NCBI GenBank assembly: GCA_023474425.1
Contig: JAMCXX010000002.1
Span: forward strand, 196,217 to 260,216
Source: Patescibacteria group bacterium
GTDB lineage: Bacteria > Patescibacteriota > WWE3 > JAMCXX01
Length of the DNA: 64,000 nt
Direction of reading: 5' to 3'
Part shown: positions 1 to 64,000 of the stretch, one piece after another
Numbering within the stretch: position 1 is the first letter of the stretch
Layout: every line of letters begins with the position of its first letter
Translations under genes and position numbers: made by a program
The notes under the pieces: model-generated
The model's input: only the letters and a program-made list of their open reading frames with translations
What the model was told of the DNA's origin: nothing
The model's database searches: none

Positions 1-38
1 TGGTTTTCTTCCTAGCAACGGGTCATATTACAGGCGCC

Positions 39-656
39 ATGGGTTGGGGTTTCGGAACGGGAATCATGGGGTTCGTGATTCAGATAGGAATGACAATAAT
101 CACCACGATTATTGTTTTCCTTGGCGGGTCACAGCGGTCCACCAAAAGCGATTTGGGGTTTTTGGATCTTCTTATCGTTTTGGTGGCATTCCTTCCCGGG
201 TTCTTCATAGGGGGGTTCCTCTGTATCCCGGCCTTTGTTGTCATCGGGGTTGTCACTGCCGGGTACGCTGGTCTTCTCCTTGTTATTGCCCGCCTGATCG
301 GAGGCAAGGCAACTGAGGGAGCTGCGCGGGACTTTGTCGGTCCGCTGATTGGTTTCGTGCTGGCCTTTTGGCTTATCGCTTACGTTACGGCGGCAGGAGC
401 TAATTGGGGGTCGAGCGGAAACTTTAGCCTGACGGGCACGGACGTAAAGCTTCTGAATCAGACGATTGACCAGATTCAGAGGCAGCAGTGGGAAGCAACC
501 CGGGCGGCGCCCACCGAGACTCCGCGCTATATTCCACCTGGGGTTTGGCCACAAGAATATACCGGGGGTCCGGTTCCCACACCCAGGCCCAGCCCGACTG
601 TAGTCTGTCCAAAGGATACAGTCTGGACGGGGACGAGGTGCTTTGGGACTAAATGA
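39..656 (+). CDS. hypothetical polytopic membrane protein with Pro-rich C-terminal tail
   Basis: 205-aa ORF. It has several hydrophobic helices (GFVIQIGMTIITTIIVFLGG, LLIVLVAFLPGFFIGGFLCIPAFVVIGVV, LIGFVLAFWLIAYV) followed by PTETPRYIPPGVWPQEYTGGPVPTPRPSP. No family recognised. Confidence 0.5.
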   Translation: MGWGFGTGIMGFVIQIGMTIITTIIVFLGGSQRSTKSDLGFLDLLIVLVAFLPGFFIGGFLCIPAFVVIGVVTAGYAGLLLVIARLIGGKATEGAARDFVGPLIGFVLAFWLIAYVTAAGANWGSSGNFSLTGTDVKLLNQTIDQIQRQQWEATRAAPTETPRYIPPGVWPQEYTGGPVPTPRPSPTVVCPKDTVWTGTRCFGTK

Positions 657-740
657 GCAAAGCCTCTATCGTGTCAGTTATACCGAAAGGTGTAGCGCAC
701 GGTAGGGGCTTTATTTTTTTCTAAAAAATGTTTGGAATTT

Positions 741-2189
741 TTAACCGAGGAACCCGCCGACCAGAGGAATCTTTCTGGCCACCTGTTGCACATCGGCCCC
801 GGCTCGGGAGACGGCGCCGGAGGCCTGTACTTCCAAAGCCTCTTCAATAATGGCCGGAACCTTAGAAGCAATGACCACCAATCCTAAGATAATAAAGTTT
901 TTAACATCGGTTTGCACCAGGGGGTCCGGTAAGGTGAAGCTGGATTCGTAATTGTTAATATAGACGGCGAGGTTGAGGATAAAAAATATTCCTGGGAAGA
1001 CCAGCACGTTGGCCAGCATCCCCATAATCCATTTTTTAATGTTGTCGTTTTGACTGGGAATAATACCAATGGCAATGAGCACCGGGCCAATGGCCGCTTT
1101 CACAAAAATTTGAGCATAGTTAGTAATTAAGGCAAAGAAAACCTGGAAGAAAATGTACCAGACCACGAGGCCCAAAATCATGGAGACCAGCCCGTCAATA
1201 ATGGGTATTTTAAAGGTGGGAGCGTTAAAGTCTAAATGCTGACCGACGGTAAAGAGTCCCATGGGGCTTTCCAAATACGGGTAGGGTAGGCACGGCGTCT
1301 GTATTAGAACGCAGGCCGGGCGGGAAAGATTGTTGAAGAAATAGCCAACGGTGGAAAGGCTTACCTGGCCAATGTCTACTACCAGCGAAGCAATAGTGTA
1401 GCTAAAAGCAATCATCAAAAGTCCAATAGCCAGTCGGGGAATAGCCGATTGCACGGTAATCACCGTACGTGGATCAATCTTTTGCCGAAGCATAACCATA
1501 AACCCATAAGCCACCAGAACGAGTGTAATCATTAAATAGGAAATGTTCCTGACCCCTTCCCAAATGCTAAAGATGGGGTTAAGCCGCACCCGACCGGGAG
1601 TGGCCGCGGCGGCGAAGGATGTTTTAAAGCCAAGAATGTTGCCATTAATCACTTCGGCCAGAGAGCTCATAGTGCCAAGATCCGGCGGGTTTTGGTAAAC
1701 GGCGGCCACCAGCTGAAAAGGGGCAATGCCAATTTTTTGTGGAATTTGCTGGTCAATGCGGCTGGACTGTGGATTGTAAGTAGTCGGGTCAATTCCCTGC
1801 CAAAGCAGGTTGCCCATACCCTGAAAGAAGGGGCTTAGAATGTATTTAAAAATTATGTCCCAGGAATTTTTGGAAAGCATAGTTAGGAAGTTATTGGCAA
1901 TTTGGCCTATGGCGTCGGTAATGCTTGAACCCAGGACGGTTAGTCCGTTATCAAGGGCATTGCACAAATCGCTAATGCCGGGGAGGCCGGAGACGCCGGA
2001 GCAGTCAATTGCGGCCAACTGTTGTGAGCTTAGGACTTTTGAGGGGAGTGTTTTTGATGCCGGCAATCTCTCGGCGGCGAGAATTTGTCGCCCGGAAAAA
2101 CTAAGAATAATCGTAGCGGCTAAGAGGCTAGCGGTTAGTTTGGTGTGGGACATTAAAATCATTTTGGGCAAGGCCTTATTTATTGTCAA
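741..2189 (-). CDS. polytopic membrane protein, possible VirB6/TrbL-like T4SS channel component
   Basis: 482-aa ORF with an N-terminal anchor (LTASLLAATIILSF) and many TM helices. It is divergent from the M23 giant gene and lies near eight T4SS-type pilin genes. Size and topology fit VirB6/TrbL, but no diagnostic motif could be verified by eye. Confidence 0.5.
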   Translation of the reverse strand: MTINKALPKMILMSHTKLTASLLAATIILSFSGRQILAAERLPASKTLPSKVLSSQQLAAIDCSGVSGLPGISDLCNALDNGLTVLGSSITDAIGQIANNFLTMLSKNSWDIIFKYILSPFFQGMGNLLWQGIDPTTYNPQSSRIDQQIPQKIGIAPFQLVAAVYQNPPDLGTMSSLAEVINGNILGFKTSFAAAATPGRVRLNPIFSIWEGVRNISYLMITLVLVAYGFMVMLRQKIDPRTVITVQSAIPRLAIGLLMIAFSYTIASLVVDIGQVSLSTVGYFFNNLSRPACVLIQTPCLPYPYLESPMGLFTVGQHLDFNAPTFKIPIIDGLVSMILGLVVWYIFFQVFFALITNYAQIFVKAAIGPVLIAIGIIPSQNDNIKKWIMGMLANVLVFPGIFFILNLAVYINNYESSFTLPDPLVQTDVKNFIILGLVVIASKVPAIIEEALEVQASGAVSRAGADVQQVARKIPLVGGFLG

Positions 2190-2219
2190 GTAAACCTTAA
2201 TTGACTAGACTTGAGAAGT

Positions 2220-5200
2220 ATGCCCCTCGCCCAAAGTTACTCTTCAAATCCTCAAGCGAAAAGAAATCAGGATGTTGGCCCTTCTCCCTTTCAGCAGATG
2301 AGCTCGGCTTTCGCCGGCGCCTCGGCCAACCCTCTTCTGAAAGTAGCGCAATACACCGTTCTGCCGGCCGCCGAAAATATTCCCATTTTAGGCAAGCCTA
2401 TTACATTTCTTAAATGGGCCACCGACCCGGTGGGGGAGCTTAAAAAATCCCTCAATATTTCTCCTTCGGTGGGGGCCGCCGTCAAAGAATCAATTATCAC
2501 CAACGCCGTAGCTTACGCTACGAAAGTTTACGCGGTATCGGCGGGCGTTGCCTCCGGTCAGGGGCAGATTACCACCGATCTTGTACAAAACGCCATGGCC
2601 TGTGAAGCCGCCGATTACGCTACTAAAGCCGCGCGCAATCCTACCAAATTTATAATTCAGGAAACCTGGAACGGTCTTGTAAAGGGCGGCTGGTTTTTTG
2701 ACCGGTTTATTTACGATAAGCGTTATGTTTTTTGGCATGACGAAACCGGTAAGGCGTCCAAATGGGAAGCTAATCGCATCGCCAAGAAATTTGGATTGAA
2801 AGGCGAAGATTTAAGGTTCGGTTCCCAAGCCTTTAAGGTTATAAATGTTGACAAGCCGGGAGGCCTAACCCCGGTCTTAAAGGTCGGGAAGGTTACCTGG
2901 CAGATTGCCGGTCCCACTGTTCTGGCCGCCGTCCTCTTCCCCCCTCTCGCGCCGGTAGTTTTGGCCTGGCAGGTAGCTAACGCCAGCTGGAGCGACTTTG
3001 TCATCAAACATCCGGTAGTACCGGTTCCGCCCGACCCCAACTTGGTGGGCGCTCCTCTTGAGGCCGGCCGCAGCAAGGGCGGAAATAAGAATCTGCTTCG
3101 GGATGTTAATCGCGAATGGGTAGCCGAATCCAGCGGCCAGACTTTTAAGTGGTACGAACTCAACAATATTGCCGACGATAAGATTCGCCGTTGGAATAAA
3201 GTCTTTAAAACGGTTAACGATTTTGCCACCGTTCGTGGTCTTTATAATACCCTGGTTACCGGCAACACCTTGAAAGAAAGAGGCTGGGCAATTCGCGGTG
3301 GTTACGCCGACCAACGAATTCGCTTTGGCAGTGGCGCCGGTGAGATTAATGAACTATACGCCAGGGCCAGCGTTTTTAACCGTGGCCGCGGACGTCATTT
3401 TCACCCCGGGGTTTTAAGGAGGCCGGATGGAAGTGTAATCACAATCCATCCCGGTCAAAAGATTAGCGGCAAACAATGGAGCCACCTGTCTGCGTCGGTA
3501 AAATCCAACTCCAGTCGGTTTTTCCGCGGGGCCTACCGTTTTCAGCAATTTGCTTCCAAAATTGGAGTGCCAGCGGCTCTAGCCGTTCTTTTGCCCAACC
3601 CGGCCACTTGGGGTTTCGCCGCTTTTATGGTGGCACGGAATTTGGGAAGTGTTTTGGAGCCCTTAAAGTGGGTCGGCTGGAAGAGTGTTGAGTACACGAG
3701 TTCCCAGTTTATTGCCAAATACGGGTTAAAGTACGGCACGGCTGCGGTTAAGAATATTGGGCCGTTGGTTTTAGTCTTGGAAGATAATGGGACAAATTTT
3801 CTGCGCCGATGGCTCCGGCGTTTCTATTCGGTGCTGCATCCTTTTGACCGGGACGTTGGGGTTTTGGCTGGAGCCGTTGCTTGGCGGGATCGGCAATGGG
3901 CAACTATTGTCCGCTCCTTTTGGCGATCCAGCAATGGTTTGAGACTTAGGGCCACCTTTATTAAGTATCCCTGGATTCGGCAAACGTTTGATTTTCTAAA
4001 AAAACTGCCCGGAGCCGGAACCGTTGCCGCCGTCGGCGGATTTTTCTTAGGCGGACTTAAGTGGGTTTTGGCTCCCGGTCAGGCGATTAAAGATGCCGTC
4101 GGCAACTTTATAAAGTGGACGGCTTGGCGTGGTTTTCGCTGGGCCCTGGGTAAAGCGTTTCGGAGTTGGTTTAGCCATCCATTAACCGCCTGGCTACAAA
4201 GACAGGTTGCGAGTCTTCCAATCGGCTCCCTGCGCCGAAGTTTTTTTGATTTTCTTTTGCGCCGTCTTCTCGCCCCTGCACCCCTGCCAAAAATTCCCAC
4301 ATCGCCTCTGGGGAAATTCGGGGCCGAACTGGTTAAAGCTTTGGCTCAAATCGGAAAAATGATTTTCCGGTTTGTGACGAAGTTACTTATAGAGGCGGGT
4401 AAGGCGATTGTGAAAATTGTAGTCCAGGTCTTTCAAACCATTAGCGATGCCGTGGCGGCTGTTACCTCGCCGGCTTGGGGGACCGTGGCCGTCATAGTTG
4501 TGGCCATACTGGCAATCTTTCTGCTTCTGGCGCTTATAGTCATTGTCATTTTTCTGGCCTTGGCCTTTGTTTCTTCTATGGGAGCCAGCGGCACCAACAT
4601 GCCGCCCGTGAGCAGTTTTTTGGAGATACGCAAGGAGGTCGCCAACCCCAAGCCTTCCGGTCAGCTGTTTGCGGCGGGGGATACGGTTCAGTATTTAATT
4701 CAGTACGAAGTTAAGAAACCTCTTTCGGGAGCGGTTACTTTTGAAGACAGGTTTTTGATTAGCGGCGTCGATAAAAACGGTGCCACGGTTAAATATTTTG
4801 ACCAGAATTCCCTAAGTTGCCAGAGCCCGGCTTCCATTACTACCGTTACTTTTGCTTCCGATCCCGACGGCCCGCCCGGGAACTGGCAAGGGCTCAAGGG
4901 CACCGTTCCCTATCATGACCCGGGCAACGGCGGGCCGCAGTGGGTACAGTTTAACTGCTCGGCAAAAGTTGACTCCGGCTACAACGGCGGGGTTTTAGTT
5001 AATCACGCCATTATTTCCGGCAACGCCCAAAGCGACGGTAAACTTGTGACCGCCTCACAGTGGTTAAAGGTTAACGGCGGCGATGCTTCCGGCTGGCCCA
5101 CCGATCACGGCTGTTTTGTGCAGGGGCCAAACGGCGCTTATTCACACCAGAACCAGCAAGCGGTTGATATTGCCTCCAACTGGTCCTCCGGCTACAACAT

Positions 5201-5639
5201 TGCCGGCCAACCGATTCACGCCACCATTGACGGCAAAGTTTTAAGGATTTGTGTTAGTGGTACTTACAGCGCCAATGCTTCAACTGGTGTCTGCGGCGGT
5301 TACGATGAGGGGTCATACTTCGGGACCGGTTTCGGCACCTACGTTATTCTTAAAGAAACAAACACCAGTCTTTCCGTTTTTTACGGTCATCTTTTGCAAC
5401 CGTCTGCTTCTCTTGCCGAGGGGCAGATTATTAACAAAGGGGATATTATTGGTTATGTGGACTCAACCGGAAATTCAACCGGCAACCACGTGCACTACGC
5501 CTTCACGAGAAATTCCGGCGCCGAAATGAATCAGCCGTATGTTCCTTATTATGTGCCAACCTGTTCTCTAACATCACCTGACCCTACCTGCCCGCAGGCC
5601 TTTGCCGATTTGGGGGAGCCGGGCCGGGTCTGTTTTTAA
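2220..5639 (+). CDS. large membrane-anchored protein with C-terminal M23 (LytM-type) peptidase domain
   Basis: About 1140 aa from ATG 2220, with TTG 2211 as an alternative start. It has a central TM segment AWGTVAVIVVAILAIFLLLALIVIVIFLALAFV. The C-terminal M23 signature GDIIGYVDSTGNSTGNHVHYAF is preceded by SHQNQQAVDIA. Confidence 0.8.
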   Translation: MPLAQSYSSNPQAKRNQDVGPSPFQQMSSAFAGASANPLLKVAQYTVLPAAENIPILGKPITFLKWATDPVGELKKSLNISPSVGAAVKESIITNAVAYATKVYAVSAGVASGQGQITTDLVQNAMACEAADYATKAARNPTKFIIQETWNGLVKGGWFFDRFIYDKRYVFWHDETGKASKWEANRIAKKFGLKGEDLRFGSQAFKVINVDKPGGLTPVLKVGKVTWQIAGPTVLAAVLFPPLAPVVLAWQVANASWSDFVIKHPVVPVPPDPNLVGAPLEAGRSKGGNKNLLRDVNREWVAESSGQTFKWYELNNIADDKIRRWNKVFKTVNDFATVRGLYNTLVTGNTLKERGWAIRGGYADQRIRFGSGAGEINELYARASVFNRGRGRHFHPGVLRRPDGSVITIHPGQKISGKQWSHLSASVKSNSSRFFRGAYRFQQFASKIGVPAALAVLLPNPATWGFAAFMVARNLGSVLEPLKWVGWKSVEYTSSQFIAKYGLKYGTAAVKNIGPLVLVLEDNGTNFLRRWLRRFYSVLHPFDRDVGVLAGAVAWRDRQWATIVRSFWRSSNGLRLRATFIKYPWIRQTFDFLKKLPGAGTVAAVGGFFLGGLKWVLAPGQAIKDAVGNFIKWTAWRGFRWALGKAFRSWFSHPLTAWLQRQVASLPIGSLRRSFFDFLLRRLLAPAPLPKIPTSPLGKFGAELVKALAQIGKMIFRFVTKLLIEAGKAIVKIVVQVFQTISDAVAAVTSPAWGTVAVIVVAILAIFLLLALIVIVIFLALAFVSSMGASGTNMPPVSSFLEIRKEVANPKPSGQLFAAGDTVQYLIQYEVKKPLSGAVTFEDRFLISGVDKNGATVKYFDQNSLSCQSPASITTVTFASDPDGPPGNWQGLKGTVPYHDPGNGGPQWVQFNCSAKVDSGYNGGVLVNHAIISGNAQSDGKLVTASQWLKVNGGDASGWPTDHGCFVQGPNGAYSHQNQQAVDIASNWSSGYNIAGQPIHATIDGKVLRICVSGTYSANASTGVCGGYDEGSYFGTGFGTYVILKETNTSLSVFYGHLLQPSASLAEGQIINKGDIIGYVDSTGNSTGNHVHYAFTRNSGAEMNQPYVPYYVPTCSLTSPDPTCPQAFADLGEPGRVCF

Positions 5640-5642
5640 AAT

Positions 5643-6686
5643 ATGAACCAAAAATATTTTCGAATTTTTGCCGTCATAATTTTAATTTTGGTAATTGTGC
5701 TTTTGGCGTTCGATTTTTTTAGAAGTCGTAGTCCCTCCGTCCCGAATCAGGGAGGAACGACGCCGCCCGGCGTGGCGGCACCCACAGTTAATCAGGCAAT
5801 ACCCTATACGCCACAGCGGGTTAACGTGCCATCCAATGTCAATTATCAAAATCTACCCAAAACTCTGCCCGTCTATTCCGTTGCCGGAGATGCTGCGCGC
5901 CCGTTTACGTCTTTAGAGATTTCCTCTCTGGCTTCGATTTTAGGCTTTAAGTCAGCCGCCCAAATTATTCCCGGTTACGGCGGGGGCTCTAATTATATGT
6001 ATGGTGACGCCGCCGGCCGGACCTTAATAGTTAAGGATGCGCCCCCGAGCATTAGCTACTCGGAGCCGCCGGCCACCGGCCCTTTTACCTCTCTGCCGTC
6101 TTTGGACGAAGCTTCGTCTTTTTCTCTTTCGTGGTTTAGGAAGCTTTCTATAAATTTGCCTGACGGATGGGAAGTAAGAGTTATAAAGAAAGTTTATATA
6201 AGCGGTGAGGGTTCTTCGGCGGTGGAAGTTCCCGATGTCTCTCAAGCCGGTTCGGTTAGTGTGAACTTGGGATATTTTTATGGAGGCTTGGAAGTTTATG
6301 ACGGCACGCGGGGGCCGGTTTTGTTTAGTTTAGTCATTGGGCCAAATATGACCATTATTTCCGCTAAATCCGCTTTCTTGGTAACCAACTCCGGTTTAGC
6401 AATTTCTCCGGTTGGCAATGTGGCGGTAAAGGATTTAGCCGGAATCGAGAATTCGTTTTCCGACGGGTCGGCCAAGGCTATCTCGTTGGGCCTTTCCGGA
6501 GTAATAACCGACGAACCGATTCTTAACCCGCCGCAGACGGTTGATGTTAAAAATATTTCTCCAGTTTTACTGCTTTCGGGAAAAACCCTTTACCCTTATT
6601 TTTCCGTTTCCGCCCAAGGGACTTTGAGTTCTGGTAGAACTGGGGAAGTTCAATATTTGGTTCCGGCCGAAAGCGCTGAACCTTAG
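5643..6686 (+). CDS. hypothetical N-terminally anchored exported protein
   Basis: 347-aa ORF starting 4 nt after the stop of the M23 gene, which suggests translational coupling. It has an N-terminal TM helix FRIFAVIILILVIVLLAFDFF. No family recognised. Confidence 0.6.
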   Translation: MNQKYFRIFAVIILILVIVLLAFDFFRSRSPSVPNQGGTTPPGVAAPTVNQAIPYTPQRVNVPSNVNYQNLPKTLPVYSVAGDAARPFTSLEISSLASILGFKSAAQIIPGYGGGSNYMYGDAAGRTLIVKDAPPSISYSEPPATGPFTSLPSLDEASSFSLSWFRKLSINLPDGWEVRVIKKVYISGEGSSAVEVPDVSQAGSVSVNLGYFYGGLEVYDGTRGPVLFSLVIGPNMTIISAKSAFLVTNSGLAISPVGNVAVKDLAGIENSFSDGSAKAISLGLSGVITDEPILNPPQTVDVKNISPVLLLSGKTLYPYFSVSAQGTLSSGRTGEVQYLVPAESAEP

Positions 6687-6713
6687 ATTACCGGCAAATT
6701 AATCAACCGGAAT

Positions 6714-7211
6714 TTACTTGTATTGGCAGAGACCGCCGATTACAGGCAAGCCGCCGTTTGTGCAGGCGTAGTCAGGTATCATTAAGATTGGGTTTGGTAG
6801 ACCAAGAACGTTGGTAGAAAGCACCGTGATTAGAAAGACGGATGCGATGCCTAGACCAAAACCCATCAAGGCGGCAGTCATAGTCTTTTGAGCCGATTGA
6901 ATGGCTTTCTCGTCTCCACCGGAAGTTAGGTATCGTAATCCACCGTAAAGAAGCATCGCAAAAAGCCCTATTCCCAGAAGAATGAGGATAGAGAAGTAAA
7001 GTTTATAAGCAATACTTACTAGGCAATAGAATCCCATCCCCGTACCCACACCACCTACAACCGGCCCGGAAATGTCCCTTGGCTGGTCGCAGGTATAAAG
7101 GTTGAAACCCCCAACGTTTTCCTGTGTCAAAGCGAGGGTGTTGGGTCCGGTAAGCAGAAAAATCAGTGCAACCAGTGCCAGAAAAGTCAAGGCTGTTTTT
7201 TTCAAGCTCAT
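6714..7211 (-). CDS. TrbC/VirB2-type (T4SS) pilin-like protein, paralog 8
   Basis: 165 aa with a signal peptide. The core is GGLRYLTSGGDEKAIQSAQKTMTAALMGFGLGIASVFL, flanked by two TM helices. The same motif occurs in seven neighbouring genes. Confidence 0.7.
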   Translation of the reverse strand: MSLKKTALTFLALVALIFLLTGPNTLALTQENVGGFNLYTCDQPRDISGPVVGGVGTGMGFYCLVSIAYKLYFSILILLGIGLFAMLLYGGLRYLTSGGDEKAIQSAQKTMTAALMGFGLGIASVFLITVLSTNVLGLPNPILMIPDYACTNGGLPVIGGLCQYK

Positions 7212-7237
7212 ATTTTTTGGGAAAGGTCAAAATATCC

Positions 7238-7639
7238 TTACTGTCCCAGTGTCGTGGTGGGACCGGGCCACTGAATGTTGCCCAAAATATTCACCCCGAA
7301 GACCGCGCCCAAAACCTGGATAACAGCAATGGAACCGGCCACAATGGCCAAACCCAAAATGGCGTAAGTGATCCGGTCACGGGCCGATTGGGCTGCGACT
7401 TTGTCTCCGCCCGAGGTTAAATATTGAAAGCCTCCCATAACCAGGAAAATAAATGCGGCCAGGCCGGAAATAATAATAATAGCCCTCACCAAAGTCTGAA
7501 TAAAACTGCCCAGGTCTGGGAAGGCAAACAAAGTAGTGTCCACCCTTCCGGAGGTGTAGGCAGCCAGAGCGGCCGGGGCAACCAAAGATAAGAGCGTTCC
7601 TGCCGTCATTGCAATTTTAATTATTTTATTTTTTCTCAC
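7238..7639 (-). CDS. TrbC/VirB2-type pilin-like protein, paralog 7
   Basis: 133 aa with core GGFQYLTSGGDKVAAQSARDRITYAILGLAIV and C-terminus VFGVNILGNIQWPGP. Confidence 0.75.
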   Translation of the reverse strand: MRKNKIIKIAMTAGTLLSLVAPAALAAYTSGRVDTTLFAFPDLGSFIQTLVRAIIIISGLAAFIFLVMGGFQYLTSGGDKVAAQSARDRITYAILGLAIVAGSIAVIQVLGAVFGVNILGNIQWPGPTTTLGQ

Positions 7640-7724
7640 TCAGGTTCACCCCCTTTGAATCTTCTTAGATTTATCATTAACTATTAAGCTTAACACAACA
7701 CGTTAAGTAGCGCCAGAGTAAATT

Positions 7725-8075
7725 TTACGGGGCGCCCACGGTAGTATTAGCCGGCCCGGGCCATTTTATGTCGCCGAGAATATTTATGCCAAAAACAGCC
7801 GCCAGGATTTGGGTAATAGCCACCGCGGCCACAATAATAACCAGGCCCGTAATCGCGTAGGTAATGCGCTCGCGGGCGTTTTGCGCCGCCACCTTATCCC
7901 CGCCGGAGGTGAGGTACTGGAAACCGCCGATTAAAAGAAAAACAAAAGCGGCCAGGCCGGCAATAATCATGAAGCCGCGTAGGAAAGTTTGAATAATTTC
8001 GCCTAGATTAACAAAAGAAACGGATCCTGTGTCGATGCCGGGGATTAATGTTCCGGGATTGGCGGCTAGAATCAT
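7725..8075 (-). CDS. TrbC/VirB2-type pilin-like protein, paralog 6
   Basis: 116 aa with core GGFQYLTSGGDKVAAQNARERITYAITGLVII and C-terminus VFGINILGDIKWPGP. Confidence 0.75.
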   Translation of the reverse strand: MILAANPGTLIPGIDTGSVSFVNLGEIIQTFLRGFMIIAGLAAFVFLLIGGFQYLTSGGDKVAAQNARERITYAITGLVIIVAAVAITQILAAVFGINILGDIKWPGPANTTVGAP

Positions 8076-8078
8076 AGT

Positions 8079-8474
8079 TTAGTGACAATAACCATAATTA
8101 CCCACAATCGTGTCGGCCGTAGGCCATTTAATATTACCAAAAATATTGACACCAAAAACAGCTCCCAGAATTTGGGTGATGGCCACCACCGAGACAACGA
8201 TGGCCAAGCCCATTATGGCATAGGTAATTTTCTCGCGGGCGTTTTGCGCCGCCACCTTATCCCCGCCGGAAGAGATGTACTGAAAGCCGCCCAAAACCAG
8301 TTGAACCAGAGCAAAAATTCCGGAAATGATTATGACGGCGTTAATTAAAACGCTTAAAAGATTGCCTATATTGGCAAAGGCCACAGCGTCGCCGGCGGCG
8401 GTGGAAACAAACTGCGAGCAGTCCACCCCCGGCACAGCCGCGAGAACTATGTTAGAGAATATCATAGAGAGCAA
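8079..8474 (-). CDS. TrbC/VirB2-type pilin-like protein, paralog 5
   Basis: 131 aa with core GGFQYISSGGDKVAAQNAREKITYAIMGLAIV. It shares a 39-nt identical DNA stretch with paralog 6. Confidence 0.75.
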   Translation of the reverse strand: MLSMIFSNIVLAAVPGVDCSQFVSTAAGDAVAFANIGNLLSVLINAVIIISGIFALVQLVLGGFQYISSGGDKVAAQNAREKITYAIMGLAIVVSVVAITQILGAVFGVNIFGNIKWPTADTIVGNYGYCH

Positions 8475-8488
8475 ATACAGCCGATCTC

Positions 8489-8893
8489 TTACGCTGATTT
8501 AGAACGCAGATCGGGATTGACTATTCTCTTGATTATAACTCCATTTGGACTGAAAATCGAGACAATTCCTAATCTCAACTTGGCATCACGGAGATAAGAA
8601 AGTACCTGACGCATCTGATTGTGATAAAAACCATTTCCGACTTTTACTTCGAGTATTAACCTATTATTGATTAAAAAATCGTGAAAGTAGTAGCCAATAA
8701 CTCTGTCCTTATATCTGATTTTTGAAATGTTTTCTTTGGTAAATTCAAGGCCTCCGGCTTTCAGCTCGTTGGAGATAGCTTTTTGATATATCTTTTCCGG
8801 GTAACCGAAACCTAGGTCGTTGAAGACTTTATATAAACAGCCAATAACTTTATAACTTAAATCGGCGAATGGGAAGTCTTGTTTCTCTTCCAT
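8489..8893 (-). CDS. GxxExxY family protein (PD-(D/E)XK-like fold)
   Basis: 134 aa. The N-terminus YKVIGCLYKVFNDLGFGYPEKIYQKAISNELK carries the G-x-x-E-x-x-Y signature (GYPEKIY). The gene is embedded in the pilin array on the same strand. Confidence 0.7.
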   Translation of the reverse strand: MEEKQDFPFADLSYKVIGCLYKVFNDLGFGYPEKIYQKAISNELKAGGLEFTKENISKIRYKDRVIGYYFHDFLINNRLILEVKVGNGFYHNQMRQVLSYLRDAKLRLGIVSIFSPNGVIIKRIVNPDLRSKSA

Positions 8894-8926
8894 CTGCTTT
8901 CCAGATCTGCTTGAAAGATTTGCTGT

Positions 8927-9262
8927 CTAGGGATGGGGCCAAAGGACGCCGCCCACAATGCTCACGCCAAAAACGGCCTGAACCACAAAGCCTACGGCAT
9001 AGGCGCCTACCACAATAGCCAGGCCCATTATAGCGTAGGTGATTTTGTTGCGGGCCGCTTCCACCGCCACCTTGTCTCCACCGGATGAGATGTATTGGAA
9101 CCCGCCCATGGCCAAAAACAGAAAGGCGGCAATGCCGGAAACAATCACCAGCGTCACATAAAGATTGGCCACCAGACGCCCAACGTCAAGGTACCCGAGC
9201 TTGTTAACGCCGGAGGTTTCGAGTGATTCGAGAGTTGATAAATCAAAAGATGTTGACGGCAT
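8927..9262 (-). CDS. TrbC/VirB2-type pilin-like protein, paralog 4
   Basis: 111 aa with core GGFQYISSGGDKVAVEAARNKITYAIMGLAIV. Confidence 0.75.
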   Translation of the reverse strand: MPSTSFDLSTLESLETSGVNKLGYLDVGRLVANLYVTLVIVSGIAAFLFLAMGGFQYISSGGDKVAVEAARNKITYAIMGLAIVVGAYAVGFVVQAVFGVSIVGGVLWPHP

Positions 9263-9271
9263 GATTTATAT

Positions 9272-9607
9272 TTAGGGACCCCTAAAGACCGGTTTAAAAA
9301 TGTCAATTCCCAAAACGGTCCCAACAATTCTGGTAATTGCAAAAGCGCCTACCACAATAGCCAAACCAATCACGGCGTTGGTAATCTGCTTCATGGCCTC
9401 CTGGGTCTGCTTGGCATCGCCGCCGGCGGTAATGTAGCGCAGTCCGCCTAAAGCCAGGTAGAGAAAGAAGGCAATCCCGGACACAATAATCACGACGTTA
9501 ATAAAGTTAGAAATGAGATAAGACAGACCACTACCTCCAGCAGTATAGTTTCCAGTTAGATATTTCGGATCGATTGTTCCGAAGATAGGTACAAATAGTA
9601 TATCCAT
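9272..9607 (-). CDS. TrbC/VirB2-type pilin-like protein, paralog 3
   Basis: 111 aa with core GGLRYITAGGDAKQTQEAMKQITNAVIGLAIV. Confidence 0.7.
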   Translation of the reverse strand: MDILFVPIFGTIDPKYLTGNYTAGGSGLSYLISNFINVVIIVSGIAFFLYLALGGLRYITAGGDAKQTQEAMKQITNAVIGLAIVVGAFAITRIVGTVLGIDIFKPVFRGP

Positions 9608-9611
9608 GATG

Positions 9612-9926
9612 TTAAAACCCGGTAATACTTATGCCTAGGACGGTTTCCACAATTCTGATTATCCAAAAAGAAATAAATACGATAATCATTCCGATTACGG
9701 CATTAGTAATAATTTTTCTGGCTTCCATTAATGCCTTATCATCTCCGCCCGAGGTGAGATATTTTATTCCGCCGAGGAGCAGATAGGCAAAGAGAGCTAG
9801 GCCGGCCAGAGAAATAATCACCGGTAAAAAAGCGCTTACGACCGAGCCTAAGTCGTTGAATCCGGAGAGACCCAAAGCGCTGGGTGTAATCGCGAAAGCC
9901 AAGGCCTCTTTGCCAAAAATGTTCAT
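9612..9926 (-). CDS. TrbC/VirB2-type pilin-like protein, paralog 2
   Basis: 104 aa with core GGIKYLTSGGDDKALMEARKIITNAVIGMIIV. Confidence 0.7.
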   Translation of the reverse strand: MNIFGKEALAFAITPSALGLSGFNDLGSVVSAFLPVIISLAGLALFAYLLLGGIKYLTSGGDDKALMEARKIITNAVIGMIIVFISFWIIRIVETVLGISITGF

Positions 9927-9931
9927 AATTC

Positions 9932-10522
9932 TTAAGGATAAGGTACGTTAACTCCCCCTCCGGGAGCCGGCGTGAAACCAGGGATGTGTAAAATATCTAT
10001 ACCAATAAATCTTAAAAGAAAAACGCTTAAAAAGACAAGCAGGAAACCGCCGATGGCGTGAGTAATGGTGCTCTTGGCCTCATCAATGGCGTCGGGGTTG
10101 CCGCCACTCAAAAGATACTTGGCTGCGCCGGATATAAGCAGAAACAAACTGACGCCGCCGGCCAATCCGGACATAATTAGTATAAGAGCTTTTATGAGTT
10201 CCTCGGGTTGCGGTTTTAAGGTGCCGATTTCCGTGTTCAGTTCCGTTGGCAGCGGTTGTGGTGCCGGAATGTTAAGGCAAGTATAGCCGTCAATAATATT
10301 GGCATTTCCCGCTTGAAGAAACCCACAGTTAATGCATTGTTTGCCGTTGGTGGAGCAGGCAGGCTGCGGACATCTCCCTGGCCAGCCGAGCCCCTGACCG
10401 TACGAACCGCAGGCCGCTTCGAAGTTTACTGCTTTAGTTATGGAGGGAGCGCTTACCCAGGAAGTTGCAGAAAACAGGATGGCTATTAATATTTGCCAGA
10501 GCAACAAGCGTTTCTTTACCAC
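9932..10522 (-). CDS. pilin-like protein with Cys-rich N-terminal extension, paralog 1 (first gene of the array)
   Basis: 196 aa with a signal peptide. A roughly 90-aa region with 8 Cys (CGSYGQGLGWPGRCPQPACSTNGKQCINCGFLQ...YTCLN) precedes the pilin core GAAKYLLSGGNPDAIDEAKSTITHAIGGFLLV. Confidence 0.65.
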   Translation of the reverse strand: MVKKRLLLWQILIAILFSATSWVSAPSITKAVNFEAACGSYGQGLGWPGRCPQPACSTNGKQCINCGFLQAGNANIIDGYTCLNIPAPQPLPTELNTEIGTLKPQPEELIKALILIMSGLAGGVSLFLLISGAAKYLLSGGNPDAIDEAKSTITHAIGGFLLVFLSVFLLRFIGIDILHIPGFTPAPGGGVNVPYP

Positions 10523-10580
10523 GATTCAACTTTACCTTTTTCGCGCCATTTCTGTCAAAAAATCGGGGGCGGGGCAATGT

Positions 10581-10586
10581 TATAAT
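10581..10586 (+). promoter_or_regulatory. extended -10 box (TGtTATAAT) 7 nt upstream of the SpoIID-gene ATG, suggesting a leaderless transcript
   Basis: The sequence reads caatgtTATAATtttgtagATG, with TATAAT at 10581-10586 and the ATG at 10594. There is no Shine-Dalgarno sequence between them. Confidence 0.4.
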
Positions 10587-10593
10587 TTTGTAG

Positions 10594-12333
10594 ATGAAAA
10601 GTGCTTGGGCTTTCCTTGCGGCCATTCTTTTGCTTATTCCTCTCCTATTTATAATCCGCCCGGCTTTGGCGGATGAATACTCCGATTTGCAGGCCCAGCT
10701 GGACCAAAAGATTAAAGAGCTTTCGGCCAAACAGGGGGAGCTGGCCGGAGTTCAGTCGGAGCACCAAAAAGTTTCCGTGGATGTGGCCGCCACCCGCAAT
10801 TTAATTGACCGCACCGCCGCCGAAATCGAAAAGAAAAAAGAGGAAATTGCCCGGCTTGATTCACAGCGGCAGACCAAAGAGCTAGAACTTTCGCAAAAAG
10901 AAGCCACCGTTTCCGCCATGATAAAAGAAATTTACAAAAGTTCGGCCGGGTCTTCTCTGGAATTAATTCTTAGCAGTCAAAGTTTGGGTTCTTTTGCCCA
11001 AAGCCTCGTCTATTACAAAGCGGTGGCGGCTCTCGCCGAACAAAAGGCCAACGACTTGGGGGCCCAAGTTACCCAAATTAAGGTCAATTTAATTTCCGAC
11101 CGGGACAAAAAAGATGCGCTTGACGCCCAGGTGTTAAGTCTTGCCCAAAAGAAAAAAATTTTAGACTCACAGCTTTCCGCTTTAAGCGGGCACATTCAGA
11201 CCGTCAGTTCCCAAATTTCCACCATTCAAACGGAGATTGCCAATATTACCGCCCGCCAGCAGCAGATTTTGGCCGAGAAGACCGGCAACTTTTTAACCAG
11301 TGTTGGTGATGTGCCGCCGGCCGACGACCCGGCCTCGCGTCTTGATTACAATCCCGGTTTTTCCCCCGCCTTCGCCGGTTTTTCCTTCGGTGCGCCGCAC
11401 CGCAAGGGTATGAGCCAGTACGGCGCCTACGGGCGGGCCAAGAGCGGACAGAATTATCAGGATATTCTTAAAGGTTACTACGGCAGTGTGAGTATTGAGC
11501 ACCGCGATTTACCGGGCAGCATTCAAACGACCGTGGGCACAATCTCTTTTGAAGACAACTACCTCATGGGCATTGCCGAAATGCCGTCGAGTTGGGCCGA
11601 CAGCGGCGGTTATGAAGCGCTAAAAGCCCAGGCGGTGGCAGCCCGCAGTTATGCTATGAATGCCGGCAAGCCTATTTGCGTTACCGAGAGTTGCCAGGTT
11701 TATTCCTCTTCAAAGGCGGCCAATCCGCCCGACGCCTGGCGGCGGGCGGTTAACGAAACCCGTGGGCAGGTGGTGGTGGCCAACGGGCAGATTCTTTCCA
11801 CCTGGTATGCCTCCACTTCCGGCGGATTTAATTTGTCCTACACCGTGGGCGGCTACACGACTTCCGGAGGATGGGATACCAAGTGCGGTAGCCAGAGCTG
11901 TTGGACGGGCGACGCTTACGAAAAGATTTCCGGCTCCCCGTGGTTCTACAAAGCCTGGTACCGACCCCGTTACGGCAGTGCCAGCCGTTCTAACCCTTGG
12001 CTTAACCGCGACGAATTTGCGGATATTGTAAACTCGGCGCTTCTATACCAAAAAGATAACGGTACGGTTACACATCTTTCCCAGACGGATAAGTCCAACC
12101 CCGATACATGGAGTGCGGATCAAGTGCGGGGGGCCTTGAGCGGTGACGCTATTTCCAATGTCACATCAGTTTCCGTTACCTATTCAACCGGCGGTTTTAC
12201 GAGTAACGTCCATCTGGAAACGGATAAGGGCGGCAAAGACATTGATGGGCCAACCTTCCGGCAAATCTTTAACCTTCGGGCGCCGGGAGAAATCTGGCTG
12301 GCGTCTTCGTTATTTAATATAGAAAAGAAGTAG
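10594..12333 (+). CDS. SpoIID/LytB domain protein with N-terminal coiled coil
   Basis: 579 aa with a signal peptide and a roughly 200-aa heptad-rich region (LQAQLDQKIKELSAKQGELAGVQSE...). The SpoIID signature YEALKAQAVAARSYA is followed by ASTSGG. Confidence 0.75.
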   Translation: MKSAWAFLAAILLLIPLLFIIRPALADEYSDLQAQLDQKIKELSAKQGELAGVQSEHQKVSVDVAATRNLIDRTAAEIEKKKEEIARLDSQRQTKELELSQKEATVSAMIKEIYKSSAGSSLELILSSQSLGSFAQSLVYYKAVAALAEQKANDLGAQVTQIKVNLISDRDKKDALDAQVLSLAQKKKILDSQLSALSGHIQTVSSQISTIQTEIANITARQQQILAEKTGNFLTSVGDVPPADDPASRLDYNPGFSPAFAGFSFGAPHRKGMSQYGAYGRAKSGQNYQDILKGYYGSVSIEHRDLPGSIQTTVGTISFEDNYLMGIAEMPSSWADSGGYEALKAQAVAARSYAMNAGKPICVTESCQVYSSSKAANPPDAWRRAVNETRGQVVVANGQILSTWYASTSGGFNLSYTVGGYTTSGGWDTKCGSQSCWTGDAYEKISGSPWFYKAWYRPRYGSASRSNPWLNRDEFADIVNSALLYQKDNGTVTHLSQTDKSNPDTWSADQVRGALSGDAISNVTSVSVTYSTGGFTSNVHLETDKGGKDIDGPTFRQIFNLRAPGEIWLASSLFNIEKK

Positions 12334-12345
12334 TAGAATAAAGTT

Positions 12346-12903
12346 ATGGTTAAAGGTTTGTCCGCTTTCGCCAGGGATCCGAAGATTACCTTTAAAGACC
12401 AGGAAGCAGGGGAAAATGTTCTTCTTCTTTTGCGCCGCCACCAGGTGACCAATATCTGGTGGATTTTCGTAACACTGGTTTTGGCCGTTTTCCCCCTATT
12501 TTTTTGGCTGGGCAACGCTCCTTCCCAACTTGCAGGAATGCCTTTTTTTTCACCGGGGCACCTTTTTCTTCTCACATTAGTTTGGTACCTCTTTACCTTA
12601 GGTTTCGCGCTTATAAATTTTTTGGACTGGTTTTTTAACGTGGATTTAATTACTGATAAAAGACTCGTGGACATGGATTACGAAAACCTTTTATACTTTA
12701 GGGCTTCGGAGACCAACTATTCCAAGCTGGAAGACGTTACCTATAAAGTGAGCGGCATTTTTCAAAGTATTTTTAACTTTGGCAATGTGGAATTCCAGAC
12801 GGCCGGCACCGAGGAAAATTTTGATTTGGAGGAAGTGCCCAACCCCGAAGGCGTCCACGATTTAATTACCGATTTAATGGCCAAAACGCCGGAGGCCGGC
12901 TAA
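12346..12903 (+). CDS. membrane protein with YdbT-like bacterial PH domain
   Basis: 185 aa with two TM helices (IWWIFVTLVLAVFPLFFWL, LFLLTLVWYLFTLGFALINF). The following soluble domain ends ...NFGNVEFQTAGTEENFDLEEVPNPE, typical of bPH_2 proteins. Confidence 0.5.
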   Translation: MVKGLSAFARDPKITFKDQEAGENVLLLLRRHQVTNIWWIFVTLVLAVFPLFFWLGNAPSQLAGMPFFSPGHLFLLTLVWYLFTLGFALINFLDWFFNVDLITDKRLVDMDYENLLYFRASETNYSKLEDVTYKVSGIFQSIFNFGNVEFQTAGTEENFDLEEVPNPEGVHDLITDLMAKTPEAG

Positions 12904-12908
12904 GGATT

Positions 12909-13124
12909 ATGACAAGTTTTGACCCTTACATTATTCTTTCCGTTCGTTGGGGTTTGGTGACCCTGCTTTCCCTTTACGCCGTTTTTTCGGCAGTCATGAT
13001 AAGCAAAGTGCGCTACCTTTCCGGAGTTTTGGAAACCGAGGTTTCTCCTGCTTTGTCCGTCCTGGTTTTGCTTAATTTTGTTTTCTCTTTATTTTTAATC
13101 GTTCTAACGTTGGTAACAATATAA
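12909..13124 (+). CDS. small two-TM membrane protein
   Basis: 71-aa ORF packed tightly between neighbours (5-nt and 1-nt gaps), with two hydrophobic helices. Confidence 0.5.
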   Translation: MTSFDPYIILSVRWGLVTLLSLYAVFSAVMISKVRYLSGVLETEVSPALSVLVLLNFVFSLFLIVLTLVTI

Positions 13125-13125
13125 A

Positions 13126-14979
13126 ATGGAAAAGAAGTTGACCATACGTTTTCAAAAACTTGTCGGCCAGGCGGCATTTCCGCCGGGATTTTTTGCCGAG
13201 GGTCAAAAGTTCGAACGTTTCGAGAAGGGTTTGCCCCAGTCGCGCGGCTCGCTTTTTTGTCTTCTGACCATTAAAGGGCCGGCCGAAGGCTTTGAGGCGC
13301 CGGTTTTTGGCAAGGCCATTTTAGATGTTTTGGAGGAGGAGTACTTTACGCCTTCGTCGGAGCCGCCTCTTTCGGCTCTGGAGAAAGCGGCCGACTCGGC
13401 CCACCGCCGGCTTAACGACCTGGCGCTTTCCTCACACCTGGGGCAGGCTCTGGAGCTTGACTTGGTGTTGGCCGTTCTTTGGGGACAGGTGCTCTATGTT
13501 TGCCGTCTGGGGCAGGGCGGCGCCTATTTATTGCGCGACGGCAAGGTCTCGGAGATTATTTTGGGGGAGGAGTCCCTGGTTGCCTGCGCTTCCGGTTTTG
13601 TTTACGGCGGCGACACTCTTATTTTGGGCAGTCCAGATTTTAAAAAGAAATTCCCGACGGAATCTCTTTCGCTCTCGCTCGGGAAAATTGAGCAGGCCAT
13701 GCAGGAGAGCGGCCCCAAATCTCTTTTGGCCGGTTTAGTTATAAAACTGGACTTGGAGGAATCTCCGGGGGAGGCCGAGTCTATTGAGTTTGTTGAGCCT
13801 CATCGGCCCTCTTCCCGCCGTCCCAAAATTTCTCTGCCAAGGCTTCGCCCGCCTTCTCTGGAGGTTTTCAGGGCGCGGCGTTTAGGGCGTAAGAGCCGAA
13901 TGGCCGGACTTTTCCTTGCTCTCTTAATTCTTTTTTCCGTCTCGGTTTACTTTACCATTTCCCGCCAGAACAAAATCCGTTTGGCCAACCTTTCCCAGGT
14001 CGTTTACAACAAAGCCGATTTGGACCTGATTTCGGCCTCCGACCTGGTCAATCTTAACAATGCCAAAGCGGCCCAAATTTTAAATGATACTTTAAAGTCC
14101 CTCAAAAATTTAGAGTCGTTGGGCTCCAAAGACCCCAAACTTTTTGACTACGAACAGAGGGTTAAATCACTCCTGGCCAAGGTTTCGGGGGAAACTTTGG
14201 TGCAAAACCTAAAGCTTATCTACGATTTTAACCTTTCCGAAAACGGGCTTAGGCCGAGCAACCTGGAGGGTTATAAAAATCAGTTGATTCTGGGCAGTCA
14301 GGGTTCCGGGGCCGTCTTTGCCGTACCGGCCGATAATCCAGCTGGCGCCCAAAACGTTTCCGGCGGAAAAATCAGCTCCCTTAAAGAAATTTCGGCCTAC
14401 GGCAGCCGGGTTTTTGTGGAAAGTAGCGGCGGCTTTTATACCATTGATTTAAGCAGCGGCAGCGTCACGGCCGACGATTTGAGCGGCTTGAACCCGGATC
14501 AGATTGCCGACTTTGGAAGCTACAATTCCAATCTCTACTTTCTATCTCCCTCGCAAAACCAGATTTTACGGTCCCTCTACGGTACGTCCGGTTACTCGCC
14601 TGTTTCAAGCTGGCTTAAGAGTCCGGCCGTTATTAAAAATGCCCTCAATTTTGCCATCGACGGCGATATTTATGTGCTGCTTTCGAGCGGCCAGGTGCTT
14701 AAATTCGAAGGCGGCGAAGCCCAGGATTTTGGCTTGAGCGGTTTTAGCCAGACTTTAAGTAAACAAACTTTTATTTACACCACCGATTCACTAAACTTTC
14801 TCTACCTCGTTGACCGGGAAAACAAGAAAATTGTAACCTTCGACAAAAACGGCGTTTTCCAAAAGACTTACGATTTGAGCGGCAGCGGCTTGCCCTCTCT
14901 CGATTCTCTTTATGTAAACTCCGATAACTCCAATCTCTACGTTCTTTCCGGAACTAAGATTTACGTCCTAGCCCCTTGA
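13126..14979 (+). CDS. PP2C-like (catalytically degenerate) domain - TM - beta-propeller-like repeat protein
   Basis: 617 aa. The N-terminal part resembles PPM phosphatases (VLYVCRLGQGGAYLLRDGKVSEI, GDTLILGSPDF) but lacks the GDSR aspartate. It has a TM helix MAGLFLALLILFSVSVYFTI. The C-terminus has repeated LYxL/IYVL strand motifs. Confidence 0.45.
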   Translation: MEKKLTIRFQKLVGQAAFPPGFFAEGQKFERFEKGLPQSRGSLFCLLTIKGPAEGFEAPVFGKAILDVLEEEYFTPSSEPPLSALEKAADSAHRRLNDLALSSHLGQALELDLVLAVLWGQVLYVCRLGQGGAYLLRDGKVSEIILGEESLVACASGFVYGGDTLILGSPDFKKKFPTESLSLSLGKIEQAMQESGPKSLLAGLVIKLDLEESPGEAESIEFVEPHRPSSRRPKISLPRLRPPSLEVFRARRLGRKSRMAGLFLALLILFSVSVYFTISRQNKIRLANLSQVVYNKADLDLISASDLVNLNNAKAAQILNDTLKSLKNLESLGSKDPKLFDYEQRVKSLLAKVSGETLVQNLKLIYDFNLSENGLRPSNLEGYKNQLILGSQGSGAVFAVPADNPAGAQNVSGGKISSLKEISAYGSRVFVESSGGFYTIDLSSGSVTADDLSGLNPDQIADFGSYNSNLYFLSPSQNQILRSLYGTSGYSPVSSWLKSPAVIKNALNFAIDGDIYVLLSSGQVLKFEGGEAQDFGLSGFSQTLSKQTFIYTTDSLNFLYLVDRENKKIVTFDKNGVFQKTYDLSGSGLPSLDSLYVNSDNSNLYVLSGTKIYVLAP

Positions 14980-14994
14980 AAAAAACGTCTTTTT

Positions 14995-15438
14995 ATGCTA
15001 AAATACCTAGTTGAAAATAGGGAAATCGGCGCGATGGCCCCACGCTATAAGGTGGAGGCGGGCTTGGTTTTAACCGGGGCTGAAGCCAAGTCGCTTAAGG
15101 CAGGAAACGGAAGGTTAAACGGCGCCTATCTTAAAGTTTTTAGCGACGGGGCTTACCTAGTGGGTTTTAGAATCGGCCGCTACCGGTACGACGCCAGGGC
15201 GGCACAGAACCCCACACGCCTGCGCAAAGTTCTTTTAAATAAAAGGGAGCTTTTAAAAATCGCCGGCCTTATTTCCCAAAGAGGTTTTGTCTGTGTGCCC
15301 TCGAGGGTTTATCTTAAGGACCGATTTATAAAAGTGGAGCTTGTGGTTGGGCAGGTTTTAAGAAAGTGGGAGAAGCGGGAGAAAGAGAAGGAAAAAGAGC
15401 AGGCGCGGGAAGTTGAAAGAAGCTTGAGTGAGTATTAG
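14995..15438 (+). CDS. smpB: SsrA-binding protein SmpB
   Basis: 147 aa. The sequence aligns by eye to SmpB (EAGLVLTGAEAKSLKAGNGRLNGAYL ... TRLRKVLLNKRELLKI) and has a basic C-terminal tail. It lies immediately upstream of the tmRNA. Confidence 0.9.
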   Translation: MLKYLVENREIGAMAPRYKVEAGLVLTGAEAKSLKAGNGRLNGAYLKVFSDGAYLVGFRIGRYRYDARAAQNPTRLRKVLLNKRELLKIAGLISQRGFVCVPSRVYLKDRFIKVELVVGQVLRKWEKREKEKEKEQAREVERSLSEY

Positions 15439-15465
15439 GATGTGGTGTTAGCACATTTAAAATTT

Positions 15466-15850
15466 GGGGATGTCAGTTTCGACTAAATGCGGATGAAACT
15501 TCGGCAAGTCAAGTTTGAGCCAGATCTTGGTAAAAAGGCTTAATTAAAATGCCACCGATAGTGTGAGCGAAGTTCCCGTTTACGAGCCAGCTTTTGTCTA
15601 CGCTTGAAACGTGAACCGTCCTTAAAAGCTTTCCCCAGACGAGGCTTTTTTGGGCGTGTAACAGTCTGGGATTCAAGTTTTGCGGGTTTTGGGCAAACCC
15701 GATTCTTGTAATCATCTAAATTGTCCAGCCGGTTGGCTTTTATCCCGGTCTAGCCGAGAGGCCCGCCCGGATTTATTTAAGCTAGATAAGCTTGTAGATG
15801 AAGTTTCTTGATTCATTTAGGACCCCCGTTCAATCGGGGCATCTCCACCA
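15466..15850 (+). ncRNA. ssrA: tmRNA (SsrA)
   Basis: The 5' end GGGGATGTCAGTTTCGAC pairs with the 3' end CATCTCC-A-CCA, giving an acceptor stem with the G3:U70 alanine identity pair. A T-arm CCCCG-TTCAATC-CGGGG is present. Length is 385 nt, directly downstream of smpB. The candidate tag ORF is 15551-15607. Confidence 0.9.
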
Positions 15851-15859
15851 GGTATTATC

Positions 15860-15895
15860 TTTAAGGCTCCCGAAAGGGAGCCTTAAGAATTTTCA
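15860..15895 (+). terminator. stem-loop terminator after tmRNA
   Basis: TTAAGGCTCCC-GAAA-GGGAGCCTTAA forms an 11-12 bp perfect stem with a GNRA loop, followed by an AATTTTC tract. Confidence 0.55.
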
Positions 15896-15987
15896 ATTTG
15901 AAATTTAAAATTTAAAATGAAATCTCAACGACTCAATTTTGAGACATTAGAGCGTTTGCGTAATTAGCAGCTAAAGGTATTGTTTTT

Positions 15988-16046
15988 CGTCATTCTGGTA
16001 ATCCGCCGTAGGCGGAGCATCTAGAATCCTCTCCACCGGAATGACC
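15988..16046. repeat. CGTCATYCTG...GAATGAC inverted-repeat element, copy 1 (MITE/REP-like)
   Basis: The sequence is cgtcattctggtaatccgccgtaggcggagcatctagaatcctctccaccggaatgac. Terminal inverted repeats are gtcattc/gaatgac and the inner hairpin is tccgcc-gta-ggcgga. It is flanked by AT-rich caatttgaaat-type inverted tracts at 15890-15930 and 16080-16130. Confidence 0.6.
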
Positions 16047-16157
16047 GTCGAACAATTAATTATGTCCCAACTTTATTGGGTCAATTCAAATTCAATTCAA
16101 ATTGTAAATTGAAAATTTCAAATTAATATGCGGTTGGTGTTCTGTTAACATTAGGTT

Positions 16158-16847
16158 GTGTTGGCTGAACCGATTGTCGACTTCTTTTTCCCCAAGCGCT
16201 GTTTGAGCTGCGGCCGTTCGGGCTCCTTTGTTTGCGAATCTTGTTTGGAAAAAGTTCCCTGGCTGGAAAGTCAGTTTTGCCCCGTTTGTCTAAAACCCTC
16301 CGTTTCCGGTTTTACCCATTTGCGCTGTCAGAATTCCCTTACGCCCGACCGTTTTATTTGCCCGCTTGCCTATAAGGGCTTGGTCTCGTCTCTCATTCAG
16401 TCCGTTAAGTATGGCGGGGTCACCTCTTTGGTGCCTTATGCAGTTAGCCTCACCAAAGAATTTATGGAGGAAAGCCTTTCGGGGATTGGCGCCGAAGCCG
16501 GACTTACCTATGTGCCTCTACACCCCTTAAAGCTTATGGAGAGAGGTTTTAATCAAAGCCTGATTTTGGCTAAGTCTTTGGGCGAGCTTTTGCGCCTGGA
16601 GGTTTTTGATTTGCTTATTAAAGCAAAAGAAACGAAATCGCAAACAACCTTCAGTCGGGAAGAAAGAAAAAGTAACGTGAGGGGAACATTCAAGGCTAAT
16701 GCGGTAGAGATTCAGAGAATTAAAAACCGGGACCTAATCCTTGTGGATGATGTTTTTACCACCGGTGCCACTCTGCTTGAATGCAGTCGCATTTTAAAGC
16801 TGGCCGGCGCCCGGTTTATCTACCTTTTCACTTTGGCTAAGGATTAG
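16158..16847 (+). CDS. comFC: ComF family protein (ComFC-like phosphoribosyltransferase)
   Basis: 229 aa with N-terminal Cys4 motifs (CLSCG...CESC, CPVC) and a C-terminal PRTase loop LILVDDVFTTGATL. Confidence 0.8.
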   Translation: MLAEPIVDFFFPKRCLSCGRSGSFVCESCLEKVPWLESQFCPVCLKPSVSGFTHLRCQNSLTPDRFICPLAYKGLVSSLIQSVKYGGVTSLVPYAVSLTKEFMEESLSGIGAEAGLTYVPLHPLKLMERGFNQSLILAKSLGELLRLEVFDLLIKAKETKSQTTFSREERKSNVRGTFKANAVEIQRIKNRDLILVDDVFTTGATLLECSRILKLAGARFIYLFTLAKD

Positions 16848-16888
16848 CGGATGACTATCGGTGGGCAAGTTCGGCGGCAAGTTCTGTT

Positions 16889-17287
16889 TTAAAGATTTTC
16901 AACTAAGAAATTCTTCAGGGCTTTCAAATTCTTTTTCTCTGGGTCGTAGTAATAGGATTTGATGCCGGAGGCTTCGGCACTTTTGACCGCTTCGGGATTA
17001 TGTTCGAAATACACAACCTCGCCCTTACTTAATCCAAAGTGCGCAAGCACGGCTTCGTAATATTTCGGGTCGGTTTTTTCGGGGTTGTGTTTTAGCGTAA
17101 AAACCTCGTAGGGCATTTTATCCAAACCGAATTCTTTAAACTGCTCGTCGTTCGCACCGGTGAGAATAATCTTTCGGTTTGGGAATTTATCAAGTATCTT
17201 ACGCATCGGCTCAAAAATCTTAAAACCATTACCGACTTCGACGACAAAAGCATCGACGGCGTCAACTAAAATTGTTTTCATAGGCAC
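16889..17287 (-). CDS. HAD-like hydrolase family protein
   Basis: 132 aa. An N-terminal ILVDAVDAF motif-I-like segment, a central ILTGAND and a C-terminal YFEHNPEAVKSAEASG suggest a small HAD-fold protein. The assignment is tentative. Confidence 0.4.
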   Translation of the reverse strand: MPMKTILVDAVDAFVVEVGNGFKIFEPMRKILDKFPNRKIILTGANDEQFKEFGLDKMPYEVFTLKHNPEKTDPKYYEAVLAHFGLSKGEVVYFEHNPEAVKSAEASGIKSYYYDPEKKNLKALKNFLVENL

Positions 17288-17299
17288 ATTTATTATTTA

Positions 17300-17869
17300 T
17301 CACTCCTTACCGAAAAGCAACTTGCGAAATTCTTCTTTCTTTTCTGGATTAAACTGTAGCCGAAGCAAATCAGGTACAATTTCCGGGCTGTAGAATAAAG
17401 GATCCTCAGTTGCGATTTTCATAAATTCTTCAAAGCTCACTAGCTGTGTTTCTATTTTTTCACCCGCATCCGTTTCCGCCTTTTTTTCAAAGACACTATT
17501 TCTGGCGATATACGTGTACACAGTCCACTCTATCTTAAATAGAGGATCAACCTCCTTCCATAAAATCCAGTTACTTGAAACATAGCCGGTTTCCTCCAAT
17601 AACTCACGCTTAGCGGCCTGTAAAGGTTCCTCTCCCTCGTCAAATCGTCCGCCGGGAATTGAGGTAAAGGGCTGTTTTTTCTGCGGCTGTTCTTCGATTT
17701 GAATTAAGATCTTATCTCCAACAATCGGTATTACTTGTGCGGTGTTTGGTCTTTTGAGTTTTTCAAAAATCTCGACGCTGCCGTCAAACATTTTTTGTTC
17801 CCATTGCCAAACTTCAAAAATTCTCCCCTTAAAAACTCTTTTAGCATTTTGTGGCATTTCAGATTTCAT
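17300..17869 (-). CDS. NUDIX hydrolase
   Basis: 189 aa with the Nudix box GGRFDEGEEPLQAAKRELLEETGY. Confidence 0.8.
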   Translation of the reverse strand: MKSEMPQNAKRVFKGRIFEVWQWEQKMFDGSVEIFEKLKRPNTAQVIPIVGDKILIQIEEQPQKKQPFTSIPGGRFDEGEEPLQAAKRELLEETGYVSSNWILWKEVDPLFKIEWTVYTYIARNSVFEKKAETDAGEKIETQLVSFEEFMKIATEDPLFYSPEIVPDLLRLQFNPEKKEEFRKLLFGKE

Positions 17870-17924
17870 AATTATTTCAGTAAATCTTCAACAGCAACGC
17901 AAAGAGTCTTGGCGATTTTCGCTA

Positions 17925-18185
17925 TCACTTGGACGCTTGGCTTTTGCACCAAACTAAGTGTTTATTCCTAAAAGCCTGTCCTGAGTCTGTTTTTAGATAG
18001 TTTTCGAATCTCCTAGCCGAGAGACGGTCAGGGAAAGCGCAATACCAGACTGACTTAATCGGCCGCAAGTTTTTTGTTGACTTGCATTTTCCTTCTTGAT
18101 GCTCCATCAACCTTTCTTTAAGATTCGGTGACGACCCTGTATAGATATCCTCGTTGCTCAGTCTTAGCAAATATACGTAATACAC
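17925..18185 (-). CDS. GIY-YIG nuclease family protein (UPF0213-type)
   Basis: 86 aa with MYYVYLLRLSNEDIYTGSSPNLKERLMEHQEG, which covers the GIY and YIG motifs and the R..H element. It lies about 100 nt downstream of tRNA-Ser(GCU) on the same strand. Confidence 0.75.
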   Translation of the reverse strand: MYYVYLLRLSNEDIYTGSSPNLKERLMEHQEGKCKSTKNLRPIKSVWYCAFPDRLSARRFENYLKTDSGQAFRNKHLVWCKSQASK

Positions 18186-18289
18186 TATCTAACCAACTGG
18201 TAACCCTTCGCCGGAGGCTTCGGGTTACACTCCTAGCTCTACCTCGCTTCAGCTGGCCGAAGGCCACCCGAAGCTCGCAGAGCGTAGGG

Positions 18290-18378
18290 TGGCGGAGGGT
18301 GTGGGAGTCGAACCCACTCACGGCTTTTGACCGTGTACGGTTTAGCAAACCGCTGCCTTACCGTCCGGCCCACCCTCC
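18290..18378 (-). tRNA. tRNA-Ser(GCU), class II, CCA encoded
   Basis: The reverse complement reads GGAGGGT-GG-GCCG..-GCGGT-TTGCTAA-ACCGT-long variable arm-TGGGTTCGACTCCCA-ACCCTCC-G-CCA. The anticodon loop TTGCTAA gives anticodon GCT. Confidence 0.9.
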
Positions 18379-18448
18379 ACGATTATCGATGTACCCTTAA
18401 TTCTACCAGAGCTTGACACCTTTATTAAAGACACAGATACTATTTTTA

Positions 18449-18988
18449 ATGCCGCAAGACACCGTTAACCAAGCATCCGTTGGCGCCGAAAATCCGTCGG
18501 GCAAAGTGCTTCTGGAGTGGGAATCGCCCTCCCGCGTCTTTATTAGAAAGGACGACAAATATATTCGCACCGTCCTCCTAACTCTTTTGGCCATTGGCCT
18601 GGTCTTAATTTTCTTTCAGCAATTTTTGCTTTACGCCGTTTTTCTCTCCCTGGCTTTTGTCTCTTTTGTTCTGCGCACCGTGCCGCCGGAAAAAATAAAT
18701 CACAAAATCACTGAGTACGGCTTAACTTCGGCCAACCATAACTATTTATGGAAAGAACTCAAGGATTTTTGGTTTACCCGCCGGGGCGATTTTTTGGTGC
18801 TCAACGTGAACACTAATCTGCGTTTTCCGCCGCGTCTCTTTATGCTTATTGGTCCCGATAACAGCGCCGTTACCAAAGAGTTATTAATAAGCACGCTTTC
18901 TCTCCACCTTTCGTTTCGCGAACTGCCGCCGGATAACGCCGTGGACAAAATGTTGGACTCCTTCTCCCAAAAGTTCAGCCTCACTTAA
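18449..18988 (+). CDS. hypothetical two-TM membrane protein
   Basis: The ORF track starts at 18413 and the first ATG is at 18449 (MPQDTVNQ...). TM helices are VLLTLLAIGLVLIFF and LLYAVFLSLAFVSFVL. No family recognised. Confidence 0.55.
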   Translation: MPQDTVNQASVGAENPSGKVLLEWESPSRVFIRKDDKYIRTVLLTLLAIGLVLIFFQQFLLYAVFLSLAFVSFVLRTVPPEKINHKITEYGLTSANHNYLWKELKDFWFTRRGDFLVLNVNTNLRFPPRLFMLIGPDNSAVTKELLISTLSLHLSFRELPPDNAVDKMLDSFSQKFSLT

Positions 18989-20210
18989 CTTGAGTTCCGT
19001 AAATAAAAATTGTTCGCGGCCCAACCGGTTGAATGTAGCGGGGATTTACCGGGAAGTCGGAGATGAGGGGGTAAAAATAGGCAAAGACAGCCACAACCGT
19101 CAAAATTATGGAGAGAAAAAGCCAGCTGTCCCGCCGCTTAAGGTCCCTCAAAAAGAGGGATAAAAAGGTGTAGAGGAACGGCAGACCGACCAAAAAATAG
19201 TAGGGGTATTCAACACGGTTGGCCAAAAGCCAGGGCAAATAAAAACTTAGAACAAGGAGGCTTAGGAACTGTTTGGCCGGACTCAAGGGACTAAATTTCT
19301 CCCGCCAGAAATATTTGATTAAAAGAATCAGGGAGCCAAAAAAGATTAAGGGGTTGTACATAGCCCAGATTACCTGCACGCTACCGTTATCATTAAGTAT
19401 CGCGTCGTAGGCCCAGGCGGGATTTAAGACCCAGGCGAAGGCGTGGTTGGCAATATATTCCGGTAAAGAAAAATTAAAGCCGGTTCTCTGGGAGAAAGTA
19501 ATCCAGTTGTCTGCCATTTTAATCTGCAGCTTGCCAAAGGCGGCTAAAGAGTGGCGCCCAATGTAGGGCCAGTAGGTTAGCGTGTAAACTGCCCCCGTGA
19601 TTAAAAGCAGCAGTATAGCCAGGGCAATGAGCTGGCGGTATCTCCTTTCCTTAATCAAAACAATTATAAAAGGGATTAAAAGAAGAGGGGCTACCCATTT
19701 GGTGGCCAGGGCCAGGGCAAAGAAGGACGACCCAAAAATTAGAGAAGAAATATTTTCTGTCCGCAAGAATTTGTAGAGGAAATAAATGCTCCACCAGGAA
19801 AAGACGACGAAGAAAACCTCAATCGTGCCCAGACGCGAGTGAATGAAGTAGAGGAAATCCAGGTTAAGCAGGATCGTTGTTAGAGAAGCGACCGTAGTGT
19901 CAGCGCTTAGTTCTTTAACAAAAAGATAGACGGCCAGACTTCCAAGGAGCGAAAAGACAACCGGCAAAAACCTCCAGCCGTAGGCGTTGTCCCCAAAAAA
20001 TTTTATGCCCAAAGCCATAATCTCTTTGCCCAGGGGCGGGTGCTCAAAGTTGGGGTCGTCCTTGTTTTCCAAATAAGCTAAGGCGGCCGGGCGGTAAAAT
20101 TTACCTTCATCAAAAATGGCCTCCCCATAGTGATAGTCCAGCCGGTAAATTCTTAAAAAGAAACTTGAGATAAAAACTATCAGAAGAAACAAAAGTTCGC
20201 GTCGGCTCAT
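18981..20210 (-). CDS. PMT/ArnT-type (GT39/GT83-like) lipid-carrier-dependent glycosyltransferase
   Basis: 409 aa and polytopic. The first loop reads IFDEGKFYRPAALAYLENKDDPNFEHPPLGKEIMALG, containing the DE motif and HPPLGK typical of PMT_2 family enzymes. Confidence 0.7.
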   Translation of the reverse strand: MSRRELLFLLIVFISSFFLRIYRLDYHYGEAIFDEGKFYRPAALAYLENKDDPNFEHPPLGKEIMALGIKFFGDNAYGWRFLPVVFSLLGSLAVYLFVKELSADTTVASLTTILLNLDFLYFIHSRLGTIEVFFVVFSWWSIYFLYKFLRTENISSLIFGSSFFALALATKWVAPLLLIPFIIVLIKERRYRQLIALAILLLLITGAVYTLTYWPYIGRHSLAAFGKLQIKMADNWITFSQRTGFNFSLPEYIANHAFAWVLNPAWAYDAILNDNGSVQVIWAMYNPLIFFGSLILLIKYFWREKFSPLSPAKQFLSLLVLSFYLPWLLANRVEYPYYFLVGLPFLYTFLSLFLRDLKRRDSWLFLSIILTVVAVFAYFYPLISDFPVNPRYIQPVGPRTIFIYGTQVK

Positions 20211-20286
20211 AAGGAGATTATAACCTACCTTAAGAATCTGCCTGACCGGATTAGGTATAATAATATAATAGGAATCAGGATTTTTG

Positions 20287-20376
20287 GGAGAGGTCGCATA
20301 GTGGGCTAGTGCGCACGCTTGGAAAGCGTGTATGGCCGCAAGGCCATCGCGAGTTCGAATCTCGCCCTCTCCGCCA
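20287..20376 (+). tRNA. tRNA-Ser(GGA), class II, CCA encoded
   Basis: The sequence reads GGAGAGG-TC-GCAT..-CACGC-TTGGAAA-GCGTG-long variable arm-GCGAGTTCGAATCTCGC-CCTCTCC-G-CCA, giving anticodon GGA. Confidence 0.9.
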
Positions 20377-20389
20377 CCATTTTTAAATT

Positions 20390-22183
20390 ATGGCCAACGA
20401 GATTCAGCAAATTAAAGATAAAATTGACATCGTCGGCCTTATTTCCCAATACGTTCCGCTTAAGAAATCGGGCCGCAACTATAAAGGGCTTTGCCCATTC
20501 CACGCCGAAAAGACGCCCTCCTTTATGGTGTCCCCGGAATTACAGATTTTTAAGTGTTTCGGCTGTTCCGAGGGCGGCGACATTTTTGCCTTCCTTATGA
20601 AGAGAGAGGGCTTAGAATTTAAGGAAGCTTTGGAGGAGTTGGCCAAAAGAGCCGGGGTCAAGCTTTCCAGCTATTCGGCGCCGTCGAATGAGGACCAGCG
20701 GCGCGGCCGACTCCTGTCTGCCTTGAGTTTAAGCTCCCGGTTTTATAACTATTTACTCACGGAGCACCCGGCCGGTCGCGTTGCTCTAAAGTATTTGAGC
20801 GGCCGTGGTCTAACTCCCGAGACGATTAAAAAATTTCTATTAGGCTTTGCCCCCAATGAGCCCGACAGCCTCACCCGGTTTTTGCAGAAAAAAGGCTTTA
20901 GCCTGCCGGAAATTACCGAAGCCGGATTAGCTTTCCGCTCCGACCGCAACAATAAATTCTTTGATCGGTTCCGCGGCCGAGTTATGTTTCCTCTTTTTGA
21001 TTCCCGCGGTCAGGTGATTGGCTTTTCGGGCCGTTTGATTAAAGAATCGGGGGATGCCCCAAAGTATTTGAACAGTCCGGAAACGCCGGTTTTTAGCAAA
21101 AGCCGATTTCTCTTTGGTTTTAATCTGGCCCGCCCGTTTATTAAAAAGGCCGGCCGGGCGGTCCTGGTTGAAGGGCAGATGGATCTTATTAGCAACGTCC
21201 AGGCCGGCGTGGAGAACGCAGTGGCCACCTCGGGCACGGCTTTGACCGCCGACCAGTTAAAGATGATTAAAAAGCTGGCGCCGGAAGTGGTGTTTTGTTT
21301 CGACGCCGACGAAGCGGGACAAAAGGCTTTGGAGAGGTCGGTGGAGCTGGCTGAAGCCGAAGGTTTAACCAGTTTAGTCTCGCCCTTGCCCTTGGGTGTT
21401 AAAGACCCTGACGAAGCGGCGCAAAAAAAATTAGCCGAGTGGCAGGAGAGTTTGGCTAAACCCCTTTCTTTTTACGATTATTACTTTAACCTAAACACCG
21501 CCAATCTTTTAAAAAGCGACGCTTTGGGTAAAAAGAGAGCCGCCGATAAACTGTTGCCGATTCTTTCAAAGATAATTGACCCTCTGCAGAAAGCCCATTT
21601 TGTCAAAAAATTAGCCGAAAGTTTGGATTTGGAGGAGCGTTTTGTTCGCGAGGCTTTGGATAAAATGGTTGTCCCGTCAGACCGCGCCAAAGCCGAGGAC
21701 CGTCTAAGCTATCGGGTAATCGAGGGGTTAAAGGGACCAAAGCGGGCCGAAACCCTGCGCCGCTATGTTTTGTGCCTTTTACTGCGGTTTGATTTTTCCC
21801 TGGGTAAGAGGTATATTGGCAAGCTCGCCGCCAAGGATTTTGCCGGATCAGAAACCCAGCCCATTTTTACCCGACTTAAAGAAGTTTATAATGAGCGCGA
21901 AAGGAGTTTCGACCCGCTTGCCGTAAAAACCGGTTTGGCAGAGGAACCCGCCCGCATCTTTGAAGAATTAATGCTTTCTGACCTGGGCGAATTTGAGGAG
22001 GATAAAGGTCTTCAGGAAAAGGAGCTTGGCGCCGTGGCGGCGGAGTTAAAAAAAGAGACCCTAAAGTCGGAAGTGGAAGTACTCCTTGCGGAAATTCGCC
22101 GCGCGGAAAAGGAAAATGAGAAGGAGGAGCTTAAATCCCTGCAGGTCAAGCTTAACAACCTTTACCAAAAGCTTAAAGATTAG
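20390..22183 (+). CDS. dnaG: DNA primase DnaG
   Basis: 597 aa with the zinc-ribbon [34 protein letters not shown] and the TOPRIM region [10 protein letters not shown] ... FCFDADEAG. Confidence 0.9.
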
Positions 22184-22212
22184 TTTCCGGTTCGCGTATA
22201 ATAAGATTGATT

Positions 22213-23469
<1,257 letters not shown>

Positions 23470-23480
23470 ATCCCATAGTC

Positions 23481-23509
23481 TTGACAGATTACTAATTTGA
23501 TGCTATAAT
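23481..23509 (+). promoter_or_regulatory. perfect consensus sigma-70 promoter (TTGACA-N17-TATAAT)
   Basis: TTGACA at 23481-23486 is followed by a 17-nt spacer and TATAAT at 23504-23509, 12 nt after the rpoD stop. The next convincing start codon is 256 nt downstream at 23765. Confidence 0.6.
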
Positions 23510-23640
23510 AAAGGGGTAAAACTGAATAAGGACCACCCTACGCTAAAGCTTCGGGGTGGCAGGGGAGAGCCCTAAACCACTCGTTCTGCTCGGGTGTTAG
23601 GGTAAAACATAAGGCCATTGTTACAGGGTTTTGGTACCAT

Positions 23641-23681
23641 CGTCATTCTGGCTTGGGCGCTGAGCGCCCCTTGTCCAGAAT
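23641..23681. repeat. CGTCATYCTG-family element, copy 2 (truncated)
   Basis: The sequence is cgtcattctggcttgggcgctgagcgccccttgtccagaat. Inverted repeats are attctgg/ccagaat and the inner palindrome is gggcgctgagcgccc. It lacks the terminal gaatgacg arm. Confidence 0.5.
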
Positions 23682-23764
23682 CCGTCTCTCCAAGATCTAA
23701 AATAACGGCTTTATTGATTATTGAAAGCACAACAAAAACTCACACACACTCGAGGAGGTGTACA

Positions 23765-24187
23765 ATGTCAGCTTGGATTAGCATTCGGGACGAGCACGGA
23801 GAGCTGGTTTTCAGCAAAAAGATCGGGCGGCACGCCGGTTGTGTGCTCGAATACGGTGTCAAGACCGAGCGGGGCACAGGTGCCGAGGCAAGCTGGACCT
23901 ACAACTACGACGGGGTTTGGAACGAAATCGATTGGAACCCGATTCAGTGGCTGAAGGAGAACAACGGCTGCGTTAAAGCTGACGCGAACGTTGTTGCCTT
24001 TCTGTTCACACAGTTGTTGAGGGTCCACAAACTGCCCGACCAGAATCGCGACCGCCTTGCTTCGGAGCGGCCGAGTACAAATGATCTGTTTGATGCCACC
24101 CCCTTGAACGCTGCAGGTATGCTTGTTTGGATTCTGACCTGGCTCATGGAGCCCGGGGCAGCGTCCATTTGGCTCGGCCTGCATTAG
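23765..24187 (+). CDS. hypothetical protein (GC-richer foreign-looking module)
   Basis: 140 aa (MSAWISIRDEHGELVFSKK...). A strong SD reads cgAGGAGGtgtacaATG. Codon third positions are visibly GC-richer than in neighbouring genes. No family recognised. Confidence 0.55.
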   Translation: MSAWISIRDEHGELVFSKKIGRHAGCVLEYGVKTERGTGAEASWTYNYDGVWNEIDWNPIQWLKENNGCVKADANVVAFLFTQLLRVHKLPDQNRDRLASERPSTNDLFDATPLNAAGMLVWILTWLMEPGAASIWLGLH

Positions 24188-24201
24188 AACGGCAGGATAC
24201 C

Positions 24202-24378
24202 GTGAACCTATCACAAGATCGGTTCGTGGTTTCCCTAAGACTTTTGAAGAGGTTCGAAGGTCTGGGGGAGAACATTCGGCACTTTGAAAATCAACTGGGG
24301 TATTCGGTAATTGGAAGTGTAGAAGTAATCTATATTTCCAGCTGCCGATTACCCCTTTCGCCAGCCGGCGAATTGTAA
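24202..24378 (+). CDS. possible small protein (58 aa)
   Basis: A GTG start lies in frame with track ORF 24127-24378, giving VNLSQDRFVVSLRLLKRFEGLGENIRHFENQLGY... The SD is weak. It would fill the gap between two module genes. Confidence 0.25.
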   Translation: MNLSQDRFVVSLRLLKRFEGLGENIRHFENQLGYSVIGSVEVIYISSCRLPLSPAGEL

Positions 24379-24438
24379 AGAGTTTAAGGGCTTGGGTGCC
24401 AAGTCCTGAGACGAGGTTAATCACAAAAGGAGCACAAA

Positions 24439-24885
24439 GTGAAAAGTCGCTTGAGCAACAATCAGAGCCACGAGCTGAGGTTATTCGAGACTCTGATGGC
24501 TCGGGTCGAAGAACTTCAAGAATTAGACGGATTGGATCGGCTCAAAATCGAACTGCACGAATGGGGGTTCTTTATCACCATCGAAGAAGAATCGCAATTC
24601 GAAGTAGTCTATTGGGTCGGTCTCTACATTTATCGAACGCCACTTCGCGTCGAGGCCAAGAATGCCAACGATTCCCAAAAAGGACCGAAACCCTTTAGGG
24701 AAACGAGGAAGCTTCTCCAGCGGCTTATCCAAGAGATTGAGTCCCAGATTTGTTGGGCGACGCGGGACGCACAAATCGAGGAGCAAGGGCCAGACTATCC
24801 GGATGAGAGAGAAGAAGGTGAGCCGGAAAGATTCACTGAAGTCAACTTGGGCGACGATGCTGGGGGCTTTAAGATATACGAATAA
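24439..24885 (+). CDS. hypothetical acidic protein (GC-richer module)
   Basis: 148 aa with a GTG start preceded by aAAGGAGcacaaaGTG. The C-terminus is acidic (EEQGPDYPDEREEGEPERF). No family recognised. Confidence 0.55.
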   Translation: MKSRLSNNQSHELRLFETLMARVEELQELDGLDRLKIELHEWGFFITIEEESQFEVVYWVGLYIYRTPLRVEAKNANDSQKGPKPFRETRKLLQRLIQEIESQICWATRDAQIEEQGPDYPDEREEGEPERFTEVNLGDDAGGFKIYE

Positions 24886-24907
24886 CCGCCAACCGGTTAC
24901 GGCAGCA

Positions 24908-24950
24908 AAACGCGCTTTGAGGAAATATTCTTGAGGCGCGTTTGTCGTTT
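24908..24950 (+). terminator. possible stem-loop terminator of the 23.5-24.9 kb module
   Basis: aaacgcgc (24908-24915) pairs with gcgcgttt (24936-24943), followed by a T-rich tract gtcgtttctgttcccttttt. The loop is large at 20 nt. Confidence 0.3.
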
Positions 24951-24992
24951 CTGTTCCCTTTTTGTTCCACGATCGTGGAGGTAAAAGGGAAA

Positions 24993-25502
24993 TTATTTTG
25001 TGGTTTTGAGGAATTTGTAATGTAATTTGTGATTTAGGGTTTTAGCCAGTTCAAATCCGCCAAAGAATAAAGCCGTATAAGAAAGGTCGCCCAAAACCGT
25101 GTTTCTAAAGAAGGGAATGGCGGCCGTGTAGCAGGCAATTAGCCCAGTCAGATTGTGAGGATACCAGCCTTGCGCCCAGACGCCGAAGTTTGTTACCACA
25201 AAAAAGAGGACCGAAGACAGAAGGGCAGAGGAAAGAATCGTGAAGGGAGATTTATGATTTCTCAGCCATAGACCGGCAAGCCCGATTAAAATAAAACTTC
25301 CGTAAACATAGAACATGGTTGGACCATAATAGCCGCTAAGTATGAGGTCGGAAACGAGCATTGTTAGGAGGGGAATAATAATGGCGTCTCTTTTACGAAG
25401 ATAAGCGCCGCCAAAAAGGGCCAGGGCGGCAATTGGCGCGAAGTTGGGCGGGTGGGGCAAAAGGCGGGATAAAGCTCCCAGTAATATAAAAAAATACACC
25501 AT
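24993..25502 (-). CDS. polytopic membrane protein (DUF6580-like, putative vitamin transporter component)
   Basis: 169 aa with 5-6 TM helices. The N-terminus LSRLLPHPPNFAPIAALALFGGAY resembles proteins usually paired with DUF4430. The assignment is from memory only. Confidence 0.4.
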   Translation of the reverse strand: MVYFFILLGALSRLLPHPPNFAPIAALALFGGAYLRKRDAIIIPLLTMLVSDLILSGYYGPTMFYVYGSFILIGLAGLWLRNHKSPFTILSSALLSSVLFFVVTNFGVWAQGWYPHNLTGLIACYTAAIPFFRNTVLGDLSYTALFFGGFELAKTLNHKLHYKFLKTTK

Positions 25503-25519
25503 TAAAAATTAGGTCATGT

Positions 25520-25930
25520 CTACTCCGGTTTTATAAACCGCCACTCAATCTTTTCCCTGTCTTGGCAGTGGTAGCTGTCGGCGCTTTCCGTGGCTGATTT
25601 TCCGTCAACAAAAAAAATCCAGTCCCTGCCGTCGGTCCCGTTTTTAACCCCGTTTATGGCTGTAATCATTTTGCCGAAGGAGTAGATTTTAACTTCCACC
25701 TGATTTTTGGCGGCTCTCTCCAAAAGGTCAAAGGCCGTTTTTTTAGGTTCACAATTGTAAGAAAGATTTGGCGTTTGAGTTTGAGCCGAAGGGGTGCCCT
25801 GGGCGTTTTGGCTTACGGGGGGAGTTGTTTCCGGCGCCCGCAAGACTTGACGAAGTCTTGGTTGAATGGCTACGGTTACCGCTAAATAGGCCGCCAAAAG
25901 AATTAAGAGAACGGCAATTTTTTTAGTCAT
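25520..25930 (-). CDS. DUF4430 domain protein (transcobalamin-like binding domain)
   Basis: 136 aa with a signal anchor. The C-terminal pattern FDLLERAAKNQVEVKIYSFGKMITAINGVKNGTDGRDWIFFVDGKSA...EKIEWRF is typical of DUF4430. Confidence 0.55.
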   Translation of the reverse strand: MTKKIAVLLILLAAYLAVTVAIQPRLRQVLRAPETTPPVSQNAQGTPSAQTQTPNLSYNCEPKKTAFDLLERAAKNQVEVKIYSFGKMITAINGVKNGTDGRDWIFFVDGKSATESADSYHCQDREKIEWRFIKPE

Positions 25931-25954
25931 ATTTAGAATTATTCAAGGTTAATC

Positions 25955-26785
25955 TTGGAGGCCTCTTTCGTCAAGTTTGAGGCCAAGTTGACGGCGCCGA
26001 TTTTTAACTCTTTAATGGATTTAATGTCCAAATATTCCGAGAAATATTTTTTGTTTTTTTTGCCCCTTATTTTACTGCCGCTTAGTGGTGCGCCCGGCCG
26101 CGAGTTTACGCTCAATGCCTCCGGCTCGGTAGTTTTAAAAGGCCAGGTTTTGGGGCAGGAAATTAAAGTGCCTTCCGACAGCAGCGATACCTTTGTTTTC
26201 TCGGCCGATAAATATGAGCTTAAGAATGAAAACGGTCAAATTAAAGTCAGCGCCTTTTCCGCTAAAGAGTCCACGCCCTCTGCCCAAGGTTTTGAGTTAA
26301 ACCGAGGTAGTGAGAGCCTAAAAATTTCCACGGCGGGCGAGGGCTTTAGCCTAACCGACAACGATATTTCCGCTAAAACCGAATTTCCTCTGGCCATTGA
26401 CCGTGCCTCGGGCGCCCTTTCTCTTATTACTCCCGACGGCGAAAAAATCCTTCGCTACACCCCGGCCCAGGTGGCCGACCGGCTCATTAAAGAGGGGGTT
26501 ATGACCGCCGTCCAAGTTTCCCGCAAAGAAGTTTTAGAAGCGTCTTCCTCGGCCTCGGTTTCCGCCGCGCCAAGTTTTAAGTTTTTGGATTCCCTTATGA
26601 GCATTAACAACACCCCGGACGGGAACGCTGTTTATACCGTTAGCGGCACCAGAGCAGTGCGGTTTTTGGGTTTTCTACCGCTCACCTTGAGTGTTGCGGC
26701 TCGGGTGGATGCACAAACCGGGCGCGTGGTAAGCGTTAGCGAGCCCTGGTTTTTGTCAAAACTCGGTTTTCTTTTTACCAACTAG
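25955..26785 (+). CDS. hypothetical exported protein
   Basis: 276-aa ORF with a hydrophobic segment YFLFFLPLILLPLSGAPG near the N-terminus. The start codon is uncertain. No family recognised. Confidence 0.5.
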   Translation: MEASFVKFEAKLTAPIFNSLMDLMSKYSEKYFLFFLPLILLPLSGAPGREFTLNASGSVVLKGQVLGQEIKVPSDSSDTFVFSADKYELKNENGQIKVSAFSAKESTPSAQGFELNRGSESLKISTAGEGFSLTDNDISAKTEFPLAIDRASGALSLITPDGEKILRYTPAQVADRLIKEGVMTAVQVSRKEVLEASSSASVSAAPSFKFLDSLMSINNTPDGNAVYTVSGTRAVRFLGFLPLTLSVAARVDAQTGRVVSVSEPWFLSKLGFLFTN

Positions 26786-26801
26786 CCCTGCCTCCTTCCG
26801 T

Positions 26802-27464
26802 ATGTTGATTGATTTAAGGATTCTTATTCAGGGGCTGGCCACGGGCGACCCCACCTCCTATATTTCCGTTTTTTTGCTTCTCGTTTTAAACGAAGTCGGC
26901 ATTCCCCTGCCCATTGTTTACGAAACCCTGCTCTTAATAACCGGCTATAGCTTGGCCCAAGGGCGGTTCGCCTATTTATTCACCGTTGTTTTTGGCAGTT
27001 TTGGCTCGGTGGTCGGCGCCAGCCTCGTCTTCTTTTTTTTCTACATTTTTGGGCCGGAAATATTGGACTCGCGGCTTTTGCGCCGTTTCCATGCCAAAGT
27101 TAATCTTCTTAAAGAGTTAATTTCCCAGCGGGAGATTACGGACGTGGCTTTGGGGCGCTTGACCCCGGGTTTGGTGGGTTTAACCAGCGTGGCCTCGGGG
27201 CTTTTACGACTTAATTATTTTAAGTTCGTTTTGGGTATTTTAGTTTCCAACCTCGTCTGGGCGGCTATTTTAATTTCGCTGGGGTTTTTTTTGGGCCAGA
27301 CCTCGGAGAGGTTTAGCGGTCAGATTACGCTTTTGGTCGGATTTTTTTCATTAATTGTTTTTGTTTTTACGGCCAAAAGAATTGTAGCCAGACTTCGCTC
27401 CCGCCCAACTCCGCCAATAGTCAGCGGAGAGGCTCAAAAACCTATTAACGAACAGAATATCTAA
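26802..27464 (+). CDS. DedA/VTT-domain membrane protein
   Basis: 220 aa with FLLLVLNEVGIPLPIVYETLLLITGY and RLTPGLVGLTSVASG, typical DedA (SNARE-associated) motifs. Confidence 0.7.
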   Translation: MLIDLRILIQGLATGDPTSYISVFLLLVLNEVGIPLPIVYETLLLITGYSLAQGRFAYLFTVVFGSFGSVVGASLVFFFFYIFGPEILDSRLLRRFHAKVNLLKELISQREITDVALGRLTPGLVGLTSVASGLLRLNYFKFVLGILVSNLVWAAILISLGFFLGQTSERFSGQITLLVGFFSLIVFVFTAKRIVARLRSRPTPPIVSGEAQKPINEQNI

Positions 27465-27535
27465 GGTTAAATGTTATAATTATGGTCGAAGACATTAATA
27501 TTCCGGTGTAGCTCAGTGGTAGAGCGAGCGCCTGT

Positions 27536-28073
27536 AGAACTTTGACAACCGCCTGGATTAAGCTAAAATAGACCTGATGGCGAAAGAAAACCGAAAGTAT
27601 AAAGATAGAGCCTCATACATGGTTGCCGCCGTTTCCAAGAGGCGAAAGCGCTTAAAGGAGATGGCTATTAAGCTTAAAGGATCGAAATGCAACTTTTGTG
27701 GCTATAGTCGGTGCGTTGGTGCTCTTGAGTTCCACCACATCAATGAGGGAACCAAGAACTTTGACCTCTCCACTCGAGGACTTACACGCAGTTGGGACAA
27801 GATCAGAGAAGAACTTAAAAAATGCATTTTAGTCTGCGCTAATTGTCATCGGGAAATCCATAGCGGTTTACTGCAGCTTCCGAAGGTAACTTCGGTTGAA
27901 AAATTGGGTGAACTGTCGGGAAGCCTAAATTCCGTTTAGCCGGAACAGGGTAATCCGCAGCCAAGTCCCGACGCAACGGTCGGGAAAGGTTCAGAGACTA
28001 TGCGCCCAATCCCGAAACGTAAAGTCGCCGGGAAAGAGATAGTCCAAGCCTTAAAGAAATTTAGGGGCACTTG
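27536..28073 (+). mobile_element. group I intron in the tRNA anticodon loop
   Basis: Conserved core elements are present: Q-like AATCCGCAGCCAAGTCC (27952-27968), R GTTCAGAGACTA (27989-28000) and S AAGAGATAGTCC (28034-28045). R and S give the GACTA/TAGTC P7 pairing. With this register the 5' exon ends in U and the intron ends in G. The intron contains an HNH ORF. Confidence 0.75.
27577..27939 (+). CDS. HNH endonuclease (intron-encoded, putative homing endonuclease)
   Basis: 120 aa with CNFCGYSRCVGALEFHHINEGTKNFDLS...LVCANCHREIHSG, the HNH pattern CxxC...HH...N...CxxCHxxxH. It lies wholly inside the intron. Confidence 0.8.
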   Translation: MAKENRKYKDRASYMVAAVSKRRKRLKEMAIKLKGSKCNFCGYSRCVGALEFHHINEGTKNFDLSTRGLTRSWDKIREELKKCILVCANCHREIHSGLLQLPKVTSVEKLGELSGSLNSV

Positions 28074-28206
28074 TAAGCGCTGCGTCGCAGGTTCGAATCC
28101 TGCCACCGGAGCCATAAACCACTCACTTCGTTCGCTCATGGCTATAGCCATCGAGTAAAAACGAAGGGAGTCGAATGTGCTGAGCGAAGTCGAAGCACTA
28201 CCCTTT

Positions 28207-28393
28207 GTGTGCCACGTCTATATTCTTAGAACTTCCAATAACAGCCTTTACATAGGACAAACCTGTAATATCTATCACCAACCGAATTAAAGATCATCAA
28301 GGAGAAAAGGGAGCTAAATATGTTAAAGATGAAGGCAAGAATTATGTGCACAGCTATTAATCCGAGGATAAAGCAGGAAACTTCTACACCTAG
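28207..28393 (+). pseudogene. decayed GIY-YIG nuclease gene (frameshift plus stops)
   Basis: Frame 1 reads VCHVYILRTSNNSLYIGQT... and stops at 28288. The +1 frame continues IKDHQGEKGAKYVKDEGKNYVHSY*SEDKAGNFYT*. It resembles the intact GIY-YIG gene at 17925-18185 and likewise sits about 90 nt downstream of a tRNA. Confidence 0.5.
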
Positions 28394-28947
28394 TAGGCGC
28401 CGAAAACGTTTAATTGGCGAACGGTACTCATACACCCCTTTTTTGTTGCTGGTCTTGAATCAAGTATCTTTACTACGTCGTTCCCAAACTTTGAATAGAA
28501 CAAGCAAAATGAGAGAAAAGCCGATAAAGAAAATTGTAACAGATGACAATTCGGTCAGATTTGGGCAATCAATGAACCGTCAGGAAAAGCAATTGACAGG
28601 TCGTGATTCGTAACCGGGGTTTAAGTAATTTAATGTTAGTAATAAGAAAAACGGTATGGATAGAACCCAAACGGTAACGATTATTTTCTGTGTTGTGCCC
28701 ATAAACACTTAGGTATTGTTTAAACAAAAGAAGCAACAACCATCGTTGCTATCGGCGGTCGAGCTTAAAGACTTACGCACGGGTTGCCCCTTCGTATCTT
28801 GAAGTCCTGCGAATAAACGCTTTTGCGGGCGGATTAAGTTGTGAATATATTTTAACTTGTTAGTTTTAGATTATCAACGGCAATTAAGCAGGTGTGTAGC
28901 GAACGATTGCGAGATCTGACCTTATAGTGCTATCGTGTCTATGCTTT

Positions 28948-29649
28948 ATGACTTACAGTCAGTTGGTGAAAAAACTGAGAGAAATAAAAGAAAGAGGCTT
29001 TGTTAGGACCCACAGGGCTAATGACACCGGTATTGGAAAAACACTCGAGGACCTACTTGGAATAAAAGAGAACAATCTGAGAGTGCCGGATGTTGGTAAG
29101 GTTGAACTCAAAGCAAAAAGGTTAGGTTCTGGCAGTATGTTGACCTTAGCCACGAAATCCCCAGAACCTAAAGGTGCCAATAAGGCATTATTTGAGAGAT
29201 ACAAATACCTAGATGAGTTTGGATACTACAACCTTCATTCCACAATCTGCGGTTCTAAGTCTAATCCTCAAGGCTTCAAACTCGCTTTTAAGGATGGGAA
29301 GCTAATGATTGAAAATAGCGGAGACATCAATGTCTATTATCCATTATCAGTCTTCGCCGATGTTCTAGTTTCTAAATCAAATAAAATACTTCTCGTTTTT
29401 GCGGAAACTAAGGGTGAGCCCAAAACTCTTAATGAACGTTTCCACTTTGTGGAATCTTATTTGTTAGAGGGACTCGATTTCGATAAGTTCAAGAAGGCAG
29501 TGGAAAACGATAAATTAAAGGTAGATATCAGAATTGGTGTTTATAGAAGCGGAAAGTCAAAAGGCAAGTTCCACGACCACGGGACCGGATTGAGGATAAG
29601 TAAAAGGGATTTCTTGGAGCTATTCGCCAGTTATAAACAGATTATTTAG
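28948..29649 (+). CDS. BcnI/MvaI-family type II restriction endonuclease
   Basis: The first ATG is at 28948; the track GTG is at 28927. MTYSQLVKKLREIKERGFVRTHRANDTGIGKTLEDLLGIKENNLRVPDVGKVELKAKRLGSGSMLTLATKSP closely parallels the BcnI N-terminus as I recall it (VGQILERQFGVQENNITLGDLGEFELKGMR...SNLTLF). Confidence 0.7.
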   Translation: MTYSQLVKKLREIKERGFVRTHRANDTGIGKTLEDLLGIKENNLRVPDVGKVELKAKRLGSGSMLTLATKSPEPKGANKALFERYKYLDEFGYYNLHSTICGSKSNPQGFKLAFKDGKLMIENSGDINVYYPLSVFADVLVSKSNKILLVFAETKGEPKTLNERFHFVESYLLEGLDFDKFKKAVENDKLKVDIRIGVYRSGKSKGKFHDHGTGLRISKRDFLELFASYKQII

Positions 29650-31534
29650 TCTTCCTTAGTATTAGAATGCTCTCCTTGGTCATTGTTTCTTCGAGGGCCC
29701 CAACCACGTTAGTAGGTGAGTTCTTGCTTGGCATTCTTTTCCCAGGAATACTTCTAACGATAATGTCCTCGCACAAAAACCCAATGTTCTCCGCCAACTC
29801 CGTTATTATAAAGTCTGTGGGAACCCTGACCTGTTTAACTAGCCTGTTTCCTACAACAACACAAAAGTACTTATTGTCTTTAAGAATTCTGTGAGCTTGC
29901 CGGAGACATTCATCAAGACCTAGGTAGAAACTTAGTACATCTCTGGCTCTGGCCTTATCGCTTCGCTCTATCTGTGATAGGACCTCTTTTAGATATTCGG
30001 ACTTGAGATTGTGTTCCAGATCTTTGGTTGGTCGGCCGCCCAGTAATTCATTATCTACTTTGCTGGCAGTATTCGGATCATCAAACATGTCAATCCATTG
30101 AGCCGAAAGTCTGGAAAACTGCCCATAGGCAACAGTTGTTCGACTGTCTCCGTAGGGTGGCGAAGTAACGATAAGGTCAATGCTGTTTTTCTCAATAATC
30201 GTATCTTTTGAGGTATCACCGTGAATAACCTTTGCCCAAGTATTATTGTTAACGTCCTTGAAGAACTCCCCCATTCCCTTAATGTTTGACTCAGCCTTTT
30301 TTCTGAAGATTGACAGAACATTGGGATTATTTTGGTCTAGTTTCTCTGGATTTATACGAACCAGTTTAAACTCTCCGTTTTTGGTGTTTGACGAAAGTCT
30401 AACAGTCTCGCTAAAAGCAACCATGAAAAAGTTCCTAACCCCTTCGTCATGTATTTCTTTAATTGCTTTTTTAATTTTTCCTAACTCTATAACCACGCTA
30501 TCCTTGAACCAGAAATCTATATTTGTGAAATTAGGTCTTTGAGTATCGCTTTCTTTGACTTTGGTTATTCTATTCAACAAGTCGAGATATTCCTTTGTAA
30601 GGATAGATGGGTCAATCTCTGTAGTTTTCGCTTTGGCAAGAAAGACAGCTAAGGGATTAAGCTCTATGCCATAGGCATTTCTTCCAAGTAGCCGGCTTTC
30701 AACCAAAGCCGTACCGGAGCCGCAGAAAATATCGCAGATAGTATCACCTTTATGGCTGTACGTCTCAATCAATCTTCTAGCGATTTGAGGTATGAACATA
30801 GCGGGATAAGTGTGGAGACCGTGCGTATAAGATTTGGTTTCTTCGCCTCTGTAGTCCCACGAGTAGTCTATTCTCCTGTTCAATTTTGATTGGGAGTTTG
30901 TGGCTTGGTTGGACTGGAATTCGAGATTTCTTATAATCTTTACTACAACCCCTCTGACTTCTACGTCCTCTCTAAAAATTGGAAGCATGGTTGGATTGGC
31001 CGGTTGTAGCCTTATTCGGTTATCTTCCCTGTAAAACTTTTTAAGAGTTGCTTGGTCCTCATCAATAATGGCCACAACCGTCTGACCGTTATCCGCGACC
31101 TTTTGTTGACGTAAGACGACAGTATCCCCATCGGAAATTCCCTCGTTTATCATGCTGTTTCCTCTGACACGAAGGGCGTAATAATCACCAAATTTTCCCA
31201 GATTATCCCTTGTGATGGTGATAGTGTCGGTAGGGTTTTCTATAGCCTCAATTGGTTCTCCAGCGGCAATAGTTCCTATTACGGGGACTTCTAGGGTCTC
31301 CGTGTTTTTTTCGATAGGTGATATTCCACGGGCTTGGTTGTTCTCCTTTAAAAGAAAGCCCTTGTCCTTTAATGTTTTTACATATTGATGAATGGTAGAG
31401 ATGGCCTTAAGTCCGAAATGAGAACTGATTTCCTCAAGGGACGGGGCATAGCCTTTTTTCTTAGAGTGGGAGGTTATAAAGTCCAGCACCTTCTTCTGTT
31501 TTGGAGTTAAAAGTCTATTGACTCTTTTAGGCAT
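29642..31534 (-). CDS. LexA (wHTH + S24 peptidase) fused to an SPPY-type (probably N4-cytosine) DNA methyltransferase
   Basis: 630 aa. Residues 1 to about 205 align along the whole of E. coli LexA: LTPKQKKVLDFI, ARGI, the cleavage site IAAGEP, the Ser motif VRGNSM and the Lys motif ATLKKF. The C-terminal part has MTase motif I DIFCGSGTALVES and motif IV LIVTSPPYGD. It is convergent with the REase gene and overlaps it by 8 nt. Confidence 0.8.
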   Translation of the reverse strand: MPKRVNRLLTPKQKKVLDFITSHSKKKGYAPSLEEISSHFGLKAISTIHQYVKTLKDKGFLLKENNQARGISPIEKNTETLEVPVIGTIAAGEPIEAIENPTDTITITRDNLGKFGDYYALRVRGNSMINEGISDGDTVVLRQQKVADNGQTVVAIIDEDQATLKKFYREDNRIRLQPANPTMLPIFREDVEVRGVVVKIIRNLEFQSNQATNSQSKLNRRIDYSWDYRGEETKSYTHGLHTYPAMFIPQIARRLIETYSHKGDTICDIFCGSGTALVESRLLGRNAYGIELNPLAVFLAKAKTTEIDPSILTKEYLDLLNRITKVKESDTQRPNFTNIDFWFKDSVVIELGKIKKAIKEIHDEGVRNFFMVAFSETVRLSSNTKNGEFKLVRINPEKLDQNNPNVLSIFRKKAESNIKGMGEFFKDVNNNTWAKVIHGDTSKDTIIEKNSIDLIVTSPPYGDSRTTVAYGQFSRLSAQWIDMFDDPNTASKVDNELLGGRPTKDLEHNLKSEYLKEVLSQIERSDKARARDVLSFYLGLDECLRQAHRILKDNKYFCVVVGNRLVKQVRVPTDFIITELAENIGFLCEDIIVRSIPGKRMPSKNSPTNVVGALEETMTKESILILRKTK

Positions 31535-31600
31535 TAATATTATTATAAACCGAAGACTTTACGAAGGTCAAGGGGTATTTATTTAGGGGTGAGGAAAATT

Positions 31601-31912
31601 ATGGCAAATGCAAACACAGTTATCATTCAAGGATATACATTTCAGGGTCCATGGGGTATAGAAACGACGTTTATCGACGTGCCTGGGGTTTATGTGATCT
31701 ATACGAATCAGCATTGGTTGGATGTTGGGGAAACCGATAAGTTAGGTCAGCGAATCAACGGGAACAACCACAAGAGAAAGCCTGACTGGATTAGGAATGC
31801 TCAAAGTTACCCCATCTGGTTAGCCTTTCTGGGAATTTCAAGTCCTGAAGAGCGTAGGAGAATAGAGTCTCAACTTAGATTAGCGTTAAACCCCCTTTGT
31901 GGGGATAGATAG
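31601..31912 (+). CDS. small GIY-YIG-like domain protein
   Basis: 103 aa from ATG 31601; the track GTG is at 31589. PGVYVIYTNQHWLDVGETDKLGQRINGNNH supplies the GIY, YIG-like and R..H elements, and PEERRRIESQLRLALNP supplies the later Glu/Asn. The stop lies 2 nt before the next gene. Confidence 0.5.
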   Translation: MANANTVIIQGYTFQGPWGIETTFIDVPGVYVIYTNQHWLDVGETDKLGQRINGNNHKRKPDWIRNAQSYPIWLAFLGISSPEERRRIESQLRLALNPLCGDR

Positions 31913-31914
31913 CC

Positions 31915-33453
31915 GTGAAAATAAGATCACTCGAAATAACAAACTTTAAAAGGTTTACCGATTTAAAAGTAACTGTTGGGAACGCTACTCAGAAATTGGT
32001 TGTGTTGATCGGCCCCAACGGCTCTGGTAAAAGTTCTATATTCGATGCTTTTGAGCAGATCGGCGGGAGGCAAAAACCTGGATTTGGCGAAGATCAGACT
32101 TACCTGAGGAAAAATCAGGCCCTAGATTGGACGGTGGTGATTGACAGCGACTTAGGAATTTTCACAAAAATTGCCCCAACTCCCAGGAGCCATTTCTATT
32201 TAAGATCTTCTTACAGATTTGATCCTGATTTCCAGAGTGGGTCCATACAACGGAAGGACGAGTTGTTAGGGGATTCTTTAAGGCCAAAGAAGATGATTGA
32301 ACTAGATAAACGAGTTCAAGATAACTACGAAAGATTAGTGGGAACAACGGTAGACGCTCTTTACTCTAAAACTAAAGATTCACTTACAGTTGGGCAACTT
32401 AGGGAAGAATTGATCGGAAAGGTACGCGAAAGGATGCAAAAAGTTTTCCCCGACTTAATGCTAGAGGGGCCAGGGAATCCATTGGTTGAAGGACAGTTTT
32501 TCTTTACAAAGGGTAATTCTCAACACTTCCCATATAAGAATCTGTCTTCAGGAGAAAAGGGTGCCTTTGATATCTTACTAGATTTGATTATAAAAACTCA
32601 GGAATTTAATAACACTGTGATCGCAATTGATGAACCAGAACTCCATATGCATTCTGGGTTGCAGAGAGCCCTGCTTAAGGAGGTTTACGACTTGGTACCT
32701 AACGCATGCCAACTTTGGGTAGCCACACACAGCATAGGCTTTATTCGTGGTTCCTTAGAACTTCTAAGGGCTTATCCCGATGAAGTCGCTTTGCTAGATT
32801 TCTCGGACGTTGATTTTGACCAGCCACAAAATATTAAACCCATTCCTCCAACCGTCGAGAGAATAAGAAAGATATTTGAAGTAGCAATAGAAGATCTAGC
32901 AAACATGTTAGTCCCTTCCAAAATCATTATTTGTGAAGGCTCGCTGATTGCACCAAACGATTCTCCAAAAAAAGAGTTTGATACAAAGATTTTCAGTATA
33001 ATATTCGGTGGTGAGGATGTTTTATTTATTTCAGGGAATAGTAAATCCGCAGCACAAAAATCAGCAGAGCTCCTCCTTAAAATTGTTCAGCAATCTGGTT
33101 CCGTTAGAAACATTCAAAGTATCGTTGATAGAGATAGTCTGACGCAACAACAGATAGACGAGTTTAAAAAGCAAAGTCAAAGTCAGAGGTTTTTATCCAG
33201 AAAAACAATAGAGAATTATTTATTGGATTCTGAGATCATCGATAAATACTGCAACTGTCATAACATTGCTACTGCCAACGTTACATCGAGACTGGCGAAC
33301 ACCATTGATGATGATGCGAAAAGGATTCAGTCAGCGGTGATGCAGCAATGTTCTTATAGCGGAAATGTGGAAGATTTTAAACTGGAATTGGCCAAATGTG
33401 TTTCACCGGACACACAGGTTTATAAACAACTAAAACAAGACATTGATATATAG
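31915..33453 (+). CDS. ABC-type (AAA_21-like) ATPase fused to DUF4435/TOPRIM-like domain (OLD/PARIS-like defence protein)
   Basis: 512 aa with Walker A GPNGSGKSS, signature-like LSSGEKGAF, Walker B VIAIDEPELHMH and H-loop WVATHS. The C-terminal 200 aa carries KIIICEGS...D, SIVDRDSL and TIENYLLDSEII, matching the DUF4435 pattern (xEG, DRD, ENYL) as I recall it. Confidence 0.6.
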   Translation: MKIRSLEITNFKRFTDLKVTVGNATQKLVVLIGPNGSGKSSIFDAFEQIGGRQKPGFGEDQTYLRKNQALDWTVVIDSDLGIFTKIAPTPRSHFYLRSSYRFDPDFQSGSIQRKDELLGDSLRPKKMIELDKRVQDNYERLVGTTVDALYSKTKDSLTVGQLREELIGKVRERMQKVFPDLMLEGPGNPLVEGQFFFTKGNSQHFPYKNLSSGEKGAFDILLDLIIKTQEFNNTVIAIDEPELHMHSGLQRALLKEVYDLVPNACQLWVATHSIGFIRGSLELLRAYPDEVALLDFSDVDFDQPQNIKPIPPTVERIRKIFEVAIEDLANMLVPSKIIICEGSLIAPNDSPKKEFDTKIFSIIFGGEDVLFISGNSKSAAQKSAELLLKIVQQSGSVRNIQSIVDRDSLTQQQIDEFKKQSQSQRFLSRKTIENYLLDSEIIDKYCNCHNIATANVTSRLANTIDDDAKRIQSAVMQQCSYSGNVEDFKLELAKCVSPDTQVYKQLKQDIDI

Positions 33454-33474
33454 ATATAAGGAGGTGAAAAAATA

Positions 33475-33786
33475 ATGGATTTAAAAAATATTCAGCCGGA
33501 GCATATATTGTCATTTTTAATATTCTTTATTGGAACTTTAGGACTGGTTGTTTTAAACGCTTGGTATGCCAATATATTTAAGGTCGGAGCGGAGAAAGAT
33601 GCGGCGGTAAGTGTTAAGGAGGCAGGAATAACTTTTGTGTCAGGCCACTTTCTCGCTTTCTTTGTTTTGCCCTTCGCCATAGTTGTTGGAGCTTCCTTAG
33701 CGATCCTGGGCAAACTTGATTCAGGCGTATCAGCAATTATTGGTGTTGTCATTAGCTATATTGTGCAGAAAGTAAATATCAGATAA
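33475..33786 (+). CDS. small three-TM membrane protein
   Basis: 103 aa with a strong SD (taAGGAGGtgaaaaaataATG). TM helices are ILSFLIFFIGTLGLVVLNAWY, FLAFFVLPFAIVVGASLAILG and AIIGVVISYIV. Confidence 0.55.
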   Translation: MDLKNIQPEHILSFLIFFIGTLGLVVLNAWYANIFKVGAEKDAAVSVKEAGITFVSGHFLAFFVLPFAIVVGASLAILGKLDSGVSAIIGVVISYIVQKVNIR

Positions 33787-33834
33787 TTGCCTATCCAGTG
33801 AGCCTGCCCAAAATTGGGGATAGATTATTTTTCT

Positions 33835-34566
33835 ATGAATATTGATTGGGAAATAACAGAAGAAGATATTAATAAAGTTAAAACTATCGTTGAAGAACAA
33901 AAAAATAGACCGTTCGTCCTAAATAGGTTTAAAAGGAATATTGAAAAAATTGGAATCAATATTTCAGAAGAAAGCTTATGGAAGTTCCTATTACAGGCAT
34001 TACTTACTACTCAAGAGAAGTCGGGTCCTGGGTCCTCAGTGGACAATTTATCTAACGAAAGACCTTTTCCTCTAAGTATGTCCGAAATTAGTACTAAGGA
34101 CGACAAGCGGGCTTATATTTTAGATGTACTAAAAAACCACAGACTTCGATATTACAACAATAAAACAGACTGGATATTTCATGATTACACTATACTAACT
34201 CAAGAATCTATTAAGGCATTGATTAAAAATCTGACCAGTCTTATTGGCAATGATTCTATGCAGCTTGAAAGAGCAGCCGTCCATCAAATAGCTGACAAAT
34301 TTAAGGGCATTGGACCAAAACAATCGAGAAACTTTTTACAACAGCAAGGATTAACAAAATATGTCCTACCTATCGATAGCAGACTAACCAAGTGGTTTAA
34401 CGATAATAAACTATTTCCATTTGCTATTGACCCAAGCTCTTTATCAAGCATTAACTTTTATGAGTTTATAGAGGATGGGGTGTATAGGTTGTGTGAACAA
34501 GCTAACATTTACCCCTGCATTTTAGACGCTTGTATATTTGTGAGTTTCAATAAAGGTGATTATTAA
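33835..34566 (+). CDS. HhH-GPD superfamily (Ogg2/AGOG-like) DNA glycosylase-like protein
   Basis: 243 aa from ATG 33835; the track TTG is at 33814. The helix-hairpin-helix region FKGIGPKQSRNFLQQQGLTKYVLPIDSRLTKW resembles GIGxKxASxFLRxxGxxxxxILDxH of archaeal-type Ogg enzymes. Confidence 0.45.
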   Translation: MNIDWEITEEDINKVKTIVEEQKNRPFVLNRFKRNIEKIGINISEESLWKFLLQALLTTQEKSGPGSSVDNLSNERPFPLSMSEISTKDDKRAYILDVLKNHRLRYYNNKTDWIFHDYTILTQESIKALIKNLTSLIGNDSMQLERAAVHQIADKFKGIGPKQSRNFLQQQGLTKYVLPIDSRLTKWFNDNKLFPFAIDPSSLSSINFYEFIEDGVYRLCEQANIYPCILDACIFVSFNKGDY

Positions 34567-34639
34567 ACTAATTTTTTTTTGAACCAAAATAGCGACCTAT
34601 ACCCGTTCCGTTCTATAACTAAATAGGGAGGTTTCAACA

Positions 34640-34918
34640 TTAGGTTTTCTTAGTACTTCTACTTATGAGTATGAGTATTAAAAATGTGAGAAACGATCCC
34701 AAGAAGCCCGCTTCTAAAGATACCCTCAAAGGTTCGTATTTGTTGCTTACGAATTGTAACGCTTTCCAATCGATTAAAGTCGCGAGCCAGTCCGTGACAT
34801 TCACAAAAGGTATATTTACAAATGCTACCAGCAGGGCTATTCCGCATGAGAAAAGAAACCCATTCACTAAATTTTCAACAAGACTCTTCGAGAACAATGT
34901 GTTGTTTTGCTCGTCCAC
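34640..34918 (-). CDS. small two-TM membrane protein
   Basis: 92-aa ORF in the AT-rich island with helices FLFSCGIALLVAFVNIPF and FLGSFLTFLILILI. No family recognised. Confidence 0.35.
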   Translation of the reverse strand: MDEQNNTLFSKSLVENLVNGFLFSCGIALLVAFVNIPFVNVTDWLATLIDWKALQFVSNKYEPLRVSLEAGFLGSFLTFLILILISRSTKKT

Positions 34919-35114
34919 CTCTTAATTCTATTGCTAAATAGCATACCGGGGCAAATTAGTGATGTTTACCTTATTGCTGGGAAATCAAACTAAAAACCTT
35001 ATCTTTTCTAGCCCCTCTCTTATATCCTGTACCAACTTAAAGTCCTCAAATACCTGTATGATACCGTTAAGATATGTGGTTCTAAGGTTACGTCCCTCGA
35101 GCCAAATTGGGTAG

Positions 35115-35402
35115 CTAGTTAATGGTATTTTTGGAAGACTTTCCGTAGCGGAACCAACCTACTAATATTACCGTTCCAAGGATAACTCCTAATATATTGG
35201 GGATCATGACCGGCGGACTTTTCAATTCCAACCCGTAGAGAATCCAAACGGATGACCCGAACACCATTATTACATACGATGTGGGAGCAATATCCCTAGC
35301 GCTCTTTGTCCGGAAAATTTTAATTGCCTGAGGAAGACTCCCCAATCCCAAAAGAACGCCCGTTATTGTTGCCAGGCCTGCGAGTATTGTCATTAAATTC
35401 AA
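35115..35402 (-). CDS. SemiSWEET (PQ-loop) sugar transporter
   Basis: 95 aa with three TM helices and the PQ motif GSLPQAIKIFRTKSARDI. Confidence 0.75.
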   Translation of the reverse strand: MNLMTILAGLATITGVLLGLGSLPQAIKIFRTKSARDIAPTSYVIMVFGSSVWILYGLELKSPPVMIPNILGVILGTVILVGWFRYGKSSKNTIN

Positions 35403-35553
35403 TTTATCACGGGCCGAAAGCCTTGTATATTGCCTCTAGGCGGTCGCGCCAGCGACAAATTCCTACGGTTTTAGTTCCTTCGTGGGCGGACGAATTTTTA
35501 ACGCTGGGTTCGGTAACTTTCCGGTCGGCAGCAAATTTGCTATTGTCAAAGTG

Positions 35554-35832
35554 ATGAAAAAGAGGATAATCTTCGGTTTAATTACGGCGGCGTTAGTTCT
35601 AATTTTGGCCCTGGGGGTCAACCAATTTTTGGTTTTGCGAAAGGCCCACAGCACGTTTAATAATTATTACGCCTTCCGCGGCTGTGAAAAACTTTTGGAA
35701 AAAACTTCTGACTTTGGCACGTGTCAGACGGCCAACGGCCGGACCATTAAAATCGTCAAATTCCACGACAAGTGGTATTTAGAGGGTGACCTCCCCTGGG
35801 CCTGTTTAGGTAACGTCTGCTTCGGTTTGTAA
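35554..35832 (+). CDS. small signal-anchored protein
   Basis: MKKRIIFGLITAALVLILALG is followed by a Cys-containing soluble part. The track ORF begins earlier at 35482, but its N-terminal extension looks non-coding. Confidence 0.5.
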   Translation: MKKRIIFGLITAALVLILALGVNQFLVLRKAHSTFNNYYAFRGCEKLLEKTSDFGTCQTANGRTIKIVKFHDKWYLEGDLPWACLGNVCFGL

Positions 35833-35883
35833 TTTCTCGTATCCACCTTAAGAATTTCAACAGAATTGCCAGTCGAACGTAAC

Positions 35884-35911
35884 TTGCTGTATGGCGTGCT
35901 ATCTATATAAT
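35884..35911 (+). promoter_or_regulatory. sigma-70-type promoter of the GC-richer small-gene cassette
   Basis: TTGCTG at 35884-35889 is followed by a 16-nt spacer and TATAAT at 35906-35911, 54 nt upstream of ATG 35966. That start has the SD GGAAAGGAGAAGGAG. Confidence 0.5.
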
Positions 35912-35965
35912 AGGTACAACTCTTAACTGCCTCTGCAACCAAAAAACCTCGGAAAGGAGAAGGAG

Positions 35966-36343
35966 ATGTCCAAACAACTGCTTAAAGTTTTCTTTGGTGA
36001 TGGTCTGCTCGCGGTAACTTTAACCGACGAAAAGACCCAAACCTTGCGCTGGTATCGTCCGGAAGCGCACGCCCTTAAAAAGGGGCAAAGATTTCTCGCC
36101 GTCTTTGCCGAAGGTTACACCATTCTTTGCGAAGCGACAGCTGACACCGTCGTCAAGCCGTTTTCGAAGCTCACCGGCGAAGATGTTCGAGGCAGCGGCT
36201 ATCTGACGGCTGAGGAAGCTTTTGCTGACCTTCGCGACCACTATTACGCCGGCAAGGGGCTCAAAGAATCTTATCCGGCCGGCATCATTAGCTACCGCAT
36301 AGCCCAAATTGGCGGCGTTCCGGTTATAAGCCTTAACGAGTAG
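35966..36343 (+). CDS. ASCH/PUA-like domain protein (tentative)
   Basis: 125 aa with a strong SD. The pattern KTQTLRWY...LKKGQRFLAVF...ILCEATADTVVKPFSKLTGEDVRGSGY...AEEAFADLRDHY...AGIISYRI resembles ASCH domains. Confidence 0.4.
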   Translation: MSKQLLKVFFGDGLLAVTLTDEKTQTLRWYRPEAHALKKGQRFLAVFAEGYTILCEATADTVVKPFSKLTGEDVRGSGYLTAEEAFADLRDHYYAGKGLKESYPAGIISYRIAQIGGVPVISLNE

Positions 36344-36350
36344 GGATCGG

Positions 36351-36533
36351 ATGAAGAAGGATTCAGAGTCGTTTAACTTAAGTGTGAATCACAGACGGTC
36401 CGGAATCGCCTCCGCACCGTCTTTTTTGTTCGATAATCGGCGCCGTGAGGCGAAATACGAAACCGAAAAAGCCGTCACCCTCAAAACGGACGGTAACCGT
36501 TTCAACATTACTCTTGTACTACCGCATCATTAA
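36351..36533 (+). CDS. possible small protein (60 aa)
   Basis: Track ORF with ATG 7 nt after the previous stop. No SD and no recognised family. Confidence 0.3.
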   Translation: MKKDSESFNLSVNHRRSGIASAPSFLFDNRRREAKYETEKAVTLKTDGNRFNITLVLPHH

Positions 36534-36603
36534 TCCCATAGCTTTGACAACTGCCGGTTCTGGTGGTAGAATCGGCCAAATATCCAAGAGAGGGAGGCAA
36601 AAA

Positions 36604-36978
36604 TTGAGGAGACTCAAAGCCGGTCAAAATTGGATTTGGTTGGTCCAGGACAGGCACAGAGAGGTTTGCGGAGGTTGTGGCCAGAGAATAAGAAACGACG
36701 TCAGCCACCACGTTGGCGGCGATGACCCCGGGCGATTTCACATTTGCCATGAGAGTGTAGGACGGGTGGTTGAGTTCAAACTGCCCGACGAGCCGCCGGA
36801 GTCAAAACTACTTTTTGAGGTCTGCTCTGTGGACGGCTGTGATTCGGCCCGAGTGGTTGAGGGCGATGATGATACGGTTTGGAACACAAACGGCAAATCG
36901 TATCTTTGGCGCTACAAAAATTTCTTTCGGGTTCGGATGGTTGGTCCTTGCGACCGCCACACTCAAAATTCCAAATAA
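36604..36978 (+). CDS. possible Cys/His-containing small protein
   Basis: A TTG start is preceded by GAGGGAGGcaaaaa and is in frame with track ORF 36445-36978. It contains CGGCG...HH...HICH. The stop abuts the SD of the next gene. A competing antisense ORF at 36508-36750 cannot be excluded. Confidence 0.35.
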   Translation: MRRLKAGQNWIWLVQDRHREVCGGCGQRIRNDVSHHVGGDDPGRFHICHESVGRVVEFKLPDEPPESKLLFEVCSVDGCDSARVVEGDDDTVWNTNGKSYLWRYKNFFRVRMVGPCDRHTQNSK

Positions 36979-36987
36979 GGAGGAGAA

Positions 36988-37324
36988 ATGCCAAAGTCGA
37001 AGCTAAGGCCAATTCACCATGTGGATGAGTGGTGGGAGTGTCCGGTGTGCCACTCGTACAAGTTCCAGTCGGCTAAGGAGGTGGAAAGGGGGGTTGAGGT
37101 TTGTTCCGTTATCTCCCTTTAAGGTCGGCGATAAAGTCCGGTACAAAAACGGCAAGCTAGTGGGTAAGGTCAGTGACATCCAAACTTATTCACAAGGGGA
37201 TCGGGCAGCCCACAAGCACGTCCTTTGCATTACCGTGAGAATCAGCCCGACGGGCGGCAGTTCTATGTTCTACATCCACGAAGATGAGGATGAATCCAAG
37301 CAGCTGGAACTGGACGAAGAATAA
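36988..37324 (+). pseudogene. small Zn-ribbon/SH3-like protein gene interrupted by a +1 frame change at a G6 run
   Basis: ATG 36988 has the SD AAGGAGGagaa and encodes MPKSKLRPIHHVDEWWECPVCHSYKFQSAKEVERG, stopping at 37122. The +1 frame from the G run (37088-37093) continues GLRFVPLSPFKVGDKVRYKNGKLVGKV... to 37324. Removing one G gives a single ORF of about 111 aa. Confidence 0.45.
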
Positions 37325-37335
37325 AGGAGGCAAGG

Positions 37336-37599
37336 GTGATTAAGATCGTGGCTGGAACCGGCGTCGTTTTCGTCGGTCGCGGGCGGAAGGATCAGTACGA
37401 GGATGTGAAGGAGGTCTTTTCCGAAATGGGCGCCGATGTGCGTTATGTGCCCGGGCCTAAAAAATTGGCGCCGATTCTTCTGGATTTTCACGAGTGCCGG
37501 AAGGTTCTGGTTTTTACCGACACCGAGAATGTAGCAGAGGTTCGGGAAGTTGTGGGGAAGTCCCAAGGAGTGGAAGTTTCAGACGAATACGACCTATAG
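37336..37599 (+). CDS. hypothetical protein
   Basis: 87 aa with a GTG start preceded by AAGGAGGcaagg. No family recognised. Confidence 0.5.
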   Translation: MIKIVAGTGVVFVGRGRKDQYEDVKEVFSEMGADVRYVPGPKKLAPILLDFHECRKVLVFTDTENVAEVREVVGKSQGVEVSDEYDL

Positions 37600-37662
37600 A
37601 TTTGACTTTCCGGCGGCCTCATGATATACTATAAGGTATATTCTAAGGCAAAGGAGAGTGGC

Positions 37663-37935
37663 ATGGTCGAAGCATTCGCAACGTTAACGGCCTACCTTGT
37701 AATTGCTCTAACACTGGGACCGATTTGGGCCGTTGGATTGTTTGTGGTTCGTGTTCTGGTCGGTAGACTGACGCCACCGCAATCACCTTACCCGCTTTTC
37801 GTCGTTCAGCTGGTAATCTACCTTCTTGCGGTCTTGGGTGCTAAGGAGTGGACTACACCGGTATTTTACTTTTTCACGGTGTTGTTCGCCTTTGCCCTCG
37901 TGTGGCCGTTCATGAAGGTCTTTGGTCGCGCCTAG
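37663..37935 (+). CDS. small three-TM membrane protein
   Basis: ATG 37663 is preceded by AAGGAGagtggc; the track start is 37621. The sequence begins MVEAFATLTAYLVIALTLGPIWAVGLFVV... Confidence 0.5.
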   Translation: MVEAFATLTAYLVIALTLGPIWAVGLFVVRVLVGRLTPPQSPYPLFVVQLVIYLLAVLGAKEWTTPVFYFFTVLFAFALVWPFMKVFGRA

Positions 37936-37942
37936 TCTTAAC

Positions 37943-37986
37943 AAAGACACCGTCGGAAAAAATTCCCGCGGTGTCTTTTATTTTTC
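37943..37986 (+). terminator. rho-independent terminator of the small-gene cassette
   Basis: aaagacaccg (37943-37952) pairs with cggtgtcttt (37969-37978) in a 10-bp perfect stem with a 16-nt loop, followed by TTTTATTTTT. Confidence 0.65.
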
Positions 37987-38053
37987 AGCAATTTTTAAGC
38001 CGGTTCTGTTAAATTGAGAGTATGAAATTCAGGCAGGAAGGGGGTGTTTTAAA

Positions 38054-38314
38054 ATGATGGGTTATTTTTGGCCCAATCACATGGGCTGGGGTTTCGGCTC
38101 CTTTGGTTTTTTGGGACTAATAGGCGTGATTTTCAACATTCTTTTTTGGGTTTTAATTGTTCTTTTAATTGTTTCTCTTTTTAAGCATCTTTCCGGCTCA
38201 AAAGAGGCGGAGAAAGAGTCGGACTCTTCCCTAAAAATTCTTAAGGAACGCTATGCCCGGGGGGAAATAAATAAGGAGGAATTTGACCAAAAGAAAAAAG
38301 ATTTACTACCATAG
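38054..38314 (+). CDS. SHOCT domain membrane protein
   Basis: 86 aa with a TM helix and the C-terminal SHOCT motif LKILKERYARGEINKEEFDQKKKDL. Confidence 0.75.
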   Translation: MMGYFWPNHMGWGFGSFGFLGLIGVIFNILFWVLIVLLIVSLFKHLSGSKEAEKESDSSLKILKERYARGEINKEEFDQKKKDLLP

Positions 38315-38336
38315 GGGAGAGAGGAGGTGGTAAATT

Positions 38337-38576
38337 TTGAATTTAAATAAAGCGGCTTTAACCGGCGGCATTGTTTGGGGCGGTTGTCTTTTCGTAACCA
38401 CGCTGGCTTCGGTGTACTTCGGCTACGCCACGGCTTTCCTGCAAGCTTTCGGCAGCATCTACCCCGGCTACAGCATAACTTTAACCGGCAGTGTCGTCGG
38501 TTTAATCTACGGATTTTTGGACGCTTTTGTGGGTGTCTATATTATTGCCTGGGTCTACAAAATGCTGTCCAAATAA
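38337..38576 (+). CDS. small two-TM membrane protein
   Basis: 79 aa with a TTG start after GGAGAGAGGAGG. The two helices are rich in Gly and aromatic residues. Confidence 0.5.
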   Translation: MNLNKAALTGGIVWGGCLFVTTLASVYFGYATAFLQAFGSIYPGYSITLTGSVVGLIYGFLDAFVGVYIIAWVYKMLSK

Positions 38577-38603
38577 GTTTCGTAGCCTTTATTTTATATC
38601 TGT

Positions 38604-38840
38604 ATGAATAGTGATACCTTTGAAGTAAAGGGTGAGGAGCTTTTGGCCAAAGTTAAGGAAATAATTAAGGAAGGCAACGTGCGTCAAATTTCCATTGTGA
38701 GTAAAGAGGGAAAGACTTTGATTGTTCTACCTCTGACTTTGGGAGTGGTGGGCGCTCTTTTGGCTCCGGCTCTGGCGGCGGTGGGCGCTGTAGCCGCCCT
38801 CGTTTCCGAATGTTCCATAAAAGTGGAGCGGAAAGAGTGA
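38604..38840 (+). CDS. DUF4342 domain protein
   Basis: 78 aa. FEVKGEELLAKVKEIIKEGNVRQISIVSKEGKTLIVLPLTLGVVGALLAP is the typical DUF4342 pattern. Confidence 0.6.
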   Translation: MNSDTFEVKGEELLAKVKEIIKEGNVRQISIVSKEGKTLIVLPLTLGVVGALLAPALAAVGAVAALVSECSIKVERKE

Positions 38841-38855
38841 AAACATCCGGCGAAA

Positions 38856-39344
38856 TTATTCCAGCAGAGGAAACCTCTTGACCAAAGCAATTTTTTGCCA
38901 AAAAGAGCCCAGACCCAAATACCGGCCGGGGTTGGAGAAAATAAATGAGAGGAGGATGAGCGAGTAAACAATATGCTCGTCAACAAAAGGGTTAGTGGTT
39001 GGCGGCAGGAAGGCGGCCGAGTAAAAAATTAAGAGCATAAGGGCGCCAAAAAACGAACCCAGTTTTACCGCAATTCCCAAAATCAAGGTGAGGCCCACGA
39101 AAAGAAGCCCAAGCATAAAAAGCCAGTCAACAGCCGGATTTCCGGCCAGACTCTGGTAAAAGTGAGTGAAGGGTCCTTTGGTGGCAAATTTTAAAAAGCT
39201 TAAGGTGGGGGAGACGCCGTTAATTAAAGCGTGTCCGGCTTTGGTGCTAAAGCCCAGGCCAAAAACTTTGTCCAAAAAAGCCCAAAAGAAAATCCAGCCC
39301 AAAGCCAGTCTTAAAAGTCCTAAAAGGCAGTCGGATTTACCCAT
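38856..39344 (-). CDS. DoxX family membrane protein
   Basis: 162 aa with four TM helices and the N-terminus LLRLALGWIFFWAFLDKVFG. Confidence 0.6.
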   Translation of the reverse strand: MGKSDCLLGLLRLALGWIFFWAFLDKVFGLGFSTKAGHALINGVSPTLSFLKFATKGPFTHFYQSLAGNPAVDWLFMLGLLFVGLTLILGIAVKLGSFFGALMLLIFYSAAFLPPTTNPFVDEHIVYSLILLSFIFSNPGRYLGLGSFWQKIALVKRFPLLE

Positions 39345-39376
39345 CGCCTTAAATTTATATCCTTAGGCCGCCAAAA

Positions 39377-41218
39377 TCAAGGCCCTACCAATCTGCTAAC
39401 CGCAAGGCCTCGGCCTTCAATTTTTCCTTTGGCCAAAAGCTCCGTAGCCAAATAAAGATAATTAATGGCGTTTTCGGTGAGGGTAATTTCGGGATTAACA
39501 AATTTGGCCGCGTTGTTACTCATTTTTTGGTAGAGGGTTTCGTTGGTGAGAAGGTCATAGAGATAACCGGCTACGGCTTCCGTGTTGCCAGTTTCGGCCA
39601 GAAACCCGCTGACCTTATCTGTAATCTGTAAGGGAATGCCGCCGGTTTTGTAAGCTACCACCGGCACGCCTTTTGCCAAAGCTTCGGTGACTTTGTATTC
39701 CAGGCCTTCTTTGTGGGAGAGTTGCAGGCAAATTTTGGCCTTTCTCAAAAGTACATTAAGGAGTTGGTCGAGGTGTGGCAGTTTGGCCACACGGACATTG
39801 GGAAGCAGATGCCGGTACCGCGGCCGGCGCAAAAGATCCCAAGTCAGCACAAGCTCGGGCACGCCGTCGGTGTCATCCACCGAATCGTTGCCGCAAATAA
39901 TCAACTGCGGCACGCCTTGGTGCCTTTCGGTCAATCTTTCACAAACTCTTTGGAAGGACTCAATCACGTCGGGGATGCCTTTGGAGGGGTCAAAACGGGC
40001 AATTTGTATAAGATAGGGCCGCGCCAAATCAAGAGGTTCCTGGTTGTTTTCCAAAAGCAGTTTGTTAAAAACTTTTAGATAGTAGTCTTCGTCCTCTGGC
40101 GCCAGATTTTTATTAAGCCCGTTTAAGGGGTCTATAACCGCCGGCATGAGGACCGTTTTTTCCAAAGGAACACTTGAGGGAATAAAACTTTTGACGGGGT
40201 GGCTCACAAAGCAGTCAGCCAGACGGATAAATTGATAAAGAAAGTCCCAGGTTGCCTTCTGCGGCGTTCCCGGCCTGTCCGTAAGAATTGATTCTATCTG
40301 AATATGCGAGCGGTAAATGATTTTGACGTGGGGGTTAATTTTTAAAAGATGGGGAATGAGTCCTGCGGGCTGTGGATCATCGATAACCACGACGTCTGAA
40401 TTCTTAAAAACCTCTTTAAGTTTTTGGGCGTTCTCGTCCATCCAGGATAGGTAAAGTTTGCGGTCCGACGCCGTTAAGCGGATTTTTGGGCCGGCCACAT
40501 TTTGCAGGATATTGTGAAACTTGGTTTTGGTAATAGCGAAAGCCTCCGGCCGATTGATAAGCACGAACCAGCGGGCCTTAATGCCCAAACTTTTTAAAAG
40601 CGGCGTGAGGGATCGGCGCATAATAGCCACGCCGCCGCCCCGCGGCGTGGCATTAATAAAAGTTAGGCGACTACTGCCGAATTTTTCTGCCAGCTCTTTG
40701 AGTTTTAAAAAGCGGTTCGCTGGCGTGATTTTTTGGTAGGCCGAAAGGTCTGCCGTTGAGCCGACTTCAACTTCGTTGTTTGGTCCAAGTCTGACCTTTG
40801 GCACACCCGCTTCGTCGAAGCGCGCCTCTAAATCGGCCGCGGCCCGGCGGAAAAACTTCCGCCCTTTTTCCGTCGAGTTTTTAGAAACATAGGGAATTAT
40901 GTCTCCTTTAAGCCAAAGTGTTGAGGAGAGGTCCGGGTTGTTTTCGCCGCCGAAAATTTGAGCCGCTACAAATTTTAGATTTTTTTTTCGGGCACGGGTT
41001 CTAAGGTAAGAAACTATTTTTTTACCGCAACCTTCCCGGCCGTTAAAGCGGACGGAGAAGGGAAGGCTGCCGCCGCCGGTTTGCCAAAATTCGGCTTTGC
41101 TGCCAATAAGGTTCACGGCCAGAAAGGAAAGCTGCGGCAGATTAAGACGGTCAATTTGCCGGCGGATTTGGGAAAGTTCCTGATTAATATTTAGTAACTT
41201 ATGCCGTTTCTTTGCCAT
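39377..41218 (-). CDS. GT4 glycosyltransferase, trehalose synthase (TreT)-like, with about 170-aa N-terminal extension
   Basis: 613 aa. The sequence contains FINATPRGGGVAIMRRSL...FHNILQ...VVVIDDPQPAGLIPHL, and a C-terminal GT-B half with the E(x7)E-like motif SHKEGLEYKVTEALAKGVPVVA. Confidence 0.6.
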   Translation of the reverse strand: MAKKRHKLLNINQELSQIRRQIDRLNLPQLSFLAVNLIGSKAEFWQTGGGSLPFSVRFNGREGCGKKIVSYLRTRARKKNLKFVAAQIFGGENNPDLSSTLWLKGDIIPYVSKNSTEKGRKFFRRAAADLEARFDEAGVPKVRLGPNNEVEVGSTADLSAYQKITPANRFLKLKELAEKFGSSRLTFINATPRGGGVAIMRRSLTPLLKSLGIKARWFVLINRPEAFAITKTKFHNILQNVAGPKIRLTASDRKLYLSWMDENAQKLKEVFKNSDVVVIDDPQPAGLIPHLLKINPHVKIIYRSHIQIESILTDRPGTPQKATWDFLYQFIRLADCFVSHPVKSFIPSSVPLEKTVLMPAVIDPLNGLNKNLAPEDEDYYLKVFNKLLLENNQEPLDLARPYLIQIARFDPSKGIPDVIESFQRVCERLTERHQGVPQLIICGNDSVDDTDGVPELVLTWDLLRRPRYRHLLPNVRVAKLPHLDQLLNVLLRKAKICLQLSHKEGLEYKVTEALAKGVPVVAYKTGGIPLQITDKVSGFLAETGNTEAVAGYLYDLLTNETLYQKMSNNAAKFVNPEITLTENAINYLYLATELLAKGKIEGRGLAVSRLVGP

Positions 41219-41332
41219 GACTTGCGGTGACGGTTAGCTGCCCCAAGTTTATAACTCTAAACTTTTTTGTCGATAGGTTTTTAAGTTGTTTTTAGCCTTT
41301 ACACCAAAATTAAACGGGTCTAAATTAGGAAG

Positions 41333-42976
41333 ATGAACGATTTGGCTGGGGAAATTAAGCAAAATTTTTCGGGTGATGTTTTAGCCGATGAGGCAACGCT
41401 TAAACTATACAGCCATGATGCCAGTCTTTTTGAAGTCAGCCCCCGTCTGGTCGTTTTTCCCAAAGTTTCAAAAGACATTCAAAATTTAGTCCACTCCGTT
41501 ACCCGCCTTAACTCACAGGGTGAGCACTTAAGTTTAACGGCCCGTGCGGGCGGCACGGATATGAGCGGCGGGCCGTTGAGCGAATCGGTGGTTGTGGAAT
41601 TTGACCGCTACTTAAATCATCTAAAGGAAATTGGCGAAGATTTTGCCGTGACCGAGCCAGGTGTATACTACCGCGATTTTGAAAAAGAAACGCTCAAGCA
41701 TAATTTGCTTTTGCCCAGCTTTCCCGCCTCCCGGGAAATCTGCACCGTGGGCGGGATGGTGGCCAACAACTCCGGCGGCGAAAAGACTTTAACCTACGGC
41801 AAAACGGAAGATTATTTGGAGGAGGTTAAAATGATTCTTTCCGACGGCGAAGAGCACTCCTTCCAAAAATTAAATTTGGGTGAGCTGGAAGCCGTCAAGA
41901 ATAAAAACGGTTTTGAGGGTCAAATTTACCGTCGTCTGTTCGACCTCATTAACAATAATTACGACCTTTTGCAGTCGGCCAAACCCAAAGTTTCTAAGAA
42001 TTCGGCCGGTTATTATTTGTGGAACGTTTACGATAAGGAAAAAGGAACCTTTGATTTAACCAAACTTCTGGTAGGGTCACAGGGGACTCTGGGAATTATT
42101 ACCGAATTTAAAGTCCGCCTGGTTACACCAAAACCCCACTCCCAGCTTTTAGTTATTTTTCTTAAAGACCTGAAGCTCTTGGCCAAAGTGGTAAACCATG
42201 TGCTTAAATTCCGGCCGGAAAGTTTTGAATCCTACGATGACCACACGCTCAAAGTTGCCGTTAAACTTTTTCCCGAACTCGCCGCCAAACTTAAAGGCAA
42301 TATTTTAAGTTTAGGTTTGGAGTTTTTGCCCGAATTTTTTATGCTTCTTTCCGGCGGCGTGCCTAAGCTTGTGCTTCTGGCCGAATTTACCGGAGATTCG
42401 ATTGAAGAGGCTAAGGCCAAGGCGCGGGAGGCGCAGCTGAGCCTTAAAGAGTTTAATTTGCCCACACGTTTGGTTGTCTCAAAAAGGGAGGCGCAAAAAT
42501 ACTGGGTGATTCGGCGGGAGAGTTTTAACCTACTGCGCAAGCACGTAAGAGGCATGCGCACGGCGCCGTTTATTGACGATATTATTGTGCGGCCGGAAGA
42601 GCTGCCGGAATTCTTACCCGAACTCTACGGAATTCTTAATCAGTATCCCATTCTCTATACGATTGCCGGTCATGCCGGCGACGGTAATTTTCACATAATC
42701 CCCTTAATGAATATGAGCGACCCTAAATCGCTTAGGATTATTAAAGAGCTGGGGCCCAGGGTTTACCGCCTGATTTTTAAGTACCACGGTTCCATTACCG
42801 CCGAACATAACGACGGCCTAATTAGGAGCCCATATCTTAAGGAATTCTATGGGGATAGAGTGTACGAATTATTTGAGGAAACCAAAAGAATTTTTGACCC
42901 GCAAAACATTTTTAATCCCGGAAAGAAGGTTGGTTCTGATTTGGACTACGCCCTAAATCATATCAGGGTTTCTTGA
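41333..42976 (+). CDS. FAD-binding oxidoreductase (GlcD/D-lactate dehydrogenase family)
   Basis: 547 aa with an FAD_binding_4 N-terminus (VVFPKVSKDIQNLV...RAGGTDMSGGPL, CTVGGMVANNSGG) and a C-terminal HAGDGNFH. Confidence 0.75.
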   Translation: MNDLAGEIKQNFSGDVLADEATLKLYSHDASLFEVSPRLVVFPKVSKDIQNLVHSVTRLNSQGEHLSLTARAGGTDMSGGPLSESVVVEFDRYLNHLKEIGEDFAVTEPGVYYRDFEKETLKHNLLLPSFPASREICTVGGMVANNSGGEKTLTYGKTEDYLEEVKMILSDGEEHSFQKLNLGELEAVKNKNGFEGQIYRRLFDLINNNYDLLQSAKPKVSKNSAGYYLWNVYDKEKGTFDLTKLLVGSQGTLGIITEFKVRLVTPKPHSQLLVIFLKDLKLLAKVVNHVLKFRPESFESYDDHTLKVAVKLFPELAAKLKGNILSLGLEFLPEFFMLLSGGVPKLVLLAEFTGDSIEEAKAKAREAQLSLKEFNLPTRLVVSKREAQKYWVIRRESFNLLRKHVRGMRTAPFIDDIIVRPEELPEFLPELYGILNQYPILYTIAGHAGDGNFHIIPLMNMSDPKSLRIIKELGPRVYRLIFKYHGSITAEHNDGLIRSPYLKEFYGDRVYELFEETKRIFDPQNIFNPGKKVGSDLDYALNHIRVS

Positions 42977-42987
42977 CGAAGAGAATT

Positions 42988-43087
42988 GGCGGGTCCTGCC
43001 AAAGGCTCGTCCCGTCCGACGTCCTCTCCCGACGCAAGGTCGGGATGCGGTCGCTCGACGGGACGCCCTCCGCCTTTGCCACCCGCC
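42988..43087. repeat. 100-nt GC-rich rod-like hairpin element, copy A
   Basis: The nested inverted repeats are ggcgggt/acccgcc, caaaggc/gcctttg, cgtcccgtc/gacgggacg and tcccgac-gcaag-gtcggga. The cores TCCCGTCCGACGTCCTC and TGCGGTCGCTCGACGGGA are shared with copy B. Confidence 0.65.
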
Positions 43088-43101
43088 ACGGCAATTGTCT
43101 T

Positions 43102-43272
43102 ATGTCTACTAAAACTTTTGTCTTTTTGGGAATGATTTTGGGGTCAATTGTTGGCGGCTACCTGCCGGCCTTTTTTGGCGTCGGAATTTTTTCTTTTAGT
43201 TCCATTATCCTTTCCGGTCTCGGAGCTCTGGCCGGAATTTACCTGGCCTACAGAATTTCTAAGGATTGGTGA
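43102..43272 (+). CDS. small two-TM protein (GlsB/YeaQ/YmgE-like)
   Basis: 56 aa from the internal ATG: MSTKTFVFLGMILGSIVGGYLPAFFGVGIFSFSSIILSGLGALAGIYLAYRI. The upstream part of track ORF 42973-43272 is the repeat element. Confidence 0.5.
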   Translation: MSTKTFVFLGMILGSIVGGYLPAFFGVGIFSFSSIILSGLGALAGIYLAYRISKDW

Positions 43273-43275
43273 AAA

Positions 43276-44664
43276 TTAGCGGGGCGGGTTGCCGGCAATT
43301 TTTTTAATGGCAACAATAGCGTCCCATTGGGGAAATTTGGCGCCGTCGCCGCCCACAAAGGCGAAATTATCAAAATTATTCGTCAGGGAGAATGGGGTTA
43401 CGGCCACCACATTGGGGTCGGGCAAAAAATAATTCACAAAAGCCTGTTTGTAAAAATTGGCCACGGTAGCCGCGTCATACCACTCGGGGTGCTGGGTTTG
43501 CCCCTCTTTATGGGGCCAGCCAGTTTCGGTAATAAAAATAGGCAGCTTAACCCCGTATTGGGCCAAAAGCCGCAGCTCAAACTTGTAGGAGTGAATGGTG
43601 TTTCGCCCCGCCTCAAAGGAGCTCTCGGCGCCCACCCTTTGGTCGGAAGGGGTGCCGCGGTAGCCGGGAAAGGGGTAGGCATGCGAGGCCCAGCCGTCCA
43701 ATTTTTTAAAGATGTCGGGCACGGCATCGTTCATGCGCTTAAGGTAGCCGATTTCCGAAAGATAGCAGGATTCAACGCCCAAGTCGGTCTTGATGCAGTG
43801 AATATTGGTTGGATCACCCGTCTGGGCCGAGGCGTTGAAAGCCCCGTTCAAAACAAAAAAATCCGGGCTTTGCTGTTTTAGCTGGTCAACGAGCCGGTTC
43901 AAAATTCTGGCGTAGCCCTCGGGGTCAATTTTTCCGCCCCAGTATTCGCTGGCGTTTACTTCGTTAAAAGCGGAAACAACTTTAAGTCGGGTGGGCCAGT
44001 TAAGACTTCCCAAAAATCGGGCCATGTCGTCAATCTCTCCTTCGGTGGGAATTTGGTGTTGGGCGTCGGGTTCAATTAATTGAATAATGGGAATTAAATG
44101 TTTTTCGGCCATTTTGGAAAAAAGGCCGTTCCAGTTGTCCTTGCCGTTGTCGTGAATGCTTAAAGGCGCCAGAACCCAGCCCCAGTCGCCACCACTGCTG
44201 TTAATAAGCTGGCCGGCTAAGTCCAAATCTCCGCCCACATTATTTAGGTAGACGCCGAATTTGTTGTTGGCAAAGTTGAGCCGGCCTTGGCTTTCCGTAA
44301 CGCTGACGGCCTGGTTGGAAACCGGAGTCGCCGCCGGCTCGGCGGCCTTCGGTGCCGGTGGGGGTGTTGGTGTTTGCGGCTTGGCTTCGGGTGTTGAAAC
44401 CGAAGCCTCCCCGCTAAGCTGAGCGGTTTTGGCCGAATCGGAAGCCTCGCCCAAAATTTCATTATTGGCGGCCAGAGGCGAGTTTAATTTTACGCTGTGG
44501 AAGCTGCGGTCAAGCGCGAGAGACAGCCCTAAAGAAAAAAGCGAGGGTAAAAAAATCACCAGGATTAAATATTTATAGTTATAGCGATGGCGCAATGTTT
44601 CCGTAAGTTTTAACAACCGGTCGCGGAAGTTCGGTGGTGTTGGCGTATCCTCGTAGTACATCAT
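43276..44664 (-). CDS. membrane-anchored TIM-barrel glycoside-hydrolase-like protein
   Basis: 462 aa with an N-terminal TM helix and a Pro/Ala-rich linker (PEAKPQTPTPPPAPKAAEPAATP). The catalytic-looking motif PIFITETGWPHKEG resembles the nucleophile motif of GH17/GH5-type enzymes. Confidence 0.5.
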   Translation of the reverse strand: MMYYEDTPTPPNFRDRLLKLTETLRHRYNYKYLILVIFLPSLFSLGLSLALDRSFHSVKLNSPLAANNEILGEASDSAKTAQLSGEASVSTPEAKPQTPTPPPAPKAAEPAATPVSNQAVSVTESQGRLNFANNKFGVYLNNVGGDLDLAGQLINSSGGDWGWVLAPLSIHDNGKDNWNGLFSKMAEKHLIPIIQLIEPDAQHQIPTEGEIDDMARFLGSLNWPTRLKVVSAFNEVNASEYWGGKIDPEGYARILNRLVDQLKQQSPDFFVLNGAFNASAQTGDPTNIHCIKTDLGVESCYLSEIGYLKRMNDAVPDIFKKLDGWASHAYPFPGYRGTPSDQRVGAESSFEAGRNTIHSYKFELRLLAQYGVKLPIFITETGWPHKEGQTQHPEWYDAATVANFYKQAFVNYFLPDPNVVAVTPFSLTNNFDNFAFVGGDGAKFPQWDAIVAIKKIAGNPPR

Positions 44665-44705
44665 ACTTTTGTCTTATGGCTATGTTATTGTATCATTAAA
44701 CGATA

Positions 44706-45275
44706 ATGAATCCGGATTTGTTTTTGTTTCTCTATCTTAACGGCCTGCCCCACAGCAATTTTTGGGATATTTTTATGCTCGCTGTTTCGCAGTCCATAAT
44801 CCCCTTGACGGCCGCTTTTTTCTTAAGTCTTTTAGCTTTAGGTTTTCTTAAACTTAAAGATTTGCGGGAGTTCGCTTTTTTGAGTCTGGCCTTTGGTGTG
44901 GGGTTTTTGCTTCTCAATGTGGGTGTTAAAGACCTTGTTCGTCGCCCGCGTCCCTACCTCACCGTGCCACAGGCCATTGTGGTTGACCGCACGGAAAAGG
45001 ATTTTTCTTTTCCGTCCGGCCACTCGTTTGTGGTGGCCTGTATAGCCGCTTTAATTGCCCGCAAGAAGGACTGGTCGCTGATTTTCTTTTTGCCGTTTTC
45101 ACTTCTGGTGGGATTTTCGCGAATTTATTTAGGAGTTCACTACCCTTCCGATGTTTTGGTGGGCTTGGGCCTGGGATTTCTTTATGGCACTTTTTTAAAC
45201 TCGGTTGTAGACAAGTTCATTGACCAGAAGATTTTTAACATCCTCAAATTTCACATAGAAGATCCTGCCCATTAA
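44706..45275 (+). CDS. PAP2-family phosphatase (undecaprenyl-diphosphatase-like)
   Basis: 189 aa with PAP2 motifs KDLVRRPRP, SFPSGHS and SRIYLGVHYPSDV. Confidence 0.8.
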   Translation: MNPDLFLFLYLNGLPHSNFWDIFMLAVSQSIIPLTAAFFLSLLALGFLKLKDLREFAFLSLAFGVGFLLLNVGVKDLVRRPRPYLTVPQAIVVDRTEKDFSFPSGHSFVVACIAALIARKKDWSLIFFLPFSLLVGFSRIYLGVHYPSDVLVGLGLGFLYGTFLNSVVDKFIDQKIFNILKFHIEDPAH

Positions 45276-45422
45276 AAGGTTTTGAATTGTAGTGAGTCCG
45301 CAGGTTAAGATGACAAAATGGTAACCCGCAGCCCGCAGGCGAGGCTTAGCGCTCCGACGGTCTATTGCCGGCGGAGACAGCGGCCATTTTGGCGCTTAAC
45401 CGAGAACTCGTAGGTTGAAATT

Positions 45423-46430
45423 GTGAATAAATCACTTGACGATTTGCTCAAAGAGCGGGAGAAGGCGCGGGCCAACAAAGATTTTTCCCGGGCCGACGCC
45501 ATTCGGAAACAAATAGAGGATCTGGGATTCCTAATTGAGGACGGCCCTCAAGGACCAAAGATTTTGGAGAAACCGGAAATCTTCTACAACCGTTCGGACG
45601 ATGTGCCTTCGAATCTGGATAAACCGGACAATTGTAGTTTTAGCGTTAGCCTGACTTTTTCCAAAGAAGGAAACGATCCAAAGAGAGTAATTCAATCAAT
45701 TATCAATTGCTACGATGACCGGCCTGGCCAGCCAGATTCGACGAGAGAGCCGCGAGGAGAACAGGCAGGTACAAATCATAGCGCCAAAGGGCTGGAAATT
45801 TTGGCGGTGGGAAACAACCTCGACGAAGCGGGAAGAAAATTCTTAAAAGAAATTTCACGAAAGGACCCGCGCATCAAAGTTTTTCAAACGAACGCGGAGA
45901 TCGGCGAGGCAGCCGCCCGCAACATTAGCTTAAAACAGGCCTTGGGAAAAATCGTCATTATTCTTGACGCGAGCGTAGAAGTTACCGGCGACATTTTTAA
46001 TCCAACTGTACAAGTTTTGTCAGATAAAACAGTCGGGGTAGCGGGCCCCTTCGGTCTCGTCTCCGACGATCTTCATTCTTTTCGCGAGCTTGAGTCTCAA
46101 TTGTCAGACGCTCACCGATCTAGAGTCATAGAGGTGGACGCCCAGCAGTTATACTTTATGGCTTTTCGACGGGAACTATTAACTCCGGTTGGTCTTATGC
46201 GCGAGAAGTTTAAGTTTTACCGTCATTTGGATTTGGACTTTTGCTTGGGGGTTAAAGACAAGGGCTACAAAATCGTCAACCTTGATTTGCCGGTCCTCCG
46301 TCATGAACATTGTGTTTGGGAGACGATGGCCCCGGTTGAACGCGAAAAGAAGAGCAAAAAGAATTTTTATATTTTTCTCAACCTTTGGCACGACCGCAAA
46401 GACCTTTTGGTTAAAAACAAGAACAGGTAA
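45423..46430 (+). CDS. GT2-like glycosyltransferase with N-terminal CysRS C-terminal-like helical motif
   Basis: 335 aa with a GTG start. LLKEREKARANKDFSRADAIRKQIEDLGFLIEDGPQGPKI mirrors the extreme C-terminus of cysteinyl-tRNA synthetases. It is followed by a GT-A-like region with an IVIILDASVEV DxD-like motif. Confidence 0.5.
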   Translation: MNKSLDDLLKEREKARANKDFSRADAIRKQIEDLGFLIEDGPQGPKILEKPEIFYNRSDDVPSNLDKPDNCSFSVSLTFSKEGNDPKRVIQSIINCYDDRPGQPDSTREPRGEQAGTNHSAKGLEILAVGNNLDEAGRKFLKEISRKDPRIKVFQTNAEIGEAAARNISLKQALGKIVIILDASVEVTGDIFNPTVQVLSDKTVGVAGPFGLVSDDLHSFRELESQLSDAHRSRVIEVDAQQLYFMAFRRELLTPVGLMREKFKFYRHLDLDFCLGVKDKGYKIVNLDLPVLRHEHCVWETMAPVEREKKSKKNFYIFLNLWHDRKDLLVKNKNR

Positions 46431-46606
46431 TCCCTTTACCACTTCCATAAAGTTTGACGAATATATGGTCATGGGTGTCGCCGACCAGGCCCCGTAGCAA
46501 ATATATACGACGGCCGTGGAGGTAAAATGCAGTACAAAAAAGTTCCACGGCCGCATCATAAAAATGTAACCTGCCGGAATAGCGATGCAGTGTTATTCTT
46601 TACTTT

Positions 46607-48043
46607 ATGAGCAGTATTCAATGGCGGGGGTGGGAAAAGGAAGCTTTTAGCCAGGCCTTGAACGAGCAGAAGCCCCTTCTTCTTTTTCTGACTTCTTTCG
46701 GCAATCCCGCCAGCCGGTTCATGGAGGAAACTACCTATACCCGCGAGGCTGTGGCCGATTTTGTTAACGGCAATTTTATTCCCCTTCGGGTTAATATTGA
46801 AGAAAGACCGGAAGTTGACCGCCGATTTCGGCAGGGCGGTCCGCCGGCCACGGTTTTTTTGACGCCGCGGGGAAAAATAATTACCGGCACCACCGTTGCC
46901 GGCGGCGACGAAATGTTGGAATTTATGGAACAGGCAGTTTCAATTTTCCACCGTTCCGTTTTTGGTTTTTCTTCCCCTCTCCAAAAAGACGACGGTTTTT
47001 TCCAAAAAACTAATGATTTTCCACCGGTCGGTTTTGAAGAAAGAAGGGTTTATTTTATTAAATATAAAGAGCCTTTTATAAAAGAATTTGACGAGCTTCT
47101 TTTTAAAGCTTTCGATCCCGTTTACGGCGGGTTTTCCGCCTTTCGTTCCGGTCCCAAGTTTCCCCAAAGAGGTATTCTCAATTACTGCCTTTTGAAGTAT
47201 AAAAAAAGCGGGGATGCGGGTTTTAAAAAAATGCTCGAAAGGAGTCTCGAGGGAATGAGCGAAGGCGGACTTTTCGACTTTCTGGAAGGAGGATTTTTTC
47301 GCCTGGCCCGCCGTTCTGATTGGAGTCAGCCCGAAACGCAAAAATCTCTTTTGGATAACATTTCCCTGGCCCGCCTTTTTTTTGATGCCGGAACTCTTTG
47401 GCGCGACGAGCGCTTTTTGGAAATTTCACAAAAAACAGTCGGTTTTATTAAATCCAATCTCTACAATTTTGACGGCGGCGGCTTTTACGCCTCGGCTTCA
47501 GCCGGAGAAGATTATTTTAAAATTATTTCCCGGACCGAAAGGGCCGTTTACCGCGAAGAGAGAGGGGATCTTTTGGTGGACAAAAGAATTTTTTCCGACC
47601 TAAACGGGCTGGCCATAAGAGCCTTGGGCGGCCTCCCCGGGGCGGAGGAGATGGTGCAAAAAAGTCGAGCCAAAATTATTTCACTTAAGTCGCCCAACGG
47701 ACTTTTTTATCACAGCGAGAAATCAATGGAGTCGAAGGCGCCGTTTCTTTTTGCCGACCAGGTTTATTTGGCCAAAGCTTCTACACAAATTCATGAGTTT
47801 TGGCAAAAGGTAATGGCGGTTTTTTTTGACGCCGAAAATGGCGGATTCTACGATTTTTGTGCGGACAGCCTCTTTCTTGGTCAGCCGATTAGAGTTTTGG
47901 AAGAAAACATAGCCGCTCTTGAGGTTTTGGAAGAGTTGGGCTACTCGGCCGAAGCCCGCAAATCTCTCATTGAGATTTTTTGGGAGAACAAAAAACCGTC
48001 GCTCTCTTCGGCACCCTTGGCTGCCGTTCTTTTGTCCCGCTGA
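46607..48043 (+). CDS. YyaL/DUF255-like thioredoxin-fold plus six-hairpin domain protein (active-site Cys absent)
   Basis: 478 aa. The N-terminus W..W..EAFSQALNEQKPLLLFLTSFGNPASRFMEETTY...VADFVNGNFIPLRVNIEERPEVD follows the DUF255 pattern, but the WCxxC cysteines are replaced. Confidence 0.55.
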   Translation: MSSIQWRGWEKEAFSQALNEQKPLLLFLTSFGNPASRFMEETTYTREAVADFVNGNFIPLRVNIEERPEVDRRFRQGGPPATVFLTPRGKIITGTTVAGGDEMLEFMEQAVSIFHRSVFGFSSPLQKDDGFFQKTNDFPPVGFEERRVYFIKYKEPFIKEFDELLFKAFDPVYGGFSAFRSGPKFPQRGILNYCLLKYKKSGDAGFKKMLERSLEGMSEGGLFDFLEGGFFRLARRSDWSQPETQKSLLDNISLARLFFDAGTLWRDERFLEISQKTVGFIKSNLYNFDGGGFYASASAGEDYFKIISRTERAVYREERGDLLVDKRIFSDLNGLAIRALGGLPGAEEMVQKSRAKIISLKSPNGLFYHSEKSMESKAPFLFADQVYLAKASTQIHEFWQKVMAVFFDAENGGFYDFCADSLFLGQPIRVLEENIAALEVLEELGYSAEARKSLIEIFWENKKPSLSSAPLAAVLLSR

Positions 48044-48045
48044 CT

Positions 48046-48696
48046 ATGCTTAAAGTTGATGCGGTCTTTGAAAAATTAGAAAGGAGTGCGGCGCGGTACA
48101 GGGTGCCTTCCGTCTCGCAAAAAAGCCTTACTCAAGGCCGGCCGTTTAAAATACTCATAGCCACCGTTATTTCCCTGCGCACGAAAGACGCGGTTACCGG
48201 GCAGGCGAGTCGGAGGCTTTTTAGTAGAGCCTCCTCGCCGTCAAAAATGGCGGCACTGACCGAAGCGCAGATTAGACATTTAATTTACCCGGCCGGGTTT
48301 TACCGTAACAAGGCGGTTAGGATTAGGAAAATTTGCCGAATTCTTACGGAACAATACGAAGGTCGTGTGCCTAAAACTTTGGAAGAACTTTTGGAACTTC
48401 CTGGGGTGGGGCGAAAAACGGCCAATTTGGTGCTCACCGAAGGTTTTGGTCTTCCCGGCATCTGCGTAGACACTCATGTGCACCGGATTGCCAACCGCTG
48501 GGGTTTGGTAAAGACTAAGACGCCGGAGCAAACGGAGATGTCTTTAAGAAAAATATTGCCGCCAAAATATTGGATTGTTATTAATCGTCTTTTGGTTACC
48601 TGGGGTCAGAATGTTTGTTTGCCACTCTCACCCAAATGCTCGTTGTGTCAGCTAAATAAGCTCTGCCCGAAAATCGGGGTTTTCCGGCGAAGATGA
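48046..48696 (+). CDS. nth: endonuclease III (Nth)
   Basis: ATG 48046 lies 2 nt after the previous stop; the track start is 47980. It has the HhH motif LPGVGRKTANLVL, then VDTHVHRIANRWG, and the Fe-S cluster motif C-x6-C-x2-C-x5-C (CLPLSPKCSLCQLNKLC). Confidence 0.85.
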   Translation: MLKVDAVFEKLERSAARYRVPSVSQKSLTQGRPFKILIATVISLRTKDAVTGQASRRLFSRASSPSKMAALTEAQIRHLIYPAGFYRNKAVRIRKICRILTEQYEGRVPKTLEELLELPGVGRKTANLVLTEGFGLPGICVDTHVHRIANRWGLVKTKTPEQTEMSLRKILPPKYWIVINRLLVTWGQNVCLPLSPKCSLCQLNKLCPKIGVFRRR

Positions 48697-48709
48697 GATT
48701 TTTCCGCTT

Positions 48710-48812
48710 GCGACGGGGCCTGTCGTCCTCCTCTCCCGTCCGACGTCCTCATCCACTAGCTGGCGGATTGCGGTCGCTCGACGGGAGACCCTCTCCGGAC
48801 GCCACCCGTCGC
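48710..48812. repeat. 100-nt GC-rich rod-like hairpin element, copy B
   Basis: Inverted repeats are gcgacgggg...cccgtcgc outer and tctcccgtc/gacgggaga inner. The cores TCCCGTCCGACGTCCTC and TGCGGTCGCTCGACGGGA are identical to copy A. It begins 14 nt after the nth stop. Confidence 0.65.
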
Positions 48813-48823
48813 GCAAATACTTC

Positions 48824-48853
48824 TTGACAACCGCAAAGCCCCGTGCTTATATA
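48824..48853 (+). promoter_or_regulatory. sigma-70-type promoter upstream of SOD gene
   Basis: TTGACA at 48824-48829 is followed by a 17-18-nt spacer and TTATATA at 48847-48853, 22 nt upstream of ATG 48876. Confidence 0.45.
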
Positions 48854-48875
48854 GAAGAGTATCAATATTTAACTT

Positions 48876-49529
48876 ATGCCTCATGTTGTTAAAACACCGC
48901 AGCCCAAAAATTTAAAGGGGATCTTAGATAAAACCAACGAAATACACCACGGCAAACTTTACACGGGTTATGTGAATAAGCGGAACGAAGTTGAGGAGAG
49001 GTTGGCCAAAGTTAATCCTGAGGACTTGGCGTCCGGCAATCAAACTTATTCCTTTTTGCGCGGCTTAAAAGAAGGCGAAACTTTTGCCGCCAATGGCATG
49101 ATTCTTCATGAGGTATTTTTTGATGTTTTGGGCGGTACGGGAGACCCGGCCGGGACGCATGTTTTGGAGGAAATAGAGAAGGAGTGGGGCGGTTTCGAAA
49201 AATTTAAGGAAATGTTTGCGGCCTGCGGCATGAGCGCGCGCGGTTGGGCCATTTTGGCCTACGATCCGTCAGACGGTAAGCTACATATCTTTACGGCAGA
49301 TGCCCAGAATCAGGGAGGCGTTTGGGGGGCCACGCCCATCCTGCCTCTGGATGTATATGAGCACGCCTATTTTATTGACTTCGGTTCCGACCGCAAAAGC
49401 TACATTAACGCTTTTTTTGAAAATCTCGATTGGAGCAAAATTGACCGCCGTTTTACACAAGCCTCCTGTTGCTGTTCTCCAAACGGCGACTGCGACTGCC
49501 AAGACCACTGCCACGATAACCACAACTAG
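48876..49529 (+). CDS. sodA: Fe/Mn superoxide dismutase with Cys/His-rich C-terminal tail
   Basis: 217 aa with EIHHGKLYTGY, LHEVFF and DVYEHAYFIDF (the D-x-x-E-H-A-Y motif). The extra tail is ASCCCSPNGDCDCQDHCHDNHN. Confidence 0.8.
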   Translation: MPHVVKTPQPKNLKGILDKTNEIHHGKLYTGYVNKRNEVEERLAKVNPEDLASGNQTYSFLRGLKEGETFAANGMILHEVFFDVLGGTGDPAGTHVLEEIEKEWGGFEKFKEMFAACGMSARGWAILAYDPSDGKLHIFTADAQNQGGVWGATPILPLDVYEHAYFIDFGSDRKSYINAFFENLDWSKIDRRFTQASCCCSPNGDCDCQDHCHDNHN

Positions 49530-49572
49530 CCCCGTTTGACGCATAGAAAATTTTCTATATAATTAAGTCATT

Positions 49573-49842
49573 ATGAAGGGATTTAAGAAGTGGTGCCCGG
49601 AATGTTTTAAGGCCCTTTCTACTAAAGTTCGGGCCGGCATTGTGAACCTACTTTCAAAAAACAAAGAAATGACGGTGGGGCAAATTGCCGCCAATTTTAG
49701 GCTTAAACAGCCCACAATCTCTTACCATTTAAGCGAGCTCGAGAAGTCCGGGCTTTTGTCCTCCCGAAGCTTTGGCCGTCATGTTTATTACAAACTTAGT
49801 CCGCTTTGCCCCTACGACCGCAGTAAGTGTCTTTTAAAATAA
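49573..49842 (+). CDS. ArsR/SmtB-family transcriptional regulator
   Basis: 89 aa with the wHTH MTVGQIAANFRLKQPTISYHLSELEKSGLL. Cys pairs occur at the N-terminus (CPEC) and C-terminus. The stop overlaps the sufC ATG (TAATG). Confidence 0.75.
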   Translation: MKGFKKWCPECFKALSTKVRAGIVNLLSKNKEMTVGQIAANFRLKQPTISYHLSELEKSGLLSSRSFGRHVYYKLSPLCPYDRSKCLLK

Positions 49843-50597
49843 TGAGACCGAACGCAGAAAAATCTATCCTTTTGGAAATTAAGGACCTATACGCCGGCAT
49901 TGAGAGCAGGGAAATCCTCAAAGGTTTTAACCTGACTATCCGCGAAGGCGAAACGCATGCTTTAATGGGTCCCAACGGCAGCGGCAAAAGCACCCTGGCC
50001 AATGTGCTTTGCGGCCACCCACGCGCTCAGGTGAAAAGCGGTTCGATTATTTTCCGCGGTGAAAATTTGGTTAAACTTTCGCCCGAAGAGCGGGCCAAGC
50101 ACGGCTTATTTATGGCTTTCCAGTACCCGGTAGAAGTTACCGGCGTGAGCCTTTTTAATTTTCTTAAAACGGCCTACGGCTCGGTAAAAGAAAAAATCGA
50201 CTACGCCCGGTTTGGCAAGATGGTTAGGGATGAGGCAGAAAAACTTAAAATGGATCCCGCTTTTTTGTCTCGGTATTTAAACGAGGGATTTTCCGGCGGC
50301 GAAAAGAAGAAGGCGGAAATTCTTCAGATGATGGTGCTCTCCCCAAAAATAGTCATTATGGACGAAACAGATTCCGGTTTGGACATTGACGCTCTAAGAA
50401 TTGTTTCGGAGGAAATCAACAGAGCCCGTGAATCTTTTAATCCCGGAATTCTTCTGATTACCCATTACTTTAGGATTCTTAAATATGTCCGGCCGGATTT
50501 TGTTCACGTTTTAGTTGACGGAAGAATTGCCGCCGAAGGCGGCGCGGAACTGGCCACAAAACTTGAGGAAAACGGGTATGAGTGGGTGCGGGGCTAA
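49842..50597 (+). CDS. sufC: Fe-S cluster assembly ATPase SufC
   Basis: Walker A GPNGSGKST, signature FSGGEKKK and Walker B IVIMDETDSGLD are present. The ATG at 49842 is preferred over the track GTG at 49827. Confidence 0.9.
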   Translation: MRPNAEKSILLEIKDLYAGIESREILKGFNLTIREGETHALMGPNGSGKSTLANVLCGHPRAQVKSGSIIFRGENLVKLSPEERAKHGLFMAFQYPVEVTGVSLFNFLKTAYGSVKEKIDYARFGKMVRDEAEKLKMDPAFLSRYLNEGFSGGEKKKAEILQMMVLSPKIVIMDETDSGLDIDALRIVSEEINRARESFNPGILLITHYFRILKYVRPDFVHVLVDGRIAAEGGAELATKLEENGYEWVRG

Positions 50598-50600
50598 CTT

Positions 50601-52007
50601 ATGAACAAAGAACGGGATCTGAAGAATTTGAAGTCTAGTTACAAGTTGGGGTTTTCCGTTCCCGAGGATTATGTATTTAAAAGCAAAAAGGGACTTGACG
50701 AAAAAGTGGTGGAGGAAATTTCCGCTATCAAAAGTGAGCCCTTGTGGATGCGCGATTTGCGTCTCAAGTCCTACCAGACTTTCCGGCAGAAACAAATGCC
50801 CGGCTGGGGCGGGGATCTTTCCCAAATAAACTTTAACGAAATTTACTATTATTTAAAGCCCACAAAGACGGAGGCCAAAAGCTGGGAGGATTTGCCCAAA
50901 GGAATCCGCGAAACTTATAACAAAATAGGGGTTCCGGCGGCGGAAAAAAAATATCTGGCCGGTGTAAAGGGTCAGTACGAATCGGAGGTAATTTACGGAT
51001 CGCTCCTTAAGTCGCTTGAAGAAAAGGGAGTCGTTTTTTTGGGGATGGATGAGGGGCTTAAGAGGTACCCCGATTTGGTCAAAGAATATTTCGGCACGGT
51101 TATTCCCCCAGCGGACAACAAATTTGCCGCTCTCAACTCATCCGTTTGGTCCGGCGGAAGTTTTATTTACGTTCCCAAAAACGTCAAAATCAGCCTTCCC
51201 CTGCAGGCCTATTTTCGCATTAACGCCGCCAATATGGGTCAGTTTGAACGGACGCTCATTATTGCCGACGAGGGCAGTTTCGTTTCGTACATCGAAGGTT
51301 GTTCCGCCCCGGTATATTCCACCGACTCGCTGCATTCGGCGGTCGTTGAGATAATCGTCAAGCGCGGGGCGCGGGTTCGTTACACCACTATTCAAAACTG
51401 GAGCACCAACGTCTACAATCTTGTGACCAAGCGGGCCAAAGTTTTTGGTGATGGTGTTATGGAGTGGGTGGATTATAACGGAGGTTCCCGTCTCACAATG
51501 AAGTACCCGAGCGTTTATCTTGTGGAACCCGGAGCGCACGGAGAGATCCTCTCACTAGCATTCGCCGGATCCGGTCAGCATCAGGATACGGGTGGGAAGG
51601 CGATTCATGCAGCGCCCAACACCACTTCCCAAATTATTTCTAAATCGGTTTCCTTAAATGGCGGGCGAACCTCGTATCGGGGCCTTTTGCAAATTTATCC
51701 CGGGGCCAAAGGTTCAAAGTCGAAAGTTGTTTGTGACGCCCTGATTCTTGACCCACAGTCCCGCAGTGATACTTATCCGACGATGAGAATCGATGAAAGT
51801 CAGGTTCAAGTGGAACACGAAGCAACAGTTTCCAAAATCGGCGAGGACCAGCTTTTTTATCTTATGAGCCGCGGTATCCCCGAAGCCCAAGCCGGTTCGC
51901 TCATTGTTTCCGGGTTTGTGGAACCAATCGTTAAGCAGCTGCCTCTGGAATACGCGGTTGAGCTTAACCGTCTGATTGAACTTCAAATGGAAGGATCAGT
52001 AGGATAA
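50601..52007 (+). CDS. sufB: Fe-S cluster assembly protein SufB
   Basis: 468 aa following sufC. Typical SufB segments are present ([41 protein letters not shown]). Confidence 0.9.
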
Positions 52008-52039
52008 ACACGCGCTTGCGCCTTTATTCGTAAAAGTGT

Positions 52040-52711
52040 ATGGGAGAAAAAAAAGATTTAGTTCGAGAAAAGCTAGAGTTGACTTTAGGTAGAACCTTGA
52101 TTGACCGGCTTGAAGAGGGCGAGTCGGAGTTGCGTCTTGGGGCTGACGAGGCGTTGACGATTTTTCTCCTGCCTTCCCAAAAATATAAAAACAAAAAACT
52201 GACCGTTTGGCTTGAAGGCAGAGGCAGCCGCGTGGAAATTTTGGGAGCCCTTCTTGGCGGCGGCGAGGAAGAGTCAAAAATTAGCATCCGTGTTATTCAT
52301 AAGGGGCGGGAAACCTCGGCTTACATCCATCTGCGCACCGTTCTGTTTGGGCAAAGCCGTTCGCTTTTTTCCGGCCTTATTCGCATTGAGAAAGATGCCA
52401 TTGGTTCCGGTTCGCTTTTGGAGGACCGCGTTCTAGTTTTGGGCGAAGCGGCCCGGGCCGAGTCGGTGCCGTCTCTGGAAATTGAGGCCAATGAAGTTAA
52501 AGCTTCACACGCGGCCACAGTGGGGCGGATTGACGAAGAACAGCTTTTTTATTTAGAGTCTAGGGGGGTGTCCCGCGCCACGGCCGTGCGCATGATTGTT
52601 GAAGGATTTTTTGAACCGGTCCTCAGGCGCCTTAGCCGTAAAGATTTAGTGGCTCAAATCCGCGGAGAACTTTGGGCCGATGCTCTTAAACAGTATTTGC
52701 CGGATAGTTAA
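52040..52711 (+). CDS. sufD: short SufD-like Fe-S assembly protein
   Basis: 223 aa with the C-terminal SufB/D motif HAATVGRIDEEQLFYLESRGVSRATAVRMIVEGF. It is shorter than canonical SufD. Confidence 0.75.
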   Translation: MGEKKDLVREKLELTLGRTLIDRLEEGESELRLGADEALTIFLLPSQKYKNKKLTVWLEGRGSRVEILGALLGGGEEESKISIRVIHKGRETSAYIHLRTVLFGQSRSLFSGLIRIEKDAIGSGSLLEDRVLVLGEAARAESVPSLEIEANEVKASHAATVGRIDEEQLFYLESRGVSRATAVRMIVEGFFEPVLRRLSRKDLVAQIRGELWADALKQYLPDS

Positions 52712-52725
52712 ATAATTTAAGGCGG

Positions 52726-53043
52726 GTGAATTTAATGGAGATTACAAAAGTTTTAGAAGTTGGAGAAATTGGCGAAGGTGAAATTAAAAAAACCGAAATT
52801 AACGGCCAGGTAGTTGATGTGGCCATGATCGGCGGCGAATATTACGCCTTTAACGATATTTGTTCCCACGAAGAGTGCTCTTTGAGCGAGGGGTTTTTGG
52901 ACGGCAAGGAGGTTGTTTGCCCCTGTCACGGCTCTAAATTTGATGTGGGGAGCGGAGCGGTTAAATCCCTGCCGGCCGTAACCCCAATTAAAACTTATTC
53001 GGTCAAAGTCGAAAACGGCGCAATAATGGTATGTTTGATGTAA
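52726..53043 (+). CDS. Rieske [2Fe-2S] ferredoxin-like protein
   Basis: The Rieske motifs CSHEEC and CPCHGSKF are present. The start is GTG 52726 or ATG 52735. The 3' end overlaps the sufS start. Confidence 0.8.
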   Translation: MNLMEITKVLEVGEIGEGEIKKTEINGQVVDVAMIGGEYYAFNDICSHEECSLSEGFLDGKEVVCPCHGSKFDVGSGAVKSLPAVTPIKTYSVKVENGAIMVCLM

Positions 53044-54257
53044 ATAAAATTCGGGAAGATTTCCCAATTCTAAAAAGAAAAATCAACGGTCATGATTTGG
53101 TTTACCTGGACAACGCGGCCACTTCACAAAAGCCAAAGGCCGTGATTGAGGCCGTTGCCGATTTCTACGAAAATCACAACGCCAACGTTCACCGCGGCGT
53201 GCACACTCTTTCCGAAGAAGCGACCCAAATGTATGAGGAGGCGAGAGTCAGAGTGGCTAAATTCATCAACGCGAGACTTCCTTCGGAGATCATCTTTGTG
53301 CGCAACTCAACTGAAGCGCTCAACCTCATCGTTTGGTCCCGGGGCAAAGCCCATCTTAAAAAAGGTGACGAAATTTTGCTTTCGGAAATGGAGCACCACA
53401 GCAACCTAGTACCCTGGCAACTCCTTGCGAAAGAGGTGGGAGCAGTCCTAAAGTTTATCTCTTTCGATGAAAATGGAGAATTGGAAATCTCAAATCTCAA
53501 GTCTCAATTTTCAAATCGAACCAAGGTCGTTTCGGTAGTTCATGTTTCTAATTCTCTGGGAACGATTAATCCAATCAAAGAGATGACTAAACTGGCTCAC
53601 GAAGTGGGGGCAATTGTGGTCGTTGACGCAGCTCAAAGTGTGCCGCACATGAAGGTTGATGTGCAGAGTTTAGGTTGCGATTTTCTGGCCTTTTCCGGAC
53701 ACAAAATGTTGGGCCCCATGGGTATAGGAGTCCTTTACGGACGTCAGGAGTTACTGGAAGTAATGCCGCCGTTTCTGTCCGGCGGTGACATGATTCGGTC
53801 AGTTACCATAAATGACGCTACCTGGAACGAGGTGCCCTACAAATTCGAAGCCGGCACCCCCAATGTGGCCGGGGCCGTGGGTTTGAGCGCGGCCATTGGT
53901 TATTTGGCAAATTTGGGCATGGATAATGTGCGCCAGCACGAAATTAAATTGACCGATTACGCTCTCAAAAAATTGTCGGTAATACCGGGGTTAAAAGTTT
54001 TGGGACCGCTTGATGCGCAAAAACGGGGCGGGGTAATTGCCTTTACGCTCAAAGGAACTCACCCGCACGATCTGGCTTCGGTTTTGGACGGAGAGGGCAT
54101 TGCCGTGCGTTCCGGCCACCATTGCACTATGCCGGTCCATTTAAGGCTTGGTATTCCGGCCTCCACCCGGGCGAGCTTTTACATCTACAATACCAAGGAA
54201 GAGGTGGATAAGTTGGTAGATGGATTGGAAAAGGCAAAACGACTACTCACAAAGTGA
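53031..54257 (+). CDS. sufS: cysteine desulfurase SufS
   Basis: 408 aa with FPIL...VYLDNAATSQKP, the PLP lysine region FSGHKMLGPMGIG and the active-site RSGHHCTMP. Confidence 0.9.
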   Translation: MFDVNKIREDFPILKRKINGHDLVYLDNAATSQKPKAVIEAVADFYENHNANVHRGVHTLSEEATQMYEEARVRVAKFINARLPSEIIFVRNSTEALNLIVWSRGKAHLKKGDEILLSEMEHHSNLVPWQLLAKEVGAVLKFISFDENGELEISNLKSQFSNRTKVVSVVHVSNSLGTINPIKEMTKLAHEVGAIVVVDAAQSVPHMKVDVQSLGCDFLAFSGHKMLGPMGIGVLYGRQELLEVMPPFLSGGDMIRSVTINDATWNEVPYKFEAGTPNVAGAVGLSAAIGYLANLGMDNVRQHEIKLTDYALKKLSVIPGLKVLGPLDAQKRGGVIAFTLKGTHPHDLASVLDGEGIAVRSGHHCTMPVHLRLGIPASTRASFYIYNTKEEVDKLVDGLEKAKRLLTK

Positions 54258-54270
54258 ATTTTTTTGCTAT

Positions 54271-54327
54271 CGTCATCCTGAGCTGTTCGGAGCGAAGGAT
54301 CTAGATTCTTCGGGTTCGAGAGACCTT
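54271..54327. repeat. CGTCATYCTG...GAATGACG inverted-repeat element, copy 3
   Basis: The sequence is cgtcatcctgagctgttcggagcgaaggatctagattcttcgggttcgagagaccttcagaatgacg. It lies in the sufS-sufU spacer and shares CGTCATYCTG, ATCTAGAWTC and GAATGAC with copy 1. Confidence 0.6.
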
Positions 54328-54350
54328 CAGAATGACGTAACGACATTACT

Positions 54351-54719
54351 GTGGATTTATACCGTGATGAAATTTTAGATCATTATAAAAACCCGCATAA
54401 CTTTGGGGAGCTTCCGGATCCCAAGGTTTCATATGAGGAATATAATCCGCTTTGCGGCGACCGCGTCGTTTTGCAGTTGAAAATAGAAAATGGAAAGTTG
54501 AAGGAAGTGAAATTTACCGGAGAAGGCTGTGCCATTTCAATAGCGTCGGCCTCAATGCTCACCGACTACCTCGTCGGCAAAGATATTGCCGAGCTAAAAA
54601 GTTTGCCGGGGAAAAAAGTTTTGGAGGTTCTGGGCCTCTCAAACATTGCCGCCGGAAGACTTAAGTGTGCTCTTTTGCCCTTTGAGGCGTTAAAGAAATC
54701 CCTGGCAAAACTTAGTTGA
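54351..54719 (+). CDS. sufU: SufU/IscU-type Fe-S scaffold (sulfur acceptor)
   Basis: 122 aa with a GTG start. LYRDEILDHYKNPHNFG, NPLCGD, GEGCAIS and RLKCALLP supply the three conserved Cys. Confidence 0.85.
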   Translation: MDLYRDEILDHYKNPHNFGELPDPKVSYEEYNPLCGDRVVLQLKIENGKLKEVKFTGEGCAISIASASMLTDYLVGKDIAELKSLPGKKVLEVLGLSNIAAGRLKCALLPFEALKKSLAKLS

Positions 54720-54762
54720 TCGGCCGTTTGACAGGATTTGGGCTGGCGTCTAAATTCAGGGT

Positions 54763-54939
54763 ATGGTACCACCCAACTTTCCCGAACTACCTTATTCCTT
54801 AGACGGCGAAAGACGGCCGGAGGGCGAGTCTGCGGGAGATATTTGCCCCAACTGCGGTCAAACTTCCGTAATTCTTGGTGACGACGAAAAATTCTTTTGC
54901 CAAAACTGCGGCTATAAAGAATCGGAAACTCATGGTTAA
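54763..54939 (+). CDS. small zinc-ribbon protein (58 aa; below the ORF-track length cutoff)
   Basis: The ORF encodes MVPPNFPELPYSLDGERRPEGESAGDICPNCGQTSVILGDDEKFFCQNCGYKESETHG, with two CxxC pairs. Its stop overlaps the next gene's start (ATGGTTAA). Confidence 0.55.
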   Translation: MVPPNFPELPYSLDGERRPEGESAGDICPNCGQTSVILGDDEKFFCQNCGYKESETHG

Positions 54940-55246
54940 CGAAGAGCAAGTCTGGGATGTGTTAAAAAAAGTATTTGACCCCGAGCTTAATTTTAGTGTG
55001 GTTGATTTGGGATTGATTTATAAAGTAGGGGTCGGTCGACGGGTCAATAATGTTCAGGATGTCCGTATCGAAATGACCATGACGACTCCTTTCTGCCCTT
55101 ACGGACCGGCTCTTTTGGACGAGATGAAACAACAGCTTAGAAAAATCGAAGGATTGGGCGAGATTAACATTGAGGTTGTCTGGGAGCCGCCCTGGGACGT
55201 CAATAAAATTAAACCGGAAATCCGAGAACAACTGGGGATTGTTTAG
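54932..55246 (+). CDS. DUF59/MIP18-family Fe-S assembly protein (SufT/PaaD-like)
   Basis: 104 aa from ATG 54932. VWDVLKKVFDPELNFSVVDLGLIYKV...IEMTMTTPFCPYGP is the typical DUF59 pattern. Confidence 0.75.
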   Translation: MVNEEQVWDVLKKVFDPELNFSVVDLGLIYKVGVGRRVNNVQDVRIEMTMTTPFCPYGPALLDEMKQQLRKIEGLGEINIEVVWEPPWDVNKIKPEIREQLGIV

Positions 55247-55273
55247 TTCTTTTAGACCTCTCATAATAGATTA

Positions 55274-56425
55274 ATGGTTGAACAGGGTTTGGATTTAAAC
55301 TCCCTGCACAATGTACCGCAAAGTTTTATTTCAGTGCCAAAAAAGCGCCCGCGCTGGCCGTTCTTTCTGTTTCTCCTCATTCTTTTGGCCGCGGCCGGGT
55401 TTGAGATTTATTGGTATTACGCCCCGTCTAATCAATCGGCTGGAGTTTCCCAGTCTCCGCCGGCGCCGGCGGCTACGCCTTCGGCTTATGTACCACCCAC
55501 GACTGTTTCACCAACGGATGATACGGCCGGCTGGAGTCTTTATGAAAACAGCGCCGCCGGCTTTTCCCTAAAGTATCCGCCGGGAGTAACTCTTGGAGGT
55601 GGTGAGCCGAATCCCTTTCCCGTGGCCATAACTTTCTCCCACGACGACCCGGTGGTTCAAATCGGTTTGGGCCAAGACAAGCCCGGCTGGTCTTTGACCT
55701 TTAGCCAGCTTCTGCCAAACGATTCTAATCTTTCCCCGGCCGATTTCGCCGACCGGAATAATCTTTTAGCCGCCGGTTCTACTGCAGCTACTCTAGGGAA
55801 CCAGAGCGCTATCTATTGGAAGTCTCCTACTTATCCTGAAAGTTACTATCTCGTTTCACGAGGAAACAAACTGCAATTTATTAAGGAAAAAATTGTCAGC
55901 CGGTATCAGGACATTCACCAGGGAACCATTAACTTAATTTTGGGCACGCTTAAATTTGGTTCCTTGGCCGATGCCAACTTAGGCTTAACTTGGACACGCC
56001 AAAAGTTCCGCCAGTTCTGGAATTTAGAGATCCCCGAAAATTGGAAGGTTGATACAACAAATTTAAATCTGGGCAGCGTTAGTGCCGAAGGTCCGTACGC
56101 AGGACTTAATTTTAAGGCTGTCTTTTCTTATCCCCTAAATTCCGATCAGCTGCCTCCGTCGCTTGATTATTGGGTGGCCGGGGATATTGGCGGGCTGGGG
56201 TCATCACAACGGTCAAATATTACCACTGCACCTTTAACCGTTTCCGGAACCGCTGCCAAAGAAGTTTTTAATTTTCCCCTCTCCCAGGGGGTTTTTGACC
56301 GGCTTTACATTTGGAGCCGTAACGGTTTGAATCCAAGCTTAGCTGAACTTCAGCAGGTGTCCGGCGAGTCCGATCCCAGCACTCTTCGGACCCTTTTTGT
56401 TAGACTGGTTGCCGGAATCCGCTAA
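55274..56425 (+). CDS. hypothetical membrane-anchored exported protein
   Basis: 383 aa with a TM helix WPFFLFLLILLAAAGFEIYWYY and a Pro/Ala linker. No family recognised. Confidence 0.55.
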   Translation: MVEQGLDLNSLHNVPQSFISVPKKRPRWPFFLFLLILLAAAGFEIYWYYAPSNQSAGVSQSPPAPAATPSAYVPPTTVSPTDDTAGWSLYENSAAGFSLKYPPGVTLGGGEPNPFPVAITFSHDDPVVQIGLGQDKPGWSLTFSQLLPNDSNLSPADFADRNNLLAAGSTAATLGNQSAIYWKSPTYPESYYLVSRGNKLQFIKEKIVSRYQDIHQGTINLILGTLKFGSLADANLGLTWTRQKFRQFWNLEIPENWKVDTTNLNLGSVSAEGPYAGLNFKAVFSYPLNSDQLPPSLDYWVAGDIGGLGSSQRSNITTAPLTVSGTAAKEVFNFPLSQGVFDRLYIWSRNGLNPSLAELQQVSGESDPSTLRTLFVRLVAGIR

Positions 56426-56523
56426 GTTTTTTTATAGTTACTTGTTGCTCATGATGACCCCTCTTTTTAAGAGTTGTTTTGACTTACTTGAAGACTGACT
56501 AGACTACGTGTTAATTTTAATTT

Positions 56524-57051
56524 GTGAAGACTGTCCTCTTTGTTTCTTTCCTGATCTTTTCCGGTCTTTTGCTCGGCGCCGTGCAGGTTAACGCCGCTAT
56601 TCCCTTGGGCGAATCCGGCAGTCCTTCCGATTCCTGTACCACTCTTTGGTGGAGGGATTCAGCTCATCCGATCTGCACACAGAAAAAGTTTTGCGGGGCG
56701 TTTTTGAATGATGAATTCTATAAAAGCGTCGCGGTATTTAGCACCCAGAAAGAATGCCAAAACGCGCCTCTGCCTCTTGGGTCCACACATCAGGACACCA
56801 TCGTTGAGAAACCCCAAACCTGGTACCAAAAAATCATCCAGATAATCCGCTCTTTTCTGGCCCGATTTTTTCCCGTTTGGCAAGCCAACCGGCAAACACC
56901 CGCGCCAACGCCCGACCAGTCGGCCGAAGGAAAGTTTTGCGGCGGCATCGGGGCCAATCTTTCCCAAAATCAGTGTCCGTCCGGCTATCGCTGTCAGCTT
57001 GACGGCAGTCACCCAGACGCCGGCGGCCGTTGTGTCAAGTCCGGACAGTAA
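56524..57051 (+). CDS. hypothetical secreted Cys-containing protein
   Basis: 175 aa with the signal peptide MKTVLFVSFLIFSGLLLGAVQVNA and 8 Cys in the mature part. Confidence 0.55.
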   Translation: MKTVLFVSFLIFSGLLLGAVQVNAAIPLGESGSPSDSCTTLWWRDSAHPICTQKKFCGAFLNDEFYKSVAVFSTQKECQNAPLPLGSTHQDTIVEKPQTWYQKIIQIIRSFLARFFPVWQANRQTPAPTPDQSAEGKFCGGIGANLSQNQCPSGYRCQLDGSHPDAGGRCVKSGQ

Positions 57052-57057
57052 CTTTAA

Positions 57058-57837
57058 ATGATCAGGCTAATTAAATACACCGTTCTGATAGCCGGTTTAG
57101 CTTTTTTGGGATTCGTTGCCTTAATGAACCTCACTCCGGGCTATTTCCAACCCGGCAATTGTAGTTGCGGCGTAAAGTACTTAACCGATGAACAGGCCGG
57201 TAAAGAGAGGTTGGCTTCCGTCTGTGCGCTAACCGGAGTCTGTAACCAAACCTTTGGGGAGAAAATCCTTCTGCTTCTTGCTAAGCTGGATTTTAACAAA
57301 GGTCCATCGGTTACCTTGCCTCAGGCCAGTATTCCATCTTCCGTAACCACCACAACCCTTCCGATTGCAACGGACACAGTCGGTTGGAAGACATATACGA
57401 ACGGGGTTGATCGGTACCAGATAAACTTCCCCCCGACCTGGCACTGGACGGAACACCGGTCATCCCTAAACGAAGTGTTTATCGAAAGCTCTGAACCCGA
57501 TTCGCAAGTTCCTAATATCGGCCGGTATCAAGTTGACATTGACACCAGAAAGCTCTTTCCCGGGCAAACGATGGAAGACGCGGTTCGGGAGAATAATCAG
57601 ACGGGAGCTCAGGAGTTTAATCCCGGTGGGCCAAAGCCGCCTTTGAGCATCAACATAAGATCGACTCCCTTCGTCAGGAATTATTACTATGTGGTTTTGG
57701 CCAACAATCATCGGTCGGCGGCTATCCCCCTGGCCGCGAAAGATTCTCTCATTTTTATCCACGTCCTTAATTGGCCGCAAGATCAGGATTATTCTCTCTT
57801 TGACCAAATCCTCTCCACTTTTAAATTCACCAACTAA
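57058..57837 (+). CDS. hypothetical membrane-anchored exported protein
   Basis: 259 aa with the N-terminal TM helix YTVLIAGLAFLGFVALMNL. The motif GWKTYTN...YQINFPPTW is shared in style with the 55274 ORF (GWSLYEN...FSLKYPPG). Confidence 0.55.
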   Translation: MIRLIKYTVLIAGLAFLGFVALMNLTPGYFQPGNCSCGVKYLTDEQAGKERLASVCALTGVCNQTFGEKILLLLAKLDFNKGPSVTLPQASIPSSVTTTTLPIATDTVGWKTYTNGVDRYQINFPPTWHWTEHRSSLNEVFIESSEPDSQVPNIGRYQVDIDTRKLFPGQTMEDAVRENNQTGAQEFNPGGPKPPLSINIRSTPFVRNYYYVVLANNHRSAAIPLAAKDSLIFIHVLNWPQDQDYSLFDQILSTFKFTN

Positions 57838-57898
57838 TATACCTATGATCGCTAGTATAGGTCGTTAATAAAGGGTACAATAACAGCGACCGCTCATC

Positions 57899-59113
57899 AT
57901 GATTGTGAAAAAAGCCATGCTTGCCAACAGGCTGGGATCCGCGGCTTTGGCCGTTTTGATTGGACTTATTGCCGTCGCCATCCTAGCCGGCGGGTATTGG
58001 TGGTGGCTTAAAAACCAATCTTCAACCATCATCCCTGAGCCGGTTTATCATCCGGTTGCTACAACGACCGGCACGGAGGCGGACCCAAGCCTCTCCTATT
58101 TCAATAGCCTGCGGCTTGAACTGCTGGCGACGCCTTCGGCGAAGAAAATAAATGTCTATTTGAACACTACTGGCGGAGAACTGCTGGACAGCGCCAGCCC
58201 CCATCCTCTGGACAACCCTTTGGGGAAAATCGCGGGTTACCAAAGCCGCTTTGATTTGTTTCCCGGCGGCACTTTAATTAATGATCGTTTGTACGTGGGA
58301 TTTGCGGACCAAAAAAAGTTTTACATCGGCTACATTAGTCCGCAATCCGGCCGGGCGGCCGTAATACCGGACAACACCCTACACGGGCAGGATTGGTCAC
58401 GGGATACTTTAATCGTGGGTTCATTTTATCCCTCACCCCAATCTTCCCTCATCGCCACAACCGTCAGCGGCGATAGCGACTGTTCTTCATTAACAAACCC
58501 CAAGGGCCACACGGCCGTGGTGGTTTTTGCTCCGGAACTCAGTAGTATCAGCTCACCGTACTGGGAAGATCTCGCTCTCAAACCACCCCCGTTCACACAG
58601 GATAAACTTACTTTTGCACAGCTCTGCGCCGTTCCCAACATTCTAGCCTGGAGCAATTCCGGCAAAAGTTTGTATCTCACCTGGACTTTGGGAGGTTTAG
58701 GACCGCCGCCGAATGCCGGACTGGCCAAAATCGGCCTTGACGGCTCTTTTACCGACACCGGTTTGCCGACTAATCTTACACCGCTAATGGTTTCGCCCGA
58801 CGAACGCTACATTTTGGCCGCTCACAGCATTTTTGGTTTTTATGATCCAACCCTGTATGAAATCACCAGCAAGAAATTGATAACCATTCCCTATAACGAG
58901 CTCGTTGCCGACCTTCGGAAAAAATACGGCCCGGACCCCAGGGACCGTCCCGGCCCGAGCTCTGGTATAGAAGACTTTTCTTTTTCACCTGATTCCCAAT
59001 CGGTTTTCTATTCTGTCTGGATTAACACCGGACCGGCCGGCAGTGATAATACCCAAGCCGCCCGTTACAAAGTTGATGTTAAGAGTCCTACGGTAGCCAC
59101 GGAAGTGAAATAG
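57899..59113 (+). CDS. membrane-anchored beta-propeller-like (PD40/TolB-like) protein
   Basis: 404 aa with a TM helix AALAVLIGLIAVAILAGGYWWW. PD40-like strands are present (VSPDERYILAAHS, FSFSPDSQSVFYSV). Confidence 0.45.
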   Translation: MIVKKAMLANRLGSAALAVLIGLIAVAILAGGYWWWLKNQSSTIIPEPVYHPVATTTGTEADPSLSYFNSLRLELLATPSAKKINVYLNTTGGELLDSASPHPLDNPLGKIAGYQSRFDLFPGGTLINDRLYVGFADQKKFYIGYISPQSGRAAVIPDNTLHGQDWSRDTLIVGSFYPSPQSSLIATTVSGDSDCSSLTNPKGHTAVVVFAPELSSISSPYWEDLALKPPPFTQDKLTFAQLCAVPNILAWSNSGKSLYLTWTLGGLGPPPNAGLAKIGLDGSFTDTGLPTNLTPLMVSPDERYILAAHSIFGFYDPTLYEITSKKLITIPYNELVADLRKKYGPDPRDRPGPSSGIEDFSFSPDSQSVFYSVWINTGPAGSDNTQAARYKVDVKSPTVATEVK

Positions 59114-59211
59114 ATTCTGTTACGAACAGTAAGCGGAGAAATATCTTCATCAATTTTTATTTTAAAGTCCCGGGTTTGTGGGATTTTGAGGGCGGGTATA
59201 AAATGTGAACC

Positions 59212-59724
59212 ATGGGAAAAATTGCTGCGGTCCCCGTTGTCGAAACGCAAGCCCTCTTCATGAGCCCAAGCCTCGGTCTTTTGAATTTTGAGCAGGTTTT
59301 AAACAGGGTTAAAAATTATATAAAGGAAGAGGACAACTGCCGTTATCGGATTATTGTAGGTACCGATTCGGCGCCCCACAACGGCGAACATACCGAGTAC
59401 ATTACGGCTCTAGTTCTGCATCGCGTGGGTTTGGGAGGAATTTATTTTTGGCAAAAAACAATTAAAGAGCGGGCCCGGACTCTGCGTGAGCGGATTTACG
59501 AAGAAGCCCTTCTCTCTATCGACTTTGCCAAGATCCTTTTGGAAAGATTTTTGACGGCCGAGCTTTTGGACTTGGATTTGGAAATTCATGTGGATGTGGG
59601 CAAGGTGGGCGAGACGCGTGAAATTATTACCGAGGTTGTAGGCTTAGTGCGGGGTAACGGTTTTCATGTCAAGACCAAACCGGAATCTTTTGGCGCCAGT
59701 AAGGTCGCCGACCGACACACTTAA
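59212..59724 (+). CDS. YkuK/DUF458 RNase H-like family protein
   Basis: YRIIVGTDSAPHNGEHTEYITALVLHRVGLGGIYFW and a later EIHVDVG are present. The true start may be the internal Met (MSPSLGLL...). Confidence 0.6.
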   Translation: MGKIAAVPVVETQALFMSPSLGLLNFEQVLNRVKNYIKEEDNCRYRIIVGTDSAPHNGEHTEYITALVLHRVGLGGIYFWQKTIKERARTLRERIYEEALLSIDFAKILLERFLTAELLDLDLEIHVDVGKVGETREIITEVVGLVRGNGFHVKTKPESFGASKVADRHT

Positions 59725-59862
59725 GAAAAATTCAAAAATCAAGGGTCAAAATTGACAGATCCGGGAAAGAGGACTTTAGGCCTGTTTTTACCGTCATCGA
59801 AGCGACTATACGGGGATTGCAATTCCTGCCTATTGTTTATGCGGATTATTGCGCTTGTTAAC

Positions 59863-59891
59863 TTGCTAAAATCTATCCGCCATGCTATAAT
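59863..59891 (+). promoter_or_regulatory. sigma-70-type promoter abutting yidC start (leaderless-type spacing)
   Basis: TTGCTA at 59863-59868 is followed by a 17-nt spacer and TATAAT at 59886-59891. The yidC ATG at 59900 is only 8 nt downstream, with no SD. Confidence 0.5.
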
Positions 59892-59899
59892 TATAGGAT

Positions 59900-60670
59900 A
59901 TGGGTTTTATTGAATATTTTATTACCGTTTTTGTCTACCAGCCGTTTTTTAACCTGCTTGTTTATATTTACCTTTTTCTAGACAAGGTAACCTCCGGGCA
60001 GGCGGATATGGGTTTGGCCGTTATTATTTTTACGGTCATTTTTAGGATTATAATTCTGCCGCTTTCGCTTAAGGCCGACCGCTCGGAGAAAGAGAAGCGG
60101 GAAATTTCCCAAAAGGTAGAATCGATTGAGCACTACTACCGTGACAATCCGATTAAAAAAAGAGAGGAAGTTCGAAAGCTTCTGGCAGCCAACCCCAAAG
60201 TCATCGGCTGGGAGTTTTTTGACCTTTTTATTCAGGTTTTAATTGCCATTATGCTTTACCGTATTTTTACCACCGGACTCGAGGGCAGCGACCTGCATCT
60301 TTTATATTCTTTTATGCCCAAAATTCAGACGCCCTTCAACATGATGTTTTTGGGGCGATTTGATTTATCGAGGCCGAGTATTCTTATTAACATCGTGAAC
60401 ACGGCTGTTATTTTTACGGCCGAATTTTTAAGCATCCGCTTTTCGCCCTTTCCTATGACGCGGGAGGATAAAATGATGTTGGGAGTGCTGCCCGTGGGCG
60501 CCTTCACTTTTTTTGCCTTCATGCCGGCCGGAAAAAAACTCTTTGTAGTCACAACCCTCCTTTTTTCTATTTTTCTTATTTTGGCGCGCCAGCTTATTTA
60601 TGTGTATCATAATCTTAGGTCCGGAGGCAGAAGTTTGGAAGGTCTGAAGTACGAAGTCTCTCGCTTCTAG
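59900..60670 (+). CDS. yidC: YidC/Oxa1-family membrane protein insertase
   Basis: 256 aa with YQPFFNLLVYIY, GLAVIIFTVIFRIIILPLSLKADRS and five TM helices. Confidence 0.8.
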   Translation: MGFIEYFITVFVYQPFFNLLVYIYLFLDKVTSGQADMGLAVIIFTVIFRIIILPLSLKADRSEKEKREISQKVESIEHYYRDNPIKKREEVRKLLAANPKVIGWEFFDLFIQVLIAIMLYRIFTTGLEGSDLHLLYSFMPKIQTPFNMMFLGRFDLSRPSILINIVNTAVIFTAEFLSIRFSPFPMTREDKMMLGVLPVGAFTFFAFMPAGKKLFVVTTLLFSIFLILARQLIYVYHNLRSGGRSLEGLKYEVSRF

Positions 60671-60683
60671 CCTAGAAAAAATT

Positions 60684-61247
60684 ATGGCAGAAATTGACAG
60701 ACTCATTGTTGGTTTCATGGTCGACGAGGTGGTGGGCGGATTCTTTATTTCCGTGCCGCCGGGGCATGTGGCCTGCGTTTATGACCGCGGCTACGGCGTC
60801 TTGAAAAAAATCTGGGGTCCGGGGCTCCATCTAAAAATCCCCTTTTGGCAGGTGGCTAAGCTTTTTAATGCCCAAACTCTCGAATACGGCATTCGCAAAG
60901 GGTTTAACGTGCGGGCCGAACCGGAAGCCTTGGGCGACGAGCCGATTACGGCCGCTACCAAGGACGGCAAGCAGCTTTTGGTGGAGGGCGCCCTTTTGTT
61001 TCGGATTGACAAAGACCAGGTAACCGAGCTCTGGGAGAACATTGGCGAGAGTTTTGTTTCCAAAATCGTGCGGCCGGTTTCCCGTTCACGCGTGCGTTCG
61101 GTGATTGCCGAATTCAGCGCCGACGAAGTCGTTACCACCCGCCGCTCTTTGGTGGAAAGCCGGATTAAGGAGGAGCTTACCAAAGTCATGGCCGAAAAGG
61201 GTCTAATAGTTGAAGGCATGCTCCTTTCGGATGTGAGGCTCGCCTAA
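60684..61247 (+). CDS. SPFH/band-7 (prohibitin-like) domain protein
   Basis: 187 aa. VPPGHVACVYDRGYGVLKKIWGPGLHLKIPFWQ ... TKDGKQLLVEGALLFRI is typical of the SPFH N-terminal half. The protein is short for this family. Confidence 0.65.
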   Translation: MAEIDRLIVGFMVDEVVGGFFISVPPGHVACVYDRGYGVLKKIWGPGLHLKIPFWQVAKLFNAQTLEYGIRKGFNVRAEPEALGDEPITAATKDGKQLLVEGALLFRIDKDQVTELWENIGESFVSKIVRPVSRSRVRSVIAEFSADEVVTTRRSLVESRIKEELTKVMAEKGLIVEGMLLSDVRLA

Positions 61248-61353
61248 TGTCTAATTGCTAATTGACCTAATTTCTAAAGAAATCCCGATTTCTAAGTTAG
61301 CCGTTGGTGCTTGTTTAAAAAATTGGGCATTAGAAATTAGGTTAATTTGCTAT

Positions 61354-62400
61354 ATGGGTATGAGGAAGATAATAATTATTCTGACTTTATTAGTTGTCTC
61401 TGGTTTTGTTATTTACAGATTTTTTCTCTCCCAAAAAACTACTTACGAGACGGCTCGAGTGGAAAAAAAAGATTTAAACATTTACATAAACACCTCCGGC
61501 AAAATTAAAGCCGAAGAGGGACAGACCGTTTCTTTTCCAATTGAGGGAACGGTAAGCAAAATTGCCTCTACCGGCGCCCAAATTAAGAAAGGTGAAGTTC
61601 TGGCCGAACTTTCGGCTGGTGATTTGTGGGCCGGTTTACAGCAGGCTTACGCCGCCCTCAATAAAGCCCGTTCCACTTTTTATTATTATTTAGAGGTTAA
61701 AAGTCAGGCCGACGCCACCTATGGTTGGAAGTCTGACCAGGCCTCGATTGCCCAGGTTAACCAGGCCGCAAACAATGTTGCCGCGGCACAGGACAGTGTT
61801 CAGGCGGCGCAGTTTGCGCTTGATGGCGCCCGCGCCGCCTACAACAAAGCCGTAATTTTGGCTTCTTTTAACGGAGTTGTAGGCTCAACCGCCGTCAAAA
61901 GCGGGGAGACGGTGGCGCCGGGTCAGGTGGTGTTAAATTTTCTAAACCCCGACTCTTTTTATTTTGAAGCCGAAGTGGATGAGTCGGATGTGAAGTCTGT
62001 GAAGATTGACCAGACGGCCGAAGTCAACCTGGATTCTTTTCCCGGCGTAACCATTGAGGGTAAAGTTTATTCCCTGGACCTAACTTCGCATCTCACGAGC
62101 TCCGGCGGCACGGCTTATTTTGCCAAAATTTCTCTGGAAAACCTGCCTCAAGATTTGGTTCTGCGTTCGGGCCTAAACGGCGAAGCCCAGATTTTGGGTG
62201 AGGTTAAAAAGAACGCCCTAACTATCCAGGCCGCTTATGTGACTTTGGATGGCGGTCAGTATGAAGTTTTGGTCAGCGGTGGGGGCAGCGCGCCGCAGAA
62301 AAGAAAGGTTGAGGTGGGGGAGTTGGTGGGCAATGAATACGAAATCACTCAAGGATTAACCGAAGGCGAGACGGTGTTGAAGGTTAAAACAGGTCGCTAA
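61354..62400 (+). CDS. HlyD/MacA-type efflux periplasmic adaptor
   Basis: Start is ATG 61354 or 61360; the track start 61255 looks too early. It has a signal anchor MRKIIIILTLLVVSGFVIY, a lipoyl-like GKIKAEEGQTV and GEVLAEL, and a coiled-coil region. Confidence 0.7.
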   Translation: MGMRKIIIILTLLVVSGFVIYRFFLSQKTTYETARVEKKDLNIYINTSGKIKAEEGQTVSFPIEGTVSKIASTGAQIKKGEVLAELSAGDLWAGLQQAYAALNKARSTFYYYLEVKSQADATYGWKSDQASIAQVNQAANNVAAAQDSVQAAQFALDGARAAYNKAVILASFNGVVGSTAVKSGETVAPGQVVLNFLNPDSFYFEAEVDESDVKSVKIDQTAEVNLDSFPGVTIEGKVYSLDLTSHLTSSGGTAYFAKISLENLPQDLVLRSGLNGEAQILGEVKKNALTIQAAYVTLDGGQYEVLVSGGGSAPQKRKVEVGELVGNEYEITQGLTEGETVLKVKTGR

Positions 62401-62486
62401 TCATACCGAATAACCCATTCGTTAAGATTAGATAAGATTCGGATGAGCAATTCGATAACATTAATGACCCATGATTCGATTTACCT

Positions 62487-63158
62487 ATGGAATTGCCTCT
62501 TATCTCCACCCGCAATTTAGTAAAGACCTATGAGCTAGACGAGCTTAAACTGCCGGTTCTTAAGGGTGTTAATCTCGAGGTTAAGGAGGGCGAAATGGTT
62601 TCCATTATGGGGCCAAGCGGCTGCGGCAAGTCAACCCTAATGCATTTGTTGGGCCTTTTGGACACGCCTACTTCCGGCCAAATTCTTTTTGAAGGTCAGG
62701 ATGTGAGCCGTTATAGCGAGGCGGCCCGGGCCGATTTTCGCGGCGATAAGGTTGGTTTTGTTTTTCAGAGCTTTAATCTATTAAAAAAATTCAGCGCTTT
62801 GGAAAATGTGGTTTTGCCGCTTATCTATTCCCACCGGGGCAAAGGCAGCGAGAAAAGAGCCAAGGAACTTTTAAAGCAGGTGGGGTTAAAGGAGCGAATT
62901 AACCATTTAACCAGCAAACTCTCCGGCGGAGAACAGCAAAGAGTGGCCATTGCCCGCTCTCTTATTAACGACCCGCCGCTCATCTTGGCCGACGAGCCGA
63001 CCGGCAATTTGGACAGCTTGGCCGGCGCGGAAATTATGAATCTCCTTAAAGATTTAAATCGGGGCGGCAAGACCCTAGTCATTGTGACTCATGACTTTAA
63101 TATCGCCCAAAACTGTGAGCGGATTGTAAAAATGAAAGACGGCCAAATCGTAGATTAA
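62487..63158 (+). CDS. MacB/LolD-type ABC transporter ATP-binding protein
   Basis: Walker [10 protein letters not shown], signature [13 protein letters not shown] and Walker [12 protein letters not shown] are present. Confidence 0.9.
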
Positions 63159-63184
63159 TTTTTAATAATTAATAATTTCAAATT

Positions 63185-64000
63185 ATGATCGGTCTAATTC
63201 GTTCCAGTTTCAAGATCGCTCTAGACTCACTTTGGGTTAGCAAAATCCGTTCACTGCTTACCATTTTGGGTATCGTTATCGGCGTCTTTGCCGTCATTAT
63301 TCTTGTTTCCATGGGCAACGGGCTGCGTTCCATGATTAACCAGCAGTTTATGAATCTTGGTGCTAACCTCATTATGGTTCTGCCGGGAAAGATTGACCTA
63401 AAAAGCGGCAATTTTCAGCAGTTTGCCGCTATGGCCAACTCCAAGCTGACGGTTGGCGACGCCCAGGCCATTAGAGCCGTGCCCAATGTTGCCGAAGCCG
63501 TGCCGTTTTCGGCCGGCTACCTGCCGGTTTCAAACCTGGGACAAAGCGTGGTCGTGGAGGTTTTGGGCAGCGACGAAAATTATGTACGGGTTTTGAGCTG
63601 GAGCCTTGAATACGGGCGCAACTTTACGGCGGCCGAGGTGAACGCCGGCAAAAAAGTGGCCGTTTTGGGTTCGGAAACGGCCAAAGATTTGTTCAACGGC
63701 GACCCAACCGGGCGGACCGTAGTCATTGGCAGTGAGCGTTACAAAGTGGTGGGAGAGTTGGCTCCCAAAGGCGGCGGCGGGCAGCTAAATTTGGACAAAA
63801 GAGTTTTTATACCTATTAGCGCCGCCAAAGTTCTTTTTGGTTCGCTAAATGTACAGGTTATTTATTTTCAGGTAGCCGACCGTTCGATTTTGCCGACGAC
63901 AATTGCCGAGGTTAAGAATGTTCTTTTGCGGCGTCACAAGGAAGATGAATTTTCCGTGCTGCAGTCGGGGGACCTTTTAAAGTCGGTTGACGCCATTTTG
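63185..64000 (+). CDS. MacB/FtsX-type ABC transporter permease (3' end truncated by window)
   Basis: The frame is open from ATG 63185 to the window end (272 codons). It is absent from the ORF track because no stop is reached. The N-terminus is MIGLIRSSFKIALDSLWVSKIRSLLTILGIVIGVFAVIILVSMGNG, followed by a MacB periplasmic domain. Confidence 0.8.
   Translation, partial: MIGLIRSSFKIALDSLWVSKIRSLLTILGIVIGVFAVIILVSMGNGLRSMINQQFMNLGANLIMVLPGKIDLKSGNFQQFAAMANSKLTVGDAQAIRAVPNVAEAVPFSAGYLPVSNLGQSVVVEVLGSDENYVRVLSWSLEYGRNFTAAEVNAGKKVAVLGSETAKDLFNGDPTGRTVVIGSERYKVVGELAPKGGGGQLNLDKRVFIPISAAKVLFGSLNVQVIYFQVADRSILPTTIAEVKNVLLRRHKEDEFSVLQSGDLLKSVDAIL

What the first reader, a model, noticed from the sequence alone, without database searches (positions are those of the whole stretch)
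28115..34950. AT-richer accessory (defence) island inserted directly downstream of the intron-containing tRNA
From the tRNA 3' end to about 34.95 kb the sequence is visibly more AT-rich than the flanks, and codon usage shifts toward A/T-ending codons. The content is almost entirely accessory: a decayed GIY-YIG gene, an R-M pair, an ATPase-nuclease operon, small membrane proteins, and long non-coding gaps (28394-28947). tRNA 3' ends are classical integration sites. However, no integrase and no direct repeat of the tRNA 3' end was found by eye, so the element may be old or decayed.
Basis: partly seen in the sequence, partly recalled or inferred. Interest (0 to 1): 0.55.

Follow-up and report, generated by a model that had tools for sequence, protein, structure and literature searches.

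The report
Mosaic defence island beside a tRNA
A 7-kb stretch of foreign-looking, AT-rich DNA directly after an intron-containing tRNA gene in a Patescibacteria (CPR) chromosome is a patchwork of separately mobile anti-phage modules; it is an ordinary kind of island, but its restriction-modification methylase is fused to a complete LexA repressor, which I found in no paper.

Summary
Window 28,115-35,100 has GC 0.396, against 0.481 +/- 0.009 for other 7-kb windows. GC3 is 0.31-0.45 against 0.51-0.62 in the flanks, and the tetranucleotide signature is the strongest outlier in the window.

The content is as listed and can now be named:
- a GIY-YIG pseudogene;
- an R.MvaI-like restriction enzyme convergent with an N4-cytosine methylase fused to a full LexA;
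- a small GIY-YIG protein followed by a fused ATPase-DUF4435 (PARIS-like AriAB) gene;
- a divergent Ogg2-like glycosylase and two small membrane ORFs.

The R-M cassette and the ATPase gene each recur at 67-79% identity in other CPR genomes. They sit in unrelated contexts there and never together, so the island is a mosaic.

Homology with the nearest available relative stops exactly at the tRNA's CCA. However, there is no integrase, no recombinase remnant and no repeat of the tRNA 3' end, and the relative's downstream genes are not those right of the island. This fits a variable hotspot at a synteny breakpoint, not a demonstrable integrase-mediated tRNA insertion.

Independent assemblies span both junctions. 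The LexA-methylase fusion keeps its cleavage site and catalytic residues in 120 of 120 homologues and is the most novel element.

The parts
27503..28114 (+). tRNA gene split by a group I intron that carries an HNH homing-endonuclease ORF (27,577-27,939). Its 3' CCA end is the left boundary of the island. The anticodon is UGU (Thr) or GUU (Asn), depending on the exact splice junction.
   Evidence: Rfam RF00028, 83.4 bits, at 27,858-28,066. Exons were read directly. ARAGORN misses the gene. The splice junction could not be fixed. The same tRNA with intron and HNH is present in relatives L087 and L092.
28121..28171 (+). Stable hairpin directly after the tRNA, containing the perfect palindrome ATGGCTATAGCCAT (28,138-28,151). 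It is not present in the relative.
   Evidence: RNA fold of 28,112-28,205: -30.4 kcal/mol, z = -4.2, 0 of 200 shuffles as stable. Logan contigs break here: L002 ends at 28,150 and L131 starts at 28,138. Homology to L087/L092 has already ended at 28,114.
28177..28396 (+). Pseudogene of a small UPF0213-type GIY-YIG protein, with one frameshift near 28,270 and a premature stop at 28,358-28,360.
   Evidence: Three-frame reading gives ...FVCHVYILRTSNNSLYIGQT... in one frame, then ...RIKDHQGEKGAKYVKDEGKNYVHSY* in another. Weak tblastn match to the L090 GIY-YIG protein at 28,207-28,272.
28397..28947 (.). Non-coding gap, GC 0.37-0.42. It lies outside the conserved R-M module.
   Evidence: No ORF with family hits. 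No Rfam match at E <= 1 except a chance-level IMES-1 hit at 28,946-29,041. DNA homology to other R-M cassettes starts only at about 28,966.
28948..29649 (+). Type II restriction endonuclease of the MvaI/BcnI family, closer to R.MvaI (CC^WGG). It appears intact.
   Evidence: Pfam PF15515, 8e-41, covering profile positions 2-227 of 227. PDB sequence search: R.MvaI 2oa9 3e-35, R.BcnI 2odh 4e-20. PADLOC REase_II 1e-37. The ATG start at 28,948 follows the gene calls in L001 and L131.
29642..31534 (-). Fusion protein. Residues 1-205 are a complete LexA (winged HTH plus S24 autoprotease). Residues ~220-630 are an alpha-type N4/N6 DNA methyltransferase of the M.PspGI/M.MvaI kind. The gene is convergent with the restriction enzyme gene and overlaps it by 8 bp.
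   Evidence: Pfam LexA_DNA_bind 5e-15, Peptidase_S24 3e-28, N6_N4_Mtase 9e-25. NCBIfam lexA equivalog TIGR00498, 192.5 bits against a cut-off of 110.95. PADLOC MTase_II 1e-136. All 120 listed best homologues have the same architecture. They keep Ala91-Gly92, Ser127, Lys165, FCGSG and SPPYGD without exception.
31542..31571 (-). Promoter of the fusion gene (TTGACC, 18 nt, TATAAT). A direct repeat TTCG-N7-TTCGG lies between the two hexamers and is a candidate operator.
   Evidence: Promoter scan, 11 of 12 matches. The arrangement CCCTTGAC(C/T)TTCG..TTCGG..TATAAT/TATGAT, with 11-bp repeat spacing, is shared with L088, L090 and L111. R-M module DNA homology ends at about 31,577-31,593.
31601..31912 (+). 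Small stand-alone GIY-YIG-fold protein (103-107 aa). It is divergent from the methylase gene and ends 2 nt before the ATPase start codon.
   Evidence: No direct Pfam hit. It does have a family of 145 cluster representatives. Of 50 members scanned, 24 hit Pfam GIY-YIG, best 8e-9. AlphaFold model pLDDT 93.6. Best structural matches are the UvrC GIY-YIG domain (TM 0.61/0.71), T4 EndoII and R.Eco29kI.
31915..33453 (+). Single-gene ABC-type ATPase fused to a DUF4435/Toprim-like nuclease domain (PARIS-like 'AriAB' fusion), 512 aa.
   Evidence: Pfam AAA_15 2e-20 and AAA_21 3e-20. PADLOC AriAB 2.3e-40 is the best model by a wide margin; GajA, PtuA and others score much lower. Invariant E341-G342, D356 and D405-x-D407 in 57 homologues. 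Of 17 C-terminal domains of family members, 7 hit PF14491 DUF4435, best 1.4e-6. AlphaFold model pLDDT 85.7. The ATPase head matches PtuA and SMC heads.
33475..33786 (+). Small predicted membrane protein (103 aa), 21 nt after the ATPase gene, with a strong ribosome-binding site (TAAGGAGGTGAAAA).
   Evidence: ORF and hydrophobic sequence. Ribosome-binding site at 33,457-33,470. No family hit. Called as a gene in L131 and L132.
33814..34566 (+). Divergent Ogg2-type helix-hairpin-helix DNA glycosylase/lyase-like protein (250 aa). It is the most AT-rich gene of the island (GC 0.336, GC3 0.307).
   Evidence: Pfam Ogg-HhH 1.5e-5, 25 bits against a cut-off of 27. NCBIfam PRK01229 N-glycosylase/DNA lyase 2.9e-8, below cut-off. 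PDB 3fhg at E = 0.25 only. The motif GIGPKQSRNFL...PIDSR, with candidate catalytic Lys and Asp, was read from the sequence and is an inference.
34640..34918 (-). Possible small membrane protein (92 aa). It is the last AT-rich ORF and was not called as a gene in the Logan assemblies.
   Evidence: ORF list. No family hit. Absent from the gene calls of L131 and L132. GC 0.391.
34919..35114 (.). Right boundary zone, where GC climbs back from 0.38 to 0.44-0.48. It holds no repeat and no tRNA fragment.
35115..35402 (-). SemiSWEET transporter gene. It is the first gene right of the island with near-native composition (GC3 0.48). It is context, not part of the island.
   Evidence: Pfam MtN3_slv 1e-11. 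NCBIfam SemiSWEET_2 9e-17. Composition.

Best explanation
The segment is a horizontally acquired, mosaic defence island in a Patescibacteria (CPR) chromosome. It sits at a variable hotspot that begins at the 3' end of the intron-containing tRNA. It was built from at least three separately mobile pieces, not delivered as one integrase-borne element.

**Piece 1: a compact 2.6-kb Type II restriction-modification cassette (about 28,950-31,595).**
- An R.MvaI-like endonuclease probably cuts unmethylated CCWGG.
- A convergent N4-cytosine methylase protects host DNA.
- The methylase is covalently fused to a complete LexA.
- The LexA part most likely represses the cassette's own promoter. It can probably self-cleave at Ala-Gly when RecA is activated, so DNA damage, including self-restriction or phage attack, would raise methylase expression.

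**Piece 2: a single-gene ATPase-DUF4435/Toprim protein of the PARIS (AriAB fusion) kind.**
- Here it is preceded by a small GIY-YIG nuclease-fold protein.
- By analogy with PARIS, the ATPase would sense a phage protein, typically an anti-restriction protein, and release a Toprim nuclease that stops translation or growth. This would back up the neighbouring R-M system.

**Piece 3: a very AT-rich tail.** It holds an Ogg2-like DNA glycosylase and two small membrane ORFs of uncertain role.

**What is shown:** the composition, domain content, mobility of pieces 1 and 2, the breakpoint at the tRNA, and the absence of integration machinery.

**What is inferred:** the CCWGG specificity, LexA autocleavage and autoregulation, PARIS-like triggering, and any defence role for the glycosylase.
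For: **Foreign composition.** GC 0.396 against 0.481 +/- 0.009, low GC3, and tetranucleotide r = 0.60 against at least 0.88.

**Defence content.**

**Mobility of the R-M cassette.**
- The same convergent LexA-methylase/MvaI_BcnI pair, with an 8-bp overlap in L088, L090 and L111, occurs in five other unrelated CPR contexts.
- Protein identity there is 67-75%.
- DNA homology to L088, L090 and L111 is confined to window 28,966-31,593.
- The module's GC in those hosts is 0.31-0.39, which fits an origin in AT-richer CPR genomes.

**Mobility of the ATPase.** It reaches 63-79% identity in other contigs. In the contexts looked up it has none of its window neighbours and different ones instead, twice beside large serine recombinases.

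**Breakpoint.** The relative L092 is syntenic with window 18.4-28.1 kb. Nucleotide homology ends exactly at the CCA.

**The LexA part looks functional.** It passes the lexA equivalog cut-off. The cleavage site, Ser, Lys and the methylase motifs are invariant in 120 of 120 homologues. The promoter spacer repeat is conserved in 4 loci.

**Both junctions are real.** Independent contigs confirm them.

**The fusion form of PARIS is known.** It is documented in PMC9122126.
Against: - No relative close enough was found to show an empty site. The nearest has about 58% identity for most proteins and carries different genes after the tRNA. Its right flank does not match the window. 'Insertion' as opposed to 'rearrangement breakpoint' is therefore not proven.
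- The four genes from 31,601 to 34,566 are co-directional with gaps of 2-27 nt. They could function as one operon, even though no homologue of the ATPase's three window neighbours was found in the four ATPase contexts fetched.
- The window's own ATPase C-terminal domain does not hit DUF4435 directly. Only its family members do.
- The ATPase-Toprim architecture is shared with OLD and Gabija proteins.
- The LexA operator is a direct repeat, not the palindrome typical of LexA. It is seen in only four related promoters; the L106 and L107 promoters differ.
- The glycosylase match is below curated cut-offs.
Confidence: 0.72

Rival explanations
1. It is a classical integrase-mediated genomic island or prophage remnant that integrated into the 3' end of the tRNA. 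It has since lost its integrase and its distal attachment repeat through decay.
For: - It lies immediately 3' of a tRNA, and homology with the relative ends at the CCA.
- Composition is foreign.
- A pseudogene and a 550-bp non-coding gap at the tRNA-proximal end show decay.
- In other CPR genomes the same modules lie near large serine recombinases: L090, L103, L105.
Against: - There is no integrase or recombinase, intact or as a detectable remnant.
- There is no copy of the tRNA 3' end with up to 3 mismatches anywhere in the 64 kb.
- There are no flanking direct repeats above chance.
- There are no phage-family hits.
- The modules do not travel together elsewhere.
- Large serine recombinases do not typically target tRNA 3' ends (general knowledge).
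Confidence: 0.12
2. The region is native DNA that is AT-rich only because of its gene content or weak selection (membrane proteins, low expression). It is not horizontally acquired.
For: - CPR genomes are patchy in GC. Another low-GC kilobase (0.40) lies at 17-18 kb, next to tRNA-Ser.
- The relative's DNA after the same tRNA is also AT-richer than its own flank.
Against: - GC3, not only overall GC, drops in every ORF, including soluble enzymes.
- The tetranucleotide signature is a strong outlier.
- The R-M and ATPase genes have 67-79% identical homologues in distant CPR lineages and in different contexts. The flanking core genes are only 45-60% identical to the nearest relative.
Confidence: 0.06
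3. It is an assembly or binning chimera, in which foreign contig pieces were joined into the metagenome-assembled genome at the tRNA.
For: - The source is a metagenome-assembled genome.
- One contig from another run ends at 28,150, just after the tRNA.
Against: - L001 crosses the left junction (23,623-32,513). L131 and L132 cross the right junction (28,138-43,019 and 32,849-41,904). All are 100% identical and come from two sequencing runs.
- The L002/L131 break is a 13-nt overlap on a perfect palindrome. That is an assembler artefact, not a junction between organisms.
Confidence: 0.03

Closest known systems
Defence islands / variable hotspots next to tRNA genes in bacterial chromosomes
   Same: It has foreign base composition. 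It is a cluster of unrelated anti-phage systems (R-M plus an abortive-infection-type ATPase-nuclease). It sits at a tRNA 3' end that is a synteny breakpoint. It contains pseudogenes and non-coding remnants.
   Different: No integrase, att repeats or transposase were found. The host is an ultra-small CPR bacterium, and the tRNA itself carries a group I intron with a homing endonuclease. No empty site could be demonstrated.
MvaI / PspGI-type Type II restriction-modification systems (CCWGG, N4-methylcytosine)
   Same: The endonuclease is homologous to R.MvaI (3e-35) over its full length. The methylase has FxGxG...SPPY motifs, and its relatives are annotated as 'PspGI methylase' or 'cytosine-N4-specific'. 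The two genes are adjacent.
   Different: The methylase carries an entire LexA (HTH plus S24 protease) at its N-terminus. In this cassette type there is no separate controller (C) protein. Some relatives (L106-L110) do have an HTH_3 gene next to the endonuclease. Specificity and methylation type are inferred, not measured.
LexA, the SOS repressor (TIGR00498)
   Same: Residues 8-204 pass the equivalog cut-off. The winged HTH, the Ala-Gly cleavage site and the Ser/Lys dyad are all present and invariant in the family.
   Different: It is fused to a 400-residue DNA methyltransferase and encoded inside a mobile R-M cassette. The only candidate operator is a direct repeat in its own promoter. No regulon is visible in the window.
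Methyltransferases with N-terminal autoregulatory HTH domains (for example M.SsoII, M.EcoRII, M.MspI) and C-protein-controlled R-M systems
   Same: A DNA-binding domain on or beside the methylase probably sets the methylase/endonuclease balance by binding the promoter region. This rests on my own knowledge of these systems and on inference for this locus.
   Different: Those regulators have no autoprotease. Here the S24 domain would make the control damage-responsive and irreversible.
PARIS (AriA ABC ATPase + AriB DUF4435/Toprim nuclease), including its single-gene fusion form (Rousset et al. 2022, PMC9122126; Burman et al. 2024, PMC11464382)
   Same: It has an AAA_15/AAA_21 ATPase followed by a DUF4435-type domain with conserved Glu and DxD. 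The best PADLOC model is AriAB. It lies next to an R-M system, which fits an anti-anti-restriction role.
   Different: It is only distantly related. There is no direct DUF4435 hit for this sequence and no PDB sequence hit to AriB. The PADLOC alignment covers profile positions 263-562 of 694. An extra GIY-YIG gene lies upstream and is absent from the four other ATPase contexts I fetched. Trigger and target are unknown.
OLD-family and Gabija (GajA) ATPase-Toprim nucleases
   Same: They share the overall ATPase plus Toprim layout. The best PDB sequence hit is a class 1 OLD nuclease (6p74, 2.5e-6).
   Different: PADLOC GajA and OLD-type models score far lower (about 50 bits) than AriAB (137 bits). 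The C-terminal domain family matches DUF4435 and not the Toprim_OLD-type models.

Membership tests
Integrase-mediated tRNA-inserted genomic island | Lies directly at the 3' end of a tRNA gene | tested here: met
   The island starts at 28,115, one base after the CCA. Homology to relatives L087 and L092 ends at the CCA.
Integrase-mediated tRNA-inserted genomic island | Encodes a tyrosine or serine integrase, intact or decayed | tested here: not met
   No recombinase domain in any island ORF. tblastn with two CPR large serine recombinases finds nothing in the window.
Integrase-mediated tRNA-inserted genomic island | Direct repeat of the tRNA 3' end (attL/attR) at the far boundary | tested here: not met
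   GGTTCGAATCCTGCCACCGGAGCCA occurs once with up to 3 mismatches. No flanking repeats above chance.
Integrase-mediated tRNA-inserted genomic island | Atypical composition relative to the host | tested here: met
Integrase-mediated tRNA-inserted genomic island | Absent from related genomes that keep both flanks (empty site) | tested here: inconclusive
   The relative L092 keeps the left flank and the tRNA and lacks all island genes. It also lacks the window's right flank. No closer relative was found.
Type II R-M system, MvaI/PspGI kind | Full-length endonuclease of the MvaI/BcnI family | tested here: met
   PF15515 8e-41 over the whole profile. R.MvaI 3e-35.
Type II R-M system, MvaI/PspGI kind | Adjacent DNA methyltransferase with AdoMet (FxGxG) and catalytic (S/D)PPY motifs | tested here: met
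   N6_N4_Mtase 9e-25. PADLOC MTase_II 1e-136. FCGSG and SPPYGD invariant.
Type II R-M system, MvaI/PspGI kind | Recognition of CCWGG and N4-cytosine methylation | not testable with these tools
   Inferred from closer similarity to R.MvaI than to R.BcnI and from source names of homologues, 'PspGI methylase' and 'cytosine-N4-specific'. CCWGG is not depleted in the window: 137 sites.
LexA (SOS repressor) | LexA winged-HTH DNA-binding domain plus S24 domain above the equivalog cut-off | tested here: met
   TIGR00498, 192.5 bits against a cut-off of 110.95, residues 8-204. Pfam domains.
LexA (SOS repressor) | Ala-Gly cleavage site and Ser/Lys catalytic dyad | tested here: met
   A91-G92, S127 and K165 are invariant in 120 of 120 homologues.
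LexA (SOS repressor) | RecA-stimulated self-cleavage | not testable with these tools
   Needs biochemistry or an in vivo assay.
LexA (SOS repressor) | Binds a palindromic SOS box upstream of a damage regulon | tested here: inconclusive
   Only a direct repeat (TTCG-N7-TTCGG) in its own promoter, conserved in 4 related loci. The pattern is at chance level elsewhere in the window.
PARIS (AriAB fusion form) | ABC-type ATPase of the AAA_15/AAA_21 families | tested here: met
   The structural match is to PtuA and SMC heads.
PARIS (AriAB fusion form) | DUF4435 (Toprim-like) nuclease domain with catalytic Glu and DxD | tested here: met
   Indirect. Of 17 homologous C-terminal domains, 7 hit PF14491, best 1.4e-6. 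E341, D356 and D405-x-D407 are invariant. The window sequence itself has no direct hit.
PARIS (AriAB fusion form) | Best match to a PARIS-specific profile rather than to OLD, Gabija or Septu | tested here: met
   PADLOC AriAB 2.3e-40 (137 bits), against PtuA at most 74 bits and GajA at most 50 bits. Coverage of the AriAB profile is partial.
PARIS (AriAB fusion form) | Activated by phage anti-restriction proteins, with an effector that cleaves tRNA | not testable with these tools
   The mechanism is known from PMC11464382 and PMC12409363. It is untested for this distant homologue.
GIY-YIG nuclease superfamily (31,601-31,912) | GIY-YIG fold with conserved Tyr, Arg and Glu | tested here: met
   Of 50 family members, 24 hit PF01541. 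The model has pLDDT 93.6 and matches the UvrC GIY-YIG domain with TM 0.61-0.71. Y35 is invariant and R55, H61 and E93 nearly so.
Ogg2-type HhH DNA glycosylase (33,814-34,566) | Match to an Ogg/HhH profile above the curated cut-off | tested here: not met
   Pfam Ogg-HhH 25.0 bits against 27. NCBIfam PRK01229 33 bits against 183. PDB 3fhg at E = 0.25. It resembles the family, but membership is not established.

The most novel reading that the evidence does not exclude
The LexA-methyltransferase fusion may be a damage-sensing control circuit built into a mobile restriction-modification cassette, and it is widespread in Patescibacteria.

**Proposed mechanism.**
- The intact fusion represses its own promoter through the LexA HTH.
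- When RecA is activated, by phage DNA or by the cassette's own endonuclease cutting under-methylated host DNA, the S24 domain cuts at Ala-Gly.
- Repression is then lifted, more methylase is made, and a free methylase is released.

The R-M system would in effect use the SOS signal as feedback against self-restriction. Alternatively, in these tiny genomes, the cassette may supply the cell's only LexA.

**Support and limits.** The fusion keeps every catalytic residue of both halves in 120 of 120 homologues. It stays intact where the endonuclease has decayed, in L107-L110. I found no paper describing it in the searchable library.
Probability: 0.35. Interest if true: 0.65.

Novelty: new member of a known kind. 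Interest (0 to 1): 0.42.

Why it matters
As a whole this is an ordinary defence island. Its value is as an annotated example from the little-studied candidate phyla radiation. It shows that these minimal genomes exchange compact defence modules (R-M, PARIS-like) at tRNA-linked hotspots without visible integration machinery.

The part worth following up is the LexA-methylase fusion. It is a conserved, widespread and apparently undescribed way of wiring a restriction-modification system to the DNA-damage response. It can be tested directly with cloned genes.

The placement of a PARIS-like gene beside an R-M cassette also fits the idea that anti-anti-restriction systems back up restriction.

Tried and rejected
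- **Closer relatives for an empty-site comparison.**
  - The genome scan with RpoD gave only distant genomes. The best contig, L003, ends 1 kb past DUF4430.
  - DedA homologues are at most 60% identical and lie on short contigs.
  - The metagenome scan with the downstream TreT-like protein found nothing.
  - The scan with a DedA alignment gave L092, whose contig ends 4.4 kb past DedA.
- **Phage origin.** Viral-contig scans found only LexA HTH fragments and no ATPase homologue. PHROGs gave no hits.
- **Strain heterogeneity at the tRNA.** The L002 contig end at 28,150 looked like a population breakpoint. L131 from the same run starts at 28,138, on the same 14-bp palindrome, so I rejected this as an assembler artefact.
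- **tRNA identity.** Enumerating splice junctions with ARAGORN gave Thr, Asn, Tyr and others, and is not decisive. Tyr is unlikely because the variable arm is short.
- **A LexA regulon.** The promoter repeat pattern is at chance level elsewhere in the window. No palindromic box is shared by all fusion promoters.
- **Direct structural assignment of the ATPase C-terminal domain.** The Foldseek search on the full model was dominated by the ATPase head. A profile of the C-terminal domain found no PDB sequence. The assignment rests on Pfam hits of family members.
- **Structured RNA in the non-coding gap.** Nothing was found.
- **Recombinase, controller-protein and DUF2188 homologues from other cassettes.** None is present in the window.

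Full report
**1. Source and setting**

The window comes from a 278,831-bp contig of a 'Patescibacteria group bacterium' metagenome-assembled genome. It is bacterial chromosome: dnaG and rpoD lie at 20.4-23.5 kb, and a tmRNA and two tRNA-Ser genes lie nearby.

At 27,503-28,114 there is a tRNA gene interrupted in the anticodon loop by a group I intron (Rfam RF00028, 83 bits). The intron carries an HNH homing-endonuclease ORF at 27,577-27,939. ARAGORN does not detect the gene. The exons can be read directly. The exact splice junction, and so the anticodon (UGU or GUU most likely), could not be fixed.

**2.

- GC is 0.36-0.42 in every 1-kb bin from 28 to 35 kb and 0.44-0.55 elsewhere.
- At 300-bp resolution the drop begins at about 28,150 and ends at about 35,100-35,200.
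- The segment 28,115-35,100 has GC 0.396. Non-overlapping 7-kb windows have 0.481 +/- 0.009 with a minimum of 0.458, so the island lies about 9.6 sd below them.
- Third-position GC is 0.31-0.45 in all island ORFs against 0.51-0.62 in most flanking genes.
- The tetranucleotide signature of the 7-kb window at 28,001 correlates with the rest at 0.60. Windows that do not overlap it reach 0.88 or more.

The island is not an assembly chimera. Contigs from two sequencing runs are 100% identical and cross both junctions: L001 = 23,623-32,513, L131 = 28,138-43,019, L132 = 32,849-41,904.

**3. Gene content, left to right**

(a) *Hairpin, 28,121-28,171.* A strong hairpin (-30.4 kcal/mol, z = -4.2) holds a perfect 14-bp palindrome.

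(b) *GIY-YIG pseudogene, 28,177-28,396.* This is a small UPF0213-type GIY-YIG gene. It reads ...CHVYILRTSNNSLYIGQT... and then, after a frameshift...KDHQGEKGAKYV...HSY-stop.

(c) *Gap, 28,397-28,947.* About 550 bp has no ORF or RNA-family hit.

(d) *Restriction endonuclease, 28,948-29,649 (+).*
- Pfam MvaI_BcnI 8e-41 over the whole profile.
- R.MvaI 3e-35 and R.BcnI 4e-20.

(e) *LexA-methyltransferase fusion, 29,642-31,534 (-), 630 aa.*
- The N-terminal 205 residues are a complete LexA. They pass the NCBIfam lexA equivalog at 192.5 bits against a cut-off of 111 and hit Pfam LexA_DNA_bind and Peptidase_S24.
- The rest is an N4/N6 DNA methyltransferase (PADLOC MTase_II 1e-136). Its relatives are named 'PspGI methylase' or 'cytosine-N4-specific' by their sources.

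(f) *Small GIY-YIG-fold protein, 31,601-31,912 (+), about 103 aa.*
- It has no direct family hit.
- It belongs to a family of 145 cluster representatives, of which 24 of 50 scanned hit Pfam GIY-YIG.
- Its predicted structure (pLDDT 93.6) best matches the UvrC GIY-YIG domain, T4 EndoII and R.Eco29kI.

(g) *ATPase-DUF4435 protein, 31,915-33,453 (+), 512 aa, starting 2 nt later.*
- It hits AAA_15 and AAA_21.
- The best PADLOC model by far is the fused PARIS protein AriAB (2.3e-40).
- E341-G342, D356 and D405-x-D407 are invariant in 57 homologues.
- The C-terminal domains of 7 of 17 family members hit DUF4435.
- The single-gene fusion form of PARIS is documented (PMC9122126).

(h) *Membrane ORF, 33,475-33,786.* 103 aa.

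(i) *Ogg2-like glycosylase, 33,814-34,566.* A 250-aa protein that resembles Ogg2-type glycosylase/lyases below the curated cut-offs. It is the most AT-rich gene of the island (GC3 0.31).

(j) *Possible membrane ORF, 34,640-34,918 (-).* 92 aa.

The next gene, a SemiSWEET transporter (35,115-35,402), has near-native composition.

**4. The island is a mosaic of separately mobile modules**

*The R-M cassette.*
- The LexA-methylase gene has more than 120 cluster-level homologues at 67-75% identity. All share its architecture, and the taxon names given are all CPR (Roizmanbacteria, Paceibacterota, Vogelbacteria, Parcubacteria).
- In five other independent contexts it is convergent with an MvaI_BcnI endonuclease gene; in L088, L090 and L111 the two overlap by 8 bp as here. 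The neighbours are unrelated each time.
- DNA homology between the window and L088, L090 and L111 runs only from about 28,966 to about 31,593. That is the two genes plus the methylase promoter.
- The module's GC in those hosts is 0.31-0.39 against 0.41 here. This fits import from AT-richer CPR genomes with some amelioration.

*The ATPase gene.*
- It has homologues at 63-79% identity.
- In the contexts looked up (71-72% identical) it stands without the GIY-YIG, membrane or glycosylase genes. It lies twice beside a large serine recombinase.
- More distant relatives (37-40%) occur in cyanobacteria, in proteobacteria and on a Zymomonas plasmid.

None of the other island genes was found in any of these loci.

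**5. Relation to the tRNA**

The closest relatives available share only 55-60% identity for the upstream DedA-like protein. One of them, L092 (a 98-kb JGI contig), is syntenic with window 18.4-28.1 kb. The shared order is PMT-family glycosyltransferase (18,981-20,210), dnaG, rpoD, DUF6580, DUF4430, a 276-aa ORF, DedA, and then the same tRNA with intron and HNH.

Nucleotide alignment shows that homology ends at the final A of the CCA and is random afterwards. Downstream, the relative has a 290-aa ORF, bacA and a nucleotidyltransferase. None of these occurs in the 64-kb window, and its DNA there is also somewhat AT-richer than its flank. Other relatives (L083, L084, L085) have yet other genes between DedA and the tRNA or after DedA.

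The tRNA 3' end is therefore a sharp synteny breakpoint and a variable spot. An empty site with the window's right flank could not be shown.

There is also no integration machinery:
- no integrase or recombinase domain;
- no remnant detectable with CPR serine recombinases as queries;
- no second copy of the tRNA 3' end with up to 3 mismatches;
- no boundary repeats above chance;
- no phage-family proteins.

I therefore prefer 'defence hotspot built by successive acquisitions at a tRNA-linked breakpoint' (0.72) over 'decayed integrase-borne tRNA island' (0.12).

**6. How it most likely works**

*Shown:* the domain content, the conserved catalytic residues and the gene arrangement.

*Inferred:*
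- The endonuclease cuts unmodified CCWGG, and the methylase makes N4-methylcytosine there.
- The LexA half of the fusion binds its own promoter.
  - The promoter is TTGACC, 18 nt, TATAAT.
  - A TTCG-N7-TTCGG direct repeat lies in the spacer. It is conserved with 11-bp spacing in four related cassettes.
- The fusion can cleave itself at Ala91-Gly92 using Ser127 and Lys165. All of these are invariant in 120 of 120 homologues, as are the FCGSG and SPPYGD methylase motifs. The HTH is the most divergent part (55% mean identity, against 69-71% for the other two domains), as expected if operators co-evolve.
- This would tie methylase supply to DNA damage.
- The ATPase-DUF4435 protein would act like PARIS. 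An ABC ATPase senses a phage protein, classically an anti-restriction protein, and frees a Toprim nuclease that cleaves tRNA and halts growth (PMC11464382, PMC12409363). That complements the adjacent R-M system.
- The role of the upstream GIY-YIG protein is unknown. It is not a regular partner.
- The glycosylase may be plain repair or a modified-base defence enzyme. Only a resemblance is established.

**7. Comparison with known systems, and novelty**

The island as such is a new member of a known kind. The R-M enzymes, the PARIS-like fusion and the GIY-YIG domains all belong to known families.

The LexA-methylase fusion is the exception. Full-text searches for it returned nothing relevant, although the library lacks most subscription journals. 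Methylases with N-terminal regulatory HTH domains are known (my own knowledge: M.SsoII, M.EcoRII). None that I know of includes an S24 autoprotease.

The fusion remains intact where the endonuclease has decayed into fragments, in L107-L110. This suggests that it has a value of its own.

**8. Verdict**

Interest is moderate (0.42). It comes mainly from the LexA-methylase fusion and from documenting module exchange in CPR genomes.

Noticed in passing
window 29,642-31,534 (-); loci L088, L090, L106, L107-L110, L111: A complete LexA fused to an N4-cytosine DNA methyltransferase is widespread in Patescibacteria. More than 120 protein clusters at 67-75% identity share this architecture. The cleavage site and both catalytic centres are invariant. 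The gene is always convergent with an MvaI/BcnI-type endonuclease gene. I found no paper on it.
   Followed up: yes
L107-L110 (for example L107 7,863-8,407): In one lineage the endonuclease next to the LexA-methylase is broken into 122-aa and 60-aa fragments, while the fusion gene and an HTH_3 controller-like gene stay intact. The fusion therefore appears to persist as an orphan.
   Followed up: partly
window 17,952-18,185 (-), 28,177-28,396 (+); L085 2,491-2,745; L090 246-479: Small (about 77-84 aa) UPF0213-type GIY-YIG genes sit next to tRNA genes repeatedly. An intact one lies beside tRNA-Ser(gct) at 18,290-18,378. The decayed one lies just 3' of the intron tRNA. In relative L085 one lies just 5' of the same tRNA. 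They may be selfish elements that home near tRNAs.
   Followed up: partly
window 27,503-28,114; L085 2,717-3,060; L087 1,076-1,696: The group I intron in this tRNA is conserved in relatives. The HNH ORF is present in the window and in L087/L092 but absent from the intron in L085, so the homing endonuclease is an optional passenger. ARAGORN misses the split tRNA.
   Followed up: partly
window 28,121-28,171: A strong hairpin with a perfect 14-bp palindrome (ATGGCTATAGCCAT) lies immediately after the tRNA. Short-read contigs from one run break exactly on it. It is absent from the relative. Its function is unknown; it could be a terminator, a processing site or a recombination site.
   Followed up: partly
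window 15,466-15,850: Rfam finds a tmRNA (86.5 bits), but ARAGORN does not report it.
   Followed up: no
window 35,966-37,935: A GC-rich stretch (0.49-0.54) right of the island holds a run of small co-directional ORFs with no hit in Pfam, NCBIfam or PHROGs. The 177-aa ORF at 36,445-36,978 is called differently in the Logan assemblies (a 124-aa product).
   Followed up: no
L103 2,862-7,400 and L105 2,986-7,524: In another genome the homologous ATPase-DUF4435 gene lies next to a large serine recombinase and a diversity-generating retroelement (bAvd plus reverse transcriptase).
   Followed up: no
L106 4,209-8,787: In a Paceibacterota contig the LexA-methylase/endonuclease cassette is flanked by a CD-NTase (CBASS-like) gene and a NUDIX gene. 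There too it sits in a defence cluster.
   Followed up: no
L083 1,254-1,938; L084 1,851-2,701: Between rpoD and the DUF6580 gene, relatives carry different toxin-antitoxin pairs: PIN/MazE-type in L083 and nucleotidyltransferase/HepT in L084. The window has other small ORFs there. This looks like a second small variable spot in the same neighbourhood.
   Followed up: no
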